From: Bacillota bacterium | Lineage (GTDB): Bacteria; Bacillota; Desulfotomaculia; Desulfotomaculales; JBFMEU01 | Assembly: GCA_040753155.1 (NCBI GenBank) | Contig: JBFMEU010000004.1 | Coordinates: 1,056-65,055 of the forward strand | Direction of reading: 5' to 3' | Length of the DNA: 64,000 bases | Shown: positions 1-64,000 of the stretch, piece after piece | Layout of the letters: every line of letters begins with the position of its first letter | Position numbering within the stretch: the stretch's first letter is position 1 | The notes under the pieces: model-generated | Told to the model about the DNA's origin: nothing | Seen by the model: only the letters and a program-made list of their open reading frames with translations | The model's database searches: none | Made by a program: the position numbers and the translations under genes

Positions 1-2
1 AC

Positions 3-506
3 ATCCGGGAGGACAACACCGGAGAACTATTGAGCGAAGATTTGGAGATCCACTTCCTGGAACCGGAGAAAATAAAGAAACTGAAGCGCAGGCCCAAGGA
101 CGATATCGAAGCCTGGATGCTGTACCTTGGTAATCTTCAAGGAGAGGAAATGGAGGCGATAGCCATGGATAACCCCGGGATCAGGAAGGCCTTGACCATC
201 GAACAGGCATTCATGCGCAACAAGCAGGAGCGCCGGATGTATGAGCTGAGGGAGAAGGCCATGAAAGACGAGATTTCCATGATAGTCGGCGCCATGGCCG
301 AGGGCGAGGTCAGAGGCAAAGTCACGATGGCCCAGGAGGCGATCTGCAAGTACCTGGAGGCCAGGTTCGGGGATGCCTCACGAGCCTTGCAAGGGAGAGT
401 CCGAGAGATCGGTAAAGTAGAAACCCTGGACAAGGTCATCAACAAGATCTACACCGTAGGCTCGCTGGAAGAAGCCGGCGCTCTCATAGAAGGCGCAGTG
501 AACTAA
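3..506 (+). CDS. Rpn/YhgA-like PD-(D/E)XK recombination-promoting nuclease (putative transposase), C-terminal part; 5' end lies outside the window
   Basis: The reading frame is open from nt 3 to the stop at 504-506. The ...ELLSEDLEIHFLEPEKIKK... segment and the helical tail resemble Rpn-family C-terminal regions. Confidence 0.5.
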   Translation: MREDNTGELLSEDLEIHFLEPEKIKKLKRRPKDDIEAWMLYLGNLQGEEMEAIAMDNPGIRKALTIEQAFMRNKQERRMYELREKAMKDEISMIVGAMAEGEVRGKVTMAQEAICKYLEARFGDASRALQGRVREIGKVETLDKVINKIYTVGSLEEAGALIEGAVN

Positions 507-533
507 ACCGGGGGCGAACAAAAAAAGGGCCAG

Positions 534-677
534 TCACCGAAAACGGGTGGATGGTCCTTTACGTTTTACCATGACCCAGGTAAGCTCCCGCAGGGGATGG
601 TCGTTGCAGAGGGAATGGTTGCAGCTTTTGTACTTAAAATACACTTTCAGGCCGTCGTGCTTGGCGATTCCGGTATA
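534..677 (-). pseudogene. transposase internal fragment (IS66/ISBst12-like), cut off at the family-C repeat
   Basis: 47 codons without a start: YTGIAKHDGLKVYFKYKSCNHSLCNDHPLRELTWV... The C-x-H-x-LREL motif is recalled from IS66-group transposases. The fragment ends abruptly at nt 679/680. Confidence 0.35.
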
Positions 678-679
678 AA

Positions 680-801
680 GAAGACTTGGTTCAGGTGGGG
701 GTTTTAACCCCATCTGAACCTTAGTCGCACTTATTTCGAGTTTACAGCCTGTAAGACCCCGACCTAAGAGGGCGGGGTCTTACAGGCTGTGCGAAGATAA
801 A
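680..801 (+). repeat. family-C interspersed repeat, basal 122 bp form (two hairpins)
   Basis: It has hairpin ggttcaggtgggg..ccccatctgaacc and a roughly 20 bp stem acagcctgtaagaccccg..cggggtcttacaggctgt. It is flanked by tATAAA / gATAAA. The same sequence is nested in B copies at 44.2, 52.1 and 54.5 kb. Confidence 0.8.
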
Positions 802-2711
802 GCCGACCAGGTCCCGGACGACTACCGCTACGAAACACTGACCCTAAACAGCAAGGGATTGACCACATTGTCGAAAACCACCCCACCAATGCCGCTGAAT
901 ATACCTCTGGGGAACGCCAGGTCTTTTACACCTACGACGCCAGGTACAACCGGTTAATCAGCACCAGGACCAAACAGGATGCCGCTACCGACATCGAGGT
1001 AAAATTCACCCTTACCCCCGACGGCAAAGAAGTGGCCTCCCAGGCCACCTATGCCAACAGCCGGCTGTTAAGCCAACAAAGCTACAGTTACGATAACTAC
1101 GGCAATGTAATCTCTAGCACCGCCAGGAAAACGGATTCCGAAAACGTAACCATGAATTTTGCATATGGCCCGGAGTACGGCCACGCCTACCTGACGGCGA
1201 AAAGTATCGTTAACAGGGATGCCGACGGTAATGAGTCCGTCATTGACCTTCGTTATGGATACGACTTTGCCTCCGGCAGCAAAACCAGTGAATCTGACGG
1301 CAACGGCAATGTCACCGCCTTCAAATATGATCTGCTGAACAGACTGGCGGAAATAACTAACCCTGACAAAACCACCCGGCACTATGAATACGACGACGCC
1401 GGGAATATCGCTTACTTTACCGATGAAAACAAAAACCGGACCATTTACCACTTCGACAGCCTGGGCAAGCTTACCAGGGTCAGGGACAACCAGCAAAACA
1501 TCGACCTGATCAACCTCAAATATGACGACCAGTATAACCTGCTGCAAAAAACTGACCCCAACGGTAACTACATCGAATACTCCTATGACCAGTTCAACCG
1601 GTTGCTTAAAGTCAACCACCGGGACAGCCGGGGCAAGAAACTGGCTGAAACCGGCGTGCAATACCACGAGGCAATCCAGGACAGGTCGGGTACTTTGCAA
1701 AAGATTACCGTCAGCAAAGAAGCAGGCCCGGGCAAAAAAGACCTGGTGGTCAACTACTACTATGATGCCCGGGAACAACTGGTAAAACAGGGCCGGCTGC
1801 AGGACGGCGAAGAATATTTTGCTGCCTACTCCTATGATTATCTTGACAACCTCACTGAAGAAGCGGACTATAAAGGTAACCGGACAAAATACACCCTGGA
1901 CGGACTGGGCCGGCTGATCCGGCGAACAAACAGCCTGGGCCAAAGCAAAGAATACGCCTACGACTACCTGGGCAACCGGGTGGCCGAAACCGACGAACTG
2001 GGCCACACCATCCGGACGGAGTACGACGCCCTGGGACGGGTCATGGTCAGCAGGGCGCCCTTTGCGGCGGGGAAAGAGCGGGTAACCCGAAACTATTACG
2101 ACGCCGCCGGCAATATAACCCGCACGGTAGACCCCGAAGGTGGCGTAACCAATTACCAGTACAACAGCCGCAACCTTTTAACCCTGGTGGAAAAGGTCAT
2201 CAGCTCCTGGTCATCCGACTTCGTGCAGTATGACTACGACGCCAAAGGAAACCGCACTAAAGTCGCTGCGGGACTTAGTTCCCCCCAGGCTTCGGCCAGG
2301 GCCGAAACCATGTTCGCATACGATTCCCTGGACAGAATCATCTCTTTTACCGACCCCTCGGGCAAAAAGGAAACCTACCGCTACGACCCCAACGGCAACC
2401 TGCTCACCTCAACAGACCGCAACGGCAGGACCTGCCAATACGCCTACGACGGGCTGAACCGGATCGTCAAAAAACAAATCATCTATAACGGCCGCCCGGA
2501 GACGGTGGAGTACAGCTACGACCTGCTGGGCCACCAAACCCAAATGAAAGACGCCCGGGGAGTCACCAGCTACGAATACGACAGCTTAAGCCGCCTGAGC
2601 AAAATCCGGCAGGACAACGGTATCTCCCTGTCCTACGCCTATGATATACTGGACCGCAAAGTGGGCATGACCTCATCTAATCGGCTCGTTGCCTTCCTGT
2701 TGGGTCGGTGA
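801..2711 (+). pseudogene. RHS/YD-repeat protein, internal fragment
   Basis: There are dozens of YDxxGN/YxYD repeats. The frame is open back to the stop at 798-800 inside repeat C, and YD-like sequence (DDYRYETLTLNSKG) upstream sits in another frame. There is no RHS core end or C-terminal toxin tip, and the ORF runs straight into AT-rich DNA. Confidence 0.8.
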
Positions 2712-3162
2712 CTTTAGTTGAACTAAACTAATTACATTGTTACCATTATCCACCACACACAAAAAAGTGTAAGGACTCAATCACGCCCCCACACTTCCGG
2801 TTGCTTTGTTATTCTTTTATAACGGCTTTAAAAAATCCGGCAGCTTTTTAATTGGCTTATCTTTAGCAATACTTTCAGGATGTTTTTTATCTTCCTCACG
2901 AATATGTTTCAAAAATTTTTTCAAATCAAAATCAAATTTCTTACGCCTCTATCTCATAAAAGGGCACGAGTTCTTCTTCTCAGTCGACGGTCTGTAAATC
3001 GGCCAGAGGGGCCGCTTGTCGACATATGCACAGTCAAAAACTCTCCTGTTATATCCTTGTATTACACCGCCACGCCCTTAATCCACCTATTAGCCTTGGC
3101 GTCTTATGTCAATACATCCCTCAAAAATACTTGCAATTCTTGACAAACCCGAATTCGGGTTA

Positions 3163-3432
3163 TCACCATTTCCTCAAAACATCGTGATGCCCAATTGCAT
3201 GGAGTACGAACGTATCGCTTTTACGTTCAAATATAATCCGGATATCGATATTAACGTAAGCTTCCCAAAACGGTGTGCCTTTGATTCGGTGTATTTGAAG
3301 AGAAGGGTGTTTGGGATTATTCAAAATCAAACGTAACGATTTTCTTGCCTGTTTTTGCTCCGTTTGTGATAGTTTGCGAAATTGAACCGCAAAAGGTTCA
3401 GTTAGAATTATCGTCGGCATTCTCTTCACCAA
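3163..3432 (-). CDS. type II toxin, RelE/ParE family
   Basis: 89 aa with the typical ...HRIKGTPFWEAYVNIDIRIIFERKSDTFVLHAIGHHD pattern. It lies downstream of, and overlaps, the antitoxin ORF. Confidence 0.75.
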   Translation of the reverse strand: MVKRMPTIILTEPFAVQFRKLSQTEQKQARKSLRLILNNPKHPSLQIHRIKGTPFWEAYVNIDIRIIFERKSDTFVLHAIGHHDVLRKW

Positions 3433-3697
3433 GCTCTTTCAGTAAGTCATCGGTATTAGTGAATGTTTTGTATTTTCCATTTTGTATTGCTTCAGCGCTA
3501 CGCTTCATTTTTTCCTGCCATTCTGCAGACCAAAAATATTCCTGCTTCTTATCGTGCCATGAAACGGGACGAATAAAAATTCCACCATCCCTTTCTTCCA
3601 TCGCCACATAATCACCTTCACTGATATTAATAGATTTTGCAATTTGGGCTAAACTAATTAACATCCGCTTCTGTACTTGCTGAATTTTTTCAGGCAT
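3398..3697 (-). CDS. type II antitoxin, AbrB/MazE/SpoVT-type DNA-binding domain
   Basis: 99 aa with a SpoVT-AbrB-like N-terminus (ISLAQIAKSINISEGDYVAMEERDGGIFIRP) and an acidic tail. A GAGGGG RBS sits upstream. Confidence 0.7.
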   Translation of the reverse strand: MPEKIQQVQKRMLISLAQIAKSINISEGDYVAMEERDGGIFIRPVSWHDKKQEYFWSAEWQEKMKRSAEAIQNGKYKTFTNTDDLLKELGEENADDNSN

Positions 3698-3712
3698 ACC
3701 GTACCCCTCTTT

Positions 3713-3740
3713 CTGCTATACTGCAATTACAGTATAGCAG
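3713..3740. promoter_or_regulatory. perfect 11 bp inverted repeat, candidate TA operator
   Basis: ctgctatactg-caatta-cagtatagcag lies 16 nt upstream of the antitoxin start on the minus strand. Confidence 0.5.
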
Positions 3741-3809
3741 AATAATGCTGCTGATTCAAGGTTAATTCCTTAATCACCCCCCTACAAGTATCTGATTTTT
3801 TTCGGATAA

Positions 3810-3849
3810 CTGACATCCTCCCACGGGTGAACCTGCGGGAGGATGTCAG
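3810..3849. repeat. 13 bp perfect-stem hairpin, family-D-like variant
   Basis: ctgacatcctccc-N14-gggaggatgtcag; the core acatcctcc resembles the D-module core acattcctcc. Confidence 0.45.
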
Positions 3850-3974
3850 AGAGTTCACCTTTTAACTTTCCCGCCGTGAAGCCCCGTCCTGAGCAAAGCG
3901 AAGGGAGGGGTAGTTCACTAAACGGGACTAGTTATCTAGGTTCGTTTTATGTGATAAGTTGACGTTTTACAGCC

Positions 3975-4109
3975 TATCTCATACTTCGGAAACGCCATGG
4001 ATAAATGATAAATCGCAAGTACGAACAGGTGTGCCTTCTGCCATGCCAGTAAATCTTCAAATGTTTTCGCTGGTTTTCTCATTCTGACTCCTGACTCCTG
4101 AGTAGTTAC
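3975..4109 (-). mobile_element. family-B element copy B1 (truncated; one TIR plus the 5' part of the four-helix-bundle gene)
   Basis: It ends ...attctgactcctgactcctgagtagttac. It encodes MRKPAKTFEDLLAWQKAHLFVLAIYHLSMAFPKYE, the N-terminus typical of 23S rRNA IVS/four-helix-bundle proteins. The far TIR is missing. Confidence 0.8.
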
Positions 4110-4132
4110 CAAGTAATAGAGCAGGCCAAATT

Positions 4133-5659
4133 TCAATCTTTTGCCCGTCGAGCAAGCTCTTTCTCAAACCAGATGGATAATTCGTTTTTAACCCAGGGCG
4201 GCGCCAGTAAATATATTGTGACAGCATAACAACAACATACGGCAAGAATCATAACCAGCGCCATTATGCCTGTGTCGAGGTTGAAAAGGTATAATAATGC
4301 TTTTTTTATAGCAAGGCCACTGACCACAGTAATAAACCCGGCCAGAAAAATCCAGCAGCCTTCAGCCAGAAGGCGCAGATAATTACGCCCGGCCAGATAC
4401 AAAAGCAGCGCCAGCAGCAGGATGTTGACAACCAGGTTGGAAACCGCCACGCCGTTATACCCCAGCAGGGATAAAAGAGCTATTGAGGACAGCCAGTAAG
4501 TAAGGGCGCGTAATGATGTTATCCAGTTAACCAGGCTAAGGCGGGCCCGGGCGTTAAGGCTTACGGCCACCAGCCAGATGAAGCTGTGAAAAGGTATTGC
4601 TGCGGAGAATATTATTAAGGCCGGTACGGCGTCGAGCCATTTTGCGGTGTAGATTATTTCCACCAGCTCCCGGGCTGAGCAGATAATAACTGCCGCCCAC
4701 AGGACATTTACCAGATTAACCCAGGTAAGATAGCGGGTTAGGGCCTTATCCAGTGCCCCTTGCTCATGCTGTAACCTCGAGAACATGGGAAAACTAACTC
4801 TACTGATAATATCCACCAGCATCAGGGGCTTGGTAGCCAGGGAAAGCGCCCAGGTTAACAGCCCCACGGCCGCGGAGCCGGTGAAGATGCCCACCAGGGC
4901 AGGGATAACGGCAGAGGTCAAATGATTGATAATAAGCTGGTATTGATAGGGCAAGCCAAAGCGCAGCAGCTTGCGACCGTCAAACCAGTTGAGGCGGAGG
5001 CGGAACGGCCAGGGGGCGAATACATAGGCCAGGGCGGCCCCTGCCGTGCTTCGCAGCAGGTAGGCCCAGATAAAGCTCCACACCCCGAAGCCTTTGAAGG
5101 CCAGTAATACGGCCAGGCACTGGTACAGAAGCGCTTCAACAGTCTCGATTAAGGCCGGCTTGCCGAAAACCAGCCGGCGTTCCATTTGGACGAAGGATAT
5201 GGAACGCCAGGAGTTTAAAAGCAGGCTGACAGCCATCACCTTGATCATCAGCGGGAAATCAGGCGGCGTCCCGGGATAAAGAGCAGCGATACAGGGGGCC
5301 AGAGCTACCAAGGGGGCCATTAACAAAATAAATAGAATCAACTGCAGGGTAAAGGTTAACTGCAAATCGCCATCATTGATGGAGTCTTTACGCTGGATTA
5401 AGGAAGCCCCCAGTCCCAAATCCCCCAAAAAGCCAAATATTCCGATGATGAATGCCGCTATGGCAAATAAACCGATTTCTTCCGGGCTTAGAATACGGGC
5501 GAGAAATATCCCTCCCGCAAATGTAGCTATTTGAACCAGTACCTGGCGCATAAGAAGAAGGCGGTTTCCCTGAGCCGCGCGGGAGCGAATTTCTTGGGGA
5601 TCGATATTATCCATAGGCTTACCTCGGATTACCCGGCCAGGCGATTTATCTTCGTACAT
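4133..5659 (-). CDS. polysaccharide biosynthesis flippase (MOP/Wzx family)
   Basis: 508 aa with many predicted TM helices and a flippase-like N-terminal region (LLLMRQVLVQIATFAGGIFLARILSPEEIG). Confidence 0.7.
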   Translation of the reverse strand: MYEDKSPGRVIRGKPMDNIDPQEIRSRAAQGNRLLLMRQVLVQIATFAGGIFLARILSPEEIGLFAIAAFIIGIFGFLGDLGLGASLIQRKDSINDGDLQLTFTLQLILFILLMAPLVALAPCIAALYPGTPPDFPLMIKVMAVSLLLNSWRSISFVQMERRLVFGKPALIETVEALLYQCLAVLLAFKGFGVWSFIWAYLLRSTAGAALAYVFAPWPFRLRLNWFDGRKLLRFGLPYQYQLIINHLTSAVIPALVGIFTGSAAVGLLTWALSLATKPLMLVDIISRVSFPMFSRLQHEQGALDKALTRYLTWVNLVNVLWAAVIICSARELVEIIYTAKWLDAVPALIIFSAAIPFHSFIWLVAVSLNARARLSLVNWITSLRALTYWLSSIALLSLLGYNGVAVSNLVVNILLLALLLYLAGRNYLRLLAEGCWIFLAGFITVVSGLAIKKALLYLFNLDTGIMALVMILAVCCCYAVTIYLLAPPWVKNELSIWFEKELARRAKD

Positions 5660-5860
5660 CGTTCATAACTTTATCGATTTGGCTCAAGTCTCCTGCCAGC
5701 CGGTAAGAGGTATCGCTATAGGCCGGCTGCCTGGTAAGGTTGCCCCCGAACAGCAATCTGGCACCGATAAAGCTGATTCAAGGAATAGAACCAGGTCGTG
5801 GCGGTTAAAGGGAGCGCCGTTTCGAGCCGTAAGGGGAAATCCAAACCAGTAACCAGTAAA

Positions 5861-6772
5861 TCAGCTGCGCAGGTATTCATTATAAATGCGCTCCTCATTT
5901 TTCATTCGCAGCAGGCCTTCAGTATGACTTAGCATATCCATGTCAAGAACTTTACCGGCCTTGTCAATGATCAGGCCGGCCCTTAAGGGCCGCTTGGCCG
6001 CCTGGCCGGCCTCATTGGTTGATACCGGTATGATAAGCAGGGGATTCAAGTTGAAGGCGCCGGCTAGCGCAACTGCAAATTCATACCTGCTTACATTAGC
6101 GGCGCCAGCCAGGTTAAATATCCCCGTATGCCTGTCCAGGGCGAGCTCCCGTGAGGCTTCGGCAAGGTTTGCCACATAGGTGGGATTTCCCATTTGATCA
6201 GCCGGTACCTTTACGCTATGACCACACCTTAGATTGTTAATGGCCCTGTGGGCAAAGTTCTTAACAGGGTATTCCCAGCCATAGACCACGGTAACCCGCA
6301 GTATTAAATAGTTAGTCATCTTCCGGATTATTTCGTCTTCAACTTCTAATTTTTGCAAGCCGTAAACATTGACCGGATTGGGCAGGTCATTTTCGGTGTA
6401 AGGCCCATTTTCCCCGTCAAAAACATAATCGGAGGAGTAATATACCAGCTTAATACCGGTCCCGGTCAAGGCGCTGATAACATTGCATGGCCCCTTAACA
6501 TTGATTGCCGCTGAGTCCCCGGGGTGCCGCTCGCACCAGTCCACATGGGGCATGGCCGCGGGAAGATAGATTACATCCGGCCGCATGTTCGCGATTAGCC
6601 TTTTAACAGCCTCTGCATCGGTGAAATCCAGGGGTATAAGGCCCGGGCGGCGATTTTTATAATAGGTGCCGGCCGCTTCACTGCCTGTATTTAGCGACAC
6701 CCGGTAGAGATAGCGCCCGATAAGCCCCGAAGCTCCGATAATAAGTTCTTTCATCCGTGTTTCAAGCTCCAA
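5861..6772 (-). CDS. NAD(P)-dependent sugar-nucleotide reductase, RmlD (dTDP-4-dehydrorhamnose reductase)-like
   Basis: 303 aa with an N-terminal Rossmann motif IIGASGLIGRYL, SDR-like YxxxK context, and RmlD-like length. Confidence 0.65.
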   Translation of the reverse strand: MELETRMKELIIGASGLIGRYLYRVSLNTGSEAAGTYYKNRRPGLIPLDFTDAEAVKRLIANMRPDVIYLPAAMPHVDWCERHPGDSAAINVKGPCNVISALTGTGIKLVYYSSDYVFDGENGPYTENDLPNPVNVYGLQKLEVEDEIIRKMTNYLILRVTVVYGWEYPVKNFAHRAINNLRCGHSVKVPADQMGNPTYVANLAEASRELALDRHTGIFNLAGAANVSRYEFAVALAGAFNLNPLLIIPVSTNEAGQAAKRPLRAGLIIDKAGKVLDMDMLSHTEGLLRMKNEERIYNEYLRS

Positions 6773-6981
6773 TCATAGGGAAGGTAATTTTCAAAAGGGT
6801 CCAGGCGAATGATTTCTGCCGGATCATGGGGCAGTGTAGATGCATTGGCAACCAGGGCTGATAGCAGCCTGATTCGTGGACGGCAAGACGTTGCCGGGCA
6901 TAAAAGACATTAAAAAAGGCACAATAATAAATATAGTATGAGCTTTTCAATCTAATGGTTACTTTCTGTTACTAATCAAAA

Positions 6982-7239
6982 TCATATGGAGCAGAATTTG
7001 TCAGGCTGGTCGAGGCTGCCGATTGTTCTTGGGTCTTCACCGTTTCGGCTCTCCAGAGCCAACATGATGTATCGGATGAACACAATGGCAGTATGCGCCA
7101 CCATAGAGTCATAGGAACGCCCCTGAAACTCTTGGGCCAGCCTGAGATAGGACTTGGACATTTTAAAGAAAACTTCGATGTTCCAACGCTTCCCGTAAAT
7201 GCGGATCACTTCTTTGACCGTGGGCACCGACTTGAGCAC
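6982..7239 (-). pseudogene. IS4-family DDE transposase, C-terminal fragment
   Basis: YGKRWNIEVFFKMSK matches the IS4 Y-2-R-3-E-6-K signature. Only about 85 codons remain and there is no upstream catalytic region. Confidence 0.7.
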
Positions 7240-7357
7240 GCAAATGGTGTGAAGATGTTGTTCTAATACCTTTCTGAGTACGCCGGGAGTGGCGGTCTGC
7301 TTGTTGTGGTAAGGTCACACTTTACAGCCCATTAGAATAGAATGCTAAACCGGATTG

Positions 7358-7488
7358 ATCACTGAACCAATCCGCCCTAAGACCCCCGCCTCTGTAGGCG
7401 GCGGGTTTCAAAGGGCGGTTAAGTCCAGTATGGACTCGGCTAACATTCAGAGGGGGTTGAATCACCCTCTGAATGAAGTCTCGTTCAA
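7358..7488 (+). repeat. family-A 131 bp structured repeat, copy A1
   Basis: atcactgaaccaatccgccc...gaagtctcgttcaa, preceded by ttgat. The flanks ccggattg / caatccgg are reverse complements of each other. Confidence 0.9.
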
Positions 7489-7539
7489 ACGCAATCCGGG
7501 CGCAGGTTAAAAATTCGGGGCATGTAAAGGGGAATAAAA

Positions 7540-8877
7540 ATGCGGGTTGCCATCATGGGTGCAGGATATGTTGGGCTGACCACAGGGGTGGCGCTGGCTT
7601 ATCTTGGTCATAAGGTTATCTGTATTGACAAAAATGAAGAATTAATAAGCCTTTTAAACAGTGGCACCCCCCCTATTTATGAGCAGGGTCTGAGAAGCAT
7701 ATTGCTTGAGGTCAGGGCTAACCTAACCTTTAAAACAACAATTAATGAGGACATTACCGAATCGGAAGTAATTATTCTTGCTGTGGGAACTCCCCCTAAA
7801 GCTGATGGTGATGCCGACCTGTCCCAGGTTGAGGAAGTTGTCAATACTCTGGCAGGCCTTTTAAAGCCCGGTACTCATCCAGTTATAGTCAACAAATCAA
7901 CTGTACCGGTGGGTACCGCCAGACTGATCAAGACAATGCTGGGAAGCGGGGGTAGTTTTAGTGTGGTCGCGAATCCCGAGTTTTTAAGGGAAGGCACTGC
8001 GCTGAGGGATTTTTTATATCCCGACCGGATTGTCCTTGGTGCGGAAGATAATTTAGGCGTTGAGCGATTACGGGAGTTGTACGCCTCAATCATTAGTCAG
8101 GATTTTACCGCCCCCGGCTACCTTACCCGGCCGGCCGGCTATTTTCATCCTGAAATGTTGGTGACAGACTACAATAGTGCGGAGCTTATTAAATACTCAG
8201 CCAATGCCTTTCTGGCCATAAAAATATCCTTCATCAACGAGCTGTCCGGTCTGGCTGAAAGATTGGGTGTCAGTATAAGTGAGGTGGCCCGGGGTATTGG
8301 GTTGGACAGGAGAATTGGCGCCAGTTATCTAAATGCCGGAATTGGCTGGGGCGGGAGTTGCCTTGGTAAAGATATTGGCGCCCTGCGCCATATGGCCGCC
8401 CGCTATAATTATGCCATGCCGCTGGTAGAGGCCGGTGTAATCATTAACAACAAGCAAAGAGTGCTGGCCATGGCAAAGTTGCAAGAGGTCTTGAAAGATC
8501 TTGCCGGCAAAACCATCGGCGTTTTGGGGCTGGCCTTTAAACCTATGACGGATGATCTTCGAGATGCCCCGGCAATTGAGATCATCAGCATGCTATTGGA
8601 GCAGGGGGCCCGGGTTAAAGCTTATGATCCCCTGGCGGTAAATAAGTTTAAAAAAATTTACCATTACCTCCCTGTTGAATGTGCCACAGATGTGATGATG
8701 CTGGCAAAGAATTGTGATGCTATTATTATTGCAACGGATTGGCCTGAATTTAAAGAGTGCTCCTGGGAAAGGCTGGGTAATTTGATGCGGCAAAAAATTG
8801 TGATTGATGGCCGAAACATATTAAAACCCCGTGAAATGAGGAAAATAGGTTTTGTTTACCTGAGCATGGGTCAGTAA
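7540..8877 (+). CDS. ugd: UDP-glucose 6-dehydrogenase
   Basis: 445 aa with N-terminal GAGYVGLTTG and the catalytic GGSCLGKD motif. Confidence 0.9.
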   Translation: MRVAIMGAGYVGLTTGVALAYLGHKVICIDKNEELISLLNSGTPPIYEQGLRSILLEVRANLTFKTTINEDITESEVIILAVGTPPKADGDADLSQVEEVVNTLAGLLKPGTHPVIVNKSTVPVGTARLIKTMLGSGGSFSVVANPEFLREGTALRDFLYPDRIVLGAEDNLGVERLRELYASIISQDFTAPGYLTRPAGYFHPEMLVTDYNSAELIKYSANAFLAIKISFINELSGLAERLGVSISEVARGIGLDRRIGASYLNAGIGWGGSCLGKDIGALRHMAARYNYAMPLVEAGVIINNKQRVLAMAKLQEVLKDLAGKTIGVLGLAFKPMTDDLRDAPAIEIISMLLEQGARVKAYDPLAVNKFKKIYHYLPVECATDVMMLAKNCDAIIIATDWPEFKECSWERLGNLMRQKIVIDGRNILKPREMRKIGFVYLSMGQ

Positions 8878-8926
8878 GGGGTACAAAAGCAGGTAATTTA
8901 TGATCATAGGGATCAGAATTTGGTAT

Positions 8927-9044
<118 letters not shown>

Positions 9045-9136
9045 TTTGGTATAGCCCCGGATATAAATTGGTTTTATTTGGTTTTAACTGCTCCTTGATT
9101 TTTTTGGCCTGCCGTGTTACAATTACCGATGCAAAT

Positions 9137-9211
9137 GCGGGTGTAGCTCAATGGTAGAGCATCAGCTTCCCAAGCTGAGGGTTGAGGGTTCGATCCCCTT
9201 CACCCGCTCCA
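9137..9211 (+). tRNA. tRNA-Gly (anticodon CCC), CCA encoded
   Basis: A cloverleaf can be drawn by hand: acceptor gcgggtg/cacccgc, anticodon arm tcagc-ttCCCaa-gctga, T-loop ttcgatc. Confidence 0.9.
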
Positions 9212-9345
9212 ATAACAATGCAAGGCTTTCCCGATGGGGAAGGCCCTTTTTATGCCTATCTTGCTGCCGGAGAGAGCAGCCGGTTTTCCATTGAAGTGGT
9301 AACTTGTAATAAAACCCCCGAATTGGGCATGGTAATTTTCCAGGG

Positions 9346-9374
9346 TTGCCAGGGGATAAACATAGGCTTATAAT
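9346..9374 (+). promoter_or_regulatory. sigma-A type promoter candidate for the SCIFF operon
   Basis: TTGCCA, 17 nt spacer, TATAAT, about 35 nt upstream of the SCIFF start. Confidence 0.5.
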
Positions 9375-9407
9375 TTAAGAAACAACTGAAGGGAGACGGT
9401 TAAATAA

Positions 9408-9560
9408 ATGGGCAAGCACATTAAGACCTTGAACCGGGGCTCATTGCAGTCTACGGTTAAGGATGACGGTTGCGGGCAGTGTCAGACATCCTGTCAGTCA
9501 GCCTGCAAAACATCCTGCACCGTGGGCAACCAGGTCTGTGAGAGGGAATCGTCGAAGTAA
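9408..9560 (+). CDS. SCIFF (six-cysteines-in-forty-five) ribosomal peptide precursor; absent from the supplied ORF track because it is only 50 aa
   Basis: MGKHIKTLNRGSLQSTVKDDGCGQCQTSCQSACKTSCTVGNQVCERESSK is close to the canonical SCIFF core GCGxCQTSCQSACKTSCTV. A GGGAGA RBS is present. It lies directly upstream of the maturase. Confidence 0.9.
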   Translation: MGKHIKTLNRGSLQSTVKDDGCGQCQTSCQSACKTSCTVGNQVCERESSK

Positions 9561-9564
9561 GCCG

Positions 9565-9600
9565 AGAGCCTGATCCCCTGCGGGATGGGGCTCTTTTTTT
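9565..9600 (+). terminator. hairpin plus U-tract between precursor and maturase (partial terminator/attenuator)
   Basis: agagcc..atccc-ctgc-gggat..ggctct followed by ttttttt. Confidence 0.6.
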
Positions 9601-9620
9601 AATTTTCGGGGGTTGTTGTA

Positions 9621-10970
9621 ATGATTCATAAGTTTACTTTTGACGGCGCGAACATTGTGCTTGATGTCAATAGCGGCGCCGTACATGTGTTTGATGATTT
9701 AGCGGCGGGGCTGCTGGAGGAGCTGCCTATAACGCCGGAAGGACGGGTTGAGTTCCCGCCGGGAAAAGCAGGCCGGCCCGCTGAGGCGCAAGCTGAAATT
9801 GAGGGACTGGTAAGGGAGGGCCTGTTATTCAGCCCCGAGCCCCTGCCCCGGGGTTACCATCCGGCTGACCGGGGTATTACCAAGGCCCTTTGCCTGCATC
9901 TGGCCCATGACTGCAACTTGCGCTGCCGCTATTGCTTTGCGGGGCAGGGCCATTTCGGCGGTCCCCGCGGCCTGATGTCAGTTGAGACTGGTAAAAAGGC
10001 ACTGGATTTGCTGCTGTCAAGGTCGGGGCCAAGGCGCCGGGTTGAAGTGGACTTTTTTGGCGGGGAGCCCCTGCTTAACCTCGGGGTGCTCAAGGAATTG
10101 GTGCGGTATGGCCGGGATAAAGCAGTGGCCCTGGGTAAGGAAATCAAGTTTACGGTTACCACCAATGCGCTGCTGCTGACACCTGCCGTGGGCGATTACC
10201 TGAACCGGGAGCAGCTTAGTGCTGTGCTCAGCCTGGACGGACGGCCGGAAATCCATGACCGGATGCGCCCCTTTCCCGGTGGCGCCGGCTCATACCGGCA
10301 GGCGCTGGAAAACGCGGCTCGCTTTGTTGAGTCCAGGGCAGGCGCTGATTACTATGTTCGGGGTACTTTCACCCGTTACAACCTGGATTTTGCCGCAGAT
10401 GTGCTGCACCTGGCCGGTCTTGGGTTTAACCGGGTCTCACTGGAGCCGGTTGTAGCCGGCCCGGAAGATGATTACTCCTTTCGCGAAGAGGACTTGCCGC
10501 GGCTATTGTCAGAATATGAAGTCCTGACCAGGGAACTTTTAACCTTATACCGCCGGGGCCGCCCGCTGGACTATTTTCACTTCAACATTGACCTGGCTGG
10601 CGGACCTTGTCTGGCCAAGCGGCTATCGGGCTGCGGGGCGGGCTATGAATATCTGGCCGTAACCCCGGAGGGAAGCATTTATCCCTGCCACCAGTTTGTG
10701 GGCCGGCCGGGCTTTAGCATGGGCAATGTGCGGTCAGGGCTGCAAGAAGGGCCAATTGCGCAGCAGTTTCAGCAGGCCCATGTTTACAATAAGGACGACT
10801 GCCGGTCTTGCTGGGCAAAATTCCTGTGCAGCGGCGGCTGTCATGCCAACGCGGTTTCCTTTAATAACAGCCTGGTCCAGCCCTACCGGACTGGATGCGT
10901 AATTACCCGCAAGCGGCTGGAGTGCGCCCTGTACCTAAAGGCGGCAGTGGCCGGGATAATAACCTGGTAA
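9621..10970 (+). CDS. SCIFF radical SAM maturase (SPASM-domain thioether-forming enzyme family)
   Basis: 449 aa with the CNLRCRYC radical SAM motif, a Cys-rich C-terminal SPASM region, and adjacency to the SCIFF precursor. Confidence 0.9.
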   Translation: MIHKFTFDGANIVLDVNSGAVHVFDDLAAGLLEELPITPEGRVEFPPGKAGRPAEAQAEIEGLVREGLLFSPEPLPRGYHPADRGITKALCLHLAHDCNLRCRYCFAGQGHFGGPRGLMSVETGKKALDLLLSRSGPRRRVEVDFFGGEPLLNLGVLKELVRYGRDKAVALGKEIKFTVTTNALLLTPAVGDYLNREQLSAVLSLDGRPEIHDRMRPFPGGAGSYRQALENAARFVESRAGADYYVRGTFTRYNLDFAADVLHLAGLGFNRVSLEPVVAGPEDDYSFREEDLPRLLSEYEVLTRELLTLYRRGRPLDYFHFNIDLAGGPCLAKRLSGCGAGYEYLAVTPEGSIYPCHQFVGRPGFSMGNVRSGLQEGPIAQQFQQAHVYNKDDCRSCWAKFLCSGGCHANAVSFNNSLVQPYRTGCVITRKRLECALYLKAAVAGIITW

Positions 10971-11148
10971 ATCTAGCGGTACTGAATGTGCAAATGGGAG
11001 AAAATAGCCAAGCAAACCGGAATATAATAGATGTAGGGCGCCATTTTCAACAGCTGAGACCGGTTGGCGGCCGGGTCGAGTTTATGCTATAATTTGGTCA
11101 GGCTTCAACATGAAGCTGCCAATTTCTACTTATTGTGGCACGTTATTC

Positions 11149-11279
11149 ATCACTGAACTAATCCGCCCTAAGACCCCCGCCTCTGTAGGCGGCGGGTTTC
11201 AAAGGGCGGTTAAGTCCAGTATGGACTCGGCTAACATTCAGAGGGGGTTGAATCCCCCTCTGAATGAAGTCTCGTTCAA
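11149..11279 (+). repeat. family-A repeat, copy A2
   Basis: Full-length copy preceded by ttcat. It sits between a TATAAT-containing candidate promoter and the M23 peptidase gene. Confidence 0.9.
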
Positions 11280-11405
11280 TAGTTGGTTAATTACTTGTTC
11301 CTGTACCAAAGACAGAAGGGAGATGACAGTTTGCCTCGTACCCGGCCTGAGAGGCCTGGCCAAGTTAATTTTTTCGGGTCAAAATGCTGGTGTTTAAATG
11401 GTTCG

Positions 11406-12710
11406 ATGCGGTTATTGGTATTGGCGGGGCTGGCGTTATTATTAACGGCAACCTTGGCTTTTACAAATTATAAAGCTTGCGCGGTAATGGTGGATGGTAA
11501 AACGGTGGCTCTGGCCACCAGCAAGCGGGAAGCCGCCATGGTAATCGGGCAGCTTCAGGAACAGTATAACAACGGTACCGGACAACCCATGGAACTGAAC
11601 GCCGGCCTGTCCTTGAAAACCGTATGGGTATTAAAAAGGGATGCCCTGGCTGGTGAGCCTTTGAAGGAACTCCTTGCGGAAGCCCCCATTTTCCAGAGCA
11701 ACGGGATTGGGATAGCCGTGGACGGTAAAGTAATTGTCGCAGTGGAAGACGAGTCCACGGCCCGACAAGTTCTGGAGGCCTTGAAAGAGCGTTATAGTGT
11801 AGGCGGGGAGATGCAGGTTTCCTTTGCGGAAAAGGTGGAACTGGTGGATGTGCAGGTTCCCGGGGCAAGGCTGCTGGGTTTTGACACGGCCTTTGAGTAC
11901 ATATGTACCGGGGGAGAAGAGGTGCAATCATACGCCCTGCGGGAAGGGGACAACCTATGGGATTTGGCCCTCCGGACAGGAACTTCAATGGAGGAGCTGG
12001 AGGCGGCAAACCCGGGTGTCAGACACGATCAATTGCAAATTGGGCAAGTCATCAATTTAAGCCGGAGCACCCCGCTGATTACAGTGATTGCCAGCTGTGA
12101 AACAACTATCAAAGAGGATATACCTTTCCAGGTGCAGGAAAAGCAAGACAATAGCCTGTATGTTGGTGAGCGCAGGGTTATACAGGCAGGTCTGCCCGGT
12201 GAAAAGGAAGTGAAGTACCGGCTGGTGTACCGTAACGGCCTGGAGGCTGAGCGGGAAGTGTTGTCTGAAAAAGTTGTTAAAGAGCCGGAGCACCGTGTCG
12301 TGGCCAGGGGGGCCAGGATGCTGGTGGCATCCCGCTCCAGTGGCTCAAGTCTGTTGGCCTGGCCTGCCGGCGGCGGCATAAGCTCACCCTATGGTATGCG
12401 CAGTGGGCGGATGCACACCGGCGTGGATATTGCGGCCAACCATGGCGCGCCTGTAGTTGCCGCCGAGGCGGGCAGGGTTATGTCCGCCGCCTACCAGGGT
12501 GGCTATGGGCTGATGGTCCAGATAGATCACGGAGGCGGGGTTGTTACCCGCTATGCCCACCTGTCCAGTGCCGCTGTAAAGTCAGGTCAGCAGGTGAAGA
12601 GAGGCCAATTTATTGGTCGTGTCGGCAGTACTGGTAATTCCACAGGCCCCCACCTGCATTTTGAACTATTGATGAATGGTCAGCACAGAAACCCGATCAA
12701 TTACATGTAG
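11406..12710 (+). CDS. LysM + G5 + M23 family peptidoglycan metalloendopeptidase
   Basis: It has a signal/TM segment MRLLVLAGLALLL, a LysM segment (YALREGDNLWDLAL...), a G5-like segment, and M23 motifs HTGVDIA and GSTGNSTGPHLHFE. The track start at 11283 runs out of repeat A2, so I prefer the ATG at 11406. Confidence 0.8.
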   Translation: MRLLVLAGLALLLTATLAFTNYKACAVMVDGKTVALATSKREAAMVIGQLQEQYNNGTGQPMELNAGLSLKTVWVLKRDALAGEPLKELLAEAPIFQSNGIGIAVDGKVIVAVEDESTARQVLEALKERYSVGGEMQVSFAEKVELVDVQVPGARLLGFDTAFEYICTGGEEVQSYALREGDNLWDLALRTGTSMEELEAANPGVRHDQLQIGQVINLSRSTPLITVIASCETTIKEDIPFQVQEKQDNSLYVGERRVIQAGLPGEKEVKYRLVYRNGLEAEREVLSEKVVKEPEHRVVARGARMLVASRSSGSSLLAWPAGGGISSPYGMRSGRMHTGVDIAANHGAPVVAAEAGRVMSAAYQGGYGLMVQIDHGGGVVTRYAHLSSAAVKSGQQVKRGQFIGRVGSTGNSTGPHLHFELLMNGQHRNPINYM

Positions 12711-12869
12711 TTGGCTTGGCAAAAATGGCGTATACTATCCCGCATCCAGCAGGAATAAGCTGGTGCGGGATAATATTTTTCCAGCAGAATTTGCTTTAAA
12801 TGAGCCTGGAAATGTTATAATATTGGAGACAGATTGGCTATCACGCGCACTTGCTTCTGAAAGAGAGGG

Positions 12870-13475
12870 ATGTCAATGTCTGAAAAAAAATCCTTTGTCT
12901 CCCGCGCCAGGTATAAAAAACCCCAGCGCATAGCTTTTATAGTAATCATCGCGCTCATTTCCGTAGGCCTGGTGTTGCCTTCCATGATGTGGGCCTTTAC
13001 CAGTTGGTGGGCCCCTGATGATGATGGACAGGCTATAAATGAGTACCTGCCCCCGGTTGAGCGGATCGCCAAACTTGAGGAGCAGGTAAAGGAGAACCCC
13101 GGGGATGCCCGGGCCTGGGCCGGCCTGGCCGAAGCATACTATAACAATCACCAGCTTGCTGAGTCGATTGACAAATATAAAAAGGCCCTGGAGCTGGAGC
13201 CCGGTAATAGCGTCTGGAGAACGGAACTGGCCCGGATCTGTTTTATTAACAGTAATTATGATGAGGCTATTGCTCAAATCGAAGAGGAATTATCAAAACA
13301 TCCTCAGAATCACTTGGCCTATTACTACTATGGGCAATTCTTGGCTTACGGCAAGGCTGACTATGCAGGCGCCATTACCCAAATGGAGAAATATATTGAA
13401 CTTGCCGGCTCCGGCGGGGAAGTGCCCAAGGCACGGCAGATGATTGAGGAATGGGCAAAGCATACTGAAAAATAA
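12870..13475 (+). CDS. membrane-anchored TPR repeat protein
   Basis: 201 aa with an N-terminal TM helix followed by TPR-like repeats (AWAGLAEAYYNNHQLAESIDKYKKALELEP...). Confidence 0.6.
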   Translation: MSMSEKKSFVSRARYKKPQRIAFIVIIALISVGLVLPSMMWAFTSWWAPDDDGQAINEYLPPVERIAKLEEQVKENPGDARAWAGLAEAYYNNHQLAESIDKYKKALELEPGNSVWRTELARICFINSNYDEAIAQIEEELSKHPQNHLAYYYYGQFLAYGKADYAGAITQMEKYIELAGSGGEVPKARQMIEEWAKHTEK

Positions 13476-13657
13476 GGTAAGTATTCAGTAAACCCGGTAG
13501 AAGCACGACGTTATCGTTAGCGAACGACGCAGCAGAGCCGGTAACGTACCCGGCGCATATATGCAAAATAAGTTCACCTGCCCGCACAGGTGTAATTAAT
13601 TACCGGTATTAACACCCGCCAATTTTTTTTATAATTGATTTGTTAACCGAATAAACC

Positions 13658-14587
13658 ATGAGCAGCAGGTTGGCGGAGGTGCAAATGACTGGCGGTATTA
13701 TTAATGAATCACGCCATAACAGGCGTTTGTGGGCCGGTTCGAAGCTTAAGCTGATTATTGGCCTGGCGGCGGCGGTAACCATGCTTGCCGCCCTGATATT
13801 TTCAAGGGCGCCGGGCGGCATTAAAGGACATGCCTACGACATATATCGCGAAGCGGCCAAAATTAATATAATGGTTCGCACTTGGGGCTGGGAAACCCTT
13901 GAGAGTGAGCATTTTTTAGTCCGCCACAAACCCGGGGGCAAGGAAGGCGCTCTTCTGGTACTGGCTGCCGCGGAAAAATTTTATTTTCCGGTGGCAGATG
14001 AGTTTGGTTATAGCGGTAGGGGCAAAATACCAATCATTGTTTATCCATCCAGAGAAGAATTAAACGCCAGTTTTGGCTGGCCTGCCAGTGAGAGTGCCAT
14101 GGGCGTTTACTGGGGAGGTGTTATCCGGGTATTGTCCCCGGAGGTCTGGATTCCGGAGTCGGAGAATACAGCGGCGGTATTTATGGATTCCGGTCCGATG
14201 GCTCACGAGTTGACGCACTTGGTTGTTGATTATATAACTAAGGGCAACTATACCCGCTGGTTCACCGAAGGAGTTGCCCAGTACCACGAATATAAACTTA
14301 CCGGATTCCTGTTTGCTGAGCCGGGAGGGGGTCTGGGGCAGGAGCTTTACCGGTTGCGGGAGATGAATCGCGGTTTTGATGCCCTGCCGAATCAAGCCCT
14401 GGCCTACCGCCAGTCATTATCCGCAGTTGAGTATATTGTTGAATTCTATGGGGAGGACAGTATGCATAGGATAATTAGAGAGCTGGGATTGGGGCGTGAC
14501 CTGAACCAGGCATTCAGACAAGTATTAGGAATAGACCTGGCAGAATTCGAAAGGGAATGGCATCTTTGGTTAAGGGAAATTAATTAG
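13658..14587 (+). CDS. MA-clan (HExxH) metallopeptidase-like protein
   Basis: 309 aa with an N-terminal TM segment and an HELTH zinc-binding motif. Confidence 0.5.
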   Translation: MSSRLAEVQMTGGIINESRHNRRLWAGSKLKLIIGLAAAVTMLAALIFSRAPGGIKGHAYDIYREAAKINIMVRTWGWETLESEHFLVRHKPGGKEGALLVLAAAEKFYFPVADEFGYSGRGKIPIIVYPSREELNASFGWPASESAMGVYWGGVIRVLSPEVWIPESENTAAVFMDSGPMAHELTHLVVDYITKGNYTRWFTEGVAQYHEYKLTGFLFAEPGGGLGQELYRLREMNRGFDALPNQALAYRQSLSAVEYIVEFYGEDSMHRIIRELGLGRDLNQAFRQVLGIDLAEFEREWHLWLREIN

Positions 14588-14697
14588 TGTTCTTGTCAAA
14601 AAATGTTGCCTGCGGGAAGGAAATATTGGTTAATGTGCTGAATGTTAGCTTAAATAGTATAAACCAGGTGTCTGTCAGGGAGGATAAATGTAAAGTT

Positions 14698-15945
14698 ATG
14701 GACAAAATATATATCGCCGGGGGCAAGCGGCTTCAGGGTCGCTTACGTATCAGCGGTTCAAAGAACGCCTCCCTGGCCATTCTTAGTGCCAGTATTATGG
14801 CCAGTGATGTTGTGGTGTTGGAAAACATACCTGATATCAGTGATATCAGGGTTTTAATTGAAATCCTTCAGCATCTCGGGGCGGATGTTGATTGGCTTGA
14901 ACCAGGCATCTTGCAAGTATTGGCTCCGGAGCAGGTTATAGAGCAGGCGCCCTACCACCTGGTTAAAAAATTGCGGGCTTCCAACCTCCTGCTGGGACCA
15001 ATGGTTGCCCGCTATGGATTGGCCTCAATAGCATTGCCCGGGGGTTGCAACATCGGGGTTCGTCCCATGGATCTCCACTTCAAGGGCCTGATTAGCATGG
15101 GCGCCGGGATGGAGTTGGAGCGGGGCTTTATCAAAGCCAACTCCAGGCGTTTAAAGGGTGCCAGAGTATACCTTGATTTCCCGAGCGTTGGCGCTACGGA
15201 AAACATTATGATGGCGGCATGTCTGGCAGAGGGACAAACGATTATCGAAAACGTGGCCAAAGAACCTGAGATAGTTGATTTGGCCAACTTTCTCAATTGT
15301 ATCGGGGCCCGGGTAAGGGGGGCCGGAACCGACATTATAAAGGTGGATGGTGTTCCGGAGCTGAGTGGTTGCCGGTATGCGGTTATTCCAGACCGTATTG
15401 AAGCCGGTACGTACATGGTAGCTGCCGCCGCTACAGGCGGAGATGTTATTTTTGAGAATCTCATTCCTCTTCACATGGAGCCCCTTAGCGCCAAGTTGCG
15501 TGAAGCTGGTGTTTCCGTAACGGAGGGTGAAGGTATTTTGCACGTTAAGGTAACCGGGCCTCTTCAGCCTATTGATATCAGGACCCTGCCCTACCCTGGT
15601 TTTCCAACAGACATGCAGTCACAGGTAATGGCGATGTTATCAACAGTGCCTGGCACCAGTCTGGTGGTGGAAAATATTTTTGAAAATCGCTTCAGGGTAG
15701 CTGATGAGCTAAAGCGCATGGGCGCCCAAATCAAGGTAGAGGGCCGGATGGCTGTGATCGAGGGAGTAGAGGCCCTGCACGGCACCCAGGTTAAGGCTTC
15801 GGATTTGCGGGCCGGTGCGGCCCTGGTGGTGGCGGGCTTGATGGCTGACGGCAAAACGGAGATTGCTGACGCGGTGTATGTGGACAGGGGTTATCATGAC
15901 CTGGAGGGTAAACTGCGCAGCATTGGAGCTGAGATATGGAGATAA
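14698..15945 (+). CDS. murA: UDP-N-acetylglucosamine 1-carboxyvinyltransferase
   Basis: MDKIYIAGGKRLQGRLRISGSKNA... is a canonical MurA N-terminus with a GGGAGG RBS. The track start at 14587 is an upstream extension. Confidence 0.9.
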   Translation: MDKIYIAGGKRLQGRLRISGSKNASLAILSASIMASDVVVLENIPDISDIRVLIEILQHLGADVDWLEPGILQVLAPEQVIEQAPYHLVKKLRASNLLLGPMVARYGLASIALPGGCNIGVRPMDLHFKGLISMGAGMELERGFIKANSRRLKGARVYLDFPSVGATENIMMAACLAEGQTIIENVAKEPEIVDLANFLNCIGARVRGAGTDIIKVDGVPELSGCRYAVIPDRIEAGTYMVAAAATGGDVIFENLIPLHMEPLSAKLREAGVSVTEGEGILHVKVTGPLQPIDIRTLPYPGFPTDMQSQVMAMLSTVPGTSLVVENIFENRFRVADELKRMGAQIKVEGRMAVIEGVEALHGTQVKASDLRAGAALVVAGLMADGKTEIADAVYVDRGYHDLEGKLRSIGAEIWR

Positions 15946-15952
15946 GGAGTCA

Positions 15953-15979
15953 ACGGCCCGGAGGGGCCGTTTTATTTTC
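15953..15979 (+). terminator. rho-independent terminator after murA
   Basis: acggccc-ggag-gggccgt followed by tttattttc. Confidence 0.7.
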
Positions 15980-15998
15980 GTTAAGGTGTTCTATTTTT

Positions 15999-16061
15999 AT
16001 CACTGGACTCGGCTAACATTCAGAGGGGGTTGAATCCCCCTCTGAATGAAGTCTCGTTCAA
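15999..16061 (+). repeat. family-A repeat, copy A3 (63 bp internal-deletion form keeping both termini)
   Basis: atcact is joined directly to ggactcggctaacattcagaggggg...cgttcaa. It is preceded by tttat. Confidence 0.85.
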
Positions 16062-16267
16062 GCTTTAGGCCAGCTTACTTTTACAGTTAACTTGCATTCC
16101 TCTTCATCTTCGTCAAATTTAATTTTATATTCCAGTTCAACGTCATCAGGCACATGGATTTCCTGACTCTCAATGTTCAGGCTGCCACCTCTTAAACCTC
16201 CCGCTACTTCCATGATAAATTTAATAAAGTCCTGCTTGCCGCCCGTAAATTTTTCTGAGAAATCCAT
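16058..16267 (-). CDS. amphi-Trp domain protein (small acidic protein)
   Basis: 69 aa ending ...KLTVKVSWPKA, with the pattern expected of the amphi-Trp family. Its stop codon is formed by the last bases of repeat A3. Confidence 0.55.
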   Translation of the reverse strand: MDFSEKFTGGKQDFIKFIMEVAGGLRGGSLNIESQEIHVPDDVELEYKIKFDEDEEECKLTVKVSWPKA

Positions 16268-16328
16268 AAAATCAGGCCTCCATATTGTTTTTTATATGAT
16301 ATGTGCGTTGATTTAAGAATGTGCCAAG

Positions 16329-16528
<200 letters not shown>

Positions 16529-16627
16529 GTGCCAATGGGACAAGTATTTGGTGAACAGTTGGCTTAACACCATAGTACTGGTTGCTTCATAGTATAAAGG
16601 AATTAGACTTCGACGGGAGGTTTTAGA

Positions 16628-17632
16628 ATGCAGGAAAATACGGACCGGCTGGCCCGGGAGGTGCTGCGCCGTTACCGTATCGAACCGGATTGGATACGAC
16701 TGGTTCAGGGCGGCGGTATTAAAACCGTCTGGCAAGTTGCCGCCGGAAGCCGGTCTCTTTGTCTTAAGCGGCTCCGTCATACCCGGGACAGGGCTCTTTT
16801 TTCAGTGGGAGCCCAGGCGTATATGGCCGGTAAAGGGGCGGCGGTGAGTCCGGTACTGCTTCTCCCGGGTGGTGATTTGATGGTTGAACACGAGGGGTAT
16901 AATTATGTCCTCTACCAGTGGTTCAAAGGCCGCGGCCTGAATTTGTCCCGCAAAGAGGATTTGGCCCGGGGCGTAAGGGGTTTGGCGGCCTTTCACCGGG
17001 ATTCCGCCGGTTACAACCCTCCCCCCGGCGCCCGGGTTTCATCAAAACTAGGCAGGTTGGGGAACTACTACGCCTCGGTAACCAAACGTTTGCTGCAGTG
17101 GCAGGAGCAGGCGCTGGAGCTGGGACAAAACAGTTTAGCCCGGGCCTACCTGGGAGAAGTTGAGGCAGCCCTGGAAATGGCCGGCCGGGCTATGACGTTG
17201 TTGGATCAGTCAATTTACAGTTCCTGGAGCGACCAGTTTGCCGGCGACGCGGGTCTTTGTCATCAAGATTTTGGGGATGGCAATGCGCTCCTTGTTGATA
17301 ACAAGCTGCACATCCTGGACCTGGACGGGGTAACCTTTGATTTGCCTGTCCGGGATTTGCGCAAGCTGCTCTTAAAGCAGATGTCCTCCAGGGGTAAATG
17401 GGACGAAGCATTGCTGCAGGATACTTTAAGTTGGTATAGTGAGATTTATCCTCTTAATCCCTCACAAATTCAGGTTTTGTTGATAGATTTGTTCTTTCCT
17501 CACGAGCTGCACGACAGTGCCAAGAACTATTTTAAAAAGGGCAAAAGTATAAAAGCCGCTGAAATACACCGGGCCGGAGGGGCTCTGCGCCGCAAGAAGG
17601 AATTCCTGGGCAATTATTTATCACTGAACTAA
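16628..17632 (+). CDS. CotS-family spore coat protein kinase-like protein
   Basis: 334 aa with an HQDFGDGN catalytic-loop motif and an aminoglycoside-phosphotransferase-like fold. The last codons SLN-stop lie inside repeat A4. Confidence 0.75.
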   Translation: MQENTDRLAREVLRRYRIEPDWIRLVQGGGIKTVWQVAAGSRSLCLKRLRHTRDRALFSVGAQAYMAGKGAAVSPVLLLPGGDLMVEHEGYNYVLYQWFKGRGLNLSRKEDLARGVRGLAAFHRDSAGYNPPPGARVSSKLGRLGNYYASVTKRLLQWQEQALELGQNSLARAYLGEVEAALEMAGRAMTLLDQSIYSSWSDQFAGDAGLCHQDFGDGNALLVDNKLHILDLDGVTFDLPVRDLRKLLLKQMSSRGKWDEALLQDTLSWYSEIYPLNPSQIQVLLIDLFFPHELHDSAKNYFKKGKSIKAAEIHRAGGALRRKKEFLGNYLSLN

Positions 17633-17750
17633 TCCGCCCTAAGACCCCCGCCTCTGTAGGCGGCGGGTTTCAAAGGGCGGTTAAGTCCAGTATGGACTCG
17701 GCTAACATTCAGAGGGGGTTGAATCCCCCTCTGAATGAAGTCTCGTTCAA
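17620..17750 (+). repeat. family-A repeat, copy A4
   Basis: Full-length copy preceded by tttat. It bridges two cotS-like genes. Confidence 0.9.
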
Positions 17751-17772
17751 CCTAGCCGAAGGGGAGAAAAGA

Positions 17773-18828
17773 ATGTTTGCTGAACCAGGTCACCAGGCTA
17801 CAATGGCGCAGCTGGTGGGGCCGGAAGAAATTTTGACGCAATATCACCTTGACGTAGCCGGCATCAGCCTGATCCGCGACAAAGGCAAGAAAAGGGTTTG
17901 GCGGATAACCACACCAGCCGGGGATATGGTTTTGAAAAAAATGCCCGGGACAGCGGGCCGCTCCCGATTTATCGCCCGGAGCATCCGCTATCTTGAGCAA
18001 GCCGGAGCAGGTGTGCCGAACCTGATATCCACCCGGAGCGGTGATGACGTAGCCGTTCTGGGCCAGGAGAATTATCTTCTGATGGAGTGGCTGTCCGGGA
18101 ACCAGCCGGATTACCGGGCCCACTTTGGTTTAATTATGCAAGGTCTGGCCCAATACCACAAGGCTTCAGCAGGCTTTAAACCCTTTGCGGAGGGCGGAGC
18201 CAGGCAACACCTCAACAATTGGCCGGACGGATACGCGGCTAAAATGAATGAACTGATTCTTTTTAGGGAGCAGGCGGCCAGGGACAGGGGAGGCCGGTTC
18301 GAACAATTGTTTCTAGGCCAGGTGGATTACTTTTTAGCCCGCATAAAAACTGTACAAAGATTATTAAGCCAATCTTGCTACGCAGAATGGAACAGGGATT
18401 TTAGATCCCGGGGCGGGCTTTGTCATCAGGATTTCACTCCCAAGAACCTGCGGTTGCAAGGGGACGGCAGGTTGCGCATTCTTGATCCGGATTCAGTCAC
18501 CATCGATATCCCGGCCCGGGACCTGCGCAAAATATTTAACAAAGTAATTAAAAAGTACAGGCCCGGGGATCCCTTAATGCTGCAGCGGATGGAAAGTTCT
18601 TATCAGGAGTATAACCCGCTTACCCGGGAGCAATGGGAGGTAGTTTTTACCGACCTTTATTTCCCGCACCTCTTTTGCGGGGCGGCGAACAAATATTTTA
18701 CGAACCGGGCTCCGGATTGGCCCAAGGATAAACATGTGTCCAAACTGGCGGGAATTATTGAAACAGAACGCCATAAGGCGGAGATTCTGGCTGACCGGCT
18801 TAACATCAGGGAAGGTGATCTTTTTTGA
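17773..18828 (+). CDS. CotS-family spore coat protein kinase-like protein (second paralog)
   Basis: HQDFTPKN motif. The ATG at 17773 has a GAAGGGGAG RBS. The track start at 17692 lies inside repeat A4. Confidence 0.75.
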   Translation: MFAEPGHQATMAQLVGPEEILTQYHLDVAGISLIRDKGKKRVWRITTPAGDMVLKKMPGTAGRSRFIARSIRYLEQAGAGVPNLISTRSGDDVAVLGQENYLLMEWLSGNQPDYRAHFGLIMQGLAQYHKASAGFKPFAEGGARQHLNNWPDGYAAKMNELILFREQAARDRGGRFEQLFLGQVDYFLARIKTVQRLLSQSCYAEWNRDFRSRGGLCHQDFTPKNLRLQGDGRLRILDPDSVTIDIPARDLRKIFNKVIKKYRPGDPLMLQRMESSYQEYNPLTREQWEVVFTDLYFPHLFCGAANKYFTNRAPDWPKDKHVSKLAGIIETERHKAEILADRLNIREGDLF

Positions 18829-19961
18829 GGGTAGCGCTTATCTGCAGCGAAAAACTGCCGGTGCCCCCGGTGCGGGGGGGTGCGATTCAGCAGTATATCG
18901 AAGGCATATTGCCCTATCTTGCCCAAGAGCATGAAATCACAGTATTGGGAATCGCTGACCGTGACCTGCCGGAACAGGAGAAGCAGGGGCGTATTACTTA
19001 TTTAAGGTTCCGGACCGGGTCCCGGACAGATTACATAAAGTCTGTGGCCGGCGCCCTGGCCAATGGACAGCATGATGTAATCCACACCTTTAACCGGCCC
19101 CGGGCGTTAATCGAGTATTGCCGGGCCGCTCCCGAAGCCCGTCATATCTTAAGTGTCCATAATGATATGTTCGCGCCCGATAAAATAGGGCCGGAAGAGG
19201 CTGGTTTTTGTCTGGAACATACCGAAGTGGTGGTAACTGTCAGTGATTATATCCGCAAAAACATTGAAAATCTTTACCCCCGGGCTCGAGGCAAAGCGGT
19301 TACCGTTTATTCAGGTGTGGATCCTGAACGATTTCGGCCCGGGTGGACTCCGGAGGGGCTTAAGCTGACATCTTCGGTCAGGGAGCGTTATGGAATTGGC
19401 TATGCCAGAGTAATCTTACTGGTTACCCGGTTTTCTGAAAAGAAGGGCGCCCATGTGGTCATCAAAGCCATGGAGCAGGTGCTTCGGGAAGACCCCGGGG
19501 TAGTGCTGCTGGTGGTGGGCAGCCGATGGTACGGCAGCAATAAGGTTAATGATTACGTGGCCCAACTCTATAATCAGGCCCAGGTCCTGGGCAATCAGGT
19601 TATCTTTACAGGTTTTGTACCCCCGGTCCGGATGCCCGAATACTTTGCCTCCGGGGATATTTTTGTCTGCGCCTCCCAGTGGCAGGAGCCTCTGGCCCGG
19701 GTTCATTATGAAGCGATGGCGGCGGGACTGCCCATTATCACCACCAACCGGGGGGGCAATCCCGAGGTGGTGGCCGGTAAGGGTAACGGGATTATCCTGT
19801 GCGGGTATGATCAGCCGGAGGATTTTGCCTGGGCCATTAAACATCTCCTGGCCAACCCGGCAATTGCCCGGGAGATGGGCAAGAAAGGCCGGCAGTTGGC
19901 CGAGACTGTATATAGTTGGGCTAGAGTGGCCCGGGATATATTGAAGTTATATGCTAAGTAA
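18825..19961 (+). CDS. family 4 glycosyltransferase, CotSA-like
   Basis: 378 aa with the GT4 C-terminal EPLARVHYEAMAAGLPIITT motif. Its start overlaps the cotS-like stop. Confidence 0.8.
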   Translation: MRVALICSEKLPVPPVRGGAIQQYIEGILPYLAQEHEITVLGIADRDLPEQEKQGRITYLRFRTGSRTDYIKSVAGALANGQHDVIHTFNRPRALIEYCRAAPEARHILSVHNDMFAPDKIGPEEAGFCLEHTEVVVTVSDYIRKNIENLYPRARGKAVTVYSGVDPERFRPGWTPEGLKLTSSVRERYGIGYARVILLVTRFSEKKGAHVVIKAMEQVLREDPGVVLLVVGSRWYGSNKVNDYVAQLYNQAQVLGNQVIFTGFVPPVRMPEYFASGDIFVCASQWQEPLARVHYEAMAAGLPIITTNRGGNPEVVAGKGNGIILCGYDQPEDFAWAIKHLLANPAIAREMGKKGRQLAETVYSWARVARDILKLYAK

Positions 19962-20045
19962 ATAAGCAAAAAGGGTGAACGCGTATCCTGGGTTTTCTGC
20001 GTACCGTATGGTATAATAATGCAAATTGTCTTCGGGGTGTATTTT

Positions 20046-20153
20046 ATGCTGGACAATAAAATCAGGTCGGCCTTAAGGGAAATATTCGGCGCCTGCAAAG
20101 ATGTTTTAGCAGTATACCTATTTGGCTCTTATTTAAAGGAAATATCCTGGTAA
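20046..20153 (+). pseudogene. nucleotidyltransferase (MNT-type) N-terminal fragment
   Basis: A 35-codon ORF, MLDNKIRSALREIFGACKDVLAVYLFGSYLKEISW. It has the AVYLFGS motif but stops before the catalytic region. Confidence 0.45.
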
Positions 20154-20261
20154 CAGCATATTTTTAGCTTTTTTGGGACAAGTATGAAAGTATAATGTAG
20201 TTGCAATAAATCACCGGGTCCCGGCAGGGCTGGAGAAGAAGTAAGGAGCTAAAGAGAGATT

Positions 20262-21995
20262 ATGAAGGTTACGGAACCAGAAAAGGGCAACTTGATGGAT
20301 GCGCATGAAGAAGGTGAAGCAGAAAATAGAGCGGCCAGGGCCTCCAACTTTATTCAAAACATAATCAGCGAAGACTTTAAAACCAATAAGTATGGTGGCC
20401 GGGTCCATACCAGGTTCCCCCCGGAGCCCAACGGTTACCTGCATATCGGCCATGCCAAATCCATCTGCCTCAATTTTGGCCTGGCGGCTGCCAATAACGG
20501 GCTTTGCAACCTGCGATTCGATGACACCAATCCCAGTAAAGAGGATATAGAATTTGTCGAATCAATTAAATCAGATGTCAGGTGGCTTGGGTTTGACTGG
20601 GGGGATCGGGTGTTTTACGCCTCGGACTACTTCGAAGAGTTGTATGCGTACGCTGTCCGCCTGATCAAGGCCGGCAAGGCTTATGTCTGTGATCTGAGTC
20701 CGGAAGAAATCAGGGCCTATCGCGGCACGTTAACTGAGCCGGGTAAGAACAGCCCTTACCGGAACCGGCCGGCGGAGGAAAACCTCGACTTGTTTGAGCG
20801 TATGAGGGCAGGTGAATTTGAGGATGGCTCCCGGGTGCTCCGGGCTAAAATAGACATGACCTCACCCAACTTGAACCTGCGGGATCCGGTGCTCTACCGT
20901 ATCTTAAGGGCGACCCATCACCGGACCGGGGATCAATGGCGCATTTATCCCATGTACGACTATGCCCACCCCCTGTCCGACTCCCTTGAGGGCATTACCC
21001 ACTCCATTTGCACCATGGAATTTGAGGACCACCGGCCCCTTTACGATTGGGTGCTTGAGGTGCTGGGTTCCTACCGCCCGCAGCAAATTGAGTTCGCCCG
21101 GCTTAACCTCAGCCATACCGTGATGAGCAAGCGCAAGCTCAGAAGACTGGTGGAGGATGGTTATGTTAACGGCTGGGACGACCCCCGCATGCCCACCATC
21201 TCCGGCTTGCGCAGGCGGGGCTACACCCCCGGGGCCATCCGGGACTTTTGTGACCGCATCGGGGTGGCCAAGGCGTACAGCTTTGTCGACATAGCCATGC
21301 TGGAGCACTGTATCCGGGAGGACTTGAACCGCCAGGCGCCACGGGTCATGGCGGTGCTGCGGCCCCTCAAGGTAATCATTGACAATTACCCGGAAGGTCT
21401 GGTGGAGGAACTGGATGCCGGGATTAACCCGGAGAATCCCGAACTGGGCGTGCGGAAAGTTCCTTTCTCCCGGGTCGTGTATATTGAGCGGGATGACTTC
21501 CAGGAAGATCCCCCGAAAAAATTCTTTCGCCTGGCCCCGGGCCGGGAGGTGCGGCTAAAGCATGCCTATATCATCAAGTGTGAGCGGGTGGTCAAGGATG
21601 AGCAAACCGGCGAGGTGGTGGAGCTGCGCTGCTCCTATGACCCGGAGACACGCAGCGGCCTGGCCACGGATGTCCGCAAGGTAAAAGGGACACTGCACTG
21701 GGTTTCCGCAGACCATGCCCTGAAGGCGGAGGTAAGGTTGTATGACCACCTGTTCACCAAGGAAAATCCCGAGGAGGAAGAAGACTTTAGGGCCAACTTA
21801 AATCCAAGCTCCCTGAAGACCCTGACTTCGTGTCTGGTTGAGCCCGGCCTGGCCGGCGCCGCGCCGGAAACCCGCTATCAATTTCTCAGGCAGGGATATT
21901 TTAGCGTGGACCCTGATTCGGCAGGGGATAAGCTGGTGTTTAACCGGATTGTTTCGCTGAAGGACACCTGGGCCAAAATCCAGCAAAAAGCATAA
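20262..21995 (+). CDS. glnS: glutamine--tRNA ligase
   Basis: HIGH (YLHIGHAKS) and VMSKR motifs with GlnRS-like sequence throughout. The start could instead be the ATG at 20295. Confidence 0.9.
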
Positions 21996-21998
21996 TCA

Positions 21999-22046
21999 AG
22001 GGACGGGCTGCTTTTTCGCTCTGCGAAAAAGCAGCCCGTCCCTTTT
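21999..22046 (+). terminator. rho-independent terminator after glnS
   Basis: An 18 bp stem agggacgggctgcttttt/aaaaagcagcccgtccct followed by ttttt. Confidence 0.8.
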
Positions 22047-22168
22047 TGGTCATTGCTTAGACTACAACCAATTTTCTGCTTTTTTTAGAATGTCCTTTCG
22101 AGCTGAAACGAATCCCGTTTTGCGTCTGACAACACCTTTTTGAGAACCTCATCCACATAGGAAAAAAC

Positions 22169-22318
22169 ATGGCGGTAGGAGTGGTTGGGTTTGCCGGTCT
22201 GTCCTCAACAATGAGCGCCAACGTACTTGAGCGAACCCGGGAGTTCGGCGTGATGAGCGCAATTGGGGCGCCTCCATCCACTGTACGCCGCCTCGCCGTT
22301 CTTTGGGGTATGAAGTAA
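22169..22318 (+). pseudogene. FtsX-like ABC transporter permease fragment
   Basis: A 49-codon ORF, MAVGVVGFAGLSSTMSANVLERTREFGVMSAIGAPPSTVRRL. It matches only the conserved ERTREIG-type loop of MacB/FtsX permeases. Confidence 0.5.
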
Positions 22319-22425
22319 CAGTTGATTCAAAAAGGTAATTAATGTATAATCTATTGCAAGAGTTGCTGGATCTGCAAATGGTTAAGTGAGGATAAACTGG
22401 CCCGGTATGATCGGCCATTAGTGAG

Positions 22426-22842
22426 GTGAAGACGGTGACCCCGGAAGTAATTATAACTGTTACCAAGGAGTATTTGGCAACACAGCCGGACGTGGCTGTG
22501 GCCTATATTTTTGGTTCAGTCGCCCGGGGACGCATGTGGGCTCACAGTGACGTTGATGTTGCCGTGATCTTTACCCCGGAAGTGGGGGATAAGCCGGCCC
22601 GGTTTGATCGGCGTCTTGAGTTGGAAATGGCGCTCGGAGACCTGGTGCACAAGAATGTGCAAGTGGTCGATTTTGAAGCGGCCCCGGTGCTACTGCGCTA
22701 TCAGATCCGAAAACACGGCCGGGTGATCGCAGATAAGGATCCGCCACGCCGCGTCAGGCTTGAAGCGGCCGCCATCGGTGAGTACCTTGATTTTCAATCC
22801 ATACGCCAATTCTGCACCGCGGCGAAATTAAGAAGGTTGTAA
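22426..22842 (+). CDS. mntA: type VII TA antitoxin, MntA-type nucleotidyltransferase
   Basis: 138 aa with YIFGSVARG...DVDVAV NTase motifs, immediately upstream of a HepT-like gene. Confidence 0.8.
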   Translation: MKTVTPEVIITVTKEYLATQPDVAVAYIFGSVARGRMWAHSDVDVAVIFTPEVGDKPARFDRRLELEMALGDLVHKNVQVVDFEAAPVLLRYQIRKHGRVIADKDPPRRVRLEAAAIGEYLDFQSIRQFCTAAKLRRL

Positions 22843-22844
22843 GC

Positions 22845-23264
22845 ATGGTTGATCGTGACTTCATCCAGCGAAAACTTGATCGGTTGGTCGAGTATATAAC
22901 CGACCTCGAGGAGCAGCGGCATATCACTGTGGCGGATTGGGAAGCCAACAAGATGCTGCGCAATCACCTGGAGCGCACACTGCAAAAAACAGTGGAGAGT
23001 TGCCTGGACATTGGAAAGCACCTCATCGCCGATCTGAACCTGCGCACGCCGGAAGATTATAAAGACATAATTGTGATCCTGACTGAGGCTGGAATTCTAC
23101 CACGGGAAAAACTGAGCAAATTCAAGAAAATGGCGCAGTTTCGCAACGTAATCGTCCATGATTATGAGAAGATTGATCCGCACGTAATCCTGGATATTCT
23201 ACGCAAAGATCTGGATGACCTGCGACTCTTTGCGCGGGCCGTCCGAGACTGGATCGGTCCTTGA
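22845..23264 (+). CDS. hepT: type VII TA toxin, HepT (DUF86) RNase
   Basis: 139 aa with the RxxxxH motif (FRNVIVHDY). It starts 3 nt after mntA. Confidence 0.8.
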   Translation: MVDRDFIQRKLDRLVEYITDLEEQRHITVADWEANKMLRNHLERTLQKTVESCLDIGKHLIADLNLRTPEDYKDIIVILTEAGILPREKLSKFKKMAQFRNVIVHDYEKIDPHVILDILRKDLDDLRLFARAVRDWIGP

Positions 23265-23787
23265 GTTCTGACATATAGTACCACGAATAGTACCATCTCA
23301 ATCGCCTTGGCCCTGTCGATACGAAATATGTTATTTTTTCATGGTTTATTTGGGAAAGCCCTCTCGGTTTGACTCAGGTCTTAAATGTCGAGAGGGCTTT
23401 AATTTGTTTTTCAAATTTATTTCTGTATTCTCTATGTCGTCCTGAGCGATGGTGATTTTTTTCCTTTGGTTCCCGGTAGTCCCGCCAGCATGTCGGCCGG
23501 GATGGTGATGCTGCCCGCGCCGGTGGAGAAGGTCAGAGCGCCCGTCCCTTTTTAAGGGGCGAATATGAGCCGCATTGTAAGCCCACAGGTCGCCGAAGGC
23601 GAATTTGTTCTTTCTAGAATATGCAGGGGGTGATTTTTTTTGTTTTTGTGTTATATAATGCGGGTATGGAAAAAGGACTATATTACCCCTTGAATCAGCA
23701 ACCTGGAAGCTATACCCTACAGCCAACCACCCGGCTGGACTTTTTCAGGGGACACTAATATGCAGCAGATACAGGAGGAGTATATTC

Positions 23788-26700
23788 TTGAAGACACTGG
23801 GTTTGTGCATCGGGGCCTCCAATATCAGCCTGGTTCTGGCGGCCGGAGACGAAAAAGGCGGGGTCGTAGTGGCGCAGGCCGGGACGATACCTCACGAGGG
23901 CAATCCCCGGCAAGTCATAGCCGGTATGATTGACGACGATTTGCTGCGGTCCGTGGACGGCTTTGCCGTAACCGGGCGGAAGTTGAAAAACATGCTCAAG
24001 GCGCCCTCCCTGGCCGAGCCGGAGGCGGTTGAATACGCCTATCGTTACCTGCGGGAGACCTGCCCGGATGCGGAGGCCATCGTCAGCGCCGGGGGAGAAA
24101 CCTTCATGGCCTACGGGCTTGACCGGAGCGGGCAGATCATTAATGTCCACACAGGCAACAAATGCGCTTCCGGAACCGGGGAGTTTTTTTTGCAGCAAAT
24201 CAAAAGGATGGATTTAAGTGTTCAGGAGGCCGTGGTCGTCGCCGACCTGGATCAGCCCTATATAGTTGCGGGGCGGTGCTCGGTTTTCTGCAAAAGTGAT
24301 TGCACCCATGCCCTGAATAAAGGCGCCTCCAAGGGCCGGGTGGTGGCCGGGCTGTGCCGGATGATGGCGGTTAAAATTACGGAGCTGCTGAAAAAAACCC
24401 GGCCCCGGAAGGTGCTTCTGGTGGGCGGCGCCTCGGCCAACACAGCCATGCTCAGCTATCTCCGGCAGGAAATCAAGGAGTTATATATACCTGCCTACGC
24501 CACCTGCTTTGAGGCCCTGGGGGCGGCCCTCTGGGCACGGGAAAGGCCGGTGAGGCCCGCGGGGGGCTGCGGGGACTTGTTTGCGCGGGGGGCAAGTTCT
24601 TTTTCCTTTTTGCCCCCCCTGAAGGACTTCTTGCCCCGGGTGACCTTCAAGGAGGCCGCCCGGGGGGCTGCCAGGGCGGGGGACAACTGCATCGTGGGGC
24701 TGGATGTGGGCTCCACCACCACCAAGGCGGTGGTGCTGAGAACCTCCGACAACGCTGTCCTGGCGGGCTGTTATCTGCGCACCAGCGGGGACCCGGTCCA
24801 GGCCGCCAGGAACTGCTACCGGGAACTGACCAATCAGCTGCCGGAGCAAATAAACATTAGCGGGCTGGGGGTAACGGGCTCGGGCCGGCAAATCGCCGGA
24901 CTGCATGCCTTGACTCCGGCCGTGATTAACGAAATCATTGCCCATGCGGCGGCGGCGGTGTACTACGACCCCCGGGTGGACACAATTTTTGAAATCGGGG
25001 GCCAGGACGCAAAATATACTTACTTGACCAACGGAGTTGCGGCGGACTATGCCATGAATGAGGCTTGCTCGGCCGGAACGGGCTCTTTTCTGGAGGAAGC
25101 GGCCGGGGAATCTCTGGACATCCTTACCGAAGATATCGGGGAGGTTGCCCTGGGCAGTGCCAGGCCGCCCAATTTCAGTGACCAGTGTGCGGCCTTCATC
25201 TGCAGTGACATCAAAAGCGCCATCCAGGAAGGTATTGAGATTGAGGATTTGGCAGCGGGCCTGGTGTATTCCATTGGCCTTAACTACATCAACCGGGTTA
25301 AGGGGAACAGGGCCGTAGGGCGCAAGGTGTTTATGCAGGGGGGCGTGTGTTATAACAGGGCAGTCCCGGCAGCTATGGCCGCCCTTACCGGCAAGGAAAT
25401 AATTGTGCCGCCGGAGCCCGGCTTAATGGGGGCCTTTGGTGTGGCCCTGGAGGTAAAAAGCAAGCTTGCCCTGGGTCTGCTGCCGGTTATGGAGTTTGAT
25501 CTGGCTGAGCTGGCCGCCCGGGAGGTTGCCCGGGGGGAGCCCTTTACCTGTGCCGGGGGCAAGGAAAGGTGCGACCGGAAGTGCCTGATTAATATCATCC
25601 AGATTAAAGGTAAGAAATATCCTTTTGGCGGCGCCTGCAATAAATATGTTAACCTGATTCAGGATCGTCAGCTGCTGAATACAGAGCAGTACGACCTGGT
25701 AAAGCTGCGGGAAAAACTGGTTTTTGACAAGTACGGCCGGGATTGGGGCGCCCGTTTGCTGCCGCCCAACAATAAAACGGTGGCTGTGAATGACGCCCTG
25801 ATGACCAACACATTGTTTCCCCTGTACTATAATTTTTTCCAGGCCCTGGGCTTTGAGGTGATAAGCGGCGGGGCTGTTGACAGGGAGAGTGTGGAAAGGC
25901 GGGGCGCCGAATTTTGTTTTCCCGTGGAAATCGCCCATGGCACTCTTGGGAGTCTGTGCAAAAAGAGCCCGGATGTGTATTTTCTGCCCCATGTGAAGTC
26001 GATGATTGTCCCCGGAGGAATCGAGGCAAGTGTAACCTGCCCCTTGGTCCAGGCGGAGCCTTATTACCTGAAAACTACCTTTGACGAGTTAAAAGACAAG
26101 GTGGTGCTGTCCCCGGTCCTTAATTTCTCCGGCGGCTACGAAAAGGAGCGGGACACCTTTGTGGCTATAGGCAGGCAGCTGGGTATCCGGGCCAGATCTG
26201 CGGGCCGGGCCTTTGACCTGGCGGTACAGGCCCAAAGGGCTTTCCACAATGAATGCCGGCAAAGGGGAGAGGAATTCCTGGCGGGGCTGGAGGCCAATCC
26301 CGGGGAAACAGCCGTTGTGCTTTTTGGCCGTCCCTATAATGCCTTCACCGGCAAGGCCAACATGGGGATACCGCAGAAATTCGCCACCCGGGGTTACCGG
26401 ATCATCCCCCATGACTTCCTGCCATATGGTGGCGAGGAGCCTGACGAGGGCATGTATTGGGCCCAGGGCCAGATGATCCTCAAGGCGGCAAAGCTCGTCC
26501 AGCGCCATCCCCAACTGTTTGCCGCTTATATTACCAACTTCAGCTGCGGGCCGGATTCATTCCTGGTAGGGTACTTCAGGGATTTAATGGGGCAAAAGCC
26601 GTCCTTGACTTTGGAGTTGGACAGTCATACTGCGGATGCCGGGTTGGACACCAGGATTGAGGCGTTTTTAGACGTAGTTAAAAGCCATATGGAAATCAAC

Positions 26701-28101
26701 CGGCACAGCCGGCCGGTCGTAGCCGGGGCCTTTACACCGGCTAAAATCATCACCGAAAACAACAAAACCCTGGTGGTAAGCTCCCGGGGTGAAAAATATC
26801 CCCTAACCGACCCTCGGGTGCATGTCCTGGTTCCTTCCATGGGCGACCCGGGCTCACGGCTGCTGGCCGCCACCTTGCGGCACGTCGGGGTCAAGGCGTC
26901 GCCGGCGCCGTCCCCCACCAGCCTGGAGCTGAAGCTGGGCAAGGGCTATGCCTCGTGCAAGGAGTGCCTGCCCCTGATTTTAACCGTGGGCAGCCTGATG
27001 AGCTACCTGGAGACCAGGGTTGACAAGGATGAAATCCTGATTTACTTTATGCCGAAAACATCAGGGCCCTGCCGGTTTGGCCAGTACAATGTGCTGATGA
27101 AAAACCTGATTGCGAAGATGCGCTGCGAGAATGTGACCATGATTTCCCTGACCTCCGACAACAGCTATGCCGGCTTTGGGACCAACTTTTCCCTGCGGGC
27201 CTGGCAGTCGGTAATTATTGCCGATGTGCTGGAGGAAATTTACAGCGCGGTGCTCACCATGGCCAGGGACAGGGAAAAGGCCCTGGAGGTTTACAACCTG
27301 GTGTGCAAAAAAATTGTCTATAGCGTGGAAAGGGATGACTGGGAAGGGCTGCGGCGGGTTTTACAGCAGTCGGCCAGTGCCCTGATGACCATTGAAAAGG
27401 TCCGGGAGCTGGAACAGGTGCCGAAGGTGGCCTTAACGGGTGAAATCTATGTCCGCAGGGATGGCTTTTCCCGGCAGTATCTGGTGGAAAGGCTGGCCCG
27501 GGAGGGCATCATGGTCAAAACAGCGCCGGTGGCCGAGTGGCTATACTATTGTGACTATCTGGTCAAGTACAAATACGTGGTTCACGCCAACCTGAGGGAC
27601 AGGCTGCGGGTGTACGGGCTGCAGTATTTCAAAAAACACTACGAAAAGGCTATCAAGGAAATCATGGCCCGGAGCGGATTCTACCACATTCACCTGCTGG
27701 ATGTGGAAAGGATGATTGACAGCGTTGCCGACCTGATCTCGCCCAGGCTCACCGGGGAGGCCATCCTCACGGCAGCGGCCGCTTTTACCGAGCTGGTGGA
27801 GGATGTGGCCGGGGTAATCTCCCTGGGGCCCTTCGGCTGCATGCCCGGGCGGATTGCGGAGTCCATCGTCAACGGCCGGCTGAACGAGAAAAAAATAAAA
27901 GTGGCCCGGGATAAGGACCTGGTGGCCAGGGTTATGGAGCGTTACCCGTCCCTGCCTTTTCTGGCCATGGAGACGGACGGCAATGCCTTTCCCCAGAGCA
28001 TCGAGGCCAGGCTGGAGATTTTCTGCCTGCAGGTAAAAAGATTGCATGACCTGATAAGTGAAGTTAAGGCGGTCTTACAATTAAGAAATACTTTGACCTA
28101 A
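23788..28101 (+). CDS. fused BadF/BcrA/HgdC-type ATPase (x2) plus 2-hydroxyacyl-CoA-dehydratase-like domains (CoA-substrate-specific enzyme activase-related giant protein)
   Basis: 1437 aa with two acetate/sugar-kinase-fold ATPase modules (GLDVGSTTTKAVV, EIGGQDAKY) followed by long dehydratase-like regions. TTG start with an AGGAGG RBS. Confidence 0.75.
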   Translation: MKTLGLCIGASNISLVLAAGDEKGGVVVAQAGTIPHEGNPRQVIAGMIDDDLLRSVDGFAVTGRKLKNMLKAPSLAEPEAVEYAYRYLRETCPDAEAIVSAGGETFMAYGLDRSGQIINVHTGNKCASGTGEFFLQQIKRMDLSVQEAVVVADLDQPYIVAGRCSVFCKSDCTHALNKGASKGRVVAGLCRMMAVKITELLKKTRPRKVLLVGGASANTAMLSYLRQEIKELYIPAYATCFEALGAALWARERPVRPAGGCGDLFARGASSFSFLPPLKDFLPRVTFKEAARGAARAGDNCIVGLDVGSTTTKAVVLRTSDNAVLAGCYLRTSGDPVQAARNCYRELTNQLPEQINISGLGVTGSGRQIAGLHALTPAVINEIIAHAAAAVYYDPRVDTIFEIGGQDAKYTYLTNGVAADYAMNEACSAGTGSFLEEAAGESLDILTEDIGEVALGSARPPNFSDQCAAFICSDIKSAIQEGIEIEDLAAGLVYSIGLNYINRVKGNRAVGRKVFMQGGVCYNRAVPAAMAALTGKEIIVPPEPGLMGAFGVALEVKSKLALGLLPVMEFDLAELAAREVARGEPFTCAGGKERCDRKCLINIIQIKGKKYPFGGACNKYVNLIQDRQLLNTEQYDLVKLREKLVFDKYGRDWGARLLPPNNKTVAVNDALMTNTLFPLYYNFFQALGFEVISGGAVDRESVERRGAEFCFPVEIAHGTLGSLCKKSPDVYFLPHVKSMIVPGGIEASVTCPLVQAEPYYLKTTFDELKDKVVLSPVLNFSGGYEKERDTFVAIGRQLGIRARSAGRAFDLAVQAQRAFHNECRQRGEEFLAGLEANPGETAVVLFGRPYNAFTGKANMGIPQKFATRGYRIIPHDFLPYGGEEPDEGMYWAQGQMILKAAKLVQRHPQLFAAYITNFSCGPDSFLVGYFRDLMGQKPSLTLELDSHTADAGLDTRIEAFLDVVKSHMEINRHSRPVVAGAFTPAKIITENNKTLVVSSRGEKYPLTDPRVHVLVPSMGDPGSRLLAATLRHVGVKASPAPSPTSLELKLGKGYASCKECLPLILTVGSLMSYLETRVDKDEILIYFMPKTSGPCRFGQYNVLMKNLIAKMRCENVTMISLTSDNSYAGFGTNFSLRAWQSVIIADVLEEIYSAVLTMARDREKALEVYNLVCKKIVYSVERDDWEGLRRVLQQSASALMTIEKVRELEQVPKVALTGEIYVRRDGFSRQYLVERLAREGIMVKTAPVAEWLYYCDYLVKYKYVVHANLRDRLRVYGLQYFKKHYEKAIKEIMARSGFYHIHLLDVERMIDSVADLISPRLTGEAILTAAAAFTELVEDVAGVISLGPFGCMPGRIAESIVNGRLNEKKIKVARDKDLVARVMERYPSLPFLAMETDGNAFPQSIEARLEIFCLQVKRLHDLISEVKAVLQLRNTLT

Positions 28102-28108
28102 GACCAGG

Positions 28109-28138
28109 AGGGTTAAAACCCCGCCTGAACCAAGTCTT
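28109..28138 (-). repeat. family-C left-end fragment
   Basis: The reverse complement reads gaagacttggttcaggcggggttttaaccc and is preceded by tataaa, as in copy C1. It abuts the stop of the giant gene. Confidence 0.65.
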
Positions 28139-28921
28139 CTTTATAACCCTGCAAATACGTAAAGGTCCCCGAGTTTGTGGGTAAAGCTTGATTTGGCAGC
28201 CACTTCCTATGGAAAAGTAGAATTGAGTTTTGTTAGAATAGGTTAGATAGGGGGCATTAGATTTTGGAAGTAAACGAAAAAATACAATTAAAGCAGAAGG
28301 AATAATTTAAAACGCCACGAATATTTTCTAAAGGCATCCGTATCATTATGATCCTTTGCCCGTCAGTTTGGTGTCCTTGGTAGACAGCCCTGGCAGCGGA
28401 AAAATGGAGAGGGGAAAATTTTTACGTTCAGGGTTGTTAGCAATCACATATATTTATTAATTCCAAAGGAGGTATGAAGCAAGCAGTCACATCCGATGAT
28501 GCGTCGCAAAGACACGTTGTGAAAGTCGGGCGCGAAGGTTAGAACAACCAGGCGGCGGGTAACACCCCCTTCCGGGCAGAACGTACGGTTTATAGGCCGA
28601 CGGCGGGATTTCGCAAGAAAGACCACCCGGTACATAAGCGAAAGCTTATGGCTGAGCAGTTGAATCCTGTGACACTGCCTCTCGTTAGTCGACGGGAGAG
28701 AAATCTAGATAAATCTGATTTGTTTAGATTTCAGAAACCAGGTATGGAATAACCAGCAAAAACAGTCCGTTGTTTGATTGGATGACAGACTATAGTGGAC
28801 ATGCCGTGCCAAGTGCAGCCGTGCCGGCTGCCGGAGCTTGCTTCCCGGGGCTCCTGCCGGGGCCGGGAGTCGGGCTGTAATGATAAAAGGCGTCCTAGTT
28901 AACAAAAAGGAGGTATTGCTA

Positions 28922-30346
28922 GTGGCTTTTGAACCGAAACCTGTAAGGGAAATGAAGGAAATAAAGTACGAAGAGGCCCGGATTTACACCAATGAAGAAA
29001 TTAACAACTATACCGAGGAAGAGCTGAAGAATTTTAAAATCAAGCATGATATTCCCATGCTGGAAGAAATGGAAAAGGGCCCGTGGCCCAGCTTTGTGGC
29101 CGATGCCAAGCAGCTGGCCCTGCACAGAAGAAAGCTCGCCGATGACAGAATGCTGGTGGCCAGGGACGGCGCCGAGGACCTCCTGGGCGTGCTGGAACTG
29201 TCCTTTGTAGACGGGGAAACCCACTGGAAGCACGGCGGTATCGTTGGTGTTATGGGTTATGGCGGCGGCATCATCGGCCGGTATTCCGATGTTCCGGAGA
29301 AATTCCCCGCTGTGGCGCACTTCCACACTGTTCGTCTTAACCAGCCCGCCAGCAAGTTCTACAACACCGACTTCCTGCGCACCGTCTGCGACCTCTGGAA
29401 TTACCGGGGCAGCGGTATGATGAACCTGCATGGCTCCACCGGCGACCTGGTTATGCTGGGCACGACCACCGAACAGTTAGAGCCCATTTTCTTTGAAATG
29501 ACCCACGTCATGGACCAGGACATCGGCGGCTCCGGTTCCAACCTCCGCACCCCTGAGTGCTGCATCGGCAAGGCCCGCTGTGAGTATGCCTGCTATGACA
29601 CCCAGGAACTGTGCTATGAACTGACCAACTACTACCAGGACGAACTGCACCGTCCGGCTTTCCCGTACAAGTTCAAGTTCAAGTTTGACGGCTGCCCCAA
29701 CGGCTGTGTTGCTTCCATCGCCCGCGCCGACCTGTCCTTTATCGGAACCTGGAAAGATGACATCAGAATCGACCAGGATGCCGTAAAGGCTTACATTGCC
29801 GGAGATATCGTTCCCAACGCCGGGGCCATGGCGGGCCGCGACTGGGGTAAGTTTGACCTTAAAAAAGAAGTTTTGGATCTGTGCCCCACCAAGTGTATGT
29901 GGATGGAAGACGGCGAGCTCAAGATTGACAATGCCGAGTGCACCCGCTGCATGCACTGCATCAATGTTATGCCCAGGGCCCTGAAGCCCGGCCAAGAGAC
30001 AGGCATCAGCCTGCTGTGCGGCGCCAAGGCCCCTATTCTGGACGGCGCCCAAATGTCCGTGCTGCTGGTTCCCTTCATGAAGGCCGAGCCGCCCTACGAC
30101 AACATCAAGGGCATGATTGAAAGAATTTGGGAGTACTGGATGGAAGAAGGCCGGAACCGTGAGCGCGTGGGTGAAACCATTCAGCGCGTCAGCCTGCCGA
30201 AATTCCTTAAGGCCATTGGGCTTCCGCCTGCCCCGCAAATGGTTAAAGAGCCCCGTTCCAACCCGTACATCTTCTGGAATGAAGAAGACGTGCCCGGTGG
30301 CTTTGAGCGGGATATTGCAGATTACCGTAAGAGACACAAGAGATAG
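28922..30346 (+). CDS. dsrA: dissimilatory sulfite reductase alpha subunit
   Basis: [20 protein letters not shown], siroheme/FeS Cys clusters and a ferredoxin-like insert. The GTG at 28922 lies 9 nt after AAGGAGG. The track start at 28838 lacks an RBS. Confidence 0.9.
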
Positions 30347-30360
30347 GGGGGGTAATAGTT

Positions 30361-31548
30361 ATGAAACTATCTTTAGACAGACTGGGCCGGTATAATCCTG
30401 AAAAACCGCAGGAAGACAGGCTCACCGACCTGGGGCCGAGGCACTATTGGGAGTATTTCCCGCCGGTAATTAAGGAAAACTACGGTAAGTGGGCTTACCA
30501 CGAAGTTCTGGAACCCGGTGTGCTGGTGCACGTTTCTGAGACCGGGGCCAGGGTGTTTACTGTCAGGTGCGGTGGCGCCCGTTTCATGACCGTTCAGCAT
30601 GTCCGGGAAATTTGCGACATTGCCGACAAGCATTGCGGCGGTTATGTACGTTTCACCACCCGTAACAACATCGAGTTCATGGTGGACAGCCTGGAAAAGG
30701 TGGAAGCGCTGAAAGCTGATTTGGCCGGTCGCAAGTTCTATTCCGGCAGCTTTAAGTTCCCCATTGGCGGCACCGGCGCAGGGATCACCAATATTGTGCA
30801 CACCCAGGGCTATATCCACTGCCATACCCCGGCCACGGACGCTTCTTCCATGGTTAAAGCCGTAGCCGACGAACTTATGGAATACTTCCAGGGCATGCAG
30901 CTGCCGGCCAAGCTGCGGGTTTCCATGGCCTGCTGTCTGAACATGTGCGGCGCCGTGCACTGCTCGGACATCGCCCTGCTGGGTTACCACCGCAAGCCGC
31001 CCATCATTGACCATGAGAACATCAGCAAGCTTTGTGAAATTCCCCTGGCCATTGCCGCCTGTCCTCTGGGGGCCATTTCGCCCGATAAGACAGCCGATGG
31101 CAAGAAAACGGTCAAGATTAAGAACGAGCGCTGCATGTTCTGCGGAAACTGCTACACCATGTGTCAGGCCCTGCCCCTTTCTGACAAAGAAGGTGACGGC
31201 GTGGTGGTTCTGGCCGGCGGCAAAATCTCCAACCGGATCAGTCAGCCCAAGTTCTCCAAGGTAGTTGTGCCCTACCTGCCGAACAACTTCCCGCGGTTCC
31301 CGGAAACGGTTGACGCCGTTAAGAAGATTGTTGAAGCCTATGCTGCCGGCGCCAACAAGTACGAGCGTCTGGGCGACTGGGCCGAGCGCATCGGCTGGGA
31401 AAAATTCTTCGAGAAGTGCGGGCTGGACTTCAGCGAGCACCTCATCGACGACTACCGCCTGGCCTACGACACCTGGCGGACCAGCACCCAGTTTAAGTTC
31501 ACCGACACTGCCTGGGAAGTCTGCAAGGCAGCCGGCGAAGAGGACTAA
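30361..31548 (+). CDS. dsrB: dissimilatory sulfite reductase beta subunit
   Basis: [21 protein letters not shown] and CxxCxxC ferredoxin-domain motifs. It starts 14 nt after dsrA. Confidence 0.9.
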
Positions 31549-31641
31549 GTACAGCTTGCGGTTTTTAACTTGCGGGGACAGACCTTTTTACAGGGCTGTC
31601 TCCGTATTTAATCCGTATTTTTAAAAGGAGATGTGTTACAC

Positions 31642-31875
31642 ATGGAAGAGCTGAAAAAAGCTATTCTGGAGTTTGCTGAATCCAGCAAAAAAACCAAATT
31701 CTACTTCAAGGACATGGAAAAGGGAGTTCAGAAAATAATTCCCGAGGCCAAGATGCGCGAAATTAAAAAGGCCGCCAGTGAACTTGTCAAAGAAGAAAAG
31801 TTGATTTACTTCTCCACCGGCAGCAGCACCATGTACGGCTTAAAGGGCCGGGGCATGACCGAAGATCCCGAATAA
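31642..31875 (+). CDS. dsrD: DsrD (small winged-helix protein of the dsr operon)
   Basis: The KFYFKDM...KKAASELVKEEKLIYFSTGSSTMYGLKG pattern and its position after dsrB. An alternative GTG start lies at 31633. Confidence 0.8.
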   Translation: MEELKKAILEFAESSKKTKFYFKDMEKGVQKIIPEAKMREIKKAASELVKEEKLIYFSTGSSTMYGLKGRGMTEDPE

Positions 31876-31884
31876 AAAACAAAA

Positions 31885-31938
31885 AAGGGGCAGGCTGCTT
31901 TTTTCGCCAAGCGAAAATAGCAGCCTGTCCCCTTTTTT
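31885..31938 (+). terminator. rho-independent terminator after dsrD
   Basis: aggggcaggctgct...agcagcctgtcccct followed by ttttt. Confidence 0.8.
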
Positions 31939-32070
31939 GTTAAGTAGAGTATATTGCCAGCCTCGACTTTTTTACTTTTGGGGCGGGAGTTTTGTTTTGG
32001 ATTTGCGGGTAAATGAATTATAATAAACCTTAGGGATACCATGCAATAATTATACAGAAAGGCTGATCGG

Positions 32071-32697
32071 ATGAAAAAACCGCAGAGTTCAGATGCGTTT
32101 ATTGCTGAGCAGGTTAATATTTTAAAGGAAAACCCCGAATGCGCCAACGCCCAGTACAATCTGGGGGTAAACTTGATGGAGCAGGGCCGGCTTGAAGAGG
32201 CCATCCCATTTTTTGAAGAGGCTATAAGCAATAGCGGCCGGATGTTTGAGGGTTGTGTCAACCTGGGCTACATCTACTTCAAGCTGGGCGAACTGGACAG
32301 GGTTGTGGAATATAATCAAAAGGCGGTGGAAATAGAGCCGCGGTATGCCCGGGGCTACGCCAACCTGGGTTTTGCCTGCCTGCAGCTGGAGCGAACCGAT
32401 GAGGCCATCGAGTTCCTGGAAAAGGCCATCGAGCTAAATCCGGAAATGGCCCAGGCCTGGAGCAATCTGCTCAATGCCTATCTTCAGAAAGAGGATATTG
32501 CCAGGGCCATTGAGATTGGCGCCAAGCTGGTGGAAAACGCCCCGGAGTTTTCTCTGGCCCATAATAATCTTGCCTTTGCCTACTATGTGAATGAAGAATA
32601 CGACAAGGCCATCAAGCATGTTAACCGGGCCAGGGAGTTGGGCTTTCCGGTCCACCCCCGGTTCCTGGAGCAACTGGCGCCTTACCGGGAACAATGA
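32071..32697 (+). CDS. TPR repeat protein
   Basis: 208 aa containing five or more TPR units (AQYNLGVNLMEQGRLEEAIPFFEEAI...). Confidence 0.65.
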   Translation: MKKPQSSDAFIAEQVNILKENPECANAQYNLGVNLMEQGRLEEAIPFFEEAISNSGRMFEGCVNLGYIYFKLGELDRVVEYNQKAVEIEPRYARGYANLGFACLQLERTDEAIEFLEKAIELNPEMAQAWSNLLNAYLQKEDIARAIEIGAKLVENAPEFSLAHNNLAFAYYVNEEYDKAIKHVNRARELGFPVHPRFLEQLAPYREQ

Positions 32698-33332
32698 TTA
32701 ATAACTATAAGGACTTATTTGAGGCGTATGAGTCGCTGGTGGCAAGGGCGGATCAGGCATTTGAAAAACTTCAGGGCGAGTATGGCGATTGCGTTAAGTG
32801 CAGGGTCCAGTGCGCTGACTGCTGCACCTCTATATTTGGTCTGTTTCCCATTGAGTCGGTCTACCTGAATCATCACTTCAACCAGCTGGATGATGTGGTG
32901 AAGCAGGAGGTACTGGCAAGGGGGGACCTGTACGAGCAAAATTTGCTAAAACTGCAGAATAAGATGCGGGAGCTTGATCCCGGCCAAAGGGACGAGGCCC
33001 TGGCCAGGGAAAGGGTTGCCTGCCCCCTCTTAAATAATGAGCAAAAGTGCGCCATTTATCAACACCGGCCCATAACCTGCCGGGTGTACGGCATCCCCAC
33101 CGTGATTAGCGGCATGGTTCACTCCTGCGGCAAGGCCGGCTTTGCAAAGGGCCGGTCCTATCCCGCCTTTAATCTGGACAAGATCTACCGGGAGCTGTAC
33201 CACCTGTCAGGGGCGCTGCTGGAGGCTTCGGGCCACCCCGGCCCGGCGGAGCAGGCAGGCCTGCTGCACTCTGTAATCAGGGCAATCAAAACCCCGGCCG
33301 AGGATTTGCTCAAAGACATTAACAGTGACTAA
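32694..33332 (+). CDS. YkgJ-family cysteine-cluster (putative Fe-S/zinc) protein
   Basis: CVKCRVQCADCC and CAIYQHRPITCRVYG motifs. Its start overlaps the TPR gene stop. Confidence 0.65.
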   Translation: MINNYKDLFEAYESLVARADQAFEKLQGEYGDCVKCRVQCADCCTSIFGLFPIESVYLNHHFNQLDDVVKQEVLARGDLYEQNLLKLQNKMRELDPGQRDEALARERVACPLLNNEQKCAIYQHRPITCRVYGIPTVISGMVHSCGKAGFAKGRSYPAFNLDKIYRELYHLSGALLEASGHPGPAEQAGLLHSVIRAIKTPAEDLLKDINSD

Positions 33333-33444
33333 GCATTACAGGGCAGGGTATGGGTAATTGACGTTCTCCCCATGGCTAAATGCCAGGGGATTCGAAAATC
33401 CGTGAATTAAGTGCTATAGTGTAACCATATGTAAGGGAATATCG

Positions 33445-33705
33445 CCTGCAGCAGGCACCTATCCCTTGGGCTCAGAGCTGCGTGCCGAAAAGACTTGCGG
33501 CTGGTCGTTAAGCGGGGCTACAGGCCCTGCAAATTGTGCGTGCCAGGTTATTCGTGTTTAAAAACGTTACCTCACATTCAGAATTGCGCTTGTGTTTTAT
33601 TACTGTTACCTGCACGTTTCGGGCCTTAGCCCCGCTAAACTCCGTCGCCGAGTCTTTTGGCGGCACTCCGCTAAATCGCCTGCAGGGATAGGATACCTGC
33701 TGCTT
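33445..33705. repeat. family-E foldback element (about 260 bp imperfect long hairpin)
   Basis: Left arm cctgcagcaggcacctatccc...ttaagcggggcta pairs with right arm tagccccgctaaa...gggataggatacctgctgc. The centre is AT-rich. The left arm recurs at 53410-53520. It lies between convergent genes. Confidence 0.7.
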
Positions 33706-33745
33706 GTGCAGCATTGACCTTTGAATGCCGGCAATAATGAGCAAT

Positions 33746-34849
33746 CTAGATGTAAAGCCTGGCCAGGGCTTCTTTGGCCAGTTGGCCTACAGTTTTTTCT
33801 TCCAGGCAGCCGTCCTGATAAACTTTTACCGGATGGGGGTCATCCCCCAACTTTTCCAGATAGCCACTGGCCTCCGGCACCCCCAGATAACCAAACAGCA
33901 GCGCTGCATAGCCCCTGACTTCGGGATTGGGGTCGCTCAGGCAGGGTATAAAGCGAAATATCGATTGCCGGATCAGGTGCGGCCTGGCTCTGGCCGCCCG
34001 GCCAATGGCTTTGAGGATCAAGGGCCTTAGCTTTTCGTCCGCCAGGAACTGGTAAAGCCTGGGGGTGTAGCTGATAAACAGGTCCGGCGCGTTGCCGATG
34101 ATTTCCCCGATGGTATCAATGGCCCCCCAGCTGGAAGCTGCGCTATCGGAAACAGAATTAAGCAGCCTTTGCAGCAAATTGGAGATGAACCCGGGGTCTC
34201 TTTGGGCGATGACTGCGGACACCTGCCCCAGAATATCAGCCGTGCGCAGGCGAAGTTGCATGTCGCTGGAGTAGATCAGCCGCTGCAGGTCCCGGATGAT
34301 CCTTTTATCCTCGCCGGCTATGGCCAGCAGGGGCGGCAGCCGATAGGCGGTTACCATTTTTTCGACCTCGGCCCTGGTAAAGGATTTGGGGCCGGTTTCC
34401 GTCGGGGTTGAAGCTGGCTGTACCGGAGTTGAGCGCATAATTTTTCTTTTCACACCGCCGGTGGTGACTTCCTGGATATCGTCTTCCATCCGTATAAAGT
34501 ACAGGGCTCCGCGCACCCTGCGTCCCCGGAAAGAGCCTCCGGGCACTAGCACATGGCTTTCCAGGTCGTAATGTTCCACCAGCTTTTCCAGGTAATCCTC
34601 ACCCGGGTACAGGCTCCAGGCTAAATCCCAGTCCATGTTGCAGGCAAAAACCAGGGCTTCTATGAAGGCCGAGCCCAGATTATGTCCGGTAACATCGCAT
34701 GCGAATACGGCACCGCAATCACAAATACCCACAGGCATTTCTTCCAGCCTGCGGGTTTCCAATTCCTGCGGCCTGTTGACCGCCAGGCCGCAAAAGGGGC
34801 ATTCCGGGCGGCGCGTAACTTCCTTGGGCCTAAATCCTCTGGCATTCAT
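33746..34849 (-). CDS. HEAT-repeat protein with an N-terminal Cys-rich segment
   Basis: 367 aa with N-terminal CPFCG...CDCG and C-terminal HEAT/PBS-lyase-like repeats (LSDPNPEVRGYAALLFGYLG). Confidence 0.5.
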   Translation of the reverse strand: MNARGFRPKEVTRRPECPFCGLAVNRPQELETRRLEEMPVGICDCGAVFACDVTGHNLGSAFIEALVFACNMDWDLAWSLYPGEDYLEKLVEHYDLESHVLVPGGSFRGRRVRGALYFIRMEDDIQEVTTGGVKRKIMRSTPVQPASTPTETGPKSFTRAEVEKMVTAYRLPPLLAIAGEDKRIIRDLQRLIYSSDMQLRLRTADILGQVSAVIAQRDPGFISNLLQRLLNSVSDSAASSWGAIDTIGEIIGNAPDLFISYTPRLYQFLADEKLRPLILKAIGRAARARPHLIRQSIFRFIPCLSDPNPEVRGYAALLFGYLGVPEASGYLEKLGDDPHPVKVYQDGCLEEKTVGQLAKEALARLYI

Positions 34850-34878
34850 AGAAGGTTATCTTGCTCCTTAACTTAAGA

Positions 34879-35121
34879 CTATTCCGGACCTGGAATCTCC
34901 AGGGTCGAACACTTATTCCCGGAGCTGCAGGATTTGGTGGTAACAGTAGGCTTGCTGCCGCCCTTAGCGGAACCCATTGCGTAATTTGTTGCGCTGATGA
35001 CCCGCTCCAGCATGTCGGATTGACACTTGGGACAGCTTAGTTCCACTTTGGCGCCGGCGCTGACAAACAGCTTTTCAAAAAGCTCGCCGCACTTCAGGCA
35101 TCTGAATTCATAAATAGGCAT
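34879..35121 (-). CDS. FmdB-family zinc-ribbon protein
   Basis: MPIYEFRCLKCGELFE...CPKCQS matches the CxxC-CxxC FmdB signature. AAGGAG lies 10 nt upstream of this ATG. Confidence 0.8.
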   Translation of the reverse strand: MPIYEFRCLKCGELFEKLFVSAGAKVELSCPKCQSDMLERVISATNYAMGSAKGGSKPTVTTKSCSSGNKCSTLEIPGPE

Positions 35122-35178
35122 CTTATCCAAGCTCCTTAATTATGATAAATCAACTGTCCCGCCCTTGCATCGCCGTTA

Positions 35179-35240
35179 GTAACTATTCAGGTATTCAGTT
35201 TCTCATTCTGACTACTGACTCCTGACTCCTGAGTAGTTAC
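35179..35240 (-). mobile_element. family-B element copy B4 (62 bp minimal form: the two TIRs only)
   Basis: gtaactattcaggtattcag-tttctc-attctgactactgactcctgactcctgagtagttac. A perfect 8 bp direct repeat cgccgtta lies on both sides. Confidence 0.85.
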
Positions 35241-35624
35241 CGCCGTTATTATATCAGTATAGTATGTGCGTGTCAAAGACTCAACCCTGCTGGCCCGGGA
35301 GAAACCCATTTACCTCCTGTGGACATGCCGTAAAAAATCAAACTATAATTAGATTGTCCACCTGGTTGCTCAAAACCACTATTGTGAAAATTTTATTATA
35401 AAAAAAAGCATATTTTTAGAAGGATTTGTTTGAAGCGCAACGAAAGATATATAGGGTTCTCTGTAGGCCTGTAAAAAAGCGCGCTTTATTCAGTCCCTTG
35501 ACGCGCGTTTTTTATGCTCTGACTCCGGGTGCCTGCTATGACAGGCCGGTTGCCTTCATCCGCCATTACAAATCAATCGCCGCCTTTGCAGCGCCGCTAG
35601 TCCGGTCCGAAACAAGCCGGGGTG

Positions 35625-35695
35625 CTGCCGGCGCGGAGCACTGGAGTGAGCGGTGATAATGCCGTACCTTAACACCGGTTTAACTGAATATATAC
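35625..35695 (+). repeat. family-F 71 nt conserved motif, copy F1
   Basis: ctgccggcgcggagcactggagtgagcgg...ccttaacaccggt...ctgaat..atac. It is about 80 percent identical by eye to 54783-54853 and lies about 135 nt upstream of the ferredoxin-dsrMK genes. Confidence 0.6.
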
Positions 35696-35830
35696 ATTAA
35701 ATGGTTGACAGGCAGCCTGCAGGTTGGCGGGTTAACCGTTTAAATAGTGTGGGGGCAATCTCAATAACCTTGAGCTTGTCAACATGAGTATGGTATGGAT
35801 CACACGCAAAAAAATAAGGAGGTGAACCTG

Positions 35831-36019
35831 GTGTATAACATTACAATCGATCGCGATAAGTGCGAGGGCTGTGGGGATTGCGTTGAGAACTGCCCGGCTT
35901 CCATCCTCGAAATGGTAGACGGCAAGGCCGATCTTACTGGTGATGCCAGTGAATGCTTGGGCTGTGAAACCTGTGTATCCGCGTGCCCTTCCGAGGCCGT
36001 GACTCTGGAGGAGGTTTAG
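35831..36019 (+). CDS. 2x[4Fe-4S] ferredoxin
   Basis: 62 aa with CEGCGDCVENCP and CLGCETCVSACP motifs. GTG start lies 8 nt after AAGGAGG. Confidence 0.85.
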   Translation: MYNITIDRDKCEGCGDCVENCPASILEMVDGKADLTGDASECLGCETCVSACPSEAVTLEEV

Positions 36020-36283
36020 TTCCAGTTGGCCAAAAGGAAATCATGTTAGGATCCGAAAAGGGAGTAGGGGACTCAATTTGTATTGAGGGGTTAGCTTTTC
36101 GGCAGTAAAACAAAACATGATTCCACCGGGGCGCGGGTTAGCGAAAAGGACACTGGCCGGACTGTCGCTAAAGGGCGGTCAGTCCGGCTTCCATGATTTG
36201 TTATCCCGGTTGCGCAGCGCAGTATTTGCAACACCGAGGACAGTCGCGTTAAATTCGCGGAACGGTCCCGAGGAGGTGTATCC

Positions 36284-37099
36284 GTGAGGTTTCTAATTGC
36301 ACAAGTACTCCCGTACATTACAGTAACCATTTTTACCCTGGGGGTATTGTACCGGCTGGGCCGGTGGGCAGGTGCCAGAAGGGTGCATAACATCAACCTT
36401 TCTCCCTGGGTGCCTGACAGTGGTCAGATGACGGTCCGGATTGGTACTGAAGCGTTTTTGTTCCGCAGTCTTTGGATTTTTGACAAGGGCCTATGGGTTG
36501 GCGCTATTGCCATGCACCTTGCCCTGCTGAATATTATCGGCGGGCACATTGTGGGTTTTGGTTTCCTGGGTGAGCAGTTTGCCTACATTCCCGGTATTAC
36601 CGTTGAAATGAGCAAGGCCGCGTCTGATATGCTTGGAAAAATCTTCGGCATTATCCTGTTTGTAGCATTGGCCTACTTATTGCTGCGGCGCCTGACCATC
36701 CCGGCGGTAAAACAGGTGAATAGAACCAGTGACATTTTCTGGCTTGTTTTCCTGCTGGCGCTGGTGGGTATCGGCAATCTGATGCGTTTTGTCTACGAAT
36801 TTCACATGCCTTATGAGCACATCTATGCCTACATGGCGCACCTGTTCACCTTCCAGTCCGTTATGGGCTTACCGGCCCTGGACAACTACTTTTTCCTGGC
36901 TCACTTCCTGCTTGTGCAAATCATGTTAATCCTGTTGCCTTTCAGCAAGTTATTGCATTTGTTTGGTATGTTTGGGATGCGGTGGCTCCTGCACCAACCC
37001 TATCAAGATCCCGCCCCCGGCTTGCCCAATGTCGATGTTCAGGCTGCCCGCAGGGCAGGGCTGGGCGTGCCGGCCGGCGATTCCTCAGGGGGGGTGTAA
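36284..37099 (+). CDS. dsrM: DsrM (NarI-like membrane b-type cytochrome)
   Basis: 271 aa with about 5-6 TM helices and conserved His residues. It lies directly upstream of dsrK. Confidence 0.8.
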   Translation: MRFLIAQVLPYITVTIFTLGVLYRLGRWAGARRVHNINLSPWVPDSGQMTVRIGTEAFLFRSLWIFDKGLWVGAIAMHLALLNIIGGHIVGFGFLGEQFAYIPGITVEMSKAASDMLGKIFGIILFVALAYLLLRRLTIPAVKQVNRTSDIFWLVFLLALVGIGNLMRFVYEFHMPYEHIYAYMAHLFTFQSVMGLPALDNYFFLAHFLLVQIMLILLPFSKLLHLFGMFGMRWLLHQPYQDPAPGLPNVDVQAARRAGLGVPAGDSSGGV

Positions 37100-37103
37100 C
37101 TAG

Positions 37104-38486
37104 ATGCCTGAATATAAAGGTATGGTACAGCCTGTCCGGGCTACCGACGCCGAGATGAGAAAAATTCACATGGAGCCGGTACCCGATGAGCAAAAACCGC
37201 AAAAAGCTTTGGAATATCTTGACTATGCCCGTAAGAACTACCGCTCCTTCGTGCTGGCCATGGAATCCTGTGTAAAATGCGGCCAGTGCGCAGAAAACTG
37301 CCACACTTACCTGGGTACCAAAGATATCCACAATATTCCCACCAACCGGGCTGAGCTTATCCGCAAGATTTATAAGCGCTATTTTACCCTGGAAGGCCGC
37401 TGGTTCGGCAAGTTGGTCGGGGCCGAGGACATCAGCCTGGATGTAATCGAGCAGTGGTATTCTTATTATTACCAGTGCAGCCAGTGCCGGCGCTGTGCCC
37501 ATGTGTGTCCCTTCGGGATTGATACCTGCGAAGTGACCTTTATCGGCCGCCAGTTGTTACACTGGCTTGGCATTGTCCCCAAGCTGCACGCCAACGTGGG
37601 TGCCGCCATGGAGAAGGTGGGCAACCATACCGGCCTGCCCAAGCCGGGTATTGTGGATACCCTGGAGTTCATGAGTGAAGAAATCATGGACGAATTCGGG
37701 GTTGAGGTGGAATTCTCCGTTGACAAACCGAACTCGGATATTATTTATATTCCGTCTTCGGCGGACTTCCTGTTAAACCCCTATACCCTGATGGGCGCCG
37801 GCATGTTTTTCACTTATATCGGAGCCAACTGGACAATTCCCAGTACGGTTACCGAAGCCGGTAATTTCGGTCTGCTGTTTGACCAGCACTATACCCAGCG
37901 GCATAACGTGATGCGCTTGTTGAACGCCGCCCAGGCCCTTAACGCCAAGAAGATTGTCTGGGGTGAGTGCGGGCACGGCTGGCGGGCAGCCAAGATGTAT
38001 GTTCCATCCCTGGCCGATCGTCCGGTGCGCTGGCCGATAACCCATATTCATGATGAAATTGCCGAACTGATCCGCGCCAATCAACTGAAGTTGGATCCCA
38101 CCAAGATCACTCAGCCCGCCACCCTGCATGAACCGTGCAACTATGTCCGGGCCTGCGGCCTGAATGAGAATATGAGCACCATTATCAAGAGCTGTGTGTC
38201 CGATTTCCGGGAAATGAGTCCCAACGGGGCCAACAACTTCTGCTGCGGCGGCGGCTCGGCCATTCTGTTTGACGATCCGGAAATGTACCAGCGCCGGATT
38301 CTGCTCAGCAGTAAAAAAGCTGAACAGGTACGGGCCACCGGTGTCGGGGCCAACGGGAACGGCATTCTCTGTGCGCCGTGCTCCATCTGCAAGGCTCAGC
38401 TGTATCCCATGGTGGAAGAGCATGAGCTGGGAGTTGAGGTCAAGGGTCTGGTTGACCTGGTTGGCAAGGCGCTGGTTTGGAAATAA
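37104..38486 (+). CDS. dsrK: DsrK (HdrD-like Fe-S protein with CCG domain)
   Basis: CVKCGQCAENC and CSQCRRCAHVCP clusters, plus a CCG motif NFCCGGGSA. Confidence 0.85.
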   Translation: MPEYKGMVQPVRATDAEMRKIHMEPVPDEQKPQKALEYLDYARKNYRSFVLAMESCVKCGQCAENCHTYLGTKDIHNIPTNRAELIRKIYKRYFTLEGRWFGKLVGAEDISLDVIEQWYSYYYQCSQCRRCAHVCPFGIDTCEVTFIGRQLLHWLGIVPKLHANVGAAMEKVGNHTGLPKPGIVDTLEFMSEEIMDEFGVEVEFSVDKPNSDIIYIPSSADFLLNPYTLMGAGMFFTYIGANWTIPSTVTEAGNFGLLFDQHYTQRHNVMRLLNAAQALNAKKIVWGECGHGWRAAKMYVPSLADRPVRWPITHIHDEIAELIRANQLKLDPTKITQPATLHEPCNYVRACGLNENMSTIIKSCVSDFREMSPNGANNFCCGGGSAILFDDPEMYQRRILLSSKKAEQVRATGVGANGNGILCAPCSICKAQLYPMVEEHELGVEVKGLVDLVGKALVWK

Positions 38487-38644
38487 AGGCCTGGTCTAAA
38501 CTTATTGACTAAAAGGCGGATTTGATGGTATCCTTGTACCAGGCAATGTACGTTGCCTTAATTGGAAATAGTTGTTGGCGACGGGCTTAAAAGTCTGGCG
38601 ACAACCGGTTTTTAAAAAAATCTTTTTATGGAGGTGCCCCAAAT

Positions 38645-38962
38645 ATGGCTACCATTAATATTGATGGTCATGAAATTGAACTGGATGAGGATGGTTTCAT
38701 GGTTGACCCCGATCAGTGGACAGATGCTGTAGCAATTGCCTTTGCCAAAGACGAAGGAATCGACGCGCTCACCGAAGACCACTGGAAAGTTATCCGGTAT
38801 CTCCGGGATTACTACAAACAATACCAGATTGCTCCCATGATCCGGAAGCTCTGCAAAGAGACCGGCTGCAGTCTGAAGTATATCTATGAGTTGTTCCCCA
38901 CTGGTCCGGCCAAGGGTTCCTGCAAACTGGCCGGCTTGCCGAAGCCGACCGGCTGCGTATAA
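38645..38962 (+). CDS. dsrC: DsrC (TusE/DsrC/DsvC family)
   Basis: 105 aa. The C-terminal ...CKLAGLPKPTGCV carries the two conserved Cys residues. Confidence 0.9.
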   Translation: MATINIDGHEIELDEDGFMVDPDQWTDAVAIAFAKDEGIDALTEDHWKVIRYLRDYYKQYQIAPMIRKLCKETGCSLKYIYELFPTGPAKGSCKLAGLPKPTGCV

Positions 38963-38981
38963 TAATAGAAAAATAAAACCT

Positions 38982-39003
38982 GCGGGCGGCTATAGGCCGC
39001 CCG
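38982..39003 (+). terminator. GC-rich hairpin after dsrC (weak U-tract)
   Basis: cgggcggc-tatag-gccgcccg. Confidence 0.4.
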
Positions 39004-39160
39004 ACTTAATCTAGGGTAAAGCTGGCTTTGCCAGCTCAATTAATAACACCCCAAGGCACACACGTATAACATCTTCAGGCCCGCCGGGCCAAGATGCCGA
39101 CGGCTGTGCCTGAATTTTTTACCTGCTGCGGGGCGGGAGACTTAGAGACGGGGATGAGCT

Positions 39161-40585
39161 ATGACACAGCAGCAAATTAATATACCACGGCTGGTTATCG
39201 GAGCGCCGCATGGCCGTTCGGGCAAGACAACCGTAACCCTGGCCCTGGTTTCCGGACTTCTTGGCCGGGGGGTGGACGTGCAGCCCTTTAAAAAAGGCCC
39301 GGATTTTATTGATCCCGGCTGGCTGTCCCGGCTTACCGGCAAGCCCTGCCGGAATTTGGACAGCTTTATGATGAGCCGGGCAGATATTCGGCAGTCTTTT
39401 GCGCGCAGTGCGCGCCATTCCGGGATTGCTGTAGTTGAAGGGGCCATGGGCCTGTTTGACGGGCTGGACCTGGAGGGCAGCGGCAGTACCGCCGAGATCG
39501 CCAAGATTATCAAGGCCCCGGTCATCCTGGTGGTGGACACTACCAGAATGACCCGCAGTGTGGCCGCCATGGTGAACGGGTACCGGCACTTTGACCCGGA
39601 CCTTGAGGTGGCTGGCGTAATACTGAACAAGGTGGCCAGATCCAGGCATGAAAACATGCTCCGGGCCGCCGTAGAAAAGTACTGCGGCCTGCCGGTGCTG
39701 GGTGTTTTGCCCAAGGGAAATGAATTTAATATACCCGACCGGCATCTGGGCCTGATTCCGGCCGCCGAGGACAGTGAACTGGCCTCAATGGTGGATCATG
39801 CCGGCCGGCTGGCCGGTAAATATCTGGATTTGGACGGCTTATTGGCCATTGCCGCCCAGGCCCCGTCCCTGGACGATGTAGATGGTTCGCCCGGCCCGCT
39901 GCTTACAAGTCTTGATATGGGCGGCCTGCGCCCGTTAAGGCGGCGGGCTGGGGTGGGGCTGGCCCTGGACCGGGTGTTTACCTTTTACTACCCCGAGAAT
40001 TTGGAGGCCCTGACAGCGGCCGGCGCCGAGCTGGCGCCCTTTGATACCCTGAGGGATACCAAATTGCCGGAGGTGGACGCCCTGTACATCGGCGGCGGCT
40101 TCCCCGAGGTCTTTGCCGGTCAACTGGAGGCCAACGAGAGCTTGCGAGAGCATATAAGGCAAATGATTGAGTCGGGCCTGCCTGTTTATGCCGAGTGCGG
40201 CGGCCTGATGTACCTGGGCCGGCAGGTGGCCTGGCGGGATCAGGCGCACCGCATGGTGGGGGCCCTGCCCTTTGACGTGGAGATGTTAGACAAGCCCCAG
40301 GGCCACGGCTATGTTGCCCTCCAGGTGGAGGGGGATAATCCCTTTTTTGCGGGGGGTGCCGAAATCAGATGCCATGAATTCCACCATTCCAGGGTTATTA
40401 ACCTGGACCCCGGCGCCAGGTTTGCCTTTCGGGTGAAACGGGGCAAGGGCATTGACGGCCGGCAAGACGGACTGGTTTACCGCAATGTTGTGGCGGGATA
40501 CAGCCATATCCATGCTCTGGCGGCGCCTGATTGGGCGGAAAATCTGGTTCGCCGGGCCGAGGTTTTCCGGCACGGGAGTGGATAA
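39161..40585 (+). CDS. dsrN: cobyrinic acid a,c-diamide synthase-like amidase (DsrN)
   Basis: 474 aa with a CbiA-type P-loop (GAPHGRSGKTTVT) and a glutamine amidotransferase C-terminal domain (YAECGGLMYLG). It sits in a dsr context. Confidence 0.8.
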   Translation: MTQQQINIPRLVIGAPHGRSGKTTVTLALVSGLLGRGVDVQPFKKGPDFIDPGWLSRLTGKPCRNLDSFMMSRADIRQSFARSARHSGIAVVEGAMGLFDGLDLEGSGSTAEIAKIIKAPVILVVDTTRMTRSVAAMVNGYRHFDPDLEVAGVILNKVARSRHENMLRAAVEKYCGLPVLGVLPKGNEFNIPDRHLGLIPAAEDSELASMVDHAGRLAGKYLDLDGLLAIAAQAPSLDDVDGSPGPLLTSLDMGGLRPLRRRAGVGLALDRVFTFYYPENLEALTAAGAELAPFDTLRDTKLPEVDALYIGGGFPEVFAGQLEANESLREHIRQMIESGLPVYAECGGLMYLGRQVAWRDQAHRMVGALPFDVEMLDKPQGHGYVALQVEGDNPFFAGGAEIRCHEFHHSRVINLDPGARFAFRVKRGKGIDGRQDGLVYRNVVAGYSHIHALAAPDWAENLVRRAEVFRHGSG

Positions 40586-40593
40586 TAGTGACA

Positions 40594-40646
40594 GGGGGAG
40601 CAGGTTACTCTTGCTTTTGAAGAGTAAACCTGCTCCCCTTTATTTT
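40594..40646 (+). terminator. rho-independent terminator after dsrN
   Basis: aggggagcaggttactctt/aagagtaaacctgctcccct followed by ttatttt. Confidence 0.8.
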
Positions 40647-40658
40647 GCTTTAGGAAAT

Positions 40659-40793
40659 GTAACTACTCAGGAGTCAGTAGTCAGGAGTCAGTAGTCAGAA
40701 TGAGAAAACCAGTGAAAACATTTGAAGATTTACTGGTATGGCAGAAGGTGCACCTGTTTGTACTTGCGGTTTATCGTTTATCCATGGCGTTTC
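40659..40793 (+). mobile_element. family-B element copy B5 (left TIR plus gene 5' part; right end lost)
   Basis: gtaactactcaggagtcagtagtcagg... The remnant ORF 40700-40813 reads MRKPVKTFEDLLVWQKVHLFVLAVYRLSMAF and then diverges. Confidence 0.8.
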
Positions 40794-40829
40794 GTGCAGA
40801 GGGAACTGAATAAGCGCGCGTTTTTAAAC

Positions 40830-40928
40830 CTATTTCTTGGGTTTTTGGGCGGCGGAGCGGAAGCCCAATACAAACATCACAATGCCTCCCGCCACCAGGA
40901 AAATGATAAAAAGTATGGTTGCAGTCAT
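40830..40928 (-). CDS. 32 aa hydrophobic peptide (hypothetical; not in the ORF track)
   Basis: MTATILFIIFLVAGGIVMFVLGFRSAAQKPKK with an AAGGAG RBS 8 nt upstream. It lies downstream of the 92 aa ORF on the same strand. Confidence 0.35.
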   Translation of the reverse strand: MTATILFIIFLVAGGIVMFVLGFRSAAQKPKK

Positions 40929-40978
40929 CTTGGCAACTCCTTATAAGGTTTTGGCAGAGGGTACCGGCTTGTTGCGCC

Positions 40979-41257
40979 TTAGTGTTCCTTGCGGGGCAGT
41001 TCGCCCGGCCCGCGGTTATTATCCAGCATCCGGGCCACCAGCCTCAAGGTGGCTACGGTATTTGTCAGCAGGGCCTCATATAATAAAACCGGCAAAACGT
41101 CATGCAGGTTGGGTTGGAGCTCCCCGGCCGCCACTTTGCGCTGAATAATGTCACCGGCCCTGTTTAAAGAGGCATTCACCAGGCGGGCTATTTCATCCTG
41201 GTGTTCCTGCATAAACTTATCCACATTAATGACCGGCTTTTTTTCCCCTTCCGGCAT
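40979..41257 (-). CDS. hypothetical protein
   Basis: A 92 aa ORF with an RBS-like GGAAAGGAAG upstream. I recognise no family. Confidence 0.4.
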   Translation of the reverse strand: MPEGEKKPVINVDKFMQEHQDEIARLVNASLNRAGDIIQRKVAAGELQPNLHDVLPVLLYEALLTNTVATLRLVARMLDNNRGPGELPRKEH

Positions 41258-41486
41258 TTTAACACTTCCTTTCCCCGGGGATATTCTCTCCGGGTTTCAA
41301 ATAGTCCTCTTTCCAACCTGGAAAATTGCGTACATTTACGGCCGGCCCGGATCATAACGTGCCCCCTGCCGGTCTAAGGGCGTCTTTGGCAGATGCAAAA
41401 ATTGGGGCCCGGATTGCCTTAATTATCTACATACAATTTGCAGTTGGCAGGAAGAATATGCAGTAAGTATTGGCGAGCTTATCAAA

Positions 41487-42221
41487 ATGGAAGGGGGCAA
41501 AGCCCGTATGGGGCAAAGGGTACAAAACAGGTCAATTTATCTTGCCGTCGGGGTATTATTGCTTTTGGTTACGGCCCTGGTGCTATACTCCGAGGCCGAA
41601 GCGCAAAACCGCACTCTTTATTGGGGCTCCAGAGGCGCGGACGTAACACGGGTACAGCAAAGGTTATCCCAGTGGGGTTATTACCGGGGCTCTATTGACG
41701 GTATTTATGGCCAATTAACATTTAATGCCGTGCAGGCCTTCCAGCGAAAAAACGGCCTGCCGGTTACCGGTACGGTAGCGGAAAGAACATGGGCCGCCCT
41801 GGGCCTGGCTGCCGCGCCTGCCCGGCAACCGGCGGCTCCTGTAACCCGGGGCACGCCGGCCCGCCCGGTCAGTGACTCGGTCAACCTGCTGGCCCGGGTA
41901 ATTGAGGGGGAGGCGGCCGACGAGCCCTATATTGGCAAGGTAGCCGTGGGGGCGGTAATTATGAACCGGGTACGCAGCCCCGCCTTTCCCAAGACCCTCA
42001 GCGGAGTTATTTACCAGCCCCATGCTTTTGAGTCGGTGACCAACGGCCAGTATAACCGCCCGTTATCCCAGGACTCAATCCGGGCTGCCCAGGCGGCCCT
42101 GAACGGCTGGGACCCCAGTGGCGGCGCCCTGTTTTTTTGGAATCCGGCCAAGCCGGTCAGCCCCTGGATTTGGTCCAGGAACATTATTAACCGCATCGGG
42201 CGGCATGTATTTGGTTTATAA
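41487..42221 (+). CDS. sleB: spore cortex-lytic enzyme SleB
   Basis: A PG-binding domain (GSRGADVTRVQQRLSQWGYY) plus a Hydrolase_2 domain (VAVGAVIMNRV...). It is followed by ypeB. Confidence 0.85.
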   Translation: MEGGKARMGQRVQNRSIYLAVGVLLLLVTALVLYSEAEAQNRTLYWGSRGADVTRVQQRLSQWGYYRGSIDGIYGQLTFNAVQAFQRKNGLPVTGTVAERTWAALGLAAAPARQPAAPVTRGTPARPVSDSVNLLARVIEGEAADEPYIGKVAVGAVIMNRVRSPAFPKTLSGVIYQPHAFESVTNGQYNRPLSQDSIRAAQAALNGWDPSGGALFFWNPAKPVSPWIWSRNIINRIGRHVFGL

Positions 42222-42233
42222 GGGGGACGGACT

Positions 42234-43601
42234 ATGCGCTACAAAAGTTTCTTGCCTTGGGTTGTCGGCCTGCTGGCTGTAGCCTTGGTTGGCTACTGGG
42301 GCTATCAGCAGTATTCCGCCCGGGAGTCGATGCGGGTATATGTGGGCAATAGCTACCAAAGAGCGTTCTTTAACGTCATAGACCATGTAAGAAACATTGA
42401 GGCTATGCTGGCCAAGGGCCTGGTTGCGGCGGACCGGCAGCAGGATTTAGAGCTCTTTACAGATGTGTGGCGGCAATCAAATGCCGCCCTGGACAACTTG
42501 GCCCAGTTGCCGGTATCAGATGCGCAAATAAGCCGTACGGCCAAATTTCTGACCCAGGTGGGAGATTACTGCCATTCCCTGGTGCTAAAAACAGCTGAAG
42601 GTCAGACTATTGATGAGGAAAACTGGCAAACCTTGAACCGGCTTTACCGGCAGTCGTCAATTCTGCACCGGGAATTACTGGCAATTAATGATAACGTTAC
42701 CAATGGGCGGTTTGACTTTTACAAGCTGGCCGGGGAGGCCGGCCGTAAGCTCGGGCCCACCGGGCGCAACCTGGCAGACGCTAATTTTTCTACCATTACC
42801 AAGCAAATGCAGGATTACCCGAGCCTCATTTACGACGGTCCCTTTTCAGACCACCTGGAGCGGGTCAAACCAAGGGGCCTGAACAATGAGCAAATAAACC
42901 AGGCCCAGGCCAGGCAAAGGGCTGAGCGGTTTATTGAGAAGCGCCGGGGAACAACCTATACAGGCCGTGTAACAGGGGAAGTGGAGGGTGCCATTCCCGC
43001 CTACCGGGTTGAGGTAATACCTGAAAGGGGCGGTGAGCGCAGGGGCCCTGCGGCAAGTATGGACTTATCCCGGCAGGGGGGAGAAGTAATCTGGATGCTG
43101 CAGCCCCGAAACATCGGCGAGGCCAGATGGGAAACCGACCGGGCCAGAGAAAAGGCACAAAAGTTTCTGGCCGAGCGGGGCCACAAAAATATGGTAGCCA
43201 GATACTTTCAGCGGCTGGACAATGCGGTAACCTTTAATTTTGCCGCCAAAGAGGGCGATGTAATCCTGTACCCCGACTTAATCAAGGTGACCGTGGCCCT
43301 GGATAATGGCGAGGTGGTGGGCTACGATGCTAAAGGATATTTGATGGCCCACCATGACCGCAAACTGCCGGAGCCCAAGGTTTCCCGGGAGGAGGCGGCA
43401 GCCTTGATCACTCCCCGTCTGAGAGTAGAAGAGGGCCGCCTGGCGGTAATTCCCGACGGCGTGGATAAGGAAAAGCTGACCTGGGAATTCGAAGGGGACT
43501 TGGACAAAGAGACCTTTCTGGTTTACATTAATGCCCTGACCGGCCGGGAGGAAAACATACTGCGGCTGTACAAAACAGACCAGGGCACGCTGGCGATGTA
43601 A
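42234..43601 (+). CDS. ypeB: germination protein YpeB
   Basis: 455 aa with an N-terminal TM helix, C-terminal PepSY repeats, and the conserved sleB-ypeB pairing. Confidence 0.8.
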   Translation: MRYKSFLPWVVGLLAVALVGYWGYQQYSARESMRVYVGNSYQRAFFNVIDHVRNIEAMLAKGLVAADRQQDLELFTDVWRQSNAALDNLAQLPVSDAQISRTAKFLTQVGDYCHSLVLKTAEGQTIDEENWQTLNRLYRQSSILHRELLAINDNVTNGRFDFYKLAGEAGRKLGPTGRNLADANFSTITKQMQDYPSLIYDGPFSDHLERVKPRGLNNEQINQAQARQRAERFIEKRRGTTYTGRVTGEVEGAIPAYRVEVIPERGGERRGPAASMDLSRQGGEVIWMLQPRNIGEARWETDRAREKAQKFLAERGHKNMVARYFQRLDNAVTFNFAAKEGDVILYPDLIKVTVALDNGEVVGYDAKGYLMAHHDRKLPEPKVSREEAAALITPRLRVEEGRLAVIPDGVDKEKLTWEFEGDLDKETFLVYINALTGREENILRLYKTDQGTLAM

Positions 43602-43610
43602 GAGCTCAAT

Positions 43611-43787
43611 GTAACTACTCAGGAGTCAGGAGTCAGAAGTCAGGAGTCAGAATGAGAAAACCAGCAAAACATTTGAGATTTACTGATATGGCAGAAGGCG
43701 CACTTGTTCGTACTTGCGGTTTATCGTTTATCCATGGCGTTTCCGAAGTATGAGATATACGGTCCATTCTGACTCCTGAGTAGTTAC
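43611..43787 (+). mobile_element. family-B element copy B6 (both TIRs plus frameshifted gene 5' part)
   Basis: gtaactactcaggagtcaggagtcagaagtcaggagtcagaatgagaaaacc...attctgactcctgagtagttac. The flanking direct repeats are gagctcaat / gagttcaat (8 of 9). Confidence 0.85.
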
Positions 43788-43826
43788 GAGTTCAATTATT
43801 TCCAGTTCCCGCTGGCCGGTTTTCCG

Positions 43827-43855
43827 TTGACACTGCCGGCAACCCGTGCTATAAT
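43827..43855 (+). promoter_or_regulatory. consensus sigma-A promoter of the T-box leader
   Basis: TTGACA, 17 nt spacer, TATAAT. Confidence 0.75.
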
Positions 43856-43861
43856 TGGCGC

Positions 43862-44129
43862 TGAAGTCATTAAAGCACGGTTATGACGGGGAATAAGGGT
43901 TTAGGAGAATCTCTCAGCGAGCCGGGGTTGGTGCGAGCCTGGCAGAGGAATAAACCTGCCGCCACCCCTGAACTGCAGACCGAAACCCGCGGTAAACGCC
44001 GGGGGGATTAAGTCGGGCCGGCCGCCGCCGTTACCGGCTCCGAGAGGACTGTGCCTTGGCAGGTACAGTCAAGCAGGGTGGTACCGCGAGACATGGTCTC
44101 GTCCCTTAGGGGGCGGGACCTTTTATTTT
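43862..44129 (+). promoter_or_regulatory. T-box riboswitch leader
   Basis: Stem I elements (agcgagccggggttggtgcgagcc), the T-box sequence agcagGGTGGTACCGCG at 44071-44088, and terminator ggtctcgtccc/ggggcgggacc plus ttttatttt. I cannot assign the specifier codon confidently; the loop reads ggaauaaaccu. Confidence 0.8.
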
Positions 44130-44233
44130 GTAACTACTCAGGAGTCAGGAGTCAGGAGTCAGAATGAGAAAACCAGCGAAAACATTTGAAGATTTACTGG
44201 TATGGCAGAAGGCGCACCTGTTTGTATTTGCTG

Positions 44234-44358
44234 TTTATCTTCGCACAGCCTGTAAGACCCCGCCCTCGCATAAGGAAAGGGGACACACCTGCTGAAGCTT
44301 GGGTATTTCTCTGGGGACAGGAATGTCCCCAACGTATGGGTTAAAACCCCGCCTGAAC
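44234..44358 (-). repeat. family-C repeat nested in B8 (partly deleted)
   Basis: tttatcttcgcacagcctgtaagaccccgccctcgcataagg...gggttaaaaccccgcctgaac matches the reverse complement of 52086-52309, with an internal deletion between two ggaatgtccccaac repeats. Confidence 0.75.
44279..44330 (-). repeat. family-D hairpin module (split form)
   Basis: Reverse complement of ggggacattcctgtcccc...aggtgtgtcccc. Confidence 0.6.
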
Positions 44359-44422
44359 GTGACTCCTGACTCCTGAATTCTGAATACCTGAGTAGCTACA
44401 AGAAAGGAGTGATTACGGGATT

Positions 44423-44902
44423 ATGAAGGAAATACTTGAGCTGTTGGAATTCGATGCCAGGCTGACCGCCAATGAGATTGCCGTTATGCTGAACATGGAC
44501 CTGGCGGAAGTCCGGCGCTCCATCAAAGAATTGGAAGACAATAAAACCATTTTAAAGTACATTACCCTGGTGAACTGGGAAAAGGTCGGCGAAGAAAAGG
44601 TGAGCGCCTTTATCGAGGTGCGTACCACCCCCCAGCGGGATGTGGGGTTTGACGCCGTGGCCGAGCGAATCTACCGCTTTCCGGAGGTGCGCAGCGTCAG
44701 GTTGATGAGCGGGGTCTATGACCTGGCCGTGTTTATTGAAGGGCGGACGATGAAGGAAGTGTCCCACTTTGTATCCACCAAACTGGCCACCATTGAGGGT
44801 GTGGTCAGCACCACCACCCACTTTGTTTTAAAGACTTACAAGCAAGACGGCGTCATACTGGATGACGCAGAGGAAGATAGAAGGCTGGTGATATCGCCAT
44901 GA
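44423..44902 (+). CDS. Lrp/AsnC family transcriptional regulator
   Basis: 159 aa with an N-terminal HTH (LELLEFDARLTANEIAVMLNMDLAEVRRSIKELE) and a C-terminal RAM domain. Confidence 0.8.
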   Translation: MKEILELLEFDARLTANEIAVMLNMDLAEVRRSIKELEDNKTILKYITLVNWEKVGEEKVSAFIEVRTTPQRDVGFDAVAERIYRFPEVRSVRLMSGVYDLAVFIEGRTMKEVSHFVSTKLATIEGVVSTTTHFVLKTYKQDGVILDDAEEDRRLVISP

Positions 44903-46119
44903 CAACAAACTGGCAGGAAATGCTTAACCCCAGGGTGCGCAACATGCCCCCCTCGGGCATCAGGCGTTTTTTTGACCTGGTAACGGAAACCAAAGGGGTT
45001 ATTTCCCTGGGAGTTGGTGAGCCTGATTTTGTCACCCCCTGGCATATTCGGGAGGCCTGCATCTATTCCCTGGAAAAGGGCTTCACCATGTACACCTCCA
45101 ACCTGGGCCTGCTGGAGCTGAGGGAGGCCATAGCCCGGGATCTGGCGGGAAGTTACGGGGTAAAATACGACCCCCGGAGCCAGATTCTAATTACGGTGGG
45201 GGTTAGCGAGGCTTTGGACCTGGCCTTTCGGGCCCTGGTTTGCCCGGGTGACGAGGTGCTGATTCCGGAGCCCTCCTATGTTTCCTATGCGCCGGGTGTT
45301 ATCCTGGCCGGTGGGACGCCCGTAATGATGCCCACCACCATGGAGAATAATTTTCAACTGACTGCCCGGCAAGTGGAGGCAGCCATTACACCGGAGACCA
45401 AGGCCCTGTTATTGTGCTACCCCAACAATCCCACCGGCGCCGTTATGGGGCGGGAAGAACTGCTGAAAATTTCCGAGGTGGCCCGGGCCCGCAACCTGAT
45501 TGTGATTTCCGACGAGATCTACGATAAGTTGACCTATATTGGTGAGCATACCTGCCTGGCCGCTCTGCCGGAGATGCGGGAGCGGACGGTGCTGCTGAAC
45601 GGTTTTAGCAAGGCCTACGCCATGACCGGCTGGCGGGTGGGGTACGCTGCCGGCAATCCGGACTTTATTGAGGCCATGACCAAAATTCACCAGTATTCCA
45701 TGCTTTGTGCCCCCATCACCGCCCAGATGGCCGCCCTGGAGGCGCTGAAAAACGGCGCCGGCGGCATGCAGCGCATGGCGCAGCAGTACAACCGGCGCCG
45801 GCACCTGGTAATGCAGAGCTTCAAGGATATGGGCCTGCCCTGCTTTGAGCCCGGCGGCGCCTTTTACGCCTTTCCCCAGGTATCAATTACCGGCTTGAAA
45901 TCCGAGGCCTTTGCCGAGGAGCTTTTAAAAGAGGAGCAGGTGGCCGTTGTTCCCGGTAATGCCTTCGGCCCCTCGGGGGATGATTTTGTGCGCATTTCCT
46001 ATGCCGCCTCGGTGGACGATTTGGGTGAGGCCTTCCGGCGTATGGCCCGCTTTGTCCGCAGGCGCGGCGTCAAAGGCCGGGCCGGTTCTCATGTCATTCC
46101 CCTGGCTGCGGTAAAGTAA
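44899..46119 (+). CDS. class I/II PLP-dependent aminotransferase (aspartate/aromatic aminotransferase-like)
   Basis: 406 aa with NPTGAV and the SKAYAMTGWRVGY lysine motif. Its start overlaps the regulator stop. Confidence 0.85.
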   Translation: MTTNWQEMLNPRVRNMPPSGIRRFFDLVTETKGVISLGVGEPDFVTPWHIREACIYSLEKGFTMYTSNLGLLELREAIARDLAGSYGVKYDPRSQILITVGVSEALDLAFRALVCPGDEVLIPEPSYVSYAPGVILAGGTPVMMPTTMENNFQLTARQVEAAITPETKALLLCYPNNPTGAVMGREELLKISEVARARNLIVISDEIYDKLTYIGEHTCLAALPEMRERTVLLNGFSKAYAMTGWRVGYAAGNPDFIEAMTKIHQYSMLCAPITAQMAALEALKNGAGGMQRMAQQYNRRRHLVMQSFKDMGLPCFEPGGAFYAFPQVSITGLKSEAFAEELLKEEQVAVVPGNAFGPSGDDFVRISYAASVDDLGEAFRRMARFVRRRGVKGRAGSHVIPLAAVK

Positions 46120-46150
46120 CAGCTCAGGAAAACAGGTTGTAAACACAGGA

Positions 46151-46185
46151 GGCGGTTCTTACCTTGAGAGCCGCCTTTTTCCCGG
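46151..46185 (+). terminator. rho-independent terminator after the aminotransferase
   Basis: ggcggttct-tacctt-gagagccgcc followed by ttttt. Confidence 0.65.
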
Positions 46186-46190
46186 GTTGG

Positions 46191-46254
46191 TGAGTCAATG
46201 GGGACGGTTCCTGGTGACTCAGTTGAGTCACCAGGAACCGTCCCCATTGACTCA
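46191..46254. repeat. perfect 31 bp inverted repeat with a 2 nt spacer (64 bp palindrome)
   Basis: tgagtcaatggggacggttcctggtgactca-gt-tgagtcaccaggaaccgtccccattgactca. The core ggggacggttcc resembles the D-module core ggggacattcc. Confidence 0.9.
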
Positions 46255-46314
46255 AGGGGGTTTTTCAGAAATCTAGAAGGATTTTGTCAGATGACAGAGA
46301 ATTATATGTCTTTG

Positions 46315-46421
46315 ATCACTGAACTAATCCGCCCTAAGACCCCCGCCTCTGTAGGCGGCGGGTTTCAAAGGGCGGTTAAGTCCAGTATGGACTCGGCTAA
46401 CATAACACCGGTTTCGTTGAA
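46315..46421 (+). repeat. family-A repeat, copy A5 (third hairpin replaced or deleted)
   Basis: It matches A through ...ggactcggctaacat, then reads aacaccg-gtttcgttgaa. It is preceded by ttgat. Confidence 0.8.
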
Positions 46422-46549
46422 TGCAGGCGCCCGGGTTTTTTGGAGGTATAAGAGCCGGGGTTTAAAGGTTTTTCCGCCCTGGTTATTTTTATGTTCCTGG
46501 CGCCGCCCCGGGGTGTGCCGTCACCTAAGAGCAAGGAAGTGGAAAGCTT

Positions 46550-47848
46550 ATGATCTGGAATCAACAGCAAGAATGCATGAGCAGGGAGGAACTGCGCTCC
46601 CTGCAACTGGACCGGCTGAAGGAAACAGTAAGCCGGGTATACCACCGGGTTCCTTACTACCGGGAGCAATTGGACAGCCTGGGCCTGCGCCCGGCGGATA
46701 TTAACAGGCTGGAGGATGTACGGCTGCTCCCCTTTACAACTAAAACAGCATTGCGGGACAACTATCCCTACGGGCTATTTGCCGTGCCGATGAAAGAAAT
46801 CGTCCGGCTGCATGCCTCCTCGGGCACCACCGGCAAACCTACCGTGGTGGGCTATTCCCGCCGGGATCTCGGCACCTGGTCCGAACTGGTGGCCCGGGTG
46901 GTTACTGCCGCCGGGGTCGGGGACGGAGATGTGGCCCAGGTTTGTTTTGGCTACGGCCTGTTCACCGGCGCCTTTGGCCTGCACTACGGCCTGGAGCGGG
47001 TGGGCGCAGCCATTGTGCCCTCCTCGGTGGGCAACACGGAAAAGCAAATTATGCTCATGCAGGACTTTGGCGCCACTGTCCTGGTGGGCACCCCCACCTA
47101 TACGCTGCATATGGGCGAGGTGGCCAGGAACATGGGGGTGCGGCCGGGAGACCTTAAGCTGAGGGTGGGCCTGTTCGGCGCTGAGGTCTGGACCGAGAAT
47201 ATGAGGTCTGAGCTGGAGCAGCTGTGGGGCATCAAGGCCACCGACAACTACGGGCTCAGCGAGATCATGGGCCCCGGTGTGGCCGGCGAGTGCACAGCGT
47301 CCCCGGGCCTGCACATCAGTGAAGATCACTTCCTGGTGGAAATTATCGATCCCGATACCGGGGAATCCCGGGGCCCCGGTGAGGAAGGGGAGCTGGTGAT
47401 TACCACCCTGACCAAGGAGGCCCTGCCCATTATCCGCTACCGCACCCGGGACATCACCGTGCTGAATGAAGAGCCCTGCCCCTGCGGGCGCACCCACGCC
47501 CGGATGCGCAAGGTGCGCGGCCGCACCGACGATATGCTGATTATTTCCGGGGTTAATGTGTTCCCCTCCCAGATTGAAAGTGTGCTTATGGAAATCAGGG
47601 GGGTATCACCCCATTACCTGATTATCCTGGGCAAGAAGGGCTACCTGGATTATCTGGAAGTGCAGGTGGAGCTGACCGACGAGGCCTTTACCGGTAACTT
47701 CCGGGACCTGGAGGCTCTGGAGGCCCGGATCCGGGGCCGCCTGCAGAGCGTCCTCAGCATCAGCCCCAGGGTGCGCCTGATGGAGCCCCACTCCCTGGAG
47801 CGCAGCATGGGCAAAGCGGTGCGGGTAATCGACAACCGTCATAATTAG
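46550..47848 (+). CDS. phenylacetate--CoA ligase family (PaaK/F390 synthetase-like adenylate-forming enzyme)
   Basis: 432 aa. The [17 protein letters not shown]-binding motif and overall length are typical of PaaK. Confidence 0.8.
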
Positions 47849-47850
47849 AT

Positions 47851-47869
47851 GTCGGGCGTCGGAAAACCA
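47851..47869 (+). repeat. B'-type (GC-rich heptamer) end fragment
   Basis: gtcgggcgtcggaaaacca parallels B gagtcagaatgagaaaacca and the 50087-50110 array. It starts 3 nt after the paaK-like stop. Confidence 0.4.
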
Positions 47870-47923
47870 CCGTGCCGGTTCCTTTTAAGCCATAAGTTAG
47901 TCGAGTTGTTAGAGGAGTACTGG

Positions 47924-47951
47924 GCAGACAAGGGGACGTCCCCTTGTCTGC
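47924..47951. repeat. perfect 28 nt palindrome
   Basis: gcagacaaggggac|gtccccttgtctgc; the core is ggggacgtcccc. Confidence 0.85.
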
Positions 47952-47984
47952 CCCTGTCTGTGGTCCAGCCTGCCGGGAAACCTG

Positions 47985-48115
47985 TTGAACGAGACTTCAT
48001 TCAGAGGGGGATTCAACCCCCTCTGAATGTTAGCCGAGTCCATACTGGACTTAACCGCCCTTTGAAACCCGCCGCCTACAGAGGCGGGGGTCTTAGGGCG
48101 GATTAGTTCAGTGAT
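47985..48115 (-). repeat. family-A repeat, copy A6 (inverted orientation)
   Basis: Full-length reverse complement (ttgaacgagacttcattcagaggggg...ggattagttcagtgat), preceded in element orientation by ttaat. Confidence 0.9.
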
Positions 48116-48173
48116 TAACAAGGATTGCTTTTAAAACTTTTCAGTATCTGCCTGCCGGGTTATAATAATGTAA

Positions 48174-49904
48174 ATGTGGAAAGGGCTGATTCATTTGCAC
48201 AAGGAAGTTTTGGTGACGGCAACCGGTATAGTTGAGCAATACAGAACCCGGCTGGCAGAGTGTCTGGCCGCCGCCCTGGAGCGGGCTGGGCGGGAGGGCG
48301 GTTTGCCGGAGGTGGATCTGCCCCGGTTTGTGATTGATGCGCCCAGGGAGTCGGACCATGGTGATTTTGCCACCAACCTGGCCATGATGCTGGCCCGGCC
48401 CGCCAAAATGGCGCCGCAAAAAATTGCCGGGGCCCTCGTAAATAACCTGGACTTGAAAGGAACCCGGGTGGAGCGGGTGGAAATTGCCGGCCCCGGGTTT
48501 ATAAATTTTTATTTGGAACCTGGCTGGGCACTGGAGGCCCTGCCCCAAATCGAGCGGGAGGACGAAAACTACGGCCGGATCAGCCTGGGTAAGGGTAAAA
48601 AGGCGCAGGTGGAGTTTGTCAGCGCCAACCCCACCGGCCTGCTGCACATGGGCAATGCCCGGGGCGCAGCCCTGGGAGACAGCCTGGCGTCCATTTTAGA
48701 CTATGCCGGGTATGAGGTGGAGCGGGAGTTTTACATAAATGACGCGGGTAATCAAATAGAACACTTCGGCCGCTCCCTGGAGGCGCGGTATCTCCAGTTG
48801 CTGGGGCAAGAGGCGGAGGTTCCCGGGGAGGGCTATCACGGGGAGGATATCCTGGACACGGTCAAGGGGTTTGCCGCCCTGCACGGGGACAAGTACCTGG
48901 GGGCGAACGGGGAAGAGCGCCGCGGGGCGCTGGTTGAGTTTGCCCTGGCGGAGAAACTTGGCGCCATAAAAAAAGCCCTGACCGATTTCAACGTTCATTA
49001 TGATGTCTGGTTTTCGGAGCAGTCCCTCCATGACAGCGGCCAGGTGCGGCGGGCCCTGGACATGCTCCAGGAGCGGGGCTGCCTATACAGTCACGAGGAT
49101 GCCCTGTGGTTCAAGGCCACGGACTTTGGAGTGGAAAAGGATGAGGTGGTTGTCCGGAACAATGGGATACCCACCTATTTTGCCGCCGATATTGCCTACC
49201 ACTTGAATAAATTTGAGCGGGGCTTCCAGTGGGTGATCAACATCTGGGGGGCCGATCATCACGGTCATGTGCCCCGGATGAAGGCGGTGGTGGAGGCCCT
49301 GGGCTACGATCCGGAGAGCCTGCGCATAATTATCATGCAGCTGGTTCGCTTGTTCCGGGGCGGTGAGGTGGTGCGGATGTCCAAACGCACAGGGCAGTTC
49401 ATAACCCTGGAGGAGCTGGTGGAGGAAGTTGGCCGGGATGCGGCCCGCTATTTCTTTGTTATGCGCAGCTCCGACAGCCACCTGGAATTTGACCTGGACC
49501 TGGCCAAGAGCCATTCCAATGATAATCCGGTTTACTATGTCCAGTATGCCCACGCCAGGATCTGCAGCATCTTAAGGCAGCTGGCCGGGCAAGGCCGTCC
49601 CATGCCCCGGGCCGCCGAAGTAAACCTGGGTGTGCTGAGCAATGAGGCGGAGCTGGCCCTGGCCCGGCGCCTGGCCGATTTTCCTGAGGAAATCGGTGCT
49701 GCCGCAACACAACTGGCCCCGCACCGGATCGCCCGCTATATTCACGAAGTGGCCGGGCTGCTGCACAGTTTTTATAACAGTCACCGGGTGATTACCGATG
49801 ACCTGGCTGTCAGCAGCGCCCGGCTGGTTTTGGTGAACGCCGCCAGGGTGGTTTTGCGCAACGCTCTGAACATACTGGGGCTTTCAGCCCCGGAAAGAAT
49901 GTAA
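48174..49904 (+). CDS. argS: arginine--tRNA ligase
   Basis: SANPTGLLHMGNARG (HIGH-type) and the MSKRTG motif. The true start may lie a few codons downstream of 48174. Confidence 0.9.
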   Translation: MWKGLIHLHKEVLVTATGIVEQYRTRLAECLAAALERAGREGGLPEVDLPRFVIDAPRESDHGDFATNLAMMLARPAKMAPQKIAGALVNNLDLKGTRVERVEIAGPGFINFYLEPGWALEALPQIEREDENYGRISLGKGKKAQVEFVSANPTGLLHMGNARGAALGDSLASILDYAGYEVEREFYINDAGNQIEHFGRSLEARYLQLLGQEAEVPGEGYHGEDILDTVKGFAALHGDKYLGANGEERRGALVEFALAEKLGAIKKALTDFNVHYDVWFSEQSLHDSGQVRRALDMLQERGCLYSHEDALWFKATDFGVEKDEVVVRNNGIPTYFAADIAYHLNKFERGFQWVINIWGADHHGHVPRMKAVVEALGYDPESLRIIIMQLVRLFRGGEVVRMSKRTGQFITLEELVEEVGRDAARYFFVMRSSDSHLEFDLDLAKSHSNDNPVYYVQYAHARICSILRQLAGQGRPMPRAAEVNLGVLSNEAELALARRLADFPEEIGAAATQLAPHRIARYIHEVAGLLHSFYNSHRVITDDLAVSSARLVLVNAARVVLRNALNILGLSAPERM

Positions 49905-49920
49905 TGGGGGGTGCGTCTTC

Positions 49921-50085
49921 GTGCGTGAAATAATTCTTGCTGTTCTCACCGGGTTTGTGGTGGGCATGATTTTTGCCAAGCTCAAGCTGCCGATTCCGGC
50001 GCCCCCCACCCTGGCCGGGGTGCTGGGCATTGTAGGCCTTTTCCTGGGGTACCTGGTGGGCACGAGATTGGGTTGGGGACAGTAA
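49921..50085 (+). CDS. XapX-domain (DUF1427) small membrane protein; not in the ORF track
   Basis: GTG start, 54 aa: VREIILAVLTGFVVGMIFAKLKLPIPAPPTLAGVLGIVGLFLGYLVGTRLGWGQ. The KLPIPAPP motif is as recalled for the XapX domain. Confidence 0.55.
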   Translation: MREIILAVLTGFVVGMIFAKLKLPIPAPPTLAGVLGIVGLFLGYLVGTRLGWGQ

Positions 50086-50086
50086 T

Positions 50087-50325
50087 GGGCGTCGGACTTC
50101 GGGCGTCAGAAAAAGCAAGGCACAGATACATATTGACACAGTTCGCTATACGGAGATAGAATATTGAAGTGATTGACAGAGAAGCCACCCGATATTTGTC
50201 AGAATAAGCAAGTTCTTTTATTTCTATGCAGACAGCATCATTGACCCCATGGGTGGTTTTTGAAGGTACAGGCTTTGGTTTAAAGGGTCTTGGGACTTCC
50301 GACGTCTGACGCCCGACTTCTGACG
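50087..50325. repeat. B'-type inverted heptamer arrays bracketing the pyrG upstream region
   Basis: Left gggcgtcggacttcgggcgtcaga (50087-50110) and right gggacttccgacgtctgacgcccgacttctgacg (50292-50325) are imperfect inverted repeats with 7 nt periodicity. TTGACA-N17/18-TAGAAT lies between them. Confidence 0.6.
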
Positions 50326-50335
50326 ACCAAAATAG

Positions 50336-51952
<1,617 letters not shown>

Positions 51953-52122
51953 ACCGACCACACTTTACTTCAGCTTTGGTATGGCCAAAGCTTTTGTTAC
52001 TATTCAGGTATTCAGAATTCAGGAGTCAGGATTCAGAATGGACCGTAGATCTCATACTTCGGAAACGCCATAGATAAACGATAAAGAAGACTTGGTTCAG
52101 GTGGGGTTTTAACCCATACGTT

Positions 52123-52153
52123 GGGGACATTCCTCCGAAGGAGGTGTGTCCCC
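52123..52153 (+). repeat. family-D hairpin module
   Basis: ggggacattcctcc-gaa-ggaggtgtgtcccc replaces catctg in the basal C hairpin loop. Confidence 0.7.
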
Positions 52154-52212
52154 TGACCGCTAAACCTTAGTCGCACTTATTTCGAGCTTACAGCCTGTTA
52201 ATCCCATTAGTT

Positions 52213-52264
52213 GGGGACATTCCTGTCCCCAGAGAAATACCCAAGCTTCAGCAGGTGTGTCCCC
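52213..52264 (+). repeat. family-D hairpin module (split/extended form)
   Basis: ggggacattcctgtcccc-agagaaatacccaagcttcagc-aggtgtgtcccc lies inside the long C hairpin. Confidence 0.6.
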
Positions 52265-52445
52265 TTTCCTTATGCGAGGGCGGGGTCTTACAGGCTGTGC
52301 GAAGATAAACCGCAAGTACGAACAGGTGCGCCTTCTGCCATACCAGTAAATCTTCAAATGTTTTCGCTGGTTTTCTCATTCTGACTCCTGACTTCTGACT
52401 CCTGACTCCTGAGTAGTTACAAGTTTTTTTTGAGGAGGGGTTTGC

Positions 52446-53393
52446 ATGAAGCGCAAGGTAATAGCCGCGGCTGTAATTGCCGTGGTCCTGATTTCCCTGG
52501 TGGCAGCCTCCGCCCGCCTGGCCAGCCGGGATTTAATGGCTGCAGGGGCGGGCAAAGACCGGGTGGCCGTACTGCATATCAGCGGGGTGATTATGGGGGG
52601 CAAGGGTGTAGGCGGCCTTTTCGGGGCAACCACCGGGGCTGACGATATGATGGGCCTGCTGCGGGAGGTTGGCCGGGATCCCTCCATCAAGGCCGTGGTG
52701 TTAAGAATTAACAGCCCTGGCGGCACCACCGGGGCCTCCCAGGAACTGGGCATGGAAATAGAGAGGCTGCGGGAGTCGGGGGTGGTAGTGGTCGCCTCCA
52801 TGTCTGATGTGGCAGCCTCCGGGGGCTACTGGATTTCAGCCTGCAGCGACTACATTATGGCCTCACCCGGCACAACCACCGGCAGTATCGGGGTGATTAT
52901 TGAAACCCAGGACCTGCAGGGCCTGTATGATAAATTGGGCATAGACAGCGACGTATTCAAGAGCGGGCCCCATAAAGACATGGGTTCCCCCAACCGGGAC
53001 CTTACGCAAACCGAAAGGGCCATTTTGCAGGGCATGGTGGATGATCTGTACCAGCAGTTTGTTGACGTAGTGGCCAAAGGGCGGGACCTGGACCGGGCGC
53101 AGGTGCTGGAGATTGCTGACGGGCGGGTCTTTACCGGCCGCCAGGCCATGGAGGCCGGGCTGGTGGATGAAATGGGGAATTATTATGATGCCGTGGCCAA
53201 GGCCGCGGAGTTGGCCGGCATCGAGGGTGAGCCGGAAATTTATGAGCTTGAACCCCTTGGGGGCTGGCAAAGCTTGCTGGGTGAAATTCGCCTGGGCCGG
53301 CTGGCGGGTCCCTGGCAGCAGCAGCCCGTCCCTGTGCCCGCAGGACTGTGGCTGCTGGACCCCAACCTGCCGGCGGGATATTATGCCCGGTAG
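52446..53393 (+). CDS. sppA: signal peptide peptidase SppA (36K type)
   Basis: 315 aa with an N-terminal TM helix and the GGYWISA serine motif region. Confidence 0.85.
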   Translation: MKRKVIAAAVIAVVLISLVAASARLASRDLMAAGAGKDRVAVLHISGVIMGGKGVGGLFGATTGADDMMGLLREVGRDPSIKAVVLRINSPGGTTGASQELGMEIERLRESGVVVVASMSDVAASGGYWISACSDYIMASPGTTTGSIGVIIETQDLQGLYDKLGIDSDVFKSGPHKDMGSPNRDLTQTERAILQGMVDDLYQQFVDVVAKGRDLDRAQVLEIADGRVFTGRQAMEAGLVDEMGNYYDAVAKAAELAGIEGEPEIYELEPLGGWQSLLGEIRLGRLAGPWQQQPVPVPAGLWLLDPNLPAGYYAR

Positions 53394-53409
53394 ATATACT
53401 CATCTTATT

Positions 53410-53520
53410 CCTGCAGCAGGTACCTATCACCTTGGCTCAAGAGCTGCGAAAATTGGGGACATTCCCCACAGGGGTGTGTTCCCATACCTAAGCCAAAGAC
53501 TTGCGGCTCGTCGTTAAGCG
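53410..53520 (+). repeat. family-E repeat, copy E2 (left arm only, with a D module inserted)
   Basis: cctgcagcaggtacctatcaccttggctcaagagctgcg-[D]-gccaaagacttgcggctcgtcgttaagcg aligns to 33446-33513. Confidence 0.7.
53455..53483 (+). repeat. family-D hairpin module inside E2
   Basis: ggggacattcccc-aca-ggggtgtgttccc. The 43 nt insert at 53449-53491 is absent from E1. Confidence 0.6.
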
Positions 53521-53583
53521 TTGAGAACCAGTGATTTTTCCCAATATATGTATTTTAGCCGTTGCTTGAGAGGGGGCATCTTC

Positions 53584-54372
53584 ATGGCGGAAGATAAACA
53601 GCAGTCCAGTAGCATGGAACCCGGGGATGCGGGCGACGCGGCGATTGACCTGAACCAGGACAAGGACAGCGGTAAAGACCCGGTTGCTGCGGGGCTGGCT
53701 GGCGGTGAGGCCTGCCCCATTGATTCGGGCGCACTGGTACCGGGCCGGGAGGGGCTATTGGAACTGATCTACGGGGTGCTTTTTGACCCGGCCAATACCT
53801 TTCGCTGTATTGCCCCCCGGCCGCCAATACTGTTAACTTTAATTATTTTTTCCCTTTTGAACTTAACCCTCTCCCTGATGGGGTATATTGTTATTGCCAG
53901 ACTATTTTTTGCCGATGTCGCAACACCCCTGGCCAACTGGTATTTGCACGGTCTGGGTCCGCTTCTGGTGCTGGGGGGGCTTGCTGTTCACTATACCAAA
54001 TGGTTTGTTTACAGCGGTTTGCTAAACCTGCTGGCAGAGCTACTGGGGGGCCGGGGCCGGGCCCGGAGTGTTTTTGTTGTTTACGGGCTGGCCGGAATTC
54101 CCACCGCCCTGATGGCACCCGTCCTGATGCTGTTTTTAGTCATCCTGCCGCCGGGCTTTCCCGGCCTTCCCCTGGCGGTACTTACCGCCCTGGGGGTGGT
54201 TGCCTGGAGTACGGCGCTCCTGGTGGTGGGGATCAGGGAGGCGCACAGCCTGTCCACCTACCGGGCCGCCCTGGTGGTTGCAACTCCGGTGGCTGCCCTG
54301 TTTATAGCCCTGATCTGCGGTTTTTTGTTGTTAATAGCCATTTCGGCCCGGCTGTACACTTTGTTCGGCTAA
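53584..54372 (+). CDS. Yip1-family multi-pass membrane protein
   Basis: The ATG at 53584 has a GAGGGGG RBS. A low-complexity N-terminus is followed by LLELIYGVLFDPANTF and five TM helices. Confidence 0.5.
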   Translation: MAEDKQQSSSMEPGDAGDAAIDLNQDKDSGKDPVAAGLAGGEACPIDSGALVPGREGLLELIYGVLFDPANTFRCIAPRPPILLTLIIFSLLNLTLSLMGYIVIARLFFADVATPLANWYLHGLGPLLVLGGLAVHYTKWFVYSGLLNLLAELLGGRGRARSVFVVYGLAGIPTALMAPVLMLFLVILPPGFPGLPLAVLTALGVVAWSTALLVVGIREAHSLSTYRAALVVATPVAALFIALICGFLLLIAISARLYTLFG

Positions 54373-54513
54373 TATTATTTGGCCGGCCTGAAGGGATTTC
54401 TTTCCATAGCAGCGAATGCATATCATTATTATTCAGGTATTCAGAATTCAGGAGTCAGAATTCAGAATAACCGTATATCTCATACTTCGGAAACGCCATG
54501 GATAAACGATAAA

Positions 54514-54637
54514 GAAGACTTGGTTCAGGTGTGGTTTTAACCCATACGTTGGGGACATTCCTCCGAAGGAGGTGTGTCCCCTGACCGCTAAACCTTAGTC
54601 ACACTTATTTCGAGCTTACAGGCTGTGCGAAGATAAA
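54514..54637 (+). repeat. family-C repeat nested in B10 (124 bp form; long hairpin collapsed)
   Basis: gaagacttggttcaggtgtgg...cgagcttaca|ggctgtgcgaagataaa. The deletion lies between cttaca repeats. Confidence 0.75.
54551..54581 (+). repeat. family-D hairpin module
   Basis: Identical to 52123-52153. Confidence 0.7.
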
Positions 54638-54782
54638 CCGCAAGTACAAACAGGTGCGCCTTCTGCCATACCAGTAAATCTTTAAATGTTTTTGCTGGTT
54701 TTCTAATTCTGACTCCTGATTTAAAAAAGGATTTTTCTCTTATAACGGCGTATGTATATTAATCATAAATTTATAAGCAGCC

Positions 54783-54853
54783 CTGCCGGCGCGGAGTATT
54801 GGAGTGAGCGGCGCCAACGCCGCGCCTTAACACAGGTATTCCTGAATGCATAC
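54783..54853 (+). repeat. family-F 71 nt conserved motif, copy F2
   Basis: ctgccggcgcggagtattggagtgagcgg...ccttaacacaggt...ctgaatgcatac. It overlaps the track start codon at 54846. Confidence 0.6.
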
Positions 54854-55565
54854 TGGTTTTCTTGCTGAGGAGGTAGTGTTAACATTGGTTCTAATCACGG
54901 AAACGCTTTTGGCCATGCGTTGCCCTGATTGTGGCAAGCTGGAATATCATAAGGTTTCCCGTTTCGGTTTCAGCGGCGCCAGAATAATAGAAATTTTTTG
55001 TGCTTGCGGGGCGCTGAAGTTAACCATCAGCACCAAGAACCGGAAGGATTTTTGGCTGCAAATTCCCTGCGTGGTTTGTGAGGCCAAGCATCTCCGCAGT
55101 ATCCCCGGCAAGAAGCTGTGGTCAGGTCAGGTGGTGTACCTGTGCTGCCAGGAAACGGGCCTGGAATTGGGCTATCTGGGACCCGGGGACCAGGTCAGGG
55201 AACTCGCTCCCGGCTTTGAGGATGATATGGAGGCACTGGCCGGCGAGCTGGGTGGCGACGAGTATTTCCACAATTCCGATGTTATGTACGAGGTGCTTAA
55301 CCGCCTCCATGACATTGCCGAGAACAGCTCCTTGTACTGCCAGTGCGGCAACCAGCGGATTGAGGTGGACATTTTCCCCGACCGGCTGGAACTGCACTGC
55401 AAAGACTGTGACAGTGTGAATATCATTTATGCCGAAACAGATGACGATTTACGGGTTATTCTGCAGGTGGAAACCATTGAGCTTACCCGCAGCGGCTTTG
55501 GCTGCCTGGACAGCCTGGTTAACACCAGCAAGCCCAAAAAGACCAGGCGGAAAAGAAATAAGTAG
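54846..55565 (+). CDS. hypothetical zinc-ribbon protein (start uncertain, possibly 54879-54915)
   Basis: Contains CPDCG...CACG and CQCG...CKDC pairs and a basic tail KPKKTRRKRNK. A GAGGAGG RBS lies at about 54868. Confidence 0.5.
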   Translation: MHTGFLAEEVVLTLVLITETLLAMRCPDCGKLEYHKVSRFGFSGARIIEIFCACGALKLTISTKNRKDFWLQIPCVVCEAKHLRSIPGKKLWSGQVVYLCCQETGLELGYLGPGDQVRELAPGFEDDMEALAGELGGDEYFHNSDVMYEVLNRLHDIAENSSLYCQCGNQRIEVDIFPDRLELHCKDCDSVNIIYAETDDDLRVILQVETIELTRSGFGCLDSLVNTSKPKKTRRKRNK

Positions 55566-55673
55566 CTGGAAAAACCCCCCTCCGGGGGGTATAATTATTT
55601 TAGTGAGATTTTGGTATACTTTTTACAGGGCCTGCCAGACAAATGTAAATTTCAAGAGGAGGTCAGCAAAATT

Positions 55674-56528
55674 ATGGCACTTGTTCCCATTGACGTATTG
55701 CTAAAGGAGGCTGCGTCCGGCGGCTATGCCGTGGGCGCCTTTAACTGCAACAACATGGAGATTGTCCAGGCCATTGCCGCCGCTGCCCGGGAAGAGCGGG
55801 CGCCGGTAATTATGCAGGCCAGCCAGGGGGCCATCAAATATGCCGGCATAGACTATATCGTGGCTATGGTGCGGGTGGCGGCCGGGGAGGCCGGGGTTCC
55901 GGTGGCGCTGCACCTTGACCACGGCACCAGCTTTGCCCAAGTGATGCAGTGCATAAGGTCCGGCTTCAGCTCGGTAATGATCGACGGATCAAAACATGCC
56001 CTGGAGGAAAATATAGCCTTGACCAACCTGGTGCTGCAGGCTGCCCGGGCGGTGGGGGTTTCTGTTGAGGCCGAGCTGGGTAAAATAGGCGGTACCGAGG
56101 ATGATATTGTGGTTTCCGAGCGGGAGGCGCTGTTCACCGATCCAGAGGAGGCCCGCTATTTTGTTGATCGCACCGGGGTGGACGCCCTGGCGGTGGCCAT
56201 CGGTACGGCCCATGGTCAGTATAAGGGGGTCCCCCGGCTGGATTTTGACCGGCTGCGGAAAATCAGGTCCCTCATCGATACCCCCATCGTGCTCCACGGC
56301 TCCTCCGGCGTACCCGACGACGCCATCCGGGAGGCCATTGAGATCGGGGTGAGTAAAATCAACATTGACACCAACATCCGGGAGGCCTTTACCGATCGCA
56401 CCCGGCAGGTTGTGGCTGACCAGCCCGGTGAAATCGACCCCCGCAAGATACTGGGCCCGGCCCGGGAGGCGGCCACCGAAATCATCAGGGAAAAAATTCG
56501 CCTCTTTGGCAGCTCCAACAGGGTCTAA
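55674..56528 (+). CDS. fba: class II fructose-1,6-bisphosphate aldolase
   Basis: [24 protein letters not shown], the LHLDHG motif, and a GAGGAGG RBS. The track start at 55611 is an extension. Confidence 0.9.
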
Positions 56529-56562
56529 GCCAGGAATAAAAAGAAATTGGAGGGTTGAGAGC

Positions 56563-57207
56563 ATGAGGCTTTTTATCGACACAGCCAATATTGATGAAAT
56601 AAAAAGCGCCTATGAGCTGGGTGTAATCAGCGGTGTTACCACCAATCCATCCTTGATCGCCAGGGAGGGGCGGGACTTTGTCCAGGTGGTCAGGGAAATA
56701 ACCGCCATCGTTGACGGGCCTGTCAGCGCCGAGGTGATAAGCCCGGACGCGGCGGGTATGCTGGCCGAGGCCAGGGAGCTGGCGGCAGTTCACCCCAATA
56801 TCGTGATTAAAATTCCCATGACCGCCGAAGGCCTCAAGGCCACCAAAATATGCGCCCGGGAGGGCATCAAGACCAATGTCACCCTGGTGTTTTCCGCCAA
56901 CCAGGCCCTGCTGGCCGCCCTGGCCGGGGCTACTTATGTCAGTCCCTTTGTCGGTCGCCTGGACGACATCGGCTACGAGGGCATGGATTTGATTGCCGAT
57001 ATTATTACCATTTTCGACAACTTCGGCTATGACGCGCAGGTTATTTCCGCCAGCATTCGTCATCCCATGCATGTAACCGAATCGGCTAAAGCCGGGGCGC
57101 ATATCGCAACGGTGCCCTATAAGGTGCTGATGCAAATGGTTAAGCACCCCCTGACTGATCTGGGGGTGGAAAAGTTCCTGGCCGACTGGAACCGGGCGCC
57201 CAAGTAA
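56563..57207 (+). CDS. tal: transaldolase / fructose-6-phosphate aldolase (short type)
   Basis: [14 protein letters not shown]...GVTTNPSL, 214 aa, with a GGAGGG RBS. The track ORF from 56365 overlaps fba in another frame. Confidence 0.9.
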
Positions 57208-57514
57208 CGCCTTGACTTTAGTGACAAAGCAGAGATATACTTAATTAGTCCCTCGATTTTTTACTCCTACCGGTAATAAGTATCCCCGCAGCTTATTTAC
57301 TGGCCTGCCTTATCCGTGTCAATGCTGTGGCCGCAGTATTGGCAGCCATGTTTTTCAAGTTTATGGTTCCAGTATTTTATGCTTTAAACATAATGACCGG
57401 CATGGCCCTTTTGGGCCGGTGGCCGGGACAGTGGTTATGGAGCAAATAGCAAGCCTGAAGTGGCCGGAGTACCTGTCTTATTTATATAAATAATAATCAT
57501 CCACTGAAGGAGGG

Positions 57515-58792
57515 ATGCCCTTGAATTACTCCGATCTGGAAGGTAAAACCATGGTTGAACTTTACCGTTTGGCCAGGGAAATGGACCTTATAGGTTATTC
57601 CCGCCTCCGCAAGAAGGAGTTGATTTTTGAATTAATCAAGACCCAGACGGAGAAAAACGGGCTTATCTACGCCAAGGGAGTGCTGGAAATACTCCCGGAC
57701 GGGTACGGCTTTCTGCGGCCGTTTCAGTATTTACCCAGTCATGATGACATTTATGTATCTTCCTCCCAAATTAGGCGTTTTGACCTGCGCACCGGTGATC
57801 TGGTGGCCGGGCTGGTTCGTGGCCCCAAGGATAATGAGCGCTATTTCGCCCTCCTGCGGGTGGAGCAGGTTAACGGTCAGGATGCTGAACTGGCCGCCGA
57901 GCGCCTGCACTTTGACGGCCTCACACCCCTCTATCCTCAAGAAAGAATAAAACTGGAAACCTCAGCCGACCGGCTGTCCACCAGGATCATTGATCTCATT
58001 GCCCCCCTGGGCAAGGGGCAAAGGGGTCTGATTGTAGCCCCCCCCAAAGCCGGCAAAACTGTTTTACTCAAGGAAATAGCCAACAGCATCAGCCACAACT
58101 ATCCTGATGCTTACCTGATGGTGCTGCTGATCGACGAGCGGCCTGAGGAAGTCACCGACATTGAGCGCTCTGTGCAGGGTGAGGTGGTCAGCTCCACCTT
58201 CGATGAGCCGCCGGAAAACCACGTCAAGGTGGCGGACATGGTGCTGGAGCGGGCCAAGCGCCTGGTGGAGCACAAGCAGGATGTGGTCATCCTGATGGAC
58301 AGTATCACCCGCCTGGCCCGGGCGCACAACCTGGTGGTGCCTCCCAGCGGGCGCACCCTGAGCGGCGGTGTTGACCCGGCGGCCCTGCACCGCCCGAAAC
58401 GGTTTTTCGGGGCGGCCAGGAACCTGGAGGAGGGCGGCAGCCTGACCATATTGGCCACCGCTCTGGTGGAGACCGGCAGCCGCATGGATGACGTTATTTT
58501 TGAAGAATTCAAGGGAACCGGCAATATGGAGCTGATTCTCGACCGCCGGCTGGCCGACAAGCGTGTTTTCCCGGCCCTGGACGTGCTTCGCTCGGGAACC
58601 CGCAAAGAGGAGCTCTTACTAAATAAAGAAGAGTTGGAGTGGATGTGGCAGCTGCGCAAGGGTTCCGCCGGCATGGCGCCCTGGGAGGTAATGGACCTGC
58701 TGCTGGACCGGATGAAAAGAAGCAAGTCCAATGCCGAGCTGATGCAGAATATGCGTCTGCAGCACCGCCGGCCGACCATATCCACCAAGTAA
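57515..58792 (+). CDS. rho: transcription termination factor Rho
   Basis: N-terminal Rho_N domain ([27 protein letters not shown]), an RNA-binding domain, and a Walker A motif PPKAGKT. The TTG at 57521 is an alternative start. Confidence 0.95.
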
Positions 58793-58811
58793 TAGCATCG
58801 TAAAATAAGTA

Positions 58812-58850
58812 GGCGGGCTGCTTTTCCCCGGGAGAAGCAGCCCGCCACTT
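58812..58850 (+). terminator. rho-independent terminator after rho
   Basis: ggcgggctgcttttc-cccggg-agaagcagcccgcc followed by acttt. Confidence 0.65.
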
Positions 58851-58874
58851 TTACTGTGAAAATAGTCCTGATTA

Positions 58875-59043
58875 GTAACTACTCAGGAGTCAGGAGTCAG
58901 TAGTCAGGAGTCAGAATGAGTCTTGGATACGGTGATATTTACGAAACAAAACTTCTCTTGTAAGAGGTTGGTAAATTGCTGGAAGCATATTCTCGGGGCA
59001 TTCTGAATTCTGACTCCTGAATTCTGAATACCTGAATAGTAAC
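58875..59043 (+). mobile_element. family-B element copy B7 (both TIRs plus the 3' end of the four-helix-bundle gene)
   Basis: The left TIR runs up to atgag, then LGYGDIYETKLLL-EVGKLLEAYSRG-like C-terminal coding remnant, then the right TIR. A perfect 8 bp direct repeat cctgatta lies on both sides. Confidence 0.85.
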
Positions 59044-59152
59044 CCTGATTATAATACTGGATATGGTGTGCAGCTCCAGGTTGCTAATTTCAAGAATAAG
59101 GCTTATAGGTAAACTTCGCTAAACACTACAACCTCCAGCATTTTTGGGGCAA

Positions 59153-61354
59153 CTAGCCGGCCGTGAGGGCGCGGACCAGGATTTGGGCCGCCTCGCCCCG
59201 GGTGATGGTATCCGACGGCGCAAACTTGCCCTCCTTGAGGGGGAGCAGGCCCAGCCCCGCCGCCGAGGCGGCGTAGCCCCGTTCGGCCTCGGGCACGGCG
59301 CCGGCGTCGGCAGCCTCCAGCTTGAACAGGGCGGACAGCCTGGCCAGGGGGCCGTAGCCCCGGGCGTTAACCAGCAGCCGGGCCGCCTGCAGTCTTGTTG
59401 CCGGCGCTTCAGGGTCAAGCCGGCAGCCGGTGTCAAGGATGCCCAGGGCCAGGGCCTGCCTCATAAAGGGCTGGTACCAGGGCTCATTTTCTCCGGGCGT
59501 GCGGTCCGGGTAATAATAGCTCGGGCTGTAGGCCGACACCAGCATGGCAATCAGCTCGGCCCCGGTAATCTGGTCGTTGGGGCGGAACAGGTTATTATCA
59601 CTGCTGACAATGCCTGCCCCGGCCAGGAGCAGAATGTCTTGTTCTGCCGGGTGACCGGCAATGTCGCTGAACTCAATGTTTTTATCTTTAACCGGGTTGC
59701 CCTCGAAGTCAAGCTTGTTGCCGGTGCGGGCGTCAATCATAAACTCCAGCCGCATTTCCGGCCGGTACATCAGGGCGTAGGACGGCTCACGCTCCGGCTT
59801 CCAGTGGTGATAGCGCTGCAGGTATTCCAGGGTCAGCGGGTTTTTGACCGCATAGATTTCATTGGCCTTGCTGCGGGCCAGAATGCCCTCGGGTTGCGGG
59901 AAGTCAGTGTTCCACCAACGCAGATTGTAGCTGGTTATTTCACCGGTGGTGGAGTTGATGGTTACGTTAAAGCCGTTATCCGGAAAGGGGATCTCATTTA
60001 CCAGGCGGGCGTAGTTAAAACCATAGGCCCTGGGCAGCGGATCCCCCGTTTTGGGCCAGGGGCCCGGTTCCCGGGTGGTGCGGCGCAGTTCGACCTGCTT
60101 GAATTTTTCCGGCTGCAGCCGCTGCAGCAACTCTTCTGCCTTAACCCGGGCCTCGGCCTCACTCAGGTTAACCGCCGGGGCCTTATAGTCCTCCTCGCGC
60201 TGGTATGAACTAAAGCTCTGCAGTTCGCCGGAGAGGGCGTCCACAGTCAGATTTACGCTTACGGTATCGTCCTGATTGGCATAGGTGAAGTACCAAACCT
60301 TGCTTCCCGGCGCGCTCCAGCTTGAGGAAAGACTTGAGTGCCTGAGATTGACCCCGGCCGGCAGCCGGTAAGCCTGCTCAGCCTTATTGCGGGCCGCCTC
60401 AATGCTTAAGAGTCCCCTTGTTTTCTCCACTACAGCAGATTCCTCGGGGCTTAGAGCGGCTGTTTCATTGGTGACTAAGCCGCTTCCACCGGCCCGCATA
60501 TCTGAGTAGAGGTAATAGTATTGATCATCCGGGTCAACCAGCTTCCCGGTCAGGGCGTCCAGCAGAAAGCCTCCTTCCCGCGGCTGGTAGACCAGGTACG
60601 GCCTCTCGCCGGTATCCCGCTCCCGGGAGCCGGTGTATACATAGACCAGTTCCAGGCCTTCGCCGTTAAAGATTTGCCTGGCCCGCTCCAGGCTGATGCG
60701 GCCGGCGGCCGGCGGCAGTTTGAGGTTATTGTTCCATCTCACCTGGAATTCCTGGATCTCTCCCGTTTCCCCGTTAACTGCCACGTTAATGCCGTTTTCT
60801 GATACCGGTATGCCGTCACTGAGGCGCATAAACCTGTAGTAATGAACATAGGGGTAGTCCCTGATTCCCGGCCCCGGCAGGGGCTGTACAAACCCATTGC
60901 TGTCAGGGGCGAGTTTTGTCTGGGCGAACCGTTCCGGTTGCAGCTGCCGGGCAAAATTTTCGGCTATTTTTTGGGCCTCCTGGCGGCTGTGCCGGGGCAG
61001 GCCGCTGTACCTGGTTCCCGGCTGAACGTGCTTGTACATATACATGGACATGATTTCGCCGCTCACGGCATTTACCGTCACGTGTAAATCACCGCCCCCG
61101 GAGCCTTCGCTGAACCAGCGGAGATTCCAGAAGGCCCCCTCGGTGTCTTCTGATGAAAAGCTGGAGTTGAACTGCTTGAACTCCGGGGGAACCGGAACAT
61201 TTTGCTTGGCGATGCCGATGGCCTTTTCCAGGCTCACCCCGGCCCCCCGCTCCCCGGCGCCGGGATTGGCCGGCGCCGGGGAAACCGCCAGCAAACAGGC
61301 CCAGAGCAAAGCCAAAAGCACAATACCGGCACGTTTTTTAGATTTACTTTCCAT
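59153..61354 (-). CDS. secreted SLH-domain cell-wall protein with repeated PepSY-like modules
   Basis: 733 aa with a signal peptide (KKRAGIVLLALLWACLLAVSPAPA), internal repeats, and three C-terminal SLH-like segments (FSDIAGHPAEQDILLLAGAGIV...). Confidence 0.65.
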   Translation of the reverse strand: MESKSKKRAGIVLLALLWACLLAVSPAPANPGAGERGAGVSLEKAIGIAKQNVPVPPEFKQFNSSFSSEDTEGAFWNLRWFSEGSGGGDLHVTVNAVSGEIMSMYMYKHVQPGTRYSGLPRHSRQEAQKIAENFARQLQPERFAQTKLAPDSNGFVQPLPGPGIRDYPYVHYYRFMRLSDGIPVSENGINVAVNGETGEIQEFQVRWNNNLKLPPAAGRISLERARQIFNGEGLELVYVYTGSRERDTGERPYLVYQPREGGFLLDALTGKLVDPDDQYYYLYSDMRAGGSGLVTNETAALSPEESAVVEKTRGLLSIEAARNKAEQAYRLPAGVNLRHSSLSSSWSAPGSKVWYFTYANQDDTVSVNLTVDALSGELQSFSSYQREEDYKAPAVNLSEAEARVKAEELLQRLQPEKFKQVELRRTTREPGPWPKTGDPLPRAYGFNYARLVNEIPFPDNGFNVTINSTTGEITSYNLRWWNTDFPQPEGILARSKANEIYAVKNPLTLEYLQRYHHWKPEREPSYALMYRPEMRLEFMIDARTGNKLDFEGNPVKDKNIEFSDIAGHPAEQDILLLAGAGIVSSDNNLFRPNDQITGAELIAMLVSAYSPSYYYPDRTPGENEPWYQPFMRQALALGILDTGCRLDPEAPATRLQAARLLVNARGYGPLARLSALFKLEAADAGAVPEAERGYAASAAGLGLLPLKEGKFAPSDTITRGEAAQILVRALTAG

Positions 61355-61627
61355 GTTTGTTAATGCCTCCCATCAATTTACTTCTTACCATATTGACGAA
61401 CAAGTCTCCGGTTTTGTTTCCTAATACAGCATTATTTGTGAAGCCTCTTCTGCCTGTGCTTCGCTTAGAGAAGAAGTAATTTATGGAAAACTGGTATAAA
61501 AACAGCAGTATTGGGAATAATCTAAAACAAGCTGCCCTACATCCGGCTGCGCGCCGGCAAGTTGGCGCCGGCCCCAAATGGGTCCTCGGGCACCGGCGGG
61601 GTAATTTATAGAGGGGTAAGAGTAGGA

Positions 61628-62560
61628 ATGTATGCAAAAGTAAAAAAGCTAAGGGAATATAAAATTGAATTAACCATGCTGGCCGCCCTGGCCGTGTTTC
61701 TGGGCTGGATGTTTGTCCAGGCCGGGCTGGCCGAGGCAAGGCTGGATGAGCTGATTTCCGGCGGCTCCGACTATGTCAGCCCGCCGGCGGAGCAGTCGTC
61801 GGCTGTGGTCCCGGCGGAAGAAGATGTTGAGCAAATCAGTATCTACCACGTTCGGGAGGGTGATACCCTGTGGGGGATTGCCGGAAAACTCAACTTGGAT
61901 GTCAACCGGCTGGCGGCAGTTAACAACCTGGATATGGATAATGCGCACCTGCTTTATCCGGGCCAAACGCTAAAGGCGCCGGGCGAGATAATCACCCACC
62001 GGGTTCAGGCCGGGGAAACCCTGCTGCACATTGCTTCCCGCTACCGGGTGCCGGCCGGGGCCATTGCCAGTCATAACAATCTGGATAACCCGGACCTGCT
62101 GGTGGCCGGCCAGGAACTGGTCATTCCCGGTGGCGGCGGACGGGATCTGATGCCCCCGGCTGTTTCCAGGACCCTGCCCCTGGGGCAGCTGGCCTGGCCG
62201 ACGGTAGGCTGGATCAGCTCCCACTATGGTATGAGGGACGGCCGGATGCACCAGGGACTTGACATAGCCGCGGACCATGGGGCGCCCATCCGGGCGGTCA
62301 GGTCCGGCTATGTAACCTTTGCCGGACCCCGGGGTACTTACGGCCTGACAGTAATCATTGACCACGGCGGCGGCCTGCAAACCCTGTACGCCCACTGTGC
62401 CAGCCTGCTGGTAACTGAGGGGCAGCAGGTCAAGGCCGGCGAACTGATCGCCCGGGTAGGCAGCACCGGGAGGTCAACCGGTCCGCACCTGCACCTGGAG
62501 GTGCTGCTGGACGGCATACCCTACGACCCGGTATTGTGCTTGCAGCGCATGTACGGATAG
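61628..62560 (+). CDS. LysM-domain M23 family metalloendopeptidase
   Basis: Two LysM segments (YHVREGDTLWGIAGKL, HRVQAGETLLHIASRY) and M23 motifs HQGLDIA and GSTGRSTGPHLHLE. The start at the ATG 61628 is preferred over 61562. Confidence 0.8.
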   Translation: MYAKVKKLREYKIELTMLAALAVFLGWMFVQAGLAEARLDELISGGSDYVSPPAEQSSAVVPAEEDVEQISIYHVREGDTLWGIAGKLNLDVNRLAAVNNLDMDNAHLLYPGQTLKAPGEIITHRVQAGETLLHIASRYRVPAGAIASHNNLDNPDLLVAGQELVIPGGGGRDLMPPAVSRTLPLGQLAWPTVGWISSHYGMRDGRMHQGLDIAADHGAPIRAVRSGYVTFAGPRGTYGLTVIIDHGGGLQTLYAHCASLLVTEGQQVKAGELIARVGSTGRSTGPHLHLEVLLDGIPYDPVLCLQRMYG

Positions 62561-62571
62561 GAAACAAGATG

Positions 62572-62633
62572 AAATGGGGGCGGGCAACTTTTTGGCAAAA
62601 AAAGTTGCCCGCCCCCATTTTTATAGCTATAAT
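62572..62633. terminator. long perfect hairpin, bidirectional terminator candidate
   Basis: aaatgggggcgggcaacttttt-ggc-aaaaaaagttgcccgcccccattttt. Confidence 0.75.
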
Positions 62634-62650
62634 GAACCGGGTGATGATAG

Positions 62651-63898
62651 ATGTACCATCTTATCTTTGCCGATGAGCAAGGCAGGTTTTATGACCGGCG
62701 AAACCTTTCAGCAGCAGGGCGTACCGGCGACAGGCTGGTGGAAATCCTGCCCGAAGACATGATTGAGCTGCCTCCCGGCGCCTCCCTGGTGATGCTGCCG
62801 GATAGAGCCCCGGTGGGCCTGAGACACTCTTTTGCCTCCCTGGACCGGGTACCCGGAACCCTTGAGCCGGCAGTGGCGGTCGGCGCGCTGCTGCCCCAGG
62901 GGTACACCCGAACTTTGTTGCCGGCTTTTCGCCGCGCCCCGGCCGGCAGGCCGCTGCCCCTGCTGGGCTATGCGGCGGTGGGCTGGCGGGAGGGCAAGGT
63001 TTGGACGGCGGCCCGGCGCACCGACGACCCCACCCGCTGGGCTCCGTCCTGCTTCAATACAGCGGAGCTGCCCGGGCTGGTTCAGGACCGCCTGGCAAGA
63101 TCAAATAGCGGCCTGCTGCGCCACCTGGCCCGCTGTGCTCTGGAATACAGCTGCTACACCGCCCAGAACATTTTTTACCGCCGCTGGGAGGGCGGGCTGC
63201 CGGTTTCCCCGGTCTGCAACGCCCGCTGCCTGGGCTGTATTTCCCGGCAGCCCGCGGAATGTTGCCCGGCTCCCCAGTCCCGGATTGCCGCCGTTCCGCC
63301 CTTGAAAGAGGCGGTGGAGCTGGCGGCGGGGCACCTGGAGCAGGCCCCGGAGGCCATTATCAGCTTCGGCCAGGGCTGTGAGGGGGAACCGTCCCTGGCG
63401 GCGGATACTGTGGCCGGGGTAATCAGGCAAACAAGAGCCAGAACAGGCCGGGGCACCTTGAACATGAACAGTAATGCCGGTTATACAGCCGGCGTGCAAA
63501 AAATTTGCGCCGCCGGGCTGGACTCCGTCAGGATCAGCCTGATCAGCGCCCGGGACGAAGTCTACCGGGCTTACTGCCGCCCCCGGGATTACAGCCTGGC
63601 GGACGTGCGCCGCTCCCTGGCCGTCTGCCGGGACCACGGCGTTCATATGGCCCTGAACCTGCTGGTGTTTCCCGGCCTGACCGACCGCTGCGGGGAAATG
63701 GAAGCCCTGCTGGACCTCATTGAAGAAGCGGGGGTGGAGCAGGTTCAGCTGCGCAATTTGAACATCGACCCGGACCACCTGTGGCAGATGCTGCGCCCCG
63801 GGGAAGACGAAATACTGGGCATCCCGGCGCTGATTGACGCCCTGAAGGACATCCCGGGCCTGGAAGTGGGCAATTTCAGCCGGCCCCTGCGGGGTTGA
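62651..63898 (+). CDS. radical SAM protein (unassigned subfamily)
   Basis: 415 aa with the CNARCLGC CxxxCxxC motif and a TIM-barrel-like remainder. Confidence 0.65.
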   Translation: MYHLIFADEQGRFYDRRNLSAAGRTGDRLVEILPEDMIELPPGASLVMLPDRAPVGLRHSFASLDRVPGTLEPAVAVGALLPQGYTRTLLPAFRRAPAGRPLPLLGYAAVGWREGKVWTAARRTDDPTRWAPSCFNTAELPGLVQDRLARSNSGLLRHLARCALEYSCYTAQNIFYRRWEGGLPVSPVCNARCLGCISRQPAECCPAPQSRIAAVPPLKEAVELAAGHLEQAPEAIISFGQGCEGEPSLAADTVAGVIRQTRARTGRGTLNMNSNAGYTAGVQKICAAGLDSVRISLISARDEVYRAYCRPRDYSLADVRRSLAVCRDHGVHMALNLLVFPGLTDRCGEMEALLDLIEEAGVEQVQLRNLNIDPDHLWQMLRPGEDEILGIPALIDALKDIPGLEVGNFSRPLRG

Positions 63899-63903
63899 GC
63901 TTC

Positions 63904-64000
63904 ATCACTGAACTAATCCGCCCTAAGACCCCCGCCTCTGTAGGCGGCGGGTTTCAAAGGGCGGTTAAGTCCAGTATGGACTCGGCTAACATTCAGAGGG
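63904..64000 (+). repeat. family-A repeat, copy A7 (cut by the window end)
   Basis: atcactgaactaatccgccc...ggctaacattcagaggg, preceded by ttcat. It starts 6 nt after the radical SAM gene stop. Confidence 0.9.

Follow-up and report, generated by a model that had tools for sequence, protein, structure and literature searches.

The window, the whole 64-kb stretch of DNA that was analysed, carries five copies of a short hairpin repeat, D, four of which are passengers of composites formed by two larger repeats, A and B (B being the repeat called C in the initial annotation). The first composite is organized around a MITE-like element A (51996..52420, + strand) with terminal inverted repeats GT(T/A)ACTAYTCAGG and an 8-bp duplication on either side, AAGCTTTT (51988-51995) and AAGTTTTT (52421-52428). 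Element B (52086..52304, +) is inserted in A between direct repeats ATAAA (52081-52085 and 52305-52309) and holds two D insertions; an A copy without B (16329-16528) reads GATAAA directly followed by CCGCAA. A second A/B/D composite (54424..54722, +) is 3'-truncated, its second B hairpin being deleted, and a third (44128..44401, - strand) lies between a T-box leader and its operon. The remaining D copy is hosted by repeat E2 (53410..53520, +), between sppA and a Yip1-family gene. Two empty-site references are present in the same DNA: a solo B without D that retains both B hairpins (675..803, +), and repeat E1 without D (33445..33514, +), to which E2 is 87% and 96% identical on the two sides of its D unit.

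Two 99.9%-identical contigs, L119 and L120, lack the whole composite at 51996-52420 and read GGCCAAAGCTTTTTTTGAGG at the empty site, revealing strain-level variation for one A/B/D composite. The three nested repeat layers inflate the intergenic spacers of this lineage several-fold, which bears on the evolution of promoters and leaders; in the nearest relative, the pyrG-sppA-Yip1 spacers are compact (55, 46 and 100 nt), and no D was found in 21 kb of its syntenic DNA.

A covariance model for D, trained on copies from other genomes and then run on the 64-kb window, recovered exactly five copies, each matched on one of its strands only (62.5, 62.5, 51.9, 34.6 and 34.6 bits; E 7e-17 to 3e-8), and nothing else convincing; these are the same five that the initial annotation had located. 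The left arm, GGGGACATTCC, has five exact occurrences in the window, and the right arm is found six times with at most one mismatch, a number reached in 0 of 100 shuffles. A borderline model match at 31564-31611 proved to be an unrelated intergenic hairpin. Kinship with D had also been proposed for three other palindromes and is not borne out, as 3810-3849 and 46191-46254 gave no model match and 47924-47951 scored 7 bits (E = 9).

Copy 1 (52116..52162, +; 62.5 bits) is a short form located within the first B hairpin. It comprises the leader ATACGTT, a hairpin at 52123-52153 (GGGGACATTCC TCC GAA GGA GGTGTGTCCCC; DNA fold -11.9 kcal/mol, z -3.8) and the trailer TGACCGCTA, and its 31-nt hairpin recurs identically in five stretches from other genomes. 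Copy 4 (54544..54590, +; hairpin 54551-54581; 62.5 bits) is identical to copy 1 because the entire A/B composite was copied, and the window therefore records about three independent D insertions, not five. Copy 2 (52206..52272, +; 34.6 bits) is a long form with the leader ATTAGTT, a hairpin at 52213-52264 whose apical region spans 26 nt (TGTCCCCAGAGAAATACCCAAGCTTCAGCA), and the trailer TTTCCTTA; in the second B hairpin it takes the place of the loop and the inner 5' arm, and its sublineage is present in seven other stretches. Copy 5 (44271..44337, -; hairpin 44279-44330; 34.6 bits), likewise long, replaces together with its flanks ~60 nt between both hairpins of a B variant that also occurs in Peptococcaceae bacterium BRH_c8a. 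Copy 3 (53449..53491, +; hairpin 53455-53483; 51.9 bits), the one in E2, is a short form of another sublineage, with the inner stem CCCC/GGGG, the right arm GTGTGTTCCC and the trailer ATACCTAA; its variant was found in two other stretches, and the copy itself is kept in the sister strains L119-L121. Three D sublineages occur together in the window, each common to other genera as well.

Architecture of the D hairpin

The D hairpin core of 30-50 nt is flanked by a leader of 3-9 nt on the 5' side and the trailer wTwCC(TTA/GCT). Its outer arms are near-invariant (GGGGACATT on the left, TGTGTCCCC on the right) and form 8 pairs; the innermost pair is always T·G, and an equally constant T·T mismatch comes next. 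An inner stem of 4-5 bp leads to an apex of one of two forms, a 3-nt loop in the short form or a semi-conserved region of ~25 nt in the long one. In all copies the right arm resembles a ribosome-binding site (GGAGG, GAGG or GGGG, then TG), and the hairpins have z-scores of -3.8 to -4.7. A check for covariation, advised by the initial annotation, showed that the inner stem covaries, with pair 20-28 of the D alignment being UA in 22 copies and CG in 13, pair 21-27 CG in 23, UA in 5, UG in 4 and GC in 1, and pair 22-26 CG in 9 and UA in 6. None of 500 shuffles equalled the covariation score, which collapsed when the partners were slid, and a compensatory change from G-C to A-T was found in the outermost pair.

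The conserved unit runs asymmetrically past the arms into the leader and trailer. The left flank is weakly conserved, with T at -2 in 102 and a pyrimidine at -1 in 137 of 165 copies among the matches listed, and the leaders depend on the lineage (ATACGTT, AAGTAC, CAAAA, ATC, ATA). Such lineage-specific leaders and trailers could have arisen by within-genome amplification from local master copies. We also considered the right and left arms as TG...CA termini of an outward-pointing element whose ends abut at the junction, and rejected this arrangement since it leaves the nested arrays and the covarying inner stem unexplained.

From the T-G opposition in the stem, the initial annotation had taken a hint that the structure matters in RNA or on one strand. 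The opposition itself is invariant, the T·G/T·T shoulder being present in 36 of 36 aligned copies, but the reading built on it is not supported. No orientation bias of D was detected relative to co-directional flanking genes (41:31), the gene-majority strand of the locus (42:44) or GC skew (56:57); the lack of bias relative to genes and GC skew leaves an RNA-level reading unsupported. The ssDNA folds of the two strands are alike (-11.9 vs -12.3 kcal/mol), and the T·T mismatch is symmetric on both. RNA folds of the + strand and its complement lie 1.6 kcal/mol apart in the main copy (-25.2 vs -23.6 kcal/mol) and 6.6 kcal/mol apart in the E2 copy (-21.3 vs -14.7 kcal/mol). The covariance-model scores of the two strands, 62.5 vs 13.2 bits, reveal a strong sequence asymmetry, which points to the recognition of two different arms rather than to G·U pairing.

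These data also bear on the idea that D is a host-beneficial cis element under selection that is dispersed by repeats, acting either as a DNA site bound by a conserved Bacillota protein or as an RNA hairpin in stability, processing or Shine-Dalgarno sequestration. We regard this as distinctly unlikely. Arms that are identical across several Bacillota classes, the fixed shoulder, covariation that preserves the stem, the almost exclusively intergenic location and the somewhat more stable RNA fold of the + strand are in its favour, whereas its orientation follows neither the flanking genes nor the gene-majority strand, and position is unconstrained, D spacers being found between co-directional, convergent and divergent genes. 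Nesting up to five deep and burial in other repeats are, moreover, hard to reconcile with a defined function, D is absent from 21 kb of syntenic DNA in the nearest relative, and no Rfam family matches it: at gathering thresholds the whole window yielded only a T-box and a tRNA, and a search of 51950-54760 at E<=10 returned only chance eukaryotic miRNA/lncRNA matches and a sub-threshold ArcZ sRNA (17.9 vs 66 bits).

Insertion sites and nesting

Comparison of filled and empty repeats upheld the earlier proposal that the D segments are insertions. In the D-free B at 675-803, CATCTG is the counterpart of the 47 nt (52116-52162) of the filled copy, and E1, which is not a significant hairpin (z = 0.06), reads GAGCTGCG-T-GCC where E2 holds 43 nt (53449-53491). 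Although the replacement of CATCTG was described correctly, its assignment to the loop of the first B hairpin was not; the replaced hexamer belongs to the 3' side of an unbroken 13-bp stem. A B family that extends across genera includes an empty copy, copies with D after ACCGAAC (three), after TTAGTTCG (two) and after ACCC (one, in addition to the window), and two copies in which D is reversed. This family, filled at four positions and in both orientations, disagrees with the converse reading that the shorter copies arose by deletion, as do the B hairpins without D: both are entire, and at -12.9 and -26.6 kcal/mol (z = -5 and -10) their folds are very stable. The comparisons, together with the presence of D in unrelated contexts in at least ~75 species, support D being an independent module put into other repeats rather than lost from the shorter ones, and filled and empty pairs show that new D copies arise where a paralogous or orthologous repeat has the site uninterrupted. 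In the window, the copies beyond the roughly three independent insertions are carried within two larger MITE-like elements, with which they are multiplied passively.

The left flanks of the targets differ, ending in ACCC, CGAAC, GTTCG, CTGCG or ACATT, and D occupies not only loops but also stem arms, stem feet and linkers; of the suggested preference for the loops of other hairpin repeats, the part on repeats is supported and the part on loops is not. Pairs of filled and empty sites have lost 1-10 target bases and duplicated none, and a test of 88 solo copies against shuffled pairings disclosed no shared flank k-mer (k = 3-5) enriched at any pair of offsets. These results bear on a further reading, in which D is a micro-MITE of a DDE transposon. 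Its arms, GGGGACATTCC and GGGGACACACC, are imperfect inverted repeats with 9 of 11 positions matching, and could pass for 11-bp terminal inverted repeats around a variable cargo, since the content between them ranges from a 3-nt loop through a 25-nt insert to a whole nested D. We nevertheless consider this highly improbable, given the absence of a target-site duplication at any offset, the loss of target bases in its place, the asymmetric extension of the conserved unit beyond the arms, and the fact that no left-right arm pair encloses a gene.

A genome scan was run with a search pattern that required neither the CCCC tail nor a paired inner stem. It returned at least 118 stretches from at least 80 assemblies, and ~115 of the 118 stretches listed carry both features. 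Bona fide D was found in at least ~75 species, anaerobes from several Bacillota classes. Exact arm conservation across classes could reflect a host function in place of mobility. Among the matches listed, 144 of 160 copies lie outside called ORFs, most of the other 16 being near ORF edges. The 49-nt unit had no match in the plasmid database PLSDB. In viral contigs, 14 pattern matches included 5 bona fide D copies, near tail, portal and similar genes, with no enrichment.

Elsewhere D is arranged as solo copies, in tandem, or in nested arrays up to five deep. The nested arrays have the form L^n..R^n, each layer having its own leader and trailer and the outer layers being more degenerate. Among the matches listed, 71 of 160 copies outside the window (44%) are nested in or adjacent to another D, and for 39 of 85 solo copies a flank is found again within a sample of only 0.9 Mb, supporting a preference for other repeats beyond the window as well. 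Neighbouring copies share their orientation (same:opposite 18:3 within 300 nt, and 22:7). Two stretches (L126 and L086) carry D inside terminator-like hairpins, and in two others (L064 and L114), read by eye, the DNA around it seems unique and a terminator-like hairpin with a T-run stands immediately upstream. These data show that copies build up within and beside palindromic repeat modules, most of all D itself, producing tandem and nested arrays.

It could be argued that D is itself immobile and spreads only as a passenger of the MITE-like A, B and E and their relatives in other genera, with tandem duplication, unequal crossing-over and illegitimate recombination between repeats accounting for its reshuffling. 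In the window, four of the five copies reside in A/B composites, what was in fact seen to move is A with B and D inside it, nearly half of the solo copies lie in other recurrent modules (39 of 85), and tandem arrays with co-oriented neighbours are common. Several B variants are, in addition, recombinational chimeras, and some apparent insertions may therefore be recombination products. Against this explanation stands the occurrence of D at four or more positions and in both orientations in one B family that is also found empty. The same leader-hairpin-trailer unit is also present in E2, in terminator-like hairpins and in apparently unique DNA, and the regular L^n..R^n arrays, with a separate leader and trailer for each layer, are not made by simple duplication. 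We judge the passenger explanation unlikely.

Between close strains, no presence/absence difference confined to D was seen: at all D sites, the window agrees with L119-L121, L138 and L139. The D junctions are non-uniform, both in the leader (3-9 nt) and in the number of replaced bases. This absence of D-only polymorphism at strain level, the want of a candidate enzyme and the non-uniform junctions count against a mobile-element reading.

Relation to known hairpin elements

Very small dispersed hairpins such as REPs and SDRs are among the least understood bacterial repeats. Searches of the literature by arm sequence, repeat class and taxon found no description of the D hairpin, and the best reading is that D is a REP/SDR-like miniature mobile hairpin not previously described in the literature searched. 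Like the REP/REPIN-RAYT systems of Escherichia coli and Pseudomonas, D is a short, imperfect extragenic palindrome of high copy number (5 copies in 64 kb) without target-site duplication, its stem is preserved by compensatory change, it has a conserved unpaired feature, and it is presumably mobilised in trans by a single-copy enzyme. In contrast to REPs, it has no conserved GTAG/CGTC tetranucleotide head next to the stem, and it forms nested arrays in the same orientation (18 same vs 3 opposite within 300 nt) in place of the inverted doublets of REPINs and BIMEs.

That D is an outright member of the REP/REPIN class, mobilised by a RAYT (a Y1 HUH transposase, one gene per genome), appears improbable. 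Hairpins that Y1 enzymes such as IS608 TnpA and RAYTs recognise typically have a conserved unpaired shoulder, as D does; its 30-50 nt imperfect palindrome, extragenic location, many copies and lack of a target-site duplication also speak for membership. REP families are, on the other hand, normally genus-specific, whereas D spans several classes. The absence of a fixed GTAG/CGTC-type head and of inverted pairs also speaks against membership, and no link to a RAYT was seen: no Y1 transposase turned up by tblastn with IS608 TnpA and E. coli RAYT (approximate queries; E<0.1) in the window and ~1 Mb of D-bearing loci, a sample from which only ~1 match would be expected. Group 1 RAYTs are nonetheless present in Clostridia (PMC5581495), in keeping with such a partner.

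A behavioural parallel is offered by the small dispersed repeats SDR4-6, reportedly described by Elhai et al. in 2008 from heterocystous cyanobacteria. SDRs are also found inside MITEs and inside each other. Like D, SDR4-6 are hairpin modules of a few tens of nucleotides, presented as mobile, that insert precisely into other short repeats and have no known enzyme. D differs in belonging to another phylum, in being longer (30-50 nt core plus flanks) with long and short forms, and in being common to many genera and classes with identical arms; the sequences are presumably unrelated, and the likeness is one of behaviour only. The work on SDR4-6 is cited in PMC4390886 and PMC3116915, and the insertion point of SDR5 within HIP1 lies between its third and fourth bases (PMC4390886).

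Other systems share single features with D. IS200/IS605 elements and PATEs likewise have a hairpin with an essential mismatch that is recognised on one strand, produce no duplication and give rise to non-autonomous derivatives. Those elements have, however, two subterminal hairpins in direct orientation and insert 3' of a fixed tetra- or pentanucleotide with a bias for the lagging-strand template, whereas D has one hairpin, no fixed target word and no skew bias, and replaces target bases. Integron attC sites, too, are imperfect hairpins recombined as folded single strands, with a conserved outer part containing unpaired bases and a centre of variable length; D lacks the RYYYAAC/GTTRRRY core sites, cassette arrays and integrase context, as GTT is found on the 5' side in only some D lineages, with no matching 3' core and no cassette ORFs between copies. 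BOX, Correia and bcr1 (Bacillus cereus, TTTAT duplication) are intergenic, palindromic, modular and mutually nested, as D is. The hosts A, with its 8-bp duplication, and B, with its ATAAA duplication, are of this modular MITE kind; D itself is several-fold smaller, makes no duplication, is the innermost guest and is no classical MITE with terminal inverted repeats.

Possible modes of propagation

Taken at the DNA level, D is probably a very small, non-autonomous, oriented hairpin insertion element of ~42-67 nt including its flanks. Its invariant, asymmetric arms could be the recognition site of a trans-acting enzyme specific for both structure and sequence. A copy that has entered a larger MITE is multiplied passively, as with A carrying B and D, which is polymorphic between strains. 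The leading candidate for the enzyme would be an HUH/Y1-type ssDNA enzyme, as for REPs, an assignment that we put forward tentatively and at well below even chances. A possible but doubtful alternative is that stalled replication, with template switching from hairpin to hairpin, is what spreads D.

Several searches for an enzyme or its traces came back empty. All-against-all BLAST of 1,724 ORFs yielded, as the only protein family enriched next to D, ABC-transporter-like ATPases (identity judged by eye). No transposase-like gene was found within inverted D pairs or left-right pairs 0.2-4 kb apart, and inspection of the listings by eye disclosed no leader-trailer complementarity or leader-target covariation of the kind expected of an HUH guide. 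An IS91-like Y2 transposase beside D in L126 proved coincidental: D was present only in the 95-100%-identical copies among 80 related metagenome loci. Nor does D mark the end of an IS91-family element, as it lies ~150 nt outside the point where related copies start to align, in one near-clonal set.

More speculatively, and with the odds clearly against it, D may be the visible half of an undescribed hairpin-DNA propagation system, widespread in anaerobic Bacillota, with a dedicated enzyme or none. With an enzyme, a structure-specific ssDNA activity would integrate the ~45-nt unit into palindromic DNA, excising a few target bases, and the D hairpin would be its preferred target, giving nested arrays. 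Without one, a 'selfish hairpin' would stall replication and template its own copy into other stalled hairpins. If so, few known self-propagating DNA units would be as small as D, which would occupy the lowest of three levels of parasites upon parasites (D in B in A).

Nested repeats of this kind affect metagenome assembly, binning and strain typing. D is an unusually tractable case, combining a sharply defined, oriented consensus with numerous naturally filled and empty sites, nested copies in which successive events are recorded, and cultured hosts, and this makes an enzyme search by phylogenetic profile and a biochemical test feasible. The cultured, genome-sequenced anaerobes that bear D include Desulfoscipio, Desulfotruncus, Desulfocucumis, Pelotomaculum, Sedimentibacter and Ca. 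Formimonas.

Structure and orientation of the D hairpin

Reading of 51800-54800 together with exact and one-mismatch arm searches confirmed five copies of the hairpin module D in the window: short forms at 52123-52153 (copy 1), 54551-54581 (its duplicate) and 53455-53483, and long forms at 52213-52264 and 44279-44330 (minus strand). All share the left arm GGGGACATTCC and carry the right arm GGTGTGTCCCC, which is GGTGTGTTCCC in the 53455 copy. In each of the five, the outer stem comprises eight pairs, the innermost being T·G, followed by a T·T mismatch; CC/GG comes next, then another paired stretch. A covariance model trained solely on copies from other genomes retrieved exactly these five from the 64-kb window (62.5, 62.5, 51.9, 34.6 and 34.6 bits), while D scored just 13 bits on the opposite strand. 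On these scores the family is real and oriented, and three palindromes proposed as relatives in the initial annotation are excluded: 3810-3849 and 46191-46254 gave no match, and 47924-47951 reached 7 bits (E = 9). The element at 46191-46254 is a perfect 64-bp palindrome (GGGGACGGTTCCTGGTGACTCA...) of a separate family; its motif AAGGGGACGGTTCT is also found beside a D copy in Pelotomaculum propionicicum (L084, around 6450-6560).

An alignment of 36 distinct short-form copies among the matches listed had 96.7% of stem cells paired. The three inner pairs alternate between U-A and C-G (22/13, 5/23 with four additional U·G, and 6/9), and the stem covaries: the observed score was reached in 0 of 500 shuffles, and the signal was lost when partners were slid. 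The outermost pair also covaries, from G-C to A-T. Substitutions keep the left arm pyrimidine and the right arm purine, as would be expected of transitions through wobble intermediates. Among the matches listed, the span between the 9-nt arms is bimodal (11-13 or 33-36 nt), with a semi-conserved long-form interior, CCTC..C(C)CCA(A/G)AG...T.CCC..(A)GAGG. The right flank is conserved in the same set (C at +4 in 146 of 164, C at +5 in 115, T at +6 in 109); left-flank conservation is weak and lineage-specific. D is thus a distinct, oriented and structurally constrained module.

The strand asymmetry of the stem had been read as a hint of function at the RNA or single-strand level. Folding as single-stranded DNA gave neither strand an advantage (-11.9 vs -12.3 kcal/mol); in RNA folds the given strand was the more stable, with a margin of 1.6 kcal/mol in copy 1 and 6.6 in the 53455 copy. 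Among the matches listed, D is intergenic, with exceptions near the edges of called ORFs. Its orientation showed no preference with regard to co-directional flanking genes (41 in the same direction, 31 opposed), the gene-majority strand of the locus (42:44) or local GC skew (56:57), which argues against both a transcript-level role and IS200/IS605-like lagging-strand targeting. Neighbouring copies tend to point the same way (18:3 at distances up to 300 nt, 22:7 at greater ones), which may reflect duplication or nesting on the spot together with common host elements.

Host repeats and nesting in the window

We resolved the repeat architecture of the window by self-BLAST and by reading every related stretch. 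Element A (~200 nt) ends in inverted repeats, GT(T/A)ACTAYTCAGG, and contains the heptamer AGTCAGG in runs. Element B (~127 nt), delimited by a direct repeat of ATAAA, contains two strong hairpins (-12.9 and -26.6 kcal/mol); it lies inside A between GATAAA and C, and also occurs alone at 675-803. The element, which ends ...ACAGGCTGT.GCGA(A)GATAAA, is conserved across genera (window 675-803 and 52081-52309; L030 3939-4068, L094 1340-1520 and others); the TTTAT/ATAAA duplication is, we presume, reminiscent of bcr1 of the Bacillus cereus group. D occupies B at 52116-52162, 52206-52272, 54544-54590 and 44271-44337, giving three levels of nesting, D in B in A. It also occupies one copy of the two-copy repeat E (E2, 53449-53491); the other, E1 (33445-33514), lacks it.

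A 425-nt A/B/D/D composite (51996-52420) lies in the pyrG-sppA spacer, 26 nt upstream of the sppA start codon, and is missing from strain contigs 99.9% identical to the window (L119 1940-2010; L120). The empty site reads GGCCAAAGCTTTTTTTGAGG and the window AAGCTTTT[...]AAGTTTTT, an 8-bp duplication flanking the composite (51988-52428 with both flanks). This absence and duplication identify A as a recently active MITE with B and D as passengers, and the D sequences at 52123 and 54551, which are identical, therefore represent one event, not two. Roughly three independent insertions account for the window: in B, one of a short D (hairpin 1) and one of a long D; in E2, one from a third sublineage. 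In the nearest sequenced relative (L136; SppA 78% identical), synteny is kept (9900-12000 vs window 51950-54850), and spacers across the pyrG-sppA-Yip1-response regulator region are 4-9 times shorter (55, 46 and 100 nt vs 494, ~130-190 and 474 nt); repeat invasion is therefore the source of most non-coding DNA in this region. No D was found in 21 kb of this relative.

Several further repeats were noted. Short or internally deleted A derivatives (8924-9044, 58872-59043, 35180-35240) retain little beyond the two terminal repeats; their heptamer runs, (AGTCAGG/AGCCAGA)n, are expanded, and the 35180-35240 copy has CGCCGTTA on each side, another 8-bp duplication. An inverted A/B/D composite of ~275 nt (44128-44401) is inserted right after a T-box leader (43874-44109, 94.4 bits), parting it from its operon (AsnC-type regulator and aminotransferase, start 44423). 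A separate ~137-nt family with 5-7 copies at 93-100% identity (7352-7488, 11143-11279, 17614-17750, 46309-46445, 63901-64000; partial, 16004-16064 and 47985-48040) contains the hairpins CCCCCGCCTCTGTAGGCGGCGGG and TTCAGAGGGGGTTGAATCCCCCTCTGAA.

Insertion sites and distribution in other genomes

Comparison of filled and empty sites showed that a unit of leader, hairpin and trailer takes the place of a few target bases. Replacement of CATCTG in B hairpin 1 was correctly recognised in the initial annotation; these bases belong to the 3' arm, not the loop. In E2, D replaces one T relative to E1, and the long D in B hairpin 2 replaces the inner 5' arm and loop. Across genera, B is empty in L030, carries D after ACCGAAC in L036, L097 and L117 and after TTAGTTCG in L092 and L094, holds a two-layer D at the window's site in L012, and has a reverse-oriented nested pair replacing GAACTAA in L002 and L019. 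For some variants, among them the window's two-D copy and the one at 44279, a chimeric origin by recombination is the best reading. The supposed preference for hairpin loops did not hold: insertions also lie in the arms and feet of stems and in linkers, and the E1 target is not a significant hairpin. No shared flank word was enriched at any offset around 88 solo copies among the matches listed. D thus appears as an insertion at many different sites without target duplication.

Residence inside other repeats generalises beyond the window. Among the matches listed, 71 of 160 outside copies are fully nested in another D (22), half-nested (24) or beside a tandem neighbour (25), and the flanks of 39 of 85 solo copies recur elsewhere in the 0.9 Mb sampled. 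In the deepest array listed, L086, five layers are stacked; every one comes with a separate leader and trailer, and degeneracy is greater in those further out. What survives of a host D in nested copies is the left arm plus the 3' half of the inner stem; the 5' half-stem and loop are gone. D is therefore strongly associated with palindromic repeats and with itself, and larger MITEs spread it further. In L031, a Syntrophomonas MAG (5171-5440, 32-160, 2525-2700), the right arm alone recurs with an 86-87 nt period; conserved ends and variable middles give a layout resembling a repeat-spacer array.

A scan of one genome per species (596 Gb) with GGGGACATTCC-N(3-33)-GGTGTGT returned at least 118 stretches from at least 80 assemblies. 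By our own arithmetic, 18 specified bases would yield some hundreds of matches by chance; the CCCC tail, paired inner stem and trailer, all outside the search pattern, were present in ~115 of the 118 listed, and three were chance-like (MAGs labelled Acidimicrobiia, Planctomycetaceae and Alistipes). Listed hosts comprise Desulfotomaculia/Peptococcaceae, Syntrophomonadaceae, Hungateiclostridiaceae/Ruminiclostridium, Sedimentibacter/Tissierellia, Dethiobacter, Thermacetogeniaceae and others, cultured strains included. The exact 31-mer of copy 1 occurs in at least four other assemblies, and the E2 and long variants each have counterparts in other genera among the matches listed. D is common to several Bacillota classes, with near-identical arms. 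Five genuine copies lie near structural genes on viral contigs; a plasmid search gave no match. Bona fide copies also occur on long contigs of MAGs labelled 'delta proteobacterium' (L020, L038, L058) or Actinomycetota (L030, which also holds the empty B element); such MAGs may be mislabelled or misbinned, or D may truly have spread outside the phylum.

Possible modes of spread and relation to known elements

We infer that D has, or recently had, mobility of its own. Its invariant asymmetric arms with their T·G/T·T shoulder form a putative protein recognition site, and propagation may proceed either by an HUH-type ssDNA enzyme or by template switching at stalled replication. Template switching fits the variable leader length, the lost target bases, the frequent chimeras and co-transferred flanks such as TTAA(T)CCCAT(A/T)(C/A)GTT upstream of both copies in 52086-52304; an enzyme fits the class-wide invariance of the arms. 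Approximate query sequences found no Y1 transposase in ~1 Mb of sampled DNA, neighbouring ORFs showed no enriched protein family save ABC-transporter-like ATPases, identified as such by eye, and no candidate gene was found between inverted D pairs.

Rfam gave no match, and literature searches by sequence and topic found no description of D, its taxa being unmentioned in broad REP surveys. REP/REPIN elements and cyanobacterial small dispersed repeats, the latter by behaviour, are closest in how they work. D lacks two defining features of REPs, the head tetranucleotide and the inverted doublets, as well as the target duplication of MITEs, and fails the IS200/IS605, attC and IS91-end tests; we therefore file it as a new form of very small non-autonomous hairpin repeat outside every named family.

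On one viral contig (L126), D lies 170 nt upstream of an IS91-family Y2 transposase. We rejected this link as coincidence: among 80 metagenomic relatives D is confined to the 95-100%-identical set, at a position beyond the start of the alignment shared by related copies. The IS91-family element itself (Y2_Tnp and Zn_Tnp_IS91; L126 4098-2770, minus strand, and L140-L219) is common in anaerobic-digester metagenomes. Its related copies become alignable ~70 nt before the ATG, at ..GTTCTTGAT..; they have a 30-bp palindrome, CCCTATATAGAACACGTGTTCTATATAGGG, directly ahead of the start codon.
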